Positions 1 to 64,000 of a stretch of 64,000 nucleotides of DNA are shown here, piece after piece. The stretch's first letter is position 1. Each line of letters opens with the position of its first letter. The position numbers and the translations under genes were made by a program. Below the pieces are notes generated by a model. The model saw only the letters and a program-made list of their open reading frames with translations, did no database searches and was not told the origin of the DNA. Source of the stretch: Phyllobates terribilis (lineage: Eukaryota); contig NW_027362767.1 in NCBI RefSeq assembly GCF_046119375.1, positions 7,750,001 to 7,814,000 of the forward strand. The letters run 5' to 3'.

Positions 1-129
1 AGGTGGTGCACTATGCAAGCACGCCGCCAGGGATGTTACAGTACCCCCCCCTTTACGCCCCCTCTTCTTCAAGCCTGCAAGGGTCTTCTGCAGAGAATTT
101 GGAGGCCAATCCTTCTCTTCAAGAGGATT

Positions 130-2077
130 ACCTAAACACATGCTAAAAAGAAAGAAAGAAATGTTTATTAAATGGAAAGAGGGAGGCATATCTAAAGAAG
201 ATTATAATGCAGTCTGCAGATCCTGCAGGGCACGTATCAGGTTAGCTAAAGCTGACAATGAATTAAGGCTTGCAAGAGATGTCAAAAGCAATAAAAAAGG
301 ATTTTGGGGGTATGTCAAAAGTAAAAGAAAAGTCAAAGATGCTATAGGATTTTTACAGGATGAAAATGGAGAAATGGTAAGAGAGGATGTTGAGAAGGCC
401 GAACTTTTTAATTCCTATTTTGCATCTGTTTTCCCTCAGAAAGAAAATGTAACATCAACTGATCTTCACTGTCCTTTTAAAGGAATAGAGGAATCCAAGT
501 TATCTGTAAACAGAAAGCTTGTGAGGGAATATTTAGCTAACATAAATGAGTTCAAGTCTCCAGGTCCAGATGAATTACACCCCAGAGTACTGAAGGAGAT
601 CGTAGAAGAAATTTTAGAACCACTCTCCATAATCTTTGAAAATTCTTGGAAAACAGGAGAAGTCCCAGAAGACTGGAGAAGAGCAAATGTTGTTCCTATC
701 TTCAAAAAGGGGAAGAAGGTGGACCCAGGGAACTATAGGCCGGTGAGTCTGACTTCTATACCAGGAAAGATCTTTGAACAAATTATTAAACAACATGTAT
801 GTAAGTACATGGATAAGAATGAAGTGATTAACCAGAGTCAGCATGGGTTTGTAACTAACAAGTCATGTCAGACTAACTTAATTTCCTTCTATGACAGAAT
901 CACTGACTGGGTGGATCAGGGAAATGCTGTAGATATAGTATATCTTGACTTCAGCAAAGCATTTGACAAAGTATCTCACATCATCCTTATTGAAAAAATG
1001 ACCAAGTATGCAATGGACCAGGCAACTGTTAGGTGGATTCATAACTGGCTTAGTGATCGGACTCAAAGGGTGGTTGTAAATGGCTTCACATCCAGCTGGA
1101 TGAATGTCTCAAGTGGGGTACCACAGGGCTCCATCCTGGGACCTGTATTGTTCAACATCTTTATCAATGATTTAGATGAAGGAATTGAGGGTAAACTGAT
1201 TAAATTTGCTGATGACACAAAGCTAGGAGGGATAGCTAATACTAGAGAAGAGAGAGAGAGGATTCAAAAAGACCTAAATAAACTGGAGCAGTGGGCAGCA
1301 ACCAACAGAATGGTTTTTAACAGGGAAAAATGCAAAGTACTACATCTGGGCAATAAAAATGAAAAAAGCATATACAGAATGGGAGGAATAGAGCTAAGCA
1401 ACAGTACATGTGAAAAAGACTTAGGTATACTAATAGATCATAGACTGAACATGAGTCAACAGTGTGATGCAGCAGCAAAAAAGGCAAATACAATTCTGGG
1501 ATGTATTAACAGAAGCATACAGTCTAGATCACGTGAAGTCATTATCGGTCTTTACTCCTCTTTGGTCAGACCTCATCTGGAATACTGTGTACAGTTTTGG
1601 GCACCACATTTTAAAAAAGACATAGACAAACTGGAGCAAGTTCAGAGAAGAGCGACCAGAATGGTGACTGGTCTGCAAACCATGTCCTATGAGGAACGGT
1701 TGCAGGATTTGGGAATGTTTAGCTTGCAAAAAAGAAGACTGAGAGGAGACTTAATAGCTGTCTACAAATATGTCAAGGGCTGTCACATTGTAGAAGGATC
1801 ATCTTTATTCTCATTTGCACAAGGAAAGACTAGAAGCAATGGGATGAAACTAAATGGGAGGAGACACAGATTAGATATTAGAAAAAACTTTTTGACAGTT
1901 AGGGTGATTAATGAGTGGAACAGGCTGCCACGAGAGGTGGTGAGTTCCCCTTCAATGGACGTCTTCAAACAGAGGCTGGACAGACATCTGTCTGAGATGA
2001 TCTAGTGAATCCTGCTTTGAGCAGGGGGTTGGACCAGATGACCCAGGAGGTCCCTTCCAACTCTACCATTCTATGAT
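130..2077 (+). mobile_element. CR1 (LINE) retrotransposon, 5'-truncated, with an uninterrupted ORF2 RT half (140-2005)
   Basis: 621-aa ORF with RT motifs YRPVSLTS, YLDFSKAFD, GVPQGSILGP, FADD and a CR1-type C-terminus. The 3' end is CCCTTCCAAC...ATTCTATGAT (2068-2077), the CR1 terminal motif. No endonuclease domain; 5' junction approximate. Confidence 0.93.
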
Positions 2078-2142
2078 ACCTCTTCTGTCCATTAGAGGAA
2101 ACGAAACTGGTATCATCTTGGTGACTAGTATGCTTCCTCTTA

Positions 2143-4032
2143 TCAAGCCATCCTCAGTAGCAGATGAAGTGGGTGAAGTACCAGGAACAGCACACAGAAA
2201 AGTCTCTCTCCATTTGTTATCAGGTAGCACCCTGGTGGATTCAGGAGACAACTGGAGGTCCTCCGCCTGGTTGGAGGGGTGCAGAGACTCGGGGGTAACC
2301 ACCGCCTTGACGTACACTTTGCCAAGCTTACTGGATGAAGTGGGCGGCGTACCGGGTGTAGGAAAGTCTCTCTCCGTTTATCAGGTAGCACCCCGGGAAA
2401 TTCAGGAGACAATTGGAGGTCCCCAGCCTGGATGGAGGAGTGCAGAGACTCGGGGGTAATCACTGCTTTGAAATACACTTTGCCAAGCTTACTGGATGAA
2501 GTGGGCGAAGTACCAGGTACAGGGTGTAGGAAAGTCTCTCTCCATTTGTTATCAGGTAGCACCCCGGAGGATTCAGGAGACAACTGGAGGTCCTCTGCCT
2601 GGTTGGAGGGGTGCAGAGACTCGGGGGTAAACACCGCCTTGATGGATGTAAGACCAGATTTATTAGAGACGGAGGGTCCTTGCTTAGGGACCATCTTCAA
2701 TCTGGTTTCAGAGATGACATGTCTGTAAGGCGGGACGGTACCTGAAGCCAGATCATTGGTACAATCGTCGAGACTGTGTGGGGACATCGCCTCCGCTTCT
2801 CTTCCTTCGGAGACTTCAGCGCACAGTGAGTCAGTGACTAGCAGATCTGGTGAAGAAGAAGAAGAAACTGCTGACTGTCCTGAAGATATGGGGACTGGAC
2901 ACCCCTTGTACCTTAGCAGTCCCCCAGGATACACCATGCAGGATCTCCAGACCTGAGCGGGCACTAGATCTCTCGGTTCAGGACGACCTGTGGGTAAGCC
3001 AGTCAGCACCTGGAACGTGAACTTCTTCATGTGTAATGCTCCAATCTGGAGCTTAATTTGTACAAACATATTTTGACTGTTTCGGAGTAGGGCTCGTCCT
3101 TCCGCTGACCATGCCCAAACCGGCTTCTGGAGTTGTCGGATGGGAATCAGACACAGACTCTTCAAGGCTTTAAGCCCGAAACTTCCGGTTAATCCGAGGC
3201 CTTCACTTGCCAAGGAGACAGTCATGGTCATCTGTGGAGAGGAAACACTAACGCCAAGGGCAGCCTCTCCTACAGGCCTAATGTCTTGGGATTCTCCAAC
3301 CTTCGCTGGACAAAGACCGTCAGGGGGTCCCAAACAACCACAGCGGGACCGCAATCCGATTTTGTGACTGAGTTCCGGCCTCTGCTTCGCCTGACGAACA
3401 TGGTCACCCTTCATGGATTCAGTGCGGGTAGCTGCTTTTACAGGCTGGTGAACAGGAGGTCTGTGGGAGGACAGAACCTGGCGTGATGGTTTACCTCTAC
3501 GCCTTGCACGTCTGGACTGCCTCTTGAGGTTGGGAAGAGAAGTATTCTGTGGAGCATAGTCCTCCTGTGTGGATTCTGGGTGGGCAGTAGTCTCTTCGGG
3601 CTGGAGGACTGGTAGGCTACCTACACACATTACCCATCGGGGCTGCTCCAGGATACTGGGAAGGGAAGCTTTAGCAGAGGCTTCAGGATAAGGGTCATCG
3701 AAGACCATTAGAAAGGCCACCAGGAAGGCCTACAGGTCAAAGATGATAGGATCCCATGCTTCCCATAGGGGGGTGATCCATTTCAAGGCATCACCCGCTA
3801 GGTAGGACATCATAAATGCTACTTTAACCCGATCGGTAGGAAAATAGTGAGCATAGAACTTGAAATGCAGCATACATTGCTCCACAAATGCACGGCTTCG
3901 TTTTGGATCCCCATAGTACCGTGGTGGATCCGCAGGAACGAGTGCTGATAGATCCATTTGGGCTGATGCGTATATCGCCTGGGCCACAGCTTGAGAATTT
4001 TTTTTTTCTTGGTGCACGTATTCGCCAGACAA
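2143..4032 (-). pseudogene. Gypsy gag/protease-like reading frame broken by one in-frame TAG (3732-3730)
   Basis: PPRYYGDPKRSRAFVEQC...KVAFMMSYLAGDALKW is a sushi/PEG10-type capsid, continuing in frame as *AFLVAFLMVFDDP. Downstream are degenerate knuckle- and protease-like segments (LQIGALH) and three ~165-bp repeats (2160-2645). No RT, RNase H or integrase seen. Confidence 0.75.
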
Positions 4033-4509
4033 GGATTCAAAATGTCTCAGAGCGAAAGGCCGTGGGGCTCAACGGGAACCATGGCCTGAGCAAACTGTTA
4101 CGCTCGCGCCCGGACTGACTGGCGTGAGCGTGATTAGTGATCCCACTTTACCATGAACCGAGGAGTGCCTGGACTGGCGTAACTAAGTATCAACCTGATC
4201 CGACCAAGGTCGCACGGCGGCTCAGTCGACTCCGTGAACCAAGGAGGAACCGAGTAGAGGGACCAGGTGCTACTCCAGGTCAGACCCCGGTCACAGCTGT
4301 TGACCCACACCGGGGAATGCAGGAACAGGCCGGTTAGACTGGCATACTGACAGGTGGGTATTGGCAGGCACGGCTGGTATGCAGACAGGTAGGTGCTGGG
4401 AAGCACGGCTGGTATGCAGACCGGTGGGTACTGGCAAGCACGGCTGGTATGCAGACTGGGTAGGGTCCAGTACAGACTGGGAGACAGGAACAGAGCCGCA
4501 GATGTGGTA

Positions 4510-4990
4510 GACAAGCAGAGTAAAGCGAAACCGCCGGAGCAGAGGACTAGGCAGAGCAGAGCGGAACCGCCGGAGCGGTGGACAAGGCAGAGCAGAGCGA
4601 AACCGCAGGTGCGGTAAGCAAGCAGAGCAGAGCGAAACCGCAGGTGCGGTGGACAAGGCAGAGCAGAGAGGAACCGCCGGAGCGGTGGGCAAGACAGAGC
4701 AGAGAGAAACCGCATGTGCGGTGGACAAGGCAGAGCAGAGCGAAACCGCCGGAGCGGTGGACAAGGCAGAGCAGAGCGAAACCGCTGGAGCGGTGGACAA
4801 GGCAGAGCAGAGAGGAACCGCAGGTGCGGTAAGCAAGCAGAGCAAAGCGAAACCGCAGGTGCGGTGGACAAGGCAGAGCAGAGAGGAACAGCCGGAGAGG
4901 TGGGCAAGACAGAGCAGAGAGAAACCGCTGACGCGGAGAGCAAGCAGAGCGGAGCGAAACCGCAGGTGCGGTGGACAAGGCAGAGCAGAA
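4510..4990. repeat. ~36-bp minisatellite inside the Gypsy 5' LTR
   Basis: Unit GCGGTGGACAAGGCAGAGCAGAGCGAAACCGCCGGA, about 13 imperfect copies. Confidence 0.9.
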
Positions 4991-5689
4991 CAGGGCTGAA
5001 GGTGCAGGCAGAGAGGACAGGGCTCTGTTCACATGGAACAGATTGGAAAATACAGAAAGATGGCTAGAACACAGGAGGTAGATACGGAGGAAGGGAAAAG
5101 GGACAAGCAGAACCAGATACACACAAGGTACTTACAATGAAGTAGCGAGTGGACACTAAACTCACAAACAGAAGTACAGAGACAACGAGTTGGAGTTAGG
5201 TGCAGGTTCAGACACTGCAGGAAGAGGGAAGGTACAAACATAGAAACAAACAGGTAACAGACTAGGAGACAGTTCAGACAGGAACTGATACTGCAACGAG
5301 ATACAGGAACGAGCCTGAGTATACAGCCCCCAGAGTGGCAGAAACAGACTAGAAGTCACAGGTAACAGGCCTGGGTATACAGCCCCCAGGGTGGCGGAAA
5401 CAGACTAGAAGTCACAGATACAGGTAACAGGCCTGGGTATGCGGCCCCCAGGGTGGCAGAAACAGACAAGAAGCAGAACAAGACCTGGCAACTCAGAGGC
5501 AAGGAGCACACCGATAGTTAGTATTGCTCAGGCACCTCCTTCTGGGTGGAGGGGGTTTAAATATCCAGTGACTCACAGCAATAGGCTGGGGACGCATTAG
5601 GAGTGCGCCCACAGCAGCTATAAGAATCAGGAAGTAACCGGGCCGCGATGAGCAGATCGCTTGTATGCAGCAGAAATGCTTATGTTGTA

Positions 5690-6057
5690 TGAGCGCTGAC
5701 CACTAGGTGGCGCTCATAGCAATTGAGACATGACAACCACAGGCGTCTACTGCAGACCCTGGGTTGTCATGCCCATCCATTGGTGACCCGCGATCACATG
5801 ACGGGGTCACCGATGGGCGGGGCTTAGGACGCGCTTCCCGGAAGAGCATGCTGCTGTCAGAGATTGACAGCGGCATTCAACATGTTAACAGCCGCGGATG
5901 GATTGCGATTCCACCCGCGGCTGTTGCGGGCACATGTCAGCTGTAATAATCAGCTGACATGTGCTCGGTTCAGTGCGGGCTCACCGCCAGAGCCCATGAT
6001 GAACCGGCCTTTCTGACCTGGTGCGTATTATTACTGACCAGGTCGGAAAGGGTTTAA
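5690..6057. mobile_element. Hairpin-rich MITE fragment (T2/Kolobok-like)
   Basis: Nested short inverted repeats (ATGAGCGC/GCGCTCAT, CATGACAACC/GGTTGTCATG) and an AAAGGGTTTAA-type end. Family assignment is from recall only. Confidence 0.45.
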
Positions 6058-6089
6058 TCTCTCTGTACGGTGCTGTCATAGTGAAGGGT

Positions 6090-6447
6090 AAATATGATAA
6101 TTGCTTACTGGTAATTTGATTTTCCAGAACCATGACAGCGCCGTGCTACTTCCCTCACTTCTTCTTTTACTTTGGTGGTGGAAAACGTCCTGTTTTAAAA
6201 AACAAAAAACAAAAACAAAACCCCACTGGTTTGTGTAAACTCTATAAGGTGAATGTTGATCACTATTGTTGTATGCATATGTCTTAACAAGGCAGTTACC
6301 TCTTATTGTCTGTAAACACACGGGGGAGGAGGAGAGGAGCCACCCCTTTTATTTTGATAGGTTTCCTGGGGTCGGATATCCTCTCTCTCTGCATGGTGCT
6401 GTCATGGTTCTGGAAAATCAAATTACCGGTAAGCAATTATCATATTT
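6090..6447. repeat. 57-bp inverted repeat pair (6090-6146 / 6391-6447), MITE-like
   Basis: AAATATGATAATTGCTTACTGGTAATTTGATTTTCCAGAACCATGACAGC... reappears as its reverse complement with about 3 mismatches. Confidence 0.75.
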
Positions 6448-6465
6448 GCTGTTGCTGCTTTTGGT

Positions 6466-6744
6466 GACTGGCTGCAGCGCTGAGACAATACCAGTCAGTG
6501 TGCTCCGCAGCTCTAACTCTTCTAATGGTCCAAGTCACTGAGCTCACTGATTGGTTGCAGTGCTGAGACAATACCAGTCAGTGAGCTCCGCAGCTCTAAC
6601 TCTTCTAATGACCCAAGTCACTGAGCTCACTGATTGGCTGCAGTGCTGAGACAATACCAGTCAGTGAGCTCCGCAGCTCTAACTCTTCTAATGACCGAAG
6701 TCACTGAGCTCACTGATTGGCTGCAGTGCTGAGACAATACCAGA
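6466..6744. repeat. 83-bp tandem repeat, about 3.3 copies
   Basis: TGAGACAATACCAG recurs at 6481, 6564, 6647 and 6730. Confidence 0.9.
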
Positions 6745-7248
6745 CATGGGGAGCAGCAGGGAAGAACTAGTGCTGGACCCAGGGAGGGGGGGTAAAGCCA
6801 GTTTATTTTTATTTTTTTTTTTATTATAAAACTGCAGCTGAGGGACAGGTGTTGGGCGGCGGCCTTGTTGGCTTTGGCGGGGTCTCGCTGCAGAAGCGGC
6901 TTCAGTCACACTTTACATGGACATGTTGTGGGGTTTGGCACTGTGCACTGGCCAATGTCTACTGTGGGGGGCGCTGCCAGCGTCTGACACAGCAGCGTGT
7001 TGTTCTGTACAGGCCGATGATCCCTCCTCATCTGCCCACACAGGTCGCACCATGTGATAAACAGACAATTACACAGCTAGGACTGAAGATGTTCAGACAC
7101 TGGAGCCACTGCTCAGCAGATGTCCCGCGGATGCTGGACACTACATGGCAGGAGCCTCGTCTGTATGGCCAGACACTGTGACGCCCTCTACAGTCCTGAG
7201 AAAGTAACATATACTATACAGACTACTGCAGGCGGCCTCGTACCTGTG

Positions 7249-7500
7249 TCAGCGGCGGGATGGTGGAGGCCGAGGCTTGCTTCTAATTGTCTCACACTTG
7301 GGAATATGTCGTTCAGCTGCACGTGGAGCAAAGCGCCGGCTGCAGTGAGGACACGACACATAATCGGGGTTCTCCTCGGGGGGAGGAGGAGGAAGGTCAG
7401 ATATCCTCCCACCTCTGGCAATAACATCCTGCACTACCCGTGCCTGACGGATCGTCCTCAGGAAAGACTCATGCTTCTGACGCCAGGAGTTAACCTTCAC
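7249..7500 (-). CDS. ZC2HC1C: ZC2HC1C last coding exon
   Basis: VKVNSWRQKHESF...PRPPPSRR*; phase-0 acceptor at 7502-7501. Confidence 0.92.
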   Translation of the reverse strand: MKVNSWRQKHESFLRTIRQARVVQDVIARGGRISDLPPPPPEENPDYVSCPHCSRRFAPRAAERHIPKCETIRSKPRPPPSRR

Positions 7501-10500
7501 CTGAGAAAAAGAGAAACGTGGACATAGGGGATGAAAAAGCAAATACAGACCAGTGACATATCAAGATTTATGAGGTCAAGGAGAGAAGGTGAAGAGAAGA
7601 TGCGGGAAGTAAGAAGGCAAAGAGAGAAGGTGAAGAGAAGACGCGGGAGGTAAGAAGGCAAGGAGAGAAGGTGAAGAGAAGATGCGGGAGGTAAGAAGTC
7701 AAGGAGAGAAGGTGAAGAGACGGTGCGGGAGGTAAGAAGGCAAGGAGAGAAGGTGAAGAGAAGATGTGGGAGGTAAGAAGGCAAGGAGAGAAGGCGAAGA
7801 GAAGGTGTGGGAGGTAAGAATGCAAGGAGAGAAGGTGAAGAGAAGATGTGGGAGGTAAGAAGGCAAGGAGAGAAGGCGAAGAGAAGGTGTGGGAGGTAAG
7901 AATGCAAGGAGAGAAGGCGAAGAGAAGGTGTGGGAGGTAAGAATGCAACGAGAGAAGGTGAAGAGAAGATGCGGGAGGTAAGAAGGCAAGGAGAGAAGGT
8001 GAAGAGAAGATGCGGGAGGTGAGAAGGTGAAGAGAAGGTGTGGGAGATAAGAAGGCAAGGAGAGAAGGTGAAGAGAAGGTGCGGGAGATAAGAAGGCAAG
8101 GAGAGAAGGTGAAGAGAAGATGCGGGAGGTAAGAAGGCAAGGAGAGAAGGTGAAGAGAAGGTGCGGGAGATAAGAAGGCAAGGAGAGAAGGCGAAGAGAA
8201 GGTGTGGGAGGTAAGAAGGCAAGGAGAGAAGGTGAAGAGAAGGTGCGGGAGATAAGAAGGCAAGGAGAGAAGGTGAAGATAAGATGCGGGAGGTAAGAAG
8301 GCAAGGAGAGAAGGTGAAGAGAAGGTGCGGGAGATAAGAAGGCAAGGAGAGAAGGTGAAGAGAAGGTGCGGGAGATAAGGCAAGGAGAGAAGGTGAAGAG
8401 AAGGTGCGGGAGGTAAGAAGGCAAGGAGAGAAGGTGAAGAGAAGGTGCGGGAGATAAGAAGGCAAGGAGAGAAGGTGAAGAGAAGGTGCGGGAGATAAGA
8501 AGGCAAGGAGAGAAGGTGAAGAGAAGGTGCGGGAGATAAGAAGGCAAGGAGAGAAGGTGAAGAGAAGGTGCGGGAGGTAAGAAGGCAAGGAGAGAAGGTG
8601 AAGAGAAGATGCGGGAGGTAAGAAGGCAAGGAGAGAAGGTGAAGAGAAGATGCGGGAGGTAGGAAGGCAAGGAGAGAAGGTGAAGAGAAGATGCGGGAGG
8701 TAAGAAGGCAAGGAGAGAAGGTGAAGAGACGGTGCGGGAGGTAAGAAGGCAAGGAGAGAAGGTGAAGAGAAGGTGCGGGAGGTAAGAAGGCAAGGAGAGA
8801 AGGTGAAGAGAAGGTGCGGGAGGTAAGAAGGCAAGGAGAGAAGGTGAAGAGAAGGTGCGGGAGGTAAGAAGGCAAGGAGAGAAGGTGAAGAGAAGATGCG
8901 GGAGGTAAGAAGGCAAGGAGAGAAGGTGAAGAGAAGATGCGGGAGGTAAGAAGGCAAGGAGAGAAGGTGAAGAGAAGATGCGGGAGGTAAGAAGGCAAGG
9001 AGAGAAGGCGAAGAGAAGGTGTGGGAGGTAAGAATGCAACGAGAGAAGGCGAAGAGAAGGTGCGGGAGATAAGAAGGCAAGGAGAGAAGGTGAAGAGAAG
9101 ATGCGGGAGGTAAGAAGGCAAGGAGAGAAGGTGAAGAGAAGGTGCGGGAGATAAGAAGGCAAGGAGAGAAGGTGAAGAGAAGGTGCGGGAGATAAGAAGG
9201 CAAGGAGAGAAGGTGAAGAGAAGGTGCGGGAGGTAAGAAGGCAAGGAGAGAAGGTGAAGAGAAGGTGCGGGAGATAAGAAGGCAAGGAGAGAAGGTGAAG
9301 AGAAGGTGCGGGAGGTAAGAAGGCAAGGAGAGAAGGTGAAGAGAAGGTGCGGGAGATAAGAAGGCAAGGAGAGAAGGCGAAGAGAAGATGCGGGAGGTAA
9401 GAAGGCAAGGAGAGAAGGTGAAGAGAAGATGCGGGAGGTAAGAAGGCAAGGAGAGAAGGTGAAGAGAAGATGCGGGAGGTAAGAAGGCAAGGAGAGAAGG
9501 TGAAGAGACGGTGCGGGAGGTAAGAAGGCAAGGAGAGAAGGTGCGGGAGGTAAGAAGGCAAGGAGAGAAGGTGCGGGAGGTAAGAAGGCAAGGAGAGAAG
9601 GCGAAGAGAAGATGCGGGAGGTAAGAAGGCAAGGAGAGAAGGCGAAGAGAAGGTGCGGGAGGTAAGAATGCAACGAGAGAAGGCGAAGAGAAGATGCGGG
9701 AGGTAAGAAGGCAAGGAGAGAATGTGAAGAGAAGATGCGGGAGGTAAGGCAAGGAGAGAAGGTGAAGAGAAGGTGCGGGAGGTAAGAAGGCAAGGAGAGA
9801 AGGTGCGGGAGATAAGAAGGCAAGGAGAGAAGGTGAAGAGAAGGTGCGGGAGATAAGAAGGTAAGGAGAGAAGGTGAAGAGGAGATGCGGGAGGTAAGAA
9901 GGCAAGGAGAGAAGGTGAAGAGGAGATGCGGGAGGTAAGAAGGCAAGGAGAGAAGGTGAAGAGAAGATGTGGGAGGTAAGAAGGCAAGGAGAGAAGGTGA
10001 AGAGAAGATGTGGGAGGTAAGAAGGCAAGGAGAGAAGGCGAAGAGAAGGTGTGGGAGGTAAGAATGCAACGAGAGAAGGTGAAGAGAAGGTGCGGGAGGT
10101 AAGAAGGCAAGGAGAGCAGGTGAAGAGAAGATGCGGGAGGTAAGAAGGCAAGGAGAGAAGGTGAAGAGAAGATGCGGGAGGTAAGAAGGCAAGGAGAGAA
10201 GGTGAAGAGACGGTGCGGGAGGTAAGAAGGCAAGGAGAAAAGGTGAAGAGAAGGTGCGGGAGGTAAGAAGGCAAGGAGAGAAGGTGAAGAGAAGGTGCGG
10301 GAGGTAAGAAGGCAAGGAGAGAAGGTGAAGAGAAGGTGCGGGAGGTAAGGTGAAGAGAAGGTGCGGGAGGTAAGAAGGCAAGGAGAGAAGGTGAAGAGAA
10401 GGTGCGGGAGGTAAGAATGCAACGAGAGAAGGTGAAGAGAAGATGCGGAAGGTAAGAAGGCAAGGAGAGAAGGTGAAGAGAAGATGCGGGAGGTAAGAAG

Positions 10501-13500
10501 GCAAGGAGAGAAGGTGAAGAGAAGATGCTGGAGGTAAGAAGGCAAGGAGAGAAGGTGAAGAGAAGATGCGGGAGGTAAGAAGGCAAGGAGAGCAGGTGAA
10601 GAGAAGATGCGGGAGGTAAGAAGGCAAGGAGGGAAGGTGAAGAGGAGATGCGGCAGGTAAGAAGGCAAGGAGAGAAAGTGAAGAGAAGATGCGGGAGGTA
10701 AGAAGGCAAGGAGAGAAGGTGAAGAGAAGATGCGGGAGGTAAGAAGGCAAGGAGAGAAGGTGAAGAGAAGATGCGGGAGGTAAGAAGGCAAGGAGAGAAG
10801 GTGAAGAGAAGATGCGGGAGGTAAGAAGGCAAGGAGAGAAGGTGAAGAGAAGATGCGGGAGGTAAGAAGGCAAGGAGAGAAGGTGAAGAGAAGATGCGGG
10901 AGGTAAGAAGGCAAGGAGAGAAGGTGAAGAGAAGATGCGGGAGGTAAGAAGGCAAGGAGAGAAGGTGAAGAGACGGTGCGGGAGGTAAGAAGGCAAGGAG
11001 AGAAGGCGAAGAGAAGGTGCGGGAGGTAAGAATGCAACGAGAGAAGGCGAAGAGAAGATGCGGGAGGTAAGAAGGCAAGGAGAGAAGGTGAAGAGAAGAT
11101 GCGGGAGGTAAGGCAAGGAGAGAAGGTGAAGAGAAGGTGCGGGAGGTAAGAAGGCAAGGAGAGAAGGTGAAGAGAAGGTGCGGGAGGTAAGAAGGCAAGG
11201 AGAGAAGGTGAAGAGAAGGTGCGGGAGGTAAGAAGGCAAGGAGAGAAGGTGAAGAGAAGGTGCGGGAGGTAAGAATGCAACGAGAGAAGGTGAAGAGAAG
11301 ATGCGGAAGGTAAGAAGGCAAGGAGAGAAGGTGAAGAGAAGATGCGGGAGGTAAGAAGGCAAGGAGAGAAGGTGAAGAGAAGATGCTGGAGGTAAGAAGG
11401 CAAGGAGAGAAGGTGAAGAGAAGATGCGGGAGGTAAGAAGGCAAGGAGAGCAGGTGAAGAGAAGATGCGGGAGGTAAGAAGGCAAGGAGGGAAGGTGAAG
11501 AGGAGATGCGGCAGGTAAGAAGGCAAGGAGAGAAAGTGAAGAGAAGATGCGGGAGGTAAGAAGGCAAGGAGAGAAGGTGAAGAGAAGATGCGGGAGGTAA
11601 GAAGGCAAGGAGAGAAGGTGAAGAGAAGATGCGGGAGGTAAGAAGGCAAGGAGAGAAGGTGAAGAGAAGATGCGGGAGGTAAGAAGGCAAGGAGAGAAGG
11701 TGAAGAGAAGATGCGGGAGGTAAGAAGGCAAGGAGAGAAGGTGAAGAGAAGATGCGGGAGGTAAGAAGGCAAGGAGAGAAGGTGAAGAGAAGATGCGGGA
11801 GGTAAGAAGGCAAGGAGAGAAGGTGAAGAGACGGTGCGGGAGGTAAGAAGGCAAGGAGAGAAGGCGAAGAGAAGGTGCGGGAGGTAAGAATGCAACGAGA
11901 GAAGGCGAAGAGAAGATGCGGGAGGTAAGAAGGCAAGGAGAGAAGGTGAAGAGAAGATGCGGGAGGTAAGGCAAGGAGAGAAGGTGAAGAGAAGGTGCGG
12001 GAGGTAAGAAGGCAAGGAGAGAAGGTGCGGGAGATAAGAAGGCAAGGAGAGAAGGTGAAGAGAAGGTGCGGGAGATAAGAAGGCAAGGAGAGAAGGTGAA
12101 GAGGAGATGCGGGAGGTAAGAAGGCAAGGAGAGAAGGTGAAGAGGAGATGCGGGAGGTAAGAAGGCAAGGAGAGAAGGTGAAGAGAAGATGCGGGAGGTA
12201 AGAAGGCAAGGAGAGAAGGTGAAGAGACGGTGCGGGAGGTAAGAAGGCAAGGAGAAAAGGTGAAGAGAAGGTGCGGGAGGTAAGAAGGCAAGGAGAGAAG
12301 GTGAAGAGAAGGTGCAGGAGGTAAGAAGGCAAGGAGAGAAGGTGAAGAGAAGGTGCGGGAGGTAAGAAGGCAAGGAGAGAAGGTGAAGAGAAGGTGCGGG
12401 AGGTAAGAATGCAACGAGAGAAGGTGAAGAGAAGATGCGGAAGGTAAGAAGGCAAGGAGAGAAGGTGAAGAGAAGATGCGGGAGGTAAGAAGGCAAGGAG
12501 AGAAGGTGAAGAGAAGATGCTGGAGGTAAGAAGGCAAGGAGAGAAGGTGAAGAGAAGATGCGGGAGGTAAGAAGGCAAGGAGAGCAGGTGAAGAGAAGAT
12601 GCGGGAGGTAAGAAGGCAAGGAGGGAAGGTGAAGAGGAGATGCGGCAGGTAAGAAGGCAAGGAGAGAAAGTGAAGAGAAGATGCGGGAGGTAAGAAGGCA
12701 AGGAGAGAAGGTGAAGAGAAGATGCGGGAGATAAGAAGGCAAGGGCAGAAGGTGAAGAGAAGATGCGGGAGGTAAGAAGGCAAGGAGAGAAGGTGAAGAG
12801 AAGATGCGGGAGGTAAGAAGGCAAGGAGAGAAGGTGAAGAGAAGATGCGGGAGGTAAGAAGGCAAGGAGAGAAGGTGAAGAGAAGATGCGGGAGGTAAGA
12901 AGGCAAGGAGAGAAGGTGAAGAGAAGATGCGGGAGGTAAGAAGGCAAGGAGAGAAGGTGAAGAGACGGTGCGGGAGGTAAGAAGGCAAGGAGAGAAGGTG
13001 AAGAGACGGTGCGGGAGGTAAGAAGGCAAGGAGAGAAGGTGAAGAGACGGTGCGGGAGGTAAGAAGGCAAGGAGAGAAGGTGAAGAGAAGGTGCGGGAGG
13101 TAAGAAGGCAAGGAGAGAAGGTGAAGAAAAGATGCGGAAGGTAAGAAGGCAAGGAGAGAAGGTGAAGAGAAGATGCGGGAGGTAAGAAGGCAAGGAGAGA
13201 AGGTGAAGAGAAGATGCGGGAGGTAAGAAGGCAAGGAGAGAAGGTGAAGAGAAGATGCGGGAGGTAAGAAGGCAAGGAGAGAAGGTGAAGAAAAGATGCG
13301 GGAGGTAAGAAGGCAAGGAGAGAAGGTGAAGAGAAGATGCGGGAGGTAAGAAGGCAAGGAGAGAAGGTGAAGAGAAGATGCGGGAGGTAAGAAGGCAAGG
13401 AGAGAAGGTGAAGAGAAGATGCGGGAGGTAAGAAGGCAAGGAGAGAAGGTGAAGAGAAGATGCGGGAGGTAAGAAGGCAAGGAGAGAAGGTGAAGAGGAG

Positions 13501-16023
13501 ATGCGGCAGGTAAGAAGGCAAGGAGAGAAAGTGAAGAAAAGATGCGGGAGGTAAGAAGGCAAGGAGAGAAGGTGAAGAAAAGATGCGGGAGGTAAGAAGG
13601 CAAGGAGAGAAGGTGAAGAGAAGATGCGGGAGGTAAGAAGGCAAGGAGAGAAGGTGAAGAGAAGATGCGGGAGGTAAGAAGGCAAGGAGAGAAGGTGAAG
13701 AGAAGATGCGGGAGGTAAGAAGGCAAGGAGAGAAGGTGAAGAGAAGATGCGGGAGGTAAGAAGGCAAGGAGAGAAGGTGAAGAGAAGATGCGGGAGGTAA
13801 GAAGGCAAGGAGAGAAGGTGAAGAGAAGATGCGGGAGGTAAGAAGGCAAGGAGAGAAGGTGAAGAGAAGATGCGGGAGGTAAGAAGGCAAGGAGAGAAGG
13901 TGAAGAAAAGATGCGGGAGGTAAGAAGGCAAGGAGAGAAGGTGAAGAGAAGATGCGGGAGGTAAGAAGGCAAGGAGAGAAGGTGAAGAGAAGATGCGGGA
14001 GGTAAGAAGGCAAGGAGAGAAGGTGAAGAGAAGATGCGGGAGGTAAGAAGGCAAGGAGAGAAGGTGAAGAGGAGATGCGGGAGGTAAGAAGGCAAGGAGA
14101 GAAGGTGAAGAGGAGATGTGGGAGGTAAGAAGGCAAGGAGAGAAAGTGAAGAAAAGATGCGGGAGGTAAGAAGGCAAGGAGAGAAGGTGAAGAAAAGATG
14201 CGGGAGGTAAGAAGGCAAGGAGAGAAGGTGAAGAGAAGATGCGGGAGGTAAGAAGGCAAGGAGAGAAGGTGAAGAGAAGATGCGGGAGGTAAGAAGGCAA
14301 GGAGAGAAGGTGAAGAGAAGATGCGGGAGGTAAGAAGGCAAGGAGAGAAGGTGAAGAGAAGATGCGGGAGGTAAGAAGGCAAGGAGAGAAGGTGAAGAGA
14401 AGATGCGGGAGGTAAGAAGGCAAGGAGAGAAGGTGAAGAGAAGATGCGGGAGGTAAGAAGGCAAGGAGAGAAGGTGAAGAGACGGTGCGGGAGGTAAGAA
14501 GGCAAGGAGAGAAGGTGAAGAGACGGTGCGGGAGGTAAGAAGGCAAGGAGAGAAGGTGAATAGAAAATGCGGGAGGTAAGAAGGCAAGGAGAGAAGGTGA
14601 AGAGAAGATGCGTTAGGCAAGAAGGCAAGGAGAGAAGGTGAAGAGAAGATGCGGGAGGTAAGAAGGCAAGGAGAGAAGGTGAAGAGAAGGTGAAGAGAAG
14701 ATGCGTTAGGCAAGAAGGCAAGGAGAGAAGGTGAAGAGAAGATGCGTTAGGCAAGAAGGCAAGGAGAGAGAGGGGGCGGCTGACCTGGGGCAGTGGGGAC
14801 GTTCGATCCCTCTTCTTGTGCAGATACGGCTCTAGATCAGTTCCTTTGGCTCGGGCCTTGGAGGAGTCAAACACTTTCCTTCTGGAGCTGTGTGTCTTCT
14901 GGCATACCGCAGCATGCTTCTGCAGACGATGTGCCATAAAGCGTCGGCCACACAGCTGACATTGGACGAGCGGCTGGCCCGGGTTCTGAGGGAAGTTTCC
15001 TTGGAGCAATATCTCCTCATCCAGGAGACCAGATGATGGAAGTCCCATGTCCTGCACCCTAGGAGCCTCCAGTGTGAGCTGATGAAATGTGTCTTCAACT
15101 TGTGTGACCGCAGGATGGCCCGAGCCTCTGCCTCCATGAGACTGCTGACGGGACTCTACTATTGAGAGGCTGCTATCCTCCTCAGCCTTCATCCTGCCCC
15201 AGCTGTACTGGTTTATGGAGTGGGCACTGTGCCTGGTGGCCGGCTCCCTGCTTCCACTATACTGGTCTATGGAAAGGTGACTATCTTTTATGGCCCTCTC
15301 CCTGCCCCCCCTGTACTGATCTATAGAGAGGGGGTTGTTGTTTGTGACCTTCTCTGTTCTGTCTTTGGTGGCCCTCTTCCTGCCTCCGCCGTCTCCTTCC
15401 TCCAGTTTGGTTCTTCTAGACCTCGTCTTGGTGTCTTGGATCTCTCGGGCCTTCCTTTCCTCCCATTCTGATTCTTCCTTTTCCTTCTGGATGCGCCGCA
15501 GTTCTTCCTCTGTTCTGCGCAGCTTTTCTCGCAGTAACGCCTCTTTCCTGCGGATTTCAGCCTCCAGATTCATCTCACGTTTCTCCAGTTCTTGCCATTG
15601 GTCAGGGCGACTTGGTCCCGACTTGGAGCGGACATGTGGCAGTGAGGGCTTGATGCTGGCAGCACTGGCTGATGGACAGCGGGGTACTTTGGGATGACTG
15701 TGAGGATACACGGGCTTTAGCAGGTGCGCCCTGTCCACACCTGCTGTCCTTTTCGCCACGGTCCAGTTAGAAGCCCAGGCCTTCTCCTCTAGAGGCTGCT
15801 GGGTTCTGGAGCCGGTGATCCGCTGGGAGATGCGCTCTTGTTGCTGCGTCAGAAGTTTTAGCATTTTCTGCTCTTTCTCCTGCAGCGCTCGCTCCTGGTA
15901 TTCATTCTTTAACAGCTCCAGTTTAGAGGGAAGGAGGGGACCTTGTCTTGGACGGAGGGGCGACAGCTGACATTCACCCCGGCCCTCAGCAGACGTGAAG
16001 GAAGCCAGCGATAGTCTCGCCAT
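7249..16023 (-). CDS. ZC2HC1C: Zinc finger C2HC domain-containing protein 1C, 2 coding exons, 496 aa
   Basis: Exons 16023-14785 (413 codons, donor CAG|GTCAGC) and 7500-7249 (acceptor TTTTCTCAG|). Two C2HC fingers (CQLCGRRFMAHRLQKHAAVC; CPHCSRRFAPRAAERHIPKC) and WRQKHESFLRTIRQAR match recalled human ZC2HC1C. Synteny with ACYP1/MLH3/EIF2B2 agrees. Confidence 0.92.
7570..14765. repeat. 41-bp polypurine minisatellite, about 175 copies, filling the ZC2HC1C coding intron
   Basis: Unit GAAGGCAAGGAGAGAAGGTGAAGAGAAGATGCGGGAGGTAA; 36 of 41 bases are purines on +. Confidence 0.97.
14785..16023 (-). CDS. ZC2HC1C: ZC2HC1C first coding exon
   Basis: Acceptor TTCCTTCCAG|G ATG (exon starts 16024). Contains AGVDRAHLLKP, a coiled coil and the first C2HC finger; 1239 bp, phase 0. 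Confidence 0.9.
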
Positions 16024-16109
16024 CCTGGAAGGAAAGGACGGAGAAAAGTCAATACTCTATAGAGCAACCACCCATAGGTGAGCGAGGAAAGGTCAGATCC
16101 CAGAGCAGA

Positions 16110-17113
16110 ACGCCCTGGGACCCGGCTCCACGCTACACGGCCGCCTCCCCGGGACCCGGCTCCACGCTACGCGGGCCGCCTCCCCGGGACCCGGCTCCAC
16201 GCTACACGGCCGCCTCCCCGGGACCCATCTCCACGCTACACGGCCGCCTCCCCGGGACCCATCTCCACGCTACACGGCCGCCTCCCCGGGACCCGGCTCC
16301 ACGCTACGCGGGCCGGCACCCGGCTCCACGCTACGCGGGCCGGCACCCCGGCACTAGGCTCCACGGGCCGCCTCCTCGGCACCCGACTCCACGGGCCGCC
16401 TCCATGGGACCCGGCTCCACGCTACAAGGGCCGCCAACCCCCCGGGACCCGGCTCCACACTACACGGGCCGCCTCCCACCAGGGACCCGGCTCCACACTA
16501 CACGGGCCGCCAACCCCCCGGGACCCGGCTCCACACTACACGGGCCGCCAACCCCCCGGTACCCGGCTCCACACTACACGGGCCGCCTCCCACCCGGGAC
16601 CCGGCTCCACACTACACGGGCCGCCAACCCCCCGGTACCCGGCTCCACACTACACGGGCCGCCTCCCACCCGGGACCCGGCTCCACACTACACGGGCCGC
16701 CAACCCCCCGGGACCCGGCTCCACACTACACGGGCCGCCAACCCCCCGGGACCCGGCTCCACACTACACGGGCCGCCAACCCCCCGGGACCCGGCTCCAC
16801 ACTACACGGGCCGCCAACCCCCCGGGACCCGGCTCCACACTACACGGGCCGCCAACCCCCCGGGACACGGCTCCACACTACACGGGCCGCCTCCCACCAG
16901 GGACCCGGCTCCACACTACACGGGCCGCCAACCCCCCGGGACCCGGCTCCACACTACACGGGCCGCCAACCCCCCGGGACCCGGCTCCACACTACACGGG
17001 CCGCCAACCCCCCGGGACACGGCTCCACACTACACGGGCCGCCTCCCACCAGGGACCCGGCTCCACACTACACGGGCCGCCAACCCCCCGGGACCCGGCT
17101 CCACACTACACGG
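16110..17113. repeat. GC-rich 32-38-bp minisatellite in the ZC2HC1C 5'UTR intron
   Basis: Unit CCGGGACCCGGCTCCACACTACACGGGCCGCCAACCCC. Confidence 0.95.
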
Positions 17114-17160
17114 GTCCCCGAACACATGCTGGCTATCTGGGGGGCCCTTACCGCACTCAC

Positions 17161-17326
17161 TTGGGGCCACAGGACCGCTGCTCTCGCACTTCACTGCTCA
17201 GTTTTGTTGTGCTCGTTGCTAGGCAGCGAAGCGACGTGACGTCAGAGAAGGGCTGACGCTGATGGCATCATCATTAAGCGCCTACCGATCAGCTCTGTAG
17301 TCATAGGAACGGCTGGAGATCTGCAG
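17161..17326. promoter_or_regulatory. Shared bidirectional promoter with probable non-coding first exons of ZC2HC1C (-, donor after 17161) and ACYP1 (+, donor after 17326)
   Basis: The only unique, CpG-containing stretch between two head-to-head genes. Minus donor CCAA|GTGAGT, plus donor CAG|GTGTGT, palindromic CRE TGACGTCA (17237-17244), RFX X-box-like GTTGCTAGGCAGC (17215-17227). TSSs are inferred. Confidence 0.6.
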
Positions 17327-17393
17327 GTGTGTGACCGGGAACCGCGTCTGTGAGCGGGGGAATGATAGGACTGCGGTATCATATACTGTACAA

Positions 17394-19495
17394 CCCCCCC
17401 CCCACCCTCTGTGCGAGGAGGACAACCCCACCCCTCTGTACGAGGAGGACAACCCCACCCCCCTGTACGAGGAGGACAACCCCACCCCCCTGTACGAGGA
17501 GGACAGTCGCCCCCCCCCACCCTCTGTACGAGGAGGACAGTCGCCCCCCACCCTCTGTACGAGGAGGACAGTCGCCCCCCCCACCCTCTGTACGAGGAGG
17601 ACAGTCGCCCCCCCCACCCTCTGTACGAGGAGGACAGTCGCCCCCCCCACCCTCTGTACGAGGAGGACAGTCGCCCCCCCCACCCTCTGTACGAGGAGGA
17701 CAGTCGCCCCCCCACCCTCTGTACGAGGAGGACAGTCGCCCCCCCCACCCTCTGTACGAGGTGGACAGTCGCCCCCCCCACCCTCTGTACGAGGTGGACA
17801 GTCGCCCCCCCACCCTCTGTACGAGGAGGACAGTCGCCCCCCCCACCCTCTGTACGAGGTGGACAGTCGCCCCCCCCACCCTCTGTACGAGGTGGACAGT
17901 CGCCCCCCCCACCCTCTGTACGAGGTGGACAGTCGCCCCCCCCCACCCTCTGTACGAGGAGGACAACCCCACCCCCCTGTACGAGGAGGACAGTCGCCCC
18001 CCCACCCTCTGTACGAGGAGGACAGTCGCCCCCCCCCACCCTCTGTACGAGGAGGACAGTCGCCCCCCCACCCTCTGTACGAGGAGGACAGTCGCCCCCC
18101 CCACCCTCTGTACGAGGAGGACAGTCGCCCCCCCCACCCTCTGTACGAGGAGGACAGTCACCCCCCCACCCTCTGTACGAGGAGGACAGTCGCCCCCCCC
18201 ACCCTCTGTACGAGGAGGACAGTCGCCCCCCCCACCCTCTGTACGAGGAGGACAGTCGCCCCCCCCACCCTCTGTACGAGGAGGACAGTCGCCCCCCCCA
18301 CCCTCTGTACGAGGAGGACAGTCGCCCCCCCCACCCTCTGTACGAGGAGGACAGTCGCCCCCCCCACCCTCTGTACGAGGAGGACAGTCGACCCCCCACC
18401 ATCTGTACGAGGAGGACAGTCGCCCCCCCACCCTCTGTACGAGGTGGACAGTCGCCCCCCCCACCCTCTGTACGAGGAGGACAGTCGCCCCCCCACCCTC
18501 TGTACGAGGAGGACAGTCGCCCCCCCCACCCTCTGTACGAGGTGGACAGTCGCCCCCCCCCACCCTCTGTACGAGGAGGACAGTCGCCCCCCCTACCCCC
18601 TGCACTAGGAGGAGAACAGTCGCCCCCCCACCCCCTGCACGGGATAGGACAACTTCCCCCCCCGTACGAGGAGAACAGTCACCCACCCCCTGCACGGGGA
18701 GGACAACTCCCCCCCCCCCCCCCCCTCTGTACGAGGAGGACAGTCGCCCCCCCCCCCTCTGTACGAGGAGGACAGTCGCCCCCCCCTACCCTCTGTACGA
18801 GGAGGACAGTCGCCCCCCCCTACCCTCTGTACGAGGAGGACAGTCGCCCCCCCCTACCCTCTGTACGAGGAGGACAGTCGCCCCCCCCTACCCTCTGTAC
18901 GAGGAGGACAGTCGCCCCCCCCTACCCTCTGTACGAGGAGGACAGTCGCCCCCCCCTACCCTCTGTACGAGGAGGACAGTCGCCCCCCCCACCCTCTGTA
19001 CGAGGAGGACAGTCGCCCCCCCCACCCTCTGTACGAGGAGGACAGTCGCCCCCCCCACCCTCTGTACGAGGAGGACAGTCGCCCCCCCCCCACCCTCTGT
19101 ACGAGGAGGACAGTCGCCCCCCCCACCCCCTGTACGAGGAGGACAGTCACCCCCCCCACCCTCTGTACGAGGAGGACAGTCGCCCCCCACACCCTCTGTA
19201 CGAGGAGGACAGTCGCCCCCCCCCACCCTCTGTACGAGGAGGACAGTCGCCCCCCCCACCCTCTGTACGAGGAGGACAGTCGCCCCCCCCCCACCCTCTG
19301 TACGAGGAGGACAGTCGCCCCCCCCACCCTCTGTACGAGGAGGACAGTCACCCCCCCCCACCCTCTGTACGAGGAGGACAGTCACCCCCCCCACCCTCTG
19401 TACTAGGAGGACAGTCGCCCCCCCCACCCTCTGTACTAGGAGGACAGTCGCCCCCCCACCCTCTGTACTAGGAGGACAGTTGCCCCCCCGTCCCA
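17394..19495. repeat. ~29-33-bp C-rich minisatellite in probable ACYP1 intron 1
   Basis: Unit C(6-9)ACCCTCTGTACGAGGAGGACAGTCG, about 65 copies. Confidence 0.95.
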
Positions 19496-19528
19496 TTGTA
19501 CAATGAGGACAGCCCACCTTTCAGCGTT

Positions 19529-19790
19529 GTAGGAAAAGAAAATCCCGGCACTCACGTGTTGATAATCAGTTGATTTATTCCACAACTCACACAAGACGTT
19601 TCAGCCTGTCCAAGGCTTTTTTTCAACAATTGAAAAAAGCCTTGGACAGGCTGAAACGTCTTGTGTGAGTTGTGGAATAAATCAACTGATTATCAACACG
19701 TGAGTGCCGGGATTTTCTTTTCCTACAGACATTGTTTTCCACGTGCACCACTCTAGCTATACGGAGTGCCGACTATTCCTTTTTGATACT
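19529..19790 (+). mobile_element. 262-bp Penelope-like terminal fragment with an inverted duplication and a 14-bp TSD
   Basis: CACCTTTCAGCGTT at 19515-19528 and 19791-19804. A near-perfect palindrome spans 19528-19727. Contains TTGAAAAAAG..GAAACGTC..AATAAA..GAGTGCCG, typical of PLE ends (family from recall). Confidence 0.65.
19626..19664 (+). ncRNA. Minimal type I hammerhead ribozyme-like motif (U3-A8 core variant)
   Basis: ACAA-UUGAAAA-A-AGCC(uuggaca)GGCU-GAA-AC-GU-C-UUGU. Stem I ACAA/UUGU, stem II AGCC/GGCU, palindromic ACGU stem III, GUC cleavage triplet ending at 19660. Confidence 0.5.
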
Positions 19791-19809
19791 CACCTTTCAG
19801 CGTTAACCT

Positions 19810-20165
19810 TGCTGGCTCGTTGTTGTTGTTCTTTTTCTTATTGTGCTGTCATGGACTTGAGCATGTAACTTGCTGAGACCTTTAGTGCCTGAGCTGGAGC
19901 TCTTGAGTTTCATGCAGTTTATCTGACCTTGGGTTGAATTTTCCTTGACGTCCATTGCATGAAAACAAATCTGTCTTGAATGTTTTCCACTTGTGAATAA
20001 TCTTTCTCGCTGTAGAATGATGGACTCCAGATTGTCTGGATTTGGCCTTATAACCCTCCTCAGAGTGATGGGCAGCAGCAATTACTTCTCTAGAGTCCTT
20101 GCTGGTGTCTTTCCTTCTTGGTATTGTTACTATGCGCTTGACTGCTCCCAACCGGCAAACAGAAC
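19810..20165 (-). mobile_element. Degraded Tc1 transposase N-terminal remnant
   Basis: The minus frame reads RKDTSKDSREVIAAAHHSEEGYKAKSRQSGVHHSTARKIIHKWKTFKT, a Tc1 HTH region. Confidence 0.7.
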
Positions 20166-20496
20166 AGCTGAAGCTCATCGGCCGGGGTCACACGGGTATA
20201 AAAAAAACGGTCCTTAGCACTGCTCCGATGTATACAGTGGTGTGAACGAGCCCTTACGGAGAGCATTTGATTAGCAGCAGCTGGCCACTATTTGCCCCCT
20301 AAATAGAAGCAGTAAGGGTGTACTTCATTTTCCACTCAGTTTTTCTAACGTGTGCGCACACGGGCGTGGCGGCAGGGCACATGGGCATGGCGGCAGCACA
20401 GCCGCGTGGCCCCCAGTCAGTCCCTTGTGTTTTCTATCCTTTTCAGGTGCCACTGTGTGTTTGCGGACTGTGCCAGTCTGCTCCACCCCCAGGATC

Positions 20497-20886
20497 ATGA
20501 CGGAGGGTGACACCTTTATCTGTCTGGACTATGAGGTCTTTGGGAAGGTTCAAGGTGTTTTCTTTCGCAAGCACACACAGGTAACTGAGGGACCGGCACA
20601 TGGTGCACCAGCAGTGATGACCACCCTCCTGTTTGGGGGCCCTGTGTGACTTGTGTTTCCCCTGTTGCAGGCAGAGGGGACTCGTCTGGGTCTGGTCGGA
20701 TGGGTGCAGAATACAGAACATGGAACGGTCAGAGGTCAATTACAAGGTCCTGTGGCCAAAATGCGGGAAATGCAGCAATGGCTGCAGAAAACAGGGAGCC
20801 CAAAGTCCAGAATCACAGGGGCCCAATTCCATAATGAGAAGAAGATCCTGCAGCTGGAACATGCCGGCTTCCAGATCCGCAAGTGA
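20497..20886 (+). CDS. ACYP1: Acylphosphatase-1, 2 coding exons (20497-20580, 20671-20886), 99 aa
   Basis: MTEGDTFICLDYEVFGKVQGVFFRKHTQ|AEGTRLGLVGWVQNTEHGTVRGQLQGP...FQIRK*. Catalytic QGVFFR and VQN present; canonical 90-nt intron; same length as human ACYP1; ATTAAA at 21157-21162. Confidence 0.95.
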
Positions 20887-21261
20887 CCGGCTCTGCTGTG
20901 CGGCGTCACGACTCTCGTAGTGGCCTGACCCATAGGACGGCTCTTGCTGCATAGAGCAGGTTTTGCCTCTCTGTGTACCCCATTGGGCTGAGCCCCATGG
21001 CCGCTACCAAGTCAGGTCGCAAAGACTAATATTGCATGCATGGACTCCCAACCTCAGCTTTGTGCTGCTCAGACCCTCACAATTCATAGTGACCACCCCA
21101 CCATATATGTGATGTCCTACCAGTGCACGGTGTCTGCCGCCTCTACCCACTCCAATATTAAAGTGTTTGTCTTCTACTGATGATCCTCGTCTCTGCCTCC
21201 CAGCGTCCGATACGGCGTCCATTCACATCTGTCCTTAATACAGCCCTACGTACAATCTGTG

Positions 21262-23040
21262 GGTCACAGTATAAGGGGGGTCCTGTACGAGCCCCTCGTC
21301 TGCGTGTCACAGTATAGAGGGGGGTCCTGTACGAGTCCCTCGTCTGCGTGTCACAGTATAGAGGGGGGTCCTGTACGAGTCCCTCGTCTGCGTGTCACAG
21401 TATAGAGGGTGATCCTGTACGAGACCCTCGTCGGCATGTCACAATATAGAGGGGGGTCCTGTACGAGACCCTTGTCTGCGTGTCACAGTATAGAGGGGGT
21501 TCCTGTACGAGACCCTCGTCTGCGTGTCACAGTATAGAGGGGGGTCCTGTACGAGACCCTCGTCTGCGTGTCACAGTATAGAGGGCGTCTGCGTGTCACA
21601 GTATAGAGGGGGTTCCTGTACGAGACCCTCGTCTGCGTGTCACAGTATAGAGGGGGGTCCTGTACGAGACCCTCGTCTGCGTGTCACAGTATAGAGGGGG
21701 GTCCTGTACGAGACCCTCGTCTGCGTGACACAGTATAGAGGGCGTCTGCGTGTCACAGTATAGAGGGGGGTCTTGTACGAGACCCTCGTCTGCGTGTCAC
21801 AGTATAGAGGGGGGTCCTGTACGAGCCCCTCGTCTGCGTGTCACAGTATAGAGGGGGGTCCTGTACGAGCCCCTCGTCGGCATGTCACACTATAGAGGGG
21901 GGTCCTGTACGAGACCCTCATCTGCATGTCACACTATAGAGGGGGGTCCTGTACGAGACCCTCGTCTGCGTGTCACAGTATAGAGGGGGGTCCTGTACGA
22001 GCCCCTCGTCTGCGTGTCACAGTATAGAGGGGGGTCCTGTACGAGCCCCTCGTCGGCATGTCACACTATAGAGGGGGGTCCTGTACGAGCCCCTCGTCGG
22101 CATGTCACAGTATAGAGGGGGGTCCTGTACGAGACCCTCATCTGCATGTCACAGTATAGAGGGGGGTCCTGTACGAGACCCTCGTCTGCGTGTCACAGTA
22201 TAGAGGGCGTCTGCGTGTCACAGTATAGAGGGCGTCTGCATGTCACAGTATAGAGGGGGGTCTTGTACGAGACCCTCGTCTGCGTGTCACAGTATAGAGG
22301 GGGGTCCTGTACGAGACCCTCGTCTGCGTGTCACAGTATAGAGGGGGGTCCTGTACGAGACCCTCGTCTGCGTGTCACAGTATAGAGGGGGGTCCTGTAC
22401 GAGCCCACCGTCTGCGTGTCACAGTATAGAGGGGGGTCCTGTACTGTTGAGGGAGGGCAGCAATGACCCTTCACGGTTGACCAAGTGAGTGTCAAATTAT
22501 TATGTTACAAGGTTGATTGCGCAATTCAACAGAAAGCCAGATGGAGACAAAGTTCTATATGGGGGGATCCGGAGAATCTCTAACCCCGTTTATTCTACTT
22601 AGCATTATATATTGTTTTGAGTATATCAATAGCCAATCACCTACAGCCATACTACAGGCTTAAACCAATGTTAGTACAATTATTACGGAAACACATATAT
22701 GGTCATATTATCGTTAGTTCGGTGCATGATGGAAAGTTACAAGGTTATACACATCCCGGCTCAGACTAGTTAGATAACAGGAGCACGGTGTTTCATAGAA
22801 TGTTCTTGAGAGAAAAGGTTCCTGTGAGAAAATTGCATGTGAAGCAGGAGAAAAGAATAAAAGAATGTATGCTATGCACGGAGTAATAATAACATGATTT
22901 TAGAAGCAAGCAGCAGAAATGAAGTAACTATAGCATGAATATCGATATGTACTTTACAGTACGAGCCCCTCGTCTGCGTGTCACAGTATAGAGGGGGGTC
23001 CTGTACGAGCCCCTCGTCTGTGGGTCACAGCATAGAGGAG
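21262..23040. repeat. 44-bp minisatellite between ACYP1 and MLH3, interrupted by a solo LTR
   Basis: Unit GTCACAGTATAGAGGGGGGTCCTGTACGAGACCCTCGTCTGCGT at 21262-22444, resuming at 22959-23040. Confidence 0.93.
22445..22958 (-). mobile_element. 514-bp solo LTR with 4-bp TSD GTAC
   Basis: The AT-rich insert starts TGT and ends ACA, flanked by GTAC (22441-22444, 22959-22962) that restores the minisatellite unit. AATAAA on minus at 22594-22589. Orientation is tentative because + also has AATAAA near 22856. Confidence 0.75.
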
Positions 23041-23062
23041 AACATGTCTATTATTGTTGTCA

Positions 23063-23076
23063 CCACCAGGGGGCGG
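23063..23076 (+). promoter_or_regulatory. CTCF consensus site overlapping a GC box upstream of the MLH3 coding exon
   Basis: CCACCAGGGGGCGG matches CCASYAGRKGGCRS; the overlapping GGGGCGGGGC is an Sp1 consensus. Confidence 0.5.
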
Positions 23077-23243
23077 GGCTGACAACCTCCAACATTTGTA
23101 TACAGGCTGGTTGTCGGCAGTAATAGATGTGGATGATGGTTGTAGTAGTGCAGATCGGAGCAGTAGTCCGGGATGTATAGGTAAGCTGTGTTGTATAGTA
23201 ACTCTTTGTCCTTCTCCTTCTACAGCGGTGAGGCCGTGACCTG

Positions 23244-36088
<12,845 letters not shown>

Positions 36089-36093
<5 letters not shown>

Positions 36094-36128
36094 AGGGACA
36101 AACAGCGGCAACCTGGCACGTGTTTATT
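36089..36128. terminator. Convergent poly(A) signals of MLH3 (+, AATAAA 36089-36094) and EIF2B2 (-, AATAAA 36128-36123)
   Basis: Both hexamers read directly. The MLH3 hexamer overlaps its TAA; the EIF2B2 hexamer starts 3 nt after its TGA. Confidence 0.75.
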
Positions 36129-36131
36129 GCA

Positions 36132-49759
<13,628 letters not shown>

Positions 49760-49900
49760 GTTACCGAGAGCAGGAAGATGGCGGCGGCAGGAGAGGTGCG
49801 CGAGGGGCCGCGGGCACGTTGTACGTGACGTCACGGCCGCGCGCCTCTCCTGCTTCAGTGCGCGAGGACTCGGCCACAAAACTCCTCGCAATAACAACCG
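49760..49900 (-). promoter_or_regulatory. EIF2B2 CpG-island promoter / 5'UTR
   Basis: CpG-rich; YY1 motif AAGATGGCGGC (49775-49785, on +) and CRE TGACGTCA (49826-49833). Confidence 0.65.
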
Positions 49901-49997
49901 GCGGTGAGGAGCGGCAGATTCCAGCCATCACAGCCGCTATCCAAAGGGTTAAATCACCTCCGGCCTCACAATCCGCCCTGCTCTGGTCTGGTCTCTG

Positions 49998-50383
49998 GGC
50001 TATGTTCTCACATTGCATTTTTGCTGCGACAAAACCTGCTCTCTTGGCAGTAAAGATGCTGCATCAGGTTGTGATGCGTTTTTGTCAGGTCTCTTGTGTT
50101 GATAAAGTTTAGTGCATAAAATAATAACCTGGTGCAAGTTCCTCAGGTTTTGGCACCAGAAATGCATTGACCCCCTTTACACCTGGGTTTTTTGCAGCCT
50201 TTTCTGCAGCGTTTTTTGCGCGTCCTATGGGTGAAGGCCGCGACGTGCTGCAGATACGCAGCTCCATGAAGAGCAGGAGACTCCGGTGAGGCCGGAGATA
50301 CTGAAATCTCATAGACTGCCGTAAAGCGCAGCTGAAAACGTCATAAAAAAGCAGGAAAAACGCAACGTGTGAACTCATCCTTA
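49998..50383. mobile_element. MITE-like repeat
   Basis: Imperfect TIRs GGGCTATGTTCTCACATTGC / GCAACGTGTGAACTCATCC. Confidence 0.45.
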
Positions 50384-51793
50384 CAGGTCAGAGAAGCCGC
50401 ATCACAGACCGGTGGTGGCGGCGGAGCGAGCGCGGTGTGAGCGGCCGTCTCCAGGGGGCGCACAGCCTGTCATGGTGCAGTCACTGCGCCGGCACCATCC
50501 GTCTGGTTCATGTTACGGCCCGTGAGCCCCGACTGGGCCAGAGAACGCCCTAAATGCAGAGTGACCCCATGCACCGGACCACCACATGCCCCCTCCGGCG
50601 GCTGCAGCGTGGTGTGTGCAGAGTATTGTCGCTGCGGCCGATCACCGGTGACTCCGCTGTGTTCCCTGCCCGTGCAGCGTTGCCGCGTCCTGCACATTGT
50701 ACGGGGCGGATCGACATTCTGCGGCTCATAAAGCCGCCGGTGAGTTTACACTGCGTCAGGTAGAAGCGCGGGGGCCGGAGACCTCTATAAATCCACCGCG
50801 CTACCTCTGCACAGCGCAGAGGTGGACGCAGCGATTACAGGGCATGGGCACGCCGCCTACAACAAACCGGTACCTTCTACCCCTCAGTACAGCGCTGCTA
50901 TCGCACCACCTTCATGACCATTTTTGTGCCAGTTTTATATTTTTTGTAGCCGCTTGACATCAGGATCCTCCTGCAGAAAGGTTTATTATTGTCATTAGTG
51001 ATGGGCGAGCATACTCACAAGTACTCGCCCGAGCATCTCACTGCTCGGCGCTCGCCGAGTATTTCCGGGGTTGCTCGGTGGGAGCTTGGGTCCCCTCCCT
51101 GCATGTTTGGCGCTCTTTACAGAGCCAATGAACATGCAGGGATTGCCTGCCATGCTCTGTAATGCCGTAGCCATGTTGGTTGTGGCATTACAGTGATTGG
51201 CTGACGCACAGCGTCATCAGGTCTATATCAGACCTGGCGCCGCCATGCTCGTCATTTTCATGTATGGAGTGCCGAAGTTCTTTTTGCAATTGAGATTACT
51301 CTTTTCTTCAGAGCACCCGAATAGACCAGTGAGCGACCCCTCTCTTTTTTCTATGCTCGTCACAGTCACTCCGGATCAGACAGTGTAGGGAGAGGTTTGC
51401 TTGTTTCTAGTTAGTGTAGGTATTCCAAACTATATTAGAGACACATATCCATCTCAACAAACAGTCCTTCTGAGGACTAATCCATCTGCAGAGCTATCAG
51501 GTAGGCAGTGTATATAGCAGACTGCAGTGCATATAGCATGATAGGCTCCATTCCAGTTCTGTCTTCTGCTGCTGTTAGATATTTCTAGAAATAGGCCCAG
51601 GTCTCAGGGGCCAGGAATATTTTTTTTTTGCATCTTAATCCTCATAATTTGCTTAAAAAGCAATCCAGAGAACACTGCTGTTCTGCACCATTCCCTTGTT
51701 GGCACTGCAGAATACAGCCAGGTCCTTCCCATATTACAGCGCTAAAAATCCAGCTATTTAAAACTGTGTTTTCTGCGTCACACGGATCACATC

Positions 51794-53382
51794 CACTACC
51801 GTTCAAAAGTTTGGGGTCACCCAGACAATTTTGTGTTTTCCATGATACTTTTATTTATCAAATGAGTTGCAAAATGAATAGAAAATATCATCCAGACATT
51901 GAGAAGGTTAGAAATAATGATTTTTATTAGAAAGAATAATTTTCTCCTTCACACTTTGCTTTGGTCACAGAATGCTCCTTTGCAGCAATTCCAGCATTGC
52001 AGACCTTTGGCATTCTAGCTGTTAATTTGCTGAGGTCATCTTGAGACATTTCCCCCCATGCTTCCTGAAGCCCCTCCACAAGTTGGATTGGCTTGATGGG
52101 CACTTTTTGCACCATACGGTCAAGCTGCTCCCACAACAGCTCAATGGGGTTGAGATCTGGTGACTGCGCTGGCCGCTCCATTACAGATAGAATACCAGCT
52201 GCCTGCTTCTTCCCTAAATAGTTCAGGCATAATTTGGAGGTGTGCTTTGGGTCATTGTCCAGTTGTGAGATGAAATTGGCTCCAATCAAGCACTGTGCAC
52301 AGGGTATGGCATGGCGTTGCAAAATGGAGTGATAGCCTTCCTTATTCAAAATCCCATTTACCTTGTACAAATCTCCCACTTTACCAGCACCAAAGCAACC
52401 CCAGACCATCACATTACCTCCACCATGCTTGACAGATGGCGTCAGGCACTCTTCCAGCATCTTTTCAGTTGTTCTGCGTCTCACAAATGTTCTTCTGTGT
52501 GATCCAAACACCTCAAACTTTGATTCGCCTGTCCATAAAACTTTTTTCCAATCTTCCTCTGTCCAATGTCTGTGTTCTTTTGCCCATATTAATCTTTTCC
52601 TTTTATTAGCCAGTCTCAGATATGGCTTTTTCTTTGTCCTGAAGGCCAGCATCCCGGAGTCGCCTCTTCACTGTAGACGTTGACACTGGCGTTTTGCGTG
52701 TACTATTTAATGAAGCTGCCAGTTGAGGAGCTGTGAGGCGTCGATTTCTCACACTAGAGACTCTAATGTCCTTGTCTTGTTGCTCAGTTGTGCAGCGGGG
52801 TCTCCCACTTCTCTTTCTACTCTGGTTAGAGCCTGTTTGTGCTCTCCTCTGAAGGGAGTAGTACACACCGTTGTAGGAAATCTTCAGTTTCTTGGCAATT
52901 TCTCGTATGGAATAAGCCTTCATTTCTAAGAACAAGAATAGACTGTCGAGTTTCACATGAAAGTTCTCTTTTTCTGGCCATTTTGAGAGTTTCATAGAAC
53001 AAACAAATGTAATGCTCCAGATTCTCAACTAGCTCAAAGGAAAGTCAATGTTATAGCTTCTCAAATCAGCCAAACCATTTTCAGCTGGGATAACATACTT
53101 GTGCAAGGGTTTTATAAACATCCATTAGCTTCTTACACAGTTAGCAAACACAATGTACCATTAAAACACTGGAGTGGTGGTTGTTGGAAATGGGCCTCTA
53201 TACACCTATGCAGATATTGCAATAAAAACAAGACGTTTGCAGCTAGAATAGTCATTTACCACATTAACAATGTATAGAGTGTATTTCTGATTCATTTAAT
53301 GTTAGCTTCATTGAAAAAAAATGGGCTTTTCTTTCAAAAATAATAAAACTTCTAAATGACCCCAAACTTTTGAACGGTAGTG
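51794..53382 (-). mobile_element. Full-length Tc1 transposon (1589 bp), frameshifted transposase
   Basis: TIRs CACTACCGTTCAAAAGTTTGG / CCAAACTTTTGAACGGTAGTG; ORFs 53028-52606 and 52652-51927 with KHGGGNVMVWGCF, DNDPKHT and SPDLNPIELLW. Confidence 0.95.
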
Positions 53383-53532
53383 TACGTTTTCAGGAAATAC
53401 TGCCATTTCTGACCTCCATTAAAAATTACCTTCAGTGTGTCAGTGAAGCAATTGACACCGGTTTGCTGGTTAAACTACTTACCTACAGGCCAGGTATTTA
53501 AAACGGTGGTTTGTCCGTCACACGGATCACAT

Positions 53533-54790
53533 ATAAGTTCGCTCCAAACTCAGTCATTTAATAGACGAACTTCGGCCCACATCATAATCTTTGCGGGTAG
53601 GGGGTCTGGAAAATCAACTCATCCCCGATCACCGCATACTTGTGCCTACTCAAAAACATATAAACACAGGAGAACCCACGAGTATAATGGCATAAAAAGA
53701 CTTTATTAATGTATGATTCATTAAAAAGTGATACATCAATTATAAATCGTATTATCAAAGTGTAATCATACAGATATATAGGTCATATTCAATTACTGAG
53801 CTTAACCAGAGAAAAAGGGGGAAAAAGGAAATATTTCCCCACAGGACCCCAGTAGACAGTGCACAATAATGGAAAAACAAAGGAGGAATCAAATAAACCA
53901 ATCACTCAGTTGTAGTTGTGATAGACTATCATAGTCGATTCCATGAAAGGACACAAGTCACTCACCCAATAGGCGGGGGTCCAGCTCAGGGGGGAACAGT
54001 GCAGAGACAGGACAGTGGTCAAATTAGAGCCTCGACATACGTTTCGCCAATGGATTTAGCTTTTTCAAGAGGCATATGTGATAGAGCTGCAAGGACCTCT
54101 TATATACGCCCCCAAAACGATCACATGTGTGATCATGTGATCGGCCAAGATGGCCGCTCATCAGCCGATACTCACGGCTCATGCGCCAAGGTTATCAGCG
54201 CCTCCCCGCAAGCGTCCCACCCAACTTGAAGGAGGAGTATATTCATATGGGGGCGTCCTCCATCTAGTCCATTTCTGCATAAGACTGACGGGGATCCATA
54301 AGCTTGGGTCAGCAACCGCAGATAGAGTGGAGCAAAGTGGAGGGTCCATGAGGCAAAATCACTAAATATAAAAAGATAATAAGTAAAATCAATCACAAGA
54401 ATAAAGTCACCCAATAAAAACATATGACCATAGTAAAGTCCCATATAGAGAAATACCCATAGGGCCAACAGGAGAGCAAAGGAATTTTTTACAATATATA
54501 ATAACCATTTTAAATTTTAGATGTTATTCCAAAAGGAGGTAAATATCCCACTTCAGAGAAACGACGAAAACCCCAAATTCTCATTCAGGCCCCGCGGAGC
54601 CACAGTGTCCAAAGTGACGATCCATCTGGCCTCTTTTTGGGCCAGAAGGTGCTTGGCATTCCCTCCCCGGGAACCCAAGTGTATGACATCAATGCCTCGC
54701 ACTTTCAGTGTTCGGGGGTCACAATTATGGACTGCCCTGAAGTGACGTGGCAGAGTCTTGAGCTCTTCTTGGTTGTCAAGGTCCCGTTTC
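53533..54790 (-). mobile_element. 5'-truncated Penelope-like retroelement (GIY-YIG endonuclease C-terminus plus 3' pseudo-LTR)
   Basis: The minus frame 54753-54553, translated by hand, reads LPRHFRAVHNCDPRTLKVRGIDV...RGGNAKHLLAQKEARWIVTLDTVAPRGLNENLGFSSFL*, typical of vertebrate PLE GIY-YIG ends. It is followed by a TATA box, a hammerhead-like motif and AATAAA. Ends approximate. Confidence 0.85.
54029..54073 (-). ncRNA. Minimal type I hammerhead ribozyme motif (U3-A8 core variant) in the PLE pseudo-LTR
   Basis: GCCUC-UUGAAAA-A-GCUAA(aucca)UUGGC-GAA-AC(guau)GU-C-GAGGC. 5-bp stem I, 5-bp stem II, self-complementary stem III, GUC cleavage after 54034. Confidence 0.65.
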
Positions 54791-56199
54791 CTTCAGTTTG
54801 GGTGGGTTCTGAATCTTCTGCATTCAGAACCCACTGCGAGACTGCGCCTGAGGGAATACTTCAATGCTACAGAAGATTCACAGGGGTACTAGGCCCACAT
54901 TGTCCCTAGCAGCCCTTAATCTGAGCCTGCTGCTTGTCACCTCTCACAACTACTACTGAACTCACTTCTTCCTGTTTCTGAAAACTATCCAGATTCCCAA
55001 AGTGCCCACCCAATATGGGCCGTCCTCACAATTAACTCTCACACTGTCTCTACGTCTGCAGTGTTACTGGGCAAACTTCACCTTTCACTTACATTCTAGA
55101 AGTGCGGCACCTAGAAAATAAGAACTTCATTCCTCCCGGGAGCTGCCGGCTTTCAGTCATACAGCCTTTGTGAACAGTCACCGCTCAGAACACTGTCAGC
55201 AGCTGTAGGCACACCTCGGCACTGACTGACAGCCGGCATTGATTGACAGTCGGCTCTGCACTGTCCTTACAGCTGGTGCGACTGTACCTGCACCGACCGC
55301 ACCGGTGTATAACTGAAAGCCGGCGGCTCCCAGGAGGAATAAAGCTGTTTTTTTCCCGGGTGCCGCATTTCCAGCACAGCGGCGAGCACCTCCATAATGC
55401 GATTAACCTGAAGATTATCCCAACATCTACAGGTTTTCGGACATGACTGGTTCACTTTAAGGCCAGGGCTACTCTACGACTTGTGGCTACTGATTGATTT
55501 GTACTATCCACATCAATGCTGTCATCAGTGTCGCCCAACCTCGTGGGTTTTCCAGGTTTATATGTTATCTTTGCTTATGCACTAAATGCAAACAGCGCTC
55601 CGCTCCCCTCCCCCTCTGCAGTGCCGGCGCTGGGCAGCTGCCGCTCACAACGGCTGCCGTCTACAGGTCCCCATACACATTAGACTAAAGATTTTGGTGG
55701 CGCAGACGACTGATTTATGCGTACGAGGCCCCAACTCTCCGGCGACAGGTGAAATTTTGTGAAGAGAAGGATCCGGCCTGATGGATTTCCAGTGACTGAC
55801 CCTTATTTTTCTTCAGATCAAGAAGCTGCAGAGGGGTCCAGAGAAGTCAGGAGCGCTGCTGTGTAAGGAGGAGCTAGTGATTGACAGCAGCGGTCACATG
55901 CAATATAGCCGTTATTTCATTACTGCAGCCCATAAACAAAATGTGAGCAGCAATGGAGGGGCGGCACTGGATCGGGGGAGGGGCTGCACTGGACAGGGAG
56001 GATAGACACTGGACCGGTGGAAGGGCGGCACTGGACCGGAGGAGGACAGACACTGGACCGGGGGAGGAGCTGCACTGGACAGGAGGAAGGGCAGGATTGG
56101 TGCTTTGTTTATTCTCTATGTCTGAAAGCCTATGGGCAGTGAGGGGGCGACCAAGAGAGCAAAAGTGACTGAGCCTTGCACTGTGCGCTGCTATTTCTC

Positions 56200-56240
56200 C
56201 TTGATTGGGGTGTTCTGGGCGGGGGCAGGTCATGTGACAC
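56200..56240 (+). promoter_or_regulatory. Candidate promoter of an unidentified + strand transcript
   Basis: Inverted CCAAT (56204-56208), GC box GGGCGGGGG (56217-56225) and E-box GTCATGTGAC (56229-56238), clustered about 200 bp before a GTAAGT donor at 56432. Confidence 0.4.
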
Positions 56241-56804
56241 AGCTGCTTTTTACTTCCAGTCCGGTACCGGTTCCAGTCTCCATCTGAAAATGATCATTAT
56301 CACCTGATATAATCGGTCACTCATTCACCGGAGCAAGTCCGGATCCTCACATCAATGTCACAGTCTGAATACGGATCATGAGGTGCAGACGGCCCTCGGC
56401 CGCTCCATGAGCCTGCAAATCCGGCCTCAGTGTAAGTACACCCGAAGAAGTGATCACCGGACACTGATGATGGAGGAGACCGGCGGGCACCAAATAATGA
56501 TGATGGAGAGGACGGGCGGTCACCAGATACTGATGATGGAGGGGACGGGCGGTCACCAGATACTGAAGATGGAAGCGACGGGCGGTCACCAGATACTGAT
56601 GATGGAGGAGACGAGTGTCACCAGATACTGATGATGGAGGCGACGGGTGGTCACCAGATACTGATGATAGGGGACGGGTGGTCACCAGATACTGATGATG
56701 GAGGAGACCAGCGGACACCAGATACTGATGATGGAGGTGACGGGCGGTCACCAGATACTGATGATGGAGGCGATGGGCGGTCACCAGATACTGATGATGG
56801 AGAG

Positions 56805-58019
56805 TGTAGCACCCTGAGGATTCGGCTGCTACAGGGGTATTGCACCTCAACCCAGAGGTGTGGTATTCCACTCCCGGGTAAGGATGGAGTGTGGAACTGA
56901 GCTCAGTTAGCTGCATGCACTACACACATCCCATTTCCGAGGAACAGACCGATGGTACTCCCACTAGAGAAATGTGCAGGTACGACAGTGTCTGTTCCTG
57001 GCTGGAGTGGGAGGGGGGTGGAACATCCCAGTAGTGTAGGGGCAGATAGGGGGAGCAGTCTGGGTAGTGCTAGGAGCTCATTGGGTGCTGGTCACCTGAG
57101 CTCACACATAGAGGGAGTATATAAGGTGGGCACCATCTTAGGACAGGGTCTTTTGCAGAGTGAGGTCAGTCTGTCAGTCTTTGTAGAGGAAGAGAGCAGA
57201 GGAGAAGAGCAGCTCCAAGGCCAAGAGAAAGAGAGAGGAGAAAGAAAGACCCAGAGGGGGAGAAAGAAGGAACTCCAAGAGCCCAAATTAGATCAGAGGG
57301 TGAAGAGTTGGCAACAGGGTACCGGATCCCAAGCTGGCAGAGGCTACAGCACACCTTAGCCAGGAACCGGAGGTCGTGGGCAGGATCTGCCACGACCACC
57401 CACTAAATCCACCCGGAAGGCAGACCAGGAATAGGGTCAGGGAACCCAGAGACAAGGGTTTACCACCAAGAGGCCCGAGGGAGCCGGACATAGGTGGATC
57501 CCTGGTGGGGAAGGCCAGAGAAGAGGACAGGACAGAAAGGGAGCTCAGGACCACGCTCCAGAATCACCTGGGGGTTGGCCGAGTCCAGGACCTGGTGGAC
57601 GCAGCACGGCTCGGGTGGTCACTTAAGGCCGGAGTGACCAGAACAACTGCAGTAAGTAAACAAACCCTGAACTGCACAGCCCGACTCTGCGTCTCATTTC
57701 CATCCTCGCTGCACCACCACAACCCCCATCCTCTGCAACTGACCCCCTGAGGCTATACCCCTCCCGTTGGGGGTTATACTACCTAAGCTGCACATACATC
57801 ACCAGCCTCAGTGGACCCTGCTGCAGCGGCGGCCGTACTGACCGCAATTCAACGGGTGGCGTAGTCGACACAAAAGAACATCTAGTAACATCATAAGGAC
57901 TGCCACACACTGAGCTTGACACCCTGGGCACGGACCGGGTCACAGCCACTCGGAGACTACAACCCCCATCTGATCCGGCTCCGGGTATCCCTAACAGCAC
58001 TGGCCCAGGGGGCGCGTCA
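56805..58019 (+). repeat. 5' LTR (1215 bp)
   Basis: TGTAGCACCC...GGCGCGTCA; TATATAA at 57118-57124; AGTAAA at 57655-57660. Confidence 0.93.
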
Positions 58020-58023
58020 ACTT

Positions 58024-58041
58024 TGGCGTAGTCGGCAGGAT
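58024..58041 (+). other. Primer-binding site complementary to the tRNA-Ser 3' end
   Basis: TGGCGTAGTCGGCAGGAT is the reverse complement of AUCCUGCCGACUACGCCA, the 3' 18 nt of vertebrate tRNA-Ser(AGA/TGA) (recalled); it starts 5 nt after the LTR end. Confidence 0.85.
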
Positions 58042-58189
58042 AACGTGCCCGCAACAACCGGGTACTGCGTGCCTGAAGAAAAGTTCACCGTTACCTTAAA
58101 AAGAAGTCTCCTGCCGGTTCCGGAGGGTCCCCGCCATCGGGCCCCATCACAGGTCGTTGCCCGCCATCTGCAGCTTTTTCCCGCCATCC

Positions 58190-59950
58190 ATGGAGTTTCC
58201 CGCCACTGGGAGACGATTCCCGCCATTTCCAAGGATTTCCCGCCTTGGGGGAGCGGACGCCATTATGGGCGTGCCAGAGGGTGGCAAGAGGCCACCTCCC
58301 ATCGTGGGCCAGGTCGAAGAATGGCGCCAAAAGCGGAAACCGCGCCCACCAACAGAGACTGTGATGCTGGAAGTGTCCATCAGCGTGAGAGAACTGCCCC
58401 TGGAACTGAAGTTGCCCCGGGACCACCCTCGATGTGGGCGGAGACAGAAGAAGAGAGCAAAGATGGGTGTCGCCTGGAGCAGTCTGGAGAGAGCGCACCC
58501 GGAGACAAGACGTCTGGAAGAGAGTCCAGAGAGAGCCTACCCGGAGATGGAGGGAGAGTCAGGCAGCACCGACCCAGTGGTCAGGAGCCTGTTGCAGGTC
58601 GCCACTCCAGAAGGCCTGCTGGAGATCCTAACACAGCTCCCCCGAGACCGGGAGTGTGCACAGACCGCGCTGGAGGGCCTCGCACAGAGGTTGGCCCGGG
58701 TGCAACGAGAGACGTTGGCGGAGTGGAGCCGAGAGATGGCCCAGCAGATCGAGACTCGTCAGCGGAGCACGCCACCCGAGACGAGGAGACAGACCGCCTC
58801 TGAGGATGGCGCAGGAGGACTGAAGGCCGGAGACGGCGCCGAGAAGGGAGCCGAACGAATGGAGGCAGGTAAAGGGGACGTCACTACCCCGAGCCGGGAA
58901 ACCGCGTGCCTGCCCCAGCTCCCCGTCGCAGAGCCCGAAATTCCCCCTGCCGTGCCCGTCGCTGCATCGTCACCGCCGCCGACTAGGCCTCAACCGGAAA
59001 CCGCGGCCGCGACCCCTGTGACGTCACACGCCTCGACCTCGAGCGTGGCCAAGCAGGAAATACCACCGGCCTGGTCGCAAGGCCTAGTACCCCCGGGCGC
59101 CGCAATACCAACAGCGCCCCCTACCTCCGCGGAGCCACCGGCCTGGTCGCAGGGCCGAATAACCCAGGGCGCCGCCGTTCTTACGGTGCCCTTTGCCTTT
59201 AAGGTGCCCCAGGCCTGGTCGCAAGGCCTGGTTAACCCGGGCGCCGCTACCATCAACGCGCCCTCAGCATCTAGAGTGCCGCACCTGGGTGAAGATCTAT
59301 TCGCCCAGCATACGTGCCCGGATGGGCAGCCCTTTGTATGGCCCCAGGAGTACATTCAGCTGGAACTCCAGAGAGCAAGGCCCATGTGCGAGCCCCTGAT
59401 TCCGGCTCCGAAGCCTGTAAAGAGGACCTCGCCCCCGCTGGAGGAGGCACAGTTTGAGTGGGACCCCACTGGAGAAGACCTCATGGGGTTCACTCAGGAG
59501 ACTCGGGCGGCCGCAGCAGAGCGTGCAGAGTGCTGCCGGCAGCAGCTCGAGGTCTTCGAGAAGGAGCGGAGAGAGAGGCGGGTCCGGGAACAGCAAGCAC
59601 AGATAAGGAGCGCGGAGCAGAAGAGCCGGACCAGGAGGAATCCCCGTGCAGCTCATGGTCCCCCTTCCACCGGGACTGTGATAAAATTCAACATGCAGCA
59701 CGGATGGGGCTTTATCAGAGACCATCATACCCCCGGCGACGTCTTTGTGACCCGCAGAGACGTAGAAAGCCATCTGCCGGAGGGACACAGAGGTCGTGAC
59801 CTTTACCTGGGTGATGAGGTCACCTTCACCCGGCACAAGTGTGCCAAAGGACCCTACGCCCTCCATGTGCATCGCCTGACGGAGGAGGAGCAAGAGGACC
59901 CAGACGGGTCTGAAGAACCTAAAGAAGGAGCAGGAGGACGCCGTCGTTGA
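58190..59950 (+). CDS. 586-aa protein of the LTR element with a C-terminal cold-shock domain (59669-59878)
   Basis: Uninterrupted ORF from the first ATG (58190). TGTVIKFNMQHGWGFI..DVFVT..GDEVTF..KGPYALHV aligns by eye with the CSD consensus GTVKWFN.KGFGFI..DVFVH..GQ.VEF..KGP.A.NV. No Gag, RT or IN motifs recognised. Confidence 0.85.
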   Translation: MEFPATGRRFPPFPRISRLGGADAIMGVPEGGKRPPPIVGQVEEWRQKRKPRPPTETVMLEVSISVRELPLELKLPRDHPRCGRRQKKRAKMGVAWSSLERAHPETRRLEESPERAYPEMEGESGSTDPVVRSLLQVATPEGLLEILTQLPRDRECAQTALEGLAQRLARVQRETLAEWSREMAQQIETRQRSTPPETRRQTASEDGAGGLKAGDGAEKGAERMEAGKGDVTTPSRETACLPQLPVAEPEIPPAVPVAASSPPPTRPQPETAAATPVTSHASTSSVAKQEIPPAWSQGLVPPGAAIPTAPPTSAEPPAWSQGRITQGAAVLTVPFAFKVPQAWSQGLVNPGAATINAPSASRVPHLGEDLFAQHTCPDGQPFVWPQEYIQLELQRARPMCEPLIPAPKPVKRTSPPLEEAQFEWDPTGEDLMGFTQETRAAAAERAECCRQQLEVFEKERRERRVREQQAQIRSAEQKSRTRRNPRAAHGPPSTGTVIKFNMQHGWGFIRDHHTPGDVFVTRRDVESHLPEGHRGRDLYLGDEVTFTRHKCAKGPYALHVHRLTEEEQEDPDGSEEPKEGAGGRRR

Positions 59951-60429
59951 AGTACGGTAGAGAGAGACTGTATAAAGTTGTCCGTCGGGGTACCAGGAAC
60001 TGTTACTTATTTAAAATATGTTCCCCGTTGGGACCAGCCAAGAGTGAACTGTTAACCCCGTGTGTCCCTATTCCCACTGACCGAGGACTGAGAGCGGTCA
60101 ATCCTCCCTAATACCTGGCCGAGGACTGAGAGCGGCCATATTTCCCTTGTATATAGTTGCGCTTCCTAAAGCGCCCCCTACCGGTTTTATAGGGAACTGT
60201 TTTATTCCAAGAGAGACTGTCGCACTTTACCCGGTCACAAGTTGCACCGTGACCGGAGGAACCAGAGACAGGAATGTTTACAAAAATGTTATTTATATGA
60301 AAAGTTTATTGCTGATAATATATGTGATGTTTTATATGTTTATATGTTGATGTTTTATGAAAAAATTTGTATGTTTTGGATGTTTATATTTTACAGCCCG
60401 AGGACGTGCTGTGATTTACCAGGGGGGAA

Positions 60430-61645
60430 TGTAGCACCCTGAGGATTCGGCTGCTACAGGGGTATTGCACCTCAACCCAGAGGTGTGATATTCCACTCCC
60501 GGGTAAGGATGGAGTGTGGAACTGAGCTCAGTTAGCTGCATGCACTACACACATCCCATTTCCGAGGAACAGACCGATGGTACTCCCACTAGAGAAATGT
60601 GCAGGTACGACAGTGTCTGTTCCTGGCTGGAGTGGGAGGGGGGTGGAACATCCCAGTAGTGTAGGGGCAGATAGGGGGAGCAGTCTGGGTAGTGCTAGGA
60701 GCTCATTGGGTGCTGGTCACCTGAGCTCACACATAGAGGGAGTATATAAGGTGGGCACCATCTTAGGACAGGGTCTTTTGCAGAGTGAGGTCAGTCTGTC
60801 AGTCTTTGTAGAGGAAGAGAGCAGAGGAGAAGAGCAGCTCCAAGGCCAAGAGAAAGAGAGAGGAGAAAGAAAGACCCAGAGGGGGAGAAAGAAGGAACTC
60901 CAAGAGCCCAAATTAGATCAGAGGGTGAAGAGTTGGCAACAGGGTACCGGATCCCAAGCTGGCAGAGGCTACAGCACACCTTAGCCAGGAACCGGAGGTC
61001 GTGGGCAGGATCTGCCACGACCACCCACTAAATCCACCCGGAAGGCAGACCAGGAATAGGGTCAGGGAACCCAGAGACAAGGGTTTACCACCAAGAGGCC
61101 CGAGGGAGCCGGACATAGGTGGATCCCTGGTGGGGAAGGCCAGAGAAGAGGACAGGACAGAAAGGGAGCTCAGGACCACGCTCCAGAATCACCTGGGGGT
61201 TGGCCGAGTCCAGGACCTGGTGGACGCAGCACGGCTCGGGTGGTCACTTAAGGCCGGAGTGACCAGAACAACTGCAGTAAGTAAACAAACCCTGAACTGC
61301 ACAGCCCGACTCTGCGTCTCATTTCCATCCTCGCTGCACCATCACAACCCCCATCCTCTGCAACTGACCCCCTGAGGCTATACCCCTCCCGTTGGGGGTT
61401 ATACTACCTAAGCTGCACATACATCACCAGCCTCAGTGGACCCTGCTGCAGCGGCGGCCGTACTGACCGCAATTCAACGGGTGGCGTAGTCGACACAAAA
61501 GAACATCTAGTAACATCTATACGGACTGCCACACACTGAGCTTGACACCCTGGGCACGGACCGGGTCACAGCCACTCGGAGACTACAACCCCCATCTGAT
61601 CCGGCTCCGGGTATCCCTAACAGCACTGGCCCAGGGGGCGCGTCA
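60430..61645 (+). repeat. 3' LTR (1216 bp)
   Basis: Copy of the 5' LTR at offset 3625, preceded by the PPT. Confidence 0.93.
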
Positions 61646-63572
61646 AGAGGACGGGCGGTCACCAGATACTGATGATGGAGGAGACCGGCGGTCACCAGAT
61701 ACTGATGATGGAGGCAACGGGCGGTCACCAGATACTGATGATGGAGGAGACGGGCGGTCACCAGATACTGATGATGGAGGAGACGGGCGGTCACCAGATA
61801 CTGATGATGGAGGCGACGGGCAGTCACCAGATACTGATGATGGAGGTGATGGGCGGTCACCAGATACTGATGATGGAGGAGACGGGCGGTCACCAGATAC
61901 TGATGATGTAGGAGACGGGCGGTCACCAGATACTGATGATGGAGGAGACGGGCGGTCACCAGATACTGATGATGGAGGGGACGGGCGGTCACCAGATACT
62001 GATGATGGAGGAGACGGGCGGTCACCAGATACTGATGATGGAGGAGACAGGCGGTCACCAGATACTGATGATGGAGGCGACGGGCGGTCACCAGATACTG
62101 ATGATGGAGGCGACGGGCGGTCACCAGATACTGATGATGGAGGTGACGGGTGGTCACCAGATACTGATGATGGAGGCGACAGGCGGTCACCAGATACTGA
62201 TGATGGAGGAGACCGGCGGTCACCAGATACTGATGATGGAGGTGACAGGTGGTCACCAGATACTGATGATGGAGGGGACGGGCGGTCACGAGATACTGAT
62301 GATGGAGGAGACGGGCGGTCACCAGATACTGATGATGGAGGAGACGGGCGGTCACCAGATACTGATGATGGAGGAGACGGGCGGTCACCAGATACTGATG
62401 ATGGAGGAGGCGGGCGGTCACCAGATACTGATGATGGAGGAGACGGGCGGTCACCGTATACTGATGATGGAGGAGACGGGCGGTCACCAGATACTTATGA
62501 TGGAGGTGACAGGTGGTCACCAGATACTGATGATGGAGGCGACGGGCGGTCACCAGATACTGATGATGGAGGAGACGGGCGGTCACCAGATACTGATGAT
62601 GGAGGAGACGGGCGGTCACCGTATACTGATGATGGAGGAGACGGGCGGTCACCAGATACTGATGATGGAGGAGACGGGCGGTCACCAGATACTGATGATG
62701 GAGGAGACGGGCGGTCACCAGATACTGATGATGGAGGAGACGGGCGGTCACCGTATACTGATGATGGAGGAGACGGGCGGTCACCAGATACTGATGATGG
62801 AGGTGACAGGTGGTCACCAGATACTGATGATGGAGGGGACGGACGGTCACGAGATACTGATGATGGAGGAGACGGGCGGTCACCAGATACTGATGATGGA
62901 GGAGACGGGCGGTCACCAGATACTGATGATGGAGGAGACGGGCGGTCACCAGATACTGATGATGGAGGAGACGGGCGGTCACCGTATACTGATGATGGAG
63001 GAGACGGGCGGTCACCAGATACTTATGATGGAGGTGACAGGTGGTCACCAGATACTGATGATGGAGGGGACGGGCGGTCACCAGATACTGATGATGGAGG
63101 AGACGGGCGGTCACCAGATACTGATGATGGAGGAGACGGGCGGTCACCAGATACTGATGATGGAGGAGACGGGCGGTCACCAGATACTGATGATGGAGGT
63201 GACGGGTGGTCACCGTATACTGATGATGGAGGAGACGGGCGGTCACCAGATACTGATGATGGAGGAGACGGGCGGTCACCAGATACTGATGATGGAGGTG
63301 ACGGGCGGTCATCAGATACTGATGATGGAGGTGACGGGCGGTCACCAGATACTGATGATGGAGGCGACGGGCGGTCACCAGATACTGATGATTTACATTT
63401 TTCTTCTCTTCAGTCACCCTTCTGTGTCTGAAGCTTCTGACTGCGCAGCATTTTCTTCTCACCTGCCTAAAACTTGTGCACAGCACTGTATGTAGATAGA
63501 CAAAGGAATATAGGCATATAAGTACACACATACGTACAGCGCTATAGCCGTAACACACGCTATATCTATATA

Positions 63573-64000
63573 AAAATTCATGGCTGAAAGTGTTGGCACC
63601 CTTGAAATTGTTTTAGAAAATGAAGTATTTCTCTCAGAAAATTATTCTAGGTACACACGTTTTGTTATACACATTTGTTTTTTTGTGTCGCTCCAATACA
63701 CACAAAGGAAATAAGAGAAAAAAAAAGGCAAATTAGACATAATTTCACACAAAACCCCAAAGATTGGCCAGACAAAATTGTTGGCACCTTTCCAAAATTG
63801 AACCTGTGGCAAGTAACAGACGCGGGCAATATGAAAATCACACCTGAAACCAGATAAAAAGGGGAGAAGTTGCCTCAATCTTTGCATTGTGTGTCCGTGT
63901 GTGCCACACTAAGCGTGGAGAACAGAAAGAGGAGAAGAGAACTGTCTGAGGACTTGAGAACCAAAATTGTTGAACAATATCAACAATCTCAAGGTTACAA
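63573..64000 (+). mobile_element. 5' part of a Tc1 transposon running off the window
   Basis: TCATGGCTGAAAGTGTTGGCACC end motif; frame from 63915 reads (GTG)ENRKRRRELSEDLRTKIVEQYQQSQGY, a Tc1 N-terminus. Confidence 0.85.

What the first reader, a model, noticed from the sequence alone, without database searches (positions are those of the whole stretch)
56805..61645. Young, intact LTR retroelement whose only gene is a cold-shock-domain protein
Seen: TG..CA LTRs of 1215 and 1216 bp differing at only about 4 positions I could find, a 4-bp TSD (AGAG) that restores the host minisatellite unit, an 18-nt tRNA-Ser PBS, a PPT, and one uninterrupted 586-aa ORF ending in a cold-shock domain (59669-59878; RNP1-like GWGFI, RNP2-like DVFVT). 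No capsid, protease, RT or integrase motif is recognisable. Known: non-autonomous LTR elements are mobilised in trans, and CSDs are ssRNA/ssDNA chaperones (YBX1, the Xenopus oocyte mRNA-masking protein FRGY2, LIN28). Inference: this is a recently active family that keeps a CSD accessory gene under selection. It could act as a nucleocapsid substitute, package its RNA into oocyte mRNPs, or counter host defence. I do not know of a described vertebrate LTR family with this cargo, but I cannot verify novelty.
Basis: partly seen in the sequence, partly recalled or inferred. Interest (0 to 1): 0.92.

Follow-up and report, generated by a model that had tools for sequence, protein, structure and literature searches.

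The report
Frog LTR element carrying cold-shock gene
A young, intact but helper-dependent LTR retroelement in the golden poison frog genome carries one gene, an RNA-binding cold-shock-domain protein kept under purifying selection. It belongs to a so far undescribed family of such elements found in several poison-frog species.

Summary
Window 56805-61645 is a complete LTR retroelement: 1215/1216-bp TG..CA LTRs (3 substitutions, 1 indel), a 4-bp AGAG duplication in a 33-bp minisatellite, an 18/18 tRNA-Ser primer site, a polypurine tract, and one ORF ending in a cold-shock domain (Pfam above threshold; predicted barrel matches CspA and YB-1).

No gag, protease, RT or integrase signal appears by Pfam, PDB sequence search or fold search, and 2.4 kb of internal sequence leaves no room for pol.

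The window is Phyllobates terribilis. A second subfamily copy in that genome has identical LTRs and an intact ORF. dN/dS between the two is 0.27-0.30 overall and 0.05-0.09 in the CSD. Two Anomaloglossus copies have the same layout and a rearranged Ranitomeya copy keeps the ORF. The complete copies also share a tRNA-Ser primer site and an invariant 17-nt motif next to the polypurine tract.

Best reading: a long-lived, recently active non-autonomous ERV-like family. Its helix / disordered linker / helix / CSD protein probably serves the element's own RNA, and an unidentified helper supplies RT and integrase.

Two qualifications. CSD capture by bird ERVs was published in 2025, so the cargo has precedent. 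The first 91 codons show no coding signature. I found no helper and could not measure copy number.

The parts
56454..56804 (.). Host 33-bp minisatellite, left part. Its last 4 nt (56801-56804, AGAG) are the 5' target-site duplication.
   Evidence: TRF. Junction read.
56805..58019 (+). 5' LTR, 1215 bp, TG...CA
   Evidence: Local alignment to the 3' LTR: 3 mismatches and 1 indel.
57118..57125 (+). TATA-like box (TATATAAG) in the LTR. It is conserved in the sister subfamily at L001:8254 and probably marks the U3/R boundary about 25-30 nt downstream.
   Evidence: The promoter role is inferred.
57655..57660 (+). AGTAAA, the only poly(A)-signal-like hexamer in the LTR. It is conserved at L001:8810.
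   Evidence: The role is inferred.
57857..57867 (+). 11-nt copy of the 5' half of the PBS, inside U5. It recurs in the 3' LTR at 61482 and in both L001 LTRs.
   Evidence: 3 matches in the window against 0.02 expected.
58024..58041 (+). Primer binding site, 18/18 complementary to the tRNA-Ser(AGA/TGA) 3' end
58130..58245 (+). Six copies of a ~20-nt leader repeat with core CCCGCCA(T); it contains four CAUC. It is conserved in L001 at 9274-9419.
   Evidence: The function is unknown.
58190..59950 (+). Sole long ORF, 586 aa from the first ATG, stop included
   Evidence: Intact orthologous ORF in L001.
58463..59950 (+). Best-supported coding part, from the conserved Met92 (A at -3, G at +4). From here on, third-position substitutions are in excess.
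   Evidence: omega 0.23-0.25 here, against 0.66-0.84 with dS of about 0.19 for codons 1-91.
58574..58765 (+). N-terminal helical segment, aa 129-192, pLDDT 65-84. The motif is conserved in other family members (P0085, P0003, P0002).
59063..59227 (+). Three PPAWSQG / PQAWSQG repeats (aa 292, 316, 340) in a Pro/Ala-rich linker predicted to be disordered
59495..59638 (+). Long charged helix (E/R/Q-rich), aa 436-483, pLDDT 82-93, followed by a basic stretch
   Evidence: The same element appears in the P0003 model at pLDDT 96.
59663..59875 (+). Cold-shock domain, aa 492-562: a five-stranded barrel with RNP1 GWGFI and an RNP2-like VFVT
59951..60420 (+). 3' untranslated internal region, AT-rich towards its end
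60395..60411 (+). 17-nt motif AGCCCGAGGACGTGCTG. It is invariant in the window, L001, L003 and L004, although the rest of those elements no longer aligns by blastn.
60421..60429 (+). Polypurine tract AGGGGGGAA, abutting the 3' LTR
60430..61645 (+). 3' LTR, 1216 bp
61646..63392 (.). 3' target-site duplication AGAG (61646-61649), then the continuation of the host 33-bp minisatellite

Best explanation
This is a recent insertion of a non-autonomous, endogenous-retrovirus-like LTR retroelement in Phyllobates terribilis. It belongs to a family spread across poison frogs (Dendrobatoidea).

All complete copies examined share four features:
- LTRs of about 1.2 kb with TG..CA ends
- a tRNA-Ser primer site
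- a conserved 17-nt motif next to the polypurine tract
- an internal region of 2.3-3 kb with a single ORF

The ORF product has an N-terminal helical segment, a proline-rich disordered linker, a long charged helix, a basic stretch and a C-terminal cold-shock domain. That domain is closest to Y-box-protein CSDs.

Shown here: the element anatomy, its youth, the absence of gag/pol/env signal, purifying selection on the ORF (strongest on the CSD), and conservation of the layout in three complete copies elsewhere (a P. terribilis sister subfamily and two diverged Anomaloglossus lineages); a rearranged Ranitomeya copy keeps the ORF.

Inferred:
- The protein binds the element's own RNA, possibly through the conserved leader. 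It may act as chaperone and packaging adaptor, a surrogate for Gag/NC or L1 ORF1p.
- That would stabilise the RNA and deliver it into particles made by an unidentified autonomous helper.
- The helper's RT would use the tRNA-Ser primer site and polypurine tract, and its integrase would make the 4-bp duplication.
- The CSD was probably captured long ago from a host Y-box-type gene.
For: Anatomy and youth:
- establish the element's anatomy.
- LTR divergence gives K = 0.0025, roughly 0.6-1.2 Myr at an assumed 1-2e-9 substitutions per site per year.

Family:
- L001 (same genome, another scaffold) has 1247-bp LTRs with 0 differences, TSD ACAA, the same PBS and an intact ORF.
- L003 and L004 (Anomaloglossus baeobatrachus) have LTR pairs with 7/1284 and 2/1150 differences and TG..CA ends. 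Their PBS matches the tRNA-Ser-CGA 3' end, and each has a single CSD ORF.
- The invariant 17-mer is shown. Between lineages, only the U5-PBS and PPT-U3 junctions still align.

Distribution:
- An exhaustive HMMER search of 1.84e9 representative proteins gave six hits at E<=1e-10. Five are dendrobatoid frog proteins; the sixth (P0006) is unnamed and matches in five separate stretches, as multi-CSD proteins do.
- The N-terminal 460 aa matched only P0001.
- Further copies appear as chimeric gene models: P0083, P0085 and P0086.

Selection:
- Omega is 0.27-0.30 by NG86, LWL85, YN00 and ML, with a bootstrap interval of 0.20-0.34.
- In the CSD omega is 0.05-0.09.
- Across lineages pS is saturated while pN is 0.28-0.38.

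Fold:
- The CSD barrel and the long helix are confidently predicted in two diverged members.
- Foldseek returns only CSD/OB hits.

Origin of the CSD:
- The family CSD profile scores best on YB-1 and YBX2 (40.7-38.6 bits), and the alignment is nearly gapless through the long beta3-beta4 loop.
- Bacterial Csp score at most 36.9 bits, LIN28B 23 and CSDE1 22.

Plausibility of the function:
- Host YB-1 is a cofactor of HIV replication (PMC6040738).
- YB-1 binds CAUC motifs (PMC3458536). The conserved leader repeat contains four CAUC.
Against: - No helper element was identified, and no eukaryotic DNA database was available. Mobilisation in trans is therefore inferred only from the lack of RT/IN and from the canonical cis signals.
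- RNA binding is untested. Two of the base-stacking residues of YB-1 are replaced in the family: Trp65 aligns with Lys/Val, and the His of VFVH is Thr/Asn/Ala (alignment).
- The leader is no more stable than shuffled sequence (z = 0.07) and matches no Rfam family.
- Structure prediction rests on 8-10 sequences, so a divergent assembly domain could have been missed.
- The YB-1 score advantage over bacterial Csp is only about 4-5 bits.
- Copy number and expression are unknown.
Confidence: 0.55

Rival explanations
1. The ORF is the family's own, very divergent Gag, making this a 'gag-only' element of the BARE-2 or ETn/MusD kind. The helical segments would drive particle assembly, and the CSD would replace the zinc-knuckle nucleocapsid. 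The element would then build its own capsid and borrow only Pol.
For: - The ORF sits where gag sits, directly after the PBS and leader.
- The RNA-binding module is C-terminal, as NC is in Gag.
- Helical segments are conserved at aa 129-192 and 436-483.
- Zinc-knuckle-free Gags exist, for example in foamy viruses and Ty1 (from general knowledge).
Against: - No Gag, MA or CA family appears in Pfam.
- There is no CA-like two-domain fold. Neither PDB nor BFVD fold search returns a Gag hit.
- About 60% of the protein is predicted to be disordered.
- No late-domain motif is conserved.
- The N-terminal 460 aa have no homologue outside the closest subfamily.
Confidence: 0.2
2. The CSD protein is an accessory factor aimed at the host rather than at packaging. 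It might boost translation or stability of the element's mRNA, mask it in germ-cell mRNPs, or interfere with host Y-box-dependent or RNA-silencing defences.
For: - Purifying selection shows that the protein benefits the element.
- The CSD is of the Y-box type.
- Y-box proteins package and mask mRNA (PMC7226217).
- Bird ERVs that already have gag and pol also captured CSDs repeatedly (PMC12287698). That argues for a benefit beyond replacing NC.
Against: - Nothing tested here separates this reading from the packaging model.
- The protein lacks the Y-box C-terminal charged-island domain.
- No expression data are available.
Confidence: 0.18
3. The ORF is a passenger. On this view a host gene fragment was transduced once and is carried along without any function for the element, or some copies are domesticated host genes.
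For: - RefSeq annotates several copies as ordinary 'uncharacterized protein' genes.
- The L002 copy has lost part of its 5' LTR yet keeps an open ORF.
Against: - Omega is about 0.05-0.09 in the CSD between two mobile subfamilies.
- The layout is conserved across lineages whose synonymous sites are saturated.
- Every copy with near-identical LTRs has an intact ORF. The L004 copy is the exception in part: a later nested insertion interrupts it, and the annotated product starts downstream of that insertion.
Confidence: 0.05
4. The LTR pair is an assembly artefact: a duplicated segment in a repeat-rich region.
For: The element lies in a minisatellite-rich region, and the window contains an assembly gap elsewhere, at 45370-45497.
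Against: - The two LTRs differ at 4 positions.
- The element has a TSD, PBS and PPT in the canonical positions.
- Removing the element and one AGAG leaves a 33-nt unit of the minisatellite.
- Independent copies with the same architecture exist at other loci and in other species.
Confidence: 0.02

Closest known systems
CSD-carrying endogenous retroviruses of birds (PMC12287698, Mol Biol Evol 2025)
   Same: These are vertebrate ERV-type elements that acquired a Pfam PF00313 cold-shock domain. The paper argues for repeated capture and therefore for adaptive value.
   Different: - The bird elements were identified through their RT, so they carry pol. Their CSDs sit at varying positions.
- Here the CSD protein is the only gene of a pol-less lineage that persists and diversifies across a frog superfamily.
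- No bird protein was identified among the hits to the frog profile. Most weaker hits were not looked up, so this is not a firm absence.
Non-autonomous LTR retroelements that keep one ORF (plant BARE-2, mouse ETn/MusD, mammalian MaLR) and non-coding ones (LARD, TRIM, VL30)
   Same: They have complete LTR, PBS and PPT cis signals, lack RT and IN, and depend on a helper. They can be young and numerous.
   Different: - In those families the retained ORF, where there is one, is recognisably gag-derived. LARD, TRIM and VL30 have no conserved ORF at all.
- Here the ORF has no detectable Gag homology and ends in a host-type CSD.
Replication-defective transducing retroviruses (v-onc carriers)
   Same: They are LTR-flanked, lack pol and env, carry a host-derived coding segment and need a helper.
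   Different: - Transducing viruses are short-lived somatic products.
- This is a germline lineage with several deeply diverged sublineages and purifying selection on its cargo.
Vertebrate Y-box proteins (YBX1, YBX2/FRGY2)
   Same: They are the best-scoring solved CSDs, and the alignment is nearly gapless, including the long beta3-beta4 loop. The RNP1 motif G(W/Y)GFI is kept.
   Different: - In the frog protein the CSD is C-terminal rather than near the N-terminus.
- It has no Ala/Pro N-domain and no alternating basic/acidic C-terminal domain.
- The RNP2 His and the Trp65 equivalent are replaced. CSD identity is only about 30%.
LINE-1 ORF1p (functional analogue only)
   Same: It is a retroelement-encoded protein built from a helical or coiled segment plus an RNA-binding domain, and it coats and chaperones the element's own RNA.
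   Different: - It uses a different fold (RRM plus CTD rather than CSD) and belongs to a different element class.
- There is no homology. The analogy is an inference.

Membership tests
LTR retroelement / ERV-like provirus | Two near-identical direct LTRs with TG...CA termini | tested here: met
   1215 and 1216 bp, 3 substitutions and 1 indel, TGTAGC...GTCA.
LTR retroelement / ERV-like provirus | Target-site duplication flanking the LTRs | tested here: met
   AGAG on both sides. ACAA in L001, TAAA in L004 and GGCCC as read in L003.
LTR retroelement / ERV-like provirus | PBS complementary to a tRNA 3' end just after the 5' LTR, and a PPT just before the 3' LTR | tested here: met
   18/18 match to tRNA-Ser-AGA/TGA. 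L003 and L004 match the tRNA-Ser-CGA 3' end (17 nt printed in the paper). PPT at 60421-60429.
Autonomous LTR retrotransposon / retrovirus | Encodes Gag, protease, RT-RNase H and integrase | tested here: not met
   CSD is the only Pfam hit. There are no PDB sequence or fold hits other than CSD. The internal region is 2.4 kb, of which 1.76 kb is the CSD ORF.
Class I (gamma/epsilon-like) ERV | 4-bp TSD together with RT phylogeny | tested here: inconclusive
   Three of four copies have a 4-bp TSD. There is no RT to place on a tree, and no helper was found.
Cold-shock domain (PF00313) | Profile score above the Pfam gathering threshold | tested here: met
   34.2 bits against 27. Relatives score 32.1 and 33.7; two score 23.7-24.0, below threshold.
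Cold-shock domain (PF00313) | Five-stranded OB-type beta barrel | tested here: met
   AF2 strands at 492-562 with pLDDT about 89. Foldseek TM 0.88-0.91 to CspA and 0.78-0.82 to the YB-1 CSD.
Cold-shock domain (PF00313) | RNP1 and RNP2 aromatic/basic motifs and nucleic-acid binding | tested here: inconclusive
   RNP1 GWGFI is kept. RNP2 VFVH reads VFVT/N/A, and the Trp65 equivalent is Lys/Val. Binding itself cannot be tested with these tools.
Y-box protein family | N-terminal A/P domain, then CSD, then a long C-terminal domain of alternating basic and acidic clusters | tested here: not met
   The CSD is at the C-terminus, followed by a tail of 25-130 aa with no such clusters. Only the CSD resembles Y-box proteins.
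Retroviral Gag | MA/CA/NC domains, the CA fold and a CCHC knuckle | tested here: not met
   No Pfam Gag family. No CCHC in any member. No CA-like fold match. Caveat: the alignment behind the models is shallow.
LARD / TRIM (non-coding non-autonomous LTR elements) | Internal region without a conserved ORF | tested here: not met
   A conserved ORF under purifying selection is present.

The most novel reading that the evidence does not exclude
Poison frogs may host an undescribed class of 'chaperone-only' LTR retroelements. In this reading they long ago replaced Gag with a protein built around a captured Y-box-type cold-shock domain. That protein would recognise a repeated CAUC-containing leader motif in its own RNA and so out-compete the helper retrovirus's genome for packaging. 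This would be an LTR-element counterpart of the ORF1p strategy, and a natural case of a host RNA chaperone domain taking over the nucleocapsid role.
Probability: 0.3. Interest if true: 0.85.

Novelty: new variant of a known kind. Interest (0 to 1): 0.66.

Why it matters
Non-autonomous LTR elements are usually seen as stripped-down parasites that keep only cis signals, or at most a gag remnant. This family has kept a non-Gag, host-type RNA-binding gene under strong constraint, and three of its lineages have copies with near-identical LTRs.

That gives a tractable natural system for two questions:
- How does a parasite of a retrovirus get its RNA chosen for packaging?
- Can a cold-shock domain do the job of a nucleocapsid?

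Together with the repeated CSD captures reported in bird ERVs, it suggests that cold-shock domains are a recurrent adaptive acquisition of vertebrate retroelements.

It also matters for annotation of the very large poison-frog genomes. Copies are currently annotated as 'uncharacterized' host genes or fused into chimeric gene models with R3HCC1, a Harbinger-type transposase and a MADF protein.

Tried and rejected
1. Word-indexed protein searches were capped at 8000 candidates or limited by query length. They returned only a few annotated frog proteins. The exhaustive HMMER search was the informative one.

2. Search for an autonomous helper:
- Scanning IMG/VR for the invariant 17-mer gave 49 matches in 49 contigs (L005-L053). 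I did not inspect them and treated them as chance matches.
- A longer pattern combining the 17-mer, the PPT and the LTR start found nothing in the JGI metagenomes.
- No eukaryotic DNA collection was available, so copy number, solo LTRs and the helper could not be addressed.
- BLAST of the element against the window and against four 21-kb frog loci found no additional copies.

3. DNA could not be fetched for P0081, P0004, P0083 or P0048, because the sample files were too large.

4. Hidden Gag: Pfam on all members, NCBIfam (only bacterial Csp-type and retron Se72 effector models, all far below their cut-offs), PDB folds and BFVD folds show nothing beyond the CSD.

5. Structured leader or known RNA element: Rfam gave no hit at E<=1. 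The leader's folding energy is no better than that of shuffles.

6. Late-domain motifs: a single PTAP at aa 307 is not conserved in the sister copy.

7. L054, a 2.4-kb Logan contig with a more distant CSD ORF, shows no LTR, PBS or 17-mer, so I did not count it as a member.

8. The nested insertion in L004 looks Penelope-like from its YIDD and GIY...YVG motifs, but it has no Pfam or PDB sequence hit. That label is unverified.

9. A literature search found no description of this family in the poison-frog genome papers.

Full report
**1. Observation**

Self-comparison of window 55.5-63 kb finds one long direct repeat pair. Local alignment places the LTRs at 56805-58019 and 60430-61645. They are 1215 and 1216 bp long and differ by three substitutions and one single-base indel.

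- Both LTRs begin TGTAGC and end GTCA.
- The four bases AGAG flank the element on both sides.
- The element interrupts a 33-bp minisatellite (56454-56802 and 61650-63392). Removing it and one AGAG leaves a 33-nt unit of that repeat.
- Four bases after the 5' LTR lies TGGCGTAGTCGGCAGGAT (58024-58041). It is the exact complement of the last 18 nt of human tRNA-Ser-AGA/TGA as printed in PMC10359600.
- A purine run, AGGGGGGAA, abuts the 3' LTR.
- The only long sense ORF in the 2.4-kb internal region is 58190-59950, 586 aa from the first ATG.

**2. The protein**

Pfam finds one domain, CSD (PF00313), at 34.2 bits against a cut-off of 27, covering aa 494-561.

An AlphaFold2 model built on an 8-sequence family alignment is mostly low-confidence: 347 of 586 residues have pLDDT below 50. 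It has three ordered parts:
- helices at aa 129-192 (pLDDT 65-84)
- one long charged helix at aa 436-483 (pLDDT 82-93)
- a five-stranded barrel at aa 492-562 (pLDDT about 89)

Fold and motif searches add the following:
- Foldseek against the PDB returns only cold-shock domains: CspA at TM 0.88-0.91, then YB-1, CRHSP-24, LIN28 and Unr.
- Foldseek against predicted viral structures returns only CSD/OB proteins.
- No Gag, protease, RT or integrase signal appears anywhere.
- There is no CCHC knuckle and no conserved late-domain motif.

A second model, for the diverged relative P0003, shows the same order of parts: N-terminal helix, disordered linker, long helix (pLDDT 96), CSD.

A profile of the family's CSDs scores best on vertebrate YB-1 and YBX2 (40.7-38.6 bits). 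The alignment is nearly gapless through the long beta3-beta4 loop that bacterial Csps lack. Bacterial Csps follow at 36.9 bits or less, LIN28B at 23 and CSDE1 at 22.

The RNP1 motif GWGFI is retained. The RNP2 histidine and the equivalent of YB-1 Trp65 are replaced throughout the family, so nucleic-acid binding is plausible but not assured.

**3. Where the window comes from, and the family**

The 1000-aa MutL-type ORF at 23244-26243 is on record, residue for residue, in the Phyllobates terribilis assembly GCA_046119375.1. The window is therefore golden poison frog.

The closest protein relative, P0001, comes from another scaffold of the same assembly. Its locus, L001, holds a complete sister element at 78-82% nucleotide identity:
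- 1247-bp LTRs with no difference between them
- TSD ACAA
- the same PBS
- an intact ORF

Two subfamilies have therefore been active very recently in one genome.

An exhaustive HMMER search of 1.84 billion representative proteins gave six hits at E<=1e-10. Five are dendrobatoid frog proteins, from P. terribilis, Ranitomeya variabilis, R. imitator and Anomaloglossus baeobatrachus. The sixth (P0006) is unnamed and matches in five separate stretches, as multi-CSD proteins do. The N-terminal 460 residues matched only P0001.

Genomic context was retrievable for three further copies:
- L003 (Anomaloglossus) has 1284-bp LTRs with 7 differences and a 2.3-kb internal region with only the CSD ORF.
- L004 (Anomaloglossus) has 1150-bp LTRs with 2 differences and TSD TAAA. 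Its single CSD ORF is interrupted by an unrelated 4.6-kb nested insertion.
- L002 (R. variabilis) is an older, rearranged copy. Its LTR remnants are 95.6% identical and its ORF is still open.

The Anomaloglossus elements carry a different PBS, TGGCGTCACGAACAGGAT. Its last 17 nt are the complement of a tRNA-Ser-CGA 3' fragment printed in PMC9659620. Serine priming is therefore conserved even though the isodecoder differs.

Between lineages, blastn aligns only the U5-PBS junction and the PPT-U3 junction. A 17-nt motif immediately upstream of the PPT (AGCCCGAGGACGTGCTG, window 60395-60411) is invariant in all four complete elements. Conservation of exactly the cis signals that RT and integrase use, while everything else has diverged, points to a shared or related helper machinery.

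More copies surface as chimeric gene models:
- the N-terminus of an 'R3HCC1' model (P0083)
- a fusion with a Harbinger-type DDE transposase (P0085)
- a fusion with a MADF protein (P0086)

Weaker relatives with a similar CSD signature exist in Bufo bufo (P0048, named 'YBX2-A-like') and in an unidentified sequencing run (P0084, locus L054). I could not show that they are LTR-borne.

**4. Selection**

Between the two P. terribilis subfamilies:

| Region | omega | Notes |
|---|---|---|
| Whole ORF | 0.27-0.30 | four methods; bootstrap 0.20-0.34 for NG86 |
| aa 92-586 | 0.23-0.25 | |
| CSD | 0.05-0.09 | |
| Codons 1-91 | 0.66-0.84 | dS only about 0.19 |

Across the deeper lineages, synonymous sites in the CSD are saturated while pN is only 0.28-0.38.

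Codons 1-91 behave differently. Their substitutions are spread evenly over the three codon positions, yet the indels there are in frame. The window's first ATG is not conserved in L001, whereas Met26, Met59 and Met92 are.

I read this stretch as leader RNA or DNA under nucleotide-level constraint that may also be translated. The robustly selected CDS starts at Met92 (58463).

The constrained stretch contains six copies of a ~20-nt repeat with core CCCGCCA(T) at 58130-58245, conserved in L001. The repeat holds four CAUC, a motif bound by the YB-1 CSD (PMC3458536). This is a lead, not a result: the leader folds no better than shuffled sequence and has no Rfam match.

**5. Mechanism**

Shown:
- a complete set of cis signals for reverse transcription and integration
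- no enzymatic genes
- near-identical LTRs in copies of three lineages (two P. terribilis subfamilies and two Anomaloglossus copies)
- long-term purifying selection on one protein whose only recognisable domain is a Y-box-like CSD preceded by a long charged helix and a basic stretch

Inferred: the element is mobilised in trans by an autonomous retrovirus-like helper. A 4-bp TSD in three of four copies fits class I ERVs, which are also the youngest LTR class reported in Dendrobates tinctorius (PMC11152451).

Also inferred: the CSD protein acts on the element's own RNA as stabiliser, chaperone and packaging adaptor. Host YB-1 is a known cofactor of HIV replication (PMC6040738), so an element that brings its own CSD protein is plausible.

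I put about 0.9 on the structural and evolutionary statement and about 0.45 on the packaging-adaptor mechanism, which gives 0.55 for the combined explanation.

The rivals are a very divergent true Gag (0.2), a host-directed accessory function (0.18), a functionless passenger (0.05) and an assembly artefact (0.02).

**6. Comparison and novelty**

PMC12287698 reports 46 bird ERVs with CSDs, in two major ERV groups, captured several times.

Those bird elements carry RT. Here the CSD protein is the sole gene of a pol-less lineage that has persisted and diversified across Dendrobatoidea.

The element is not a LARD or TRIM, because it has a conserved ORF. It shows no sign of being a gag-only element. 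It is not a Y-box protein, because only the CSD matches. It is unlike transducing retroviruses, because it is a long-lived germline lineage.

The poison-frog genome papers I could search do not mention it. I rate it a new variant of a known kind.

**7. Limits**

No eukaryotic DNA database was available, so copy number, the helper, polymorphism and expression are untested. The structure models rest on shallow alignments. The assembly gap at 45370-45497 was left untouched.

Noticed in passing
window 58130-58245 (and L001:9274-9419): Six tandem-like copies of a ~20-nt unit with core CCCGCCA(T) sit in the leader and the first codons of the ORF. The unit is conserved between the two subfamilies and contains four CAUC and several CGCCAT cores. 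L003 and L004 leaders have only 1-2 GCCGCCAT. It might be a protein-binding array at the RNA or DNA level.
   Followed up: partly
window 57857-57867 and 61482-61492; L001:9009-9019 and 12855-12865: An 11-nt copy of the first half of the PBS (TGGCGTAGTCG) lies inside U5, about 165 nt upstream of the real PBS. It is conserved in both subfamilies. There are 3 matches in the window against 0.02 expected.
   Followed up: partly
window 56805-57102 vs L001:7941-8240: Most of the first ~300 bp of U3 is 97-98% identical between the two P. terribilis subfamilies (one 100-bp stretch is 87%). The middle of the LTR is 73-80% identical, and the ORF has dS of about 0.6-0.8. This suggests recent recombination between subfamilies or strong constraint on the promoter.
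   Followed up: no
window 23244-26243 (+): A 1000-aa single-exon ORF carries MutL-type ATPase and DNA_mis_repair domains and is followed by an exon with MutL_C in the assembly's annotation. From memory this looks like the large exon of MLH3. It contains a 93-bp tandem repeat (8.7 copies) at 24625-25428.
   Followed up: partly
window 36135-36767 (-): An ORF fragment matches the IF-2B family (eIF2B subunit or MRI1-like), probably an exon of a host gene. Together with the MutL-type gene, it shows that the element sits in a genic but minisatellite-rich region.
   Followed up: no
window 7577-14769, 16406-19512, 28359-33211, 40255-41325, 44600-47671: The window holds an unusual density of long minisatellite arrays (periods 30-71 bp, up to 7 kb) with strong strand skew. 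One array, 7577-14769, is 177 copies of a 41-bp purine-rich unit.
   Followed up: no
window 140-2002 (+); 48153-48848 (-); 51930-52652 (-): Other mobile-element remains: an RVT_1 reverse-transcriptase ORF that begins 140 nt from the window's left edge, and two Tc1/mariner-type transposase fragments.
   Followed up: no
L004:5367-9983: A 4.6-kb insertion lies inside the CSD ORF of an Anomaloglossus copy and is flanked by a perfect 263-bp duplication (5104-5366 = 9984-10246). It fuses in frame to a 1142-aa ORF with YIDD and GIY...YVG motifs, which look Penelope-like. It has no Pfam or PDB sequence hit.
   Followed up: partly
P0083, P0085, P0086 (P. terribilis, R. imitator gene models): Public annotations fuse pieces of CSD-element ORFs to R3HCC1, a Harbinger-type transposase and a MADF-domain protein. 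These are either annotation chimeras or real LTR-driven chimeric transcripts.
   Followed up: no
P0048 (Bufo bufo), P0084 / L054:384-1436: These are more distant CSD proteins that share an 'FVxRRSVKRxYLP' signature. One is a toad protein named YBX2-A-like, the other comes from an unidentified sequencing run. They may mark a wider anuran clade of such genes. LTR context is unknown.
   Followed up: partly
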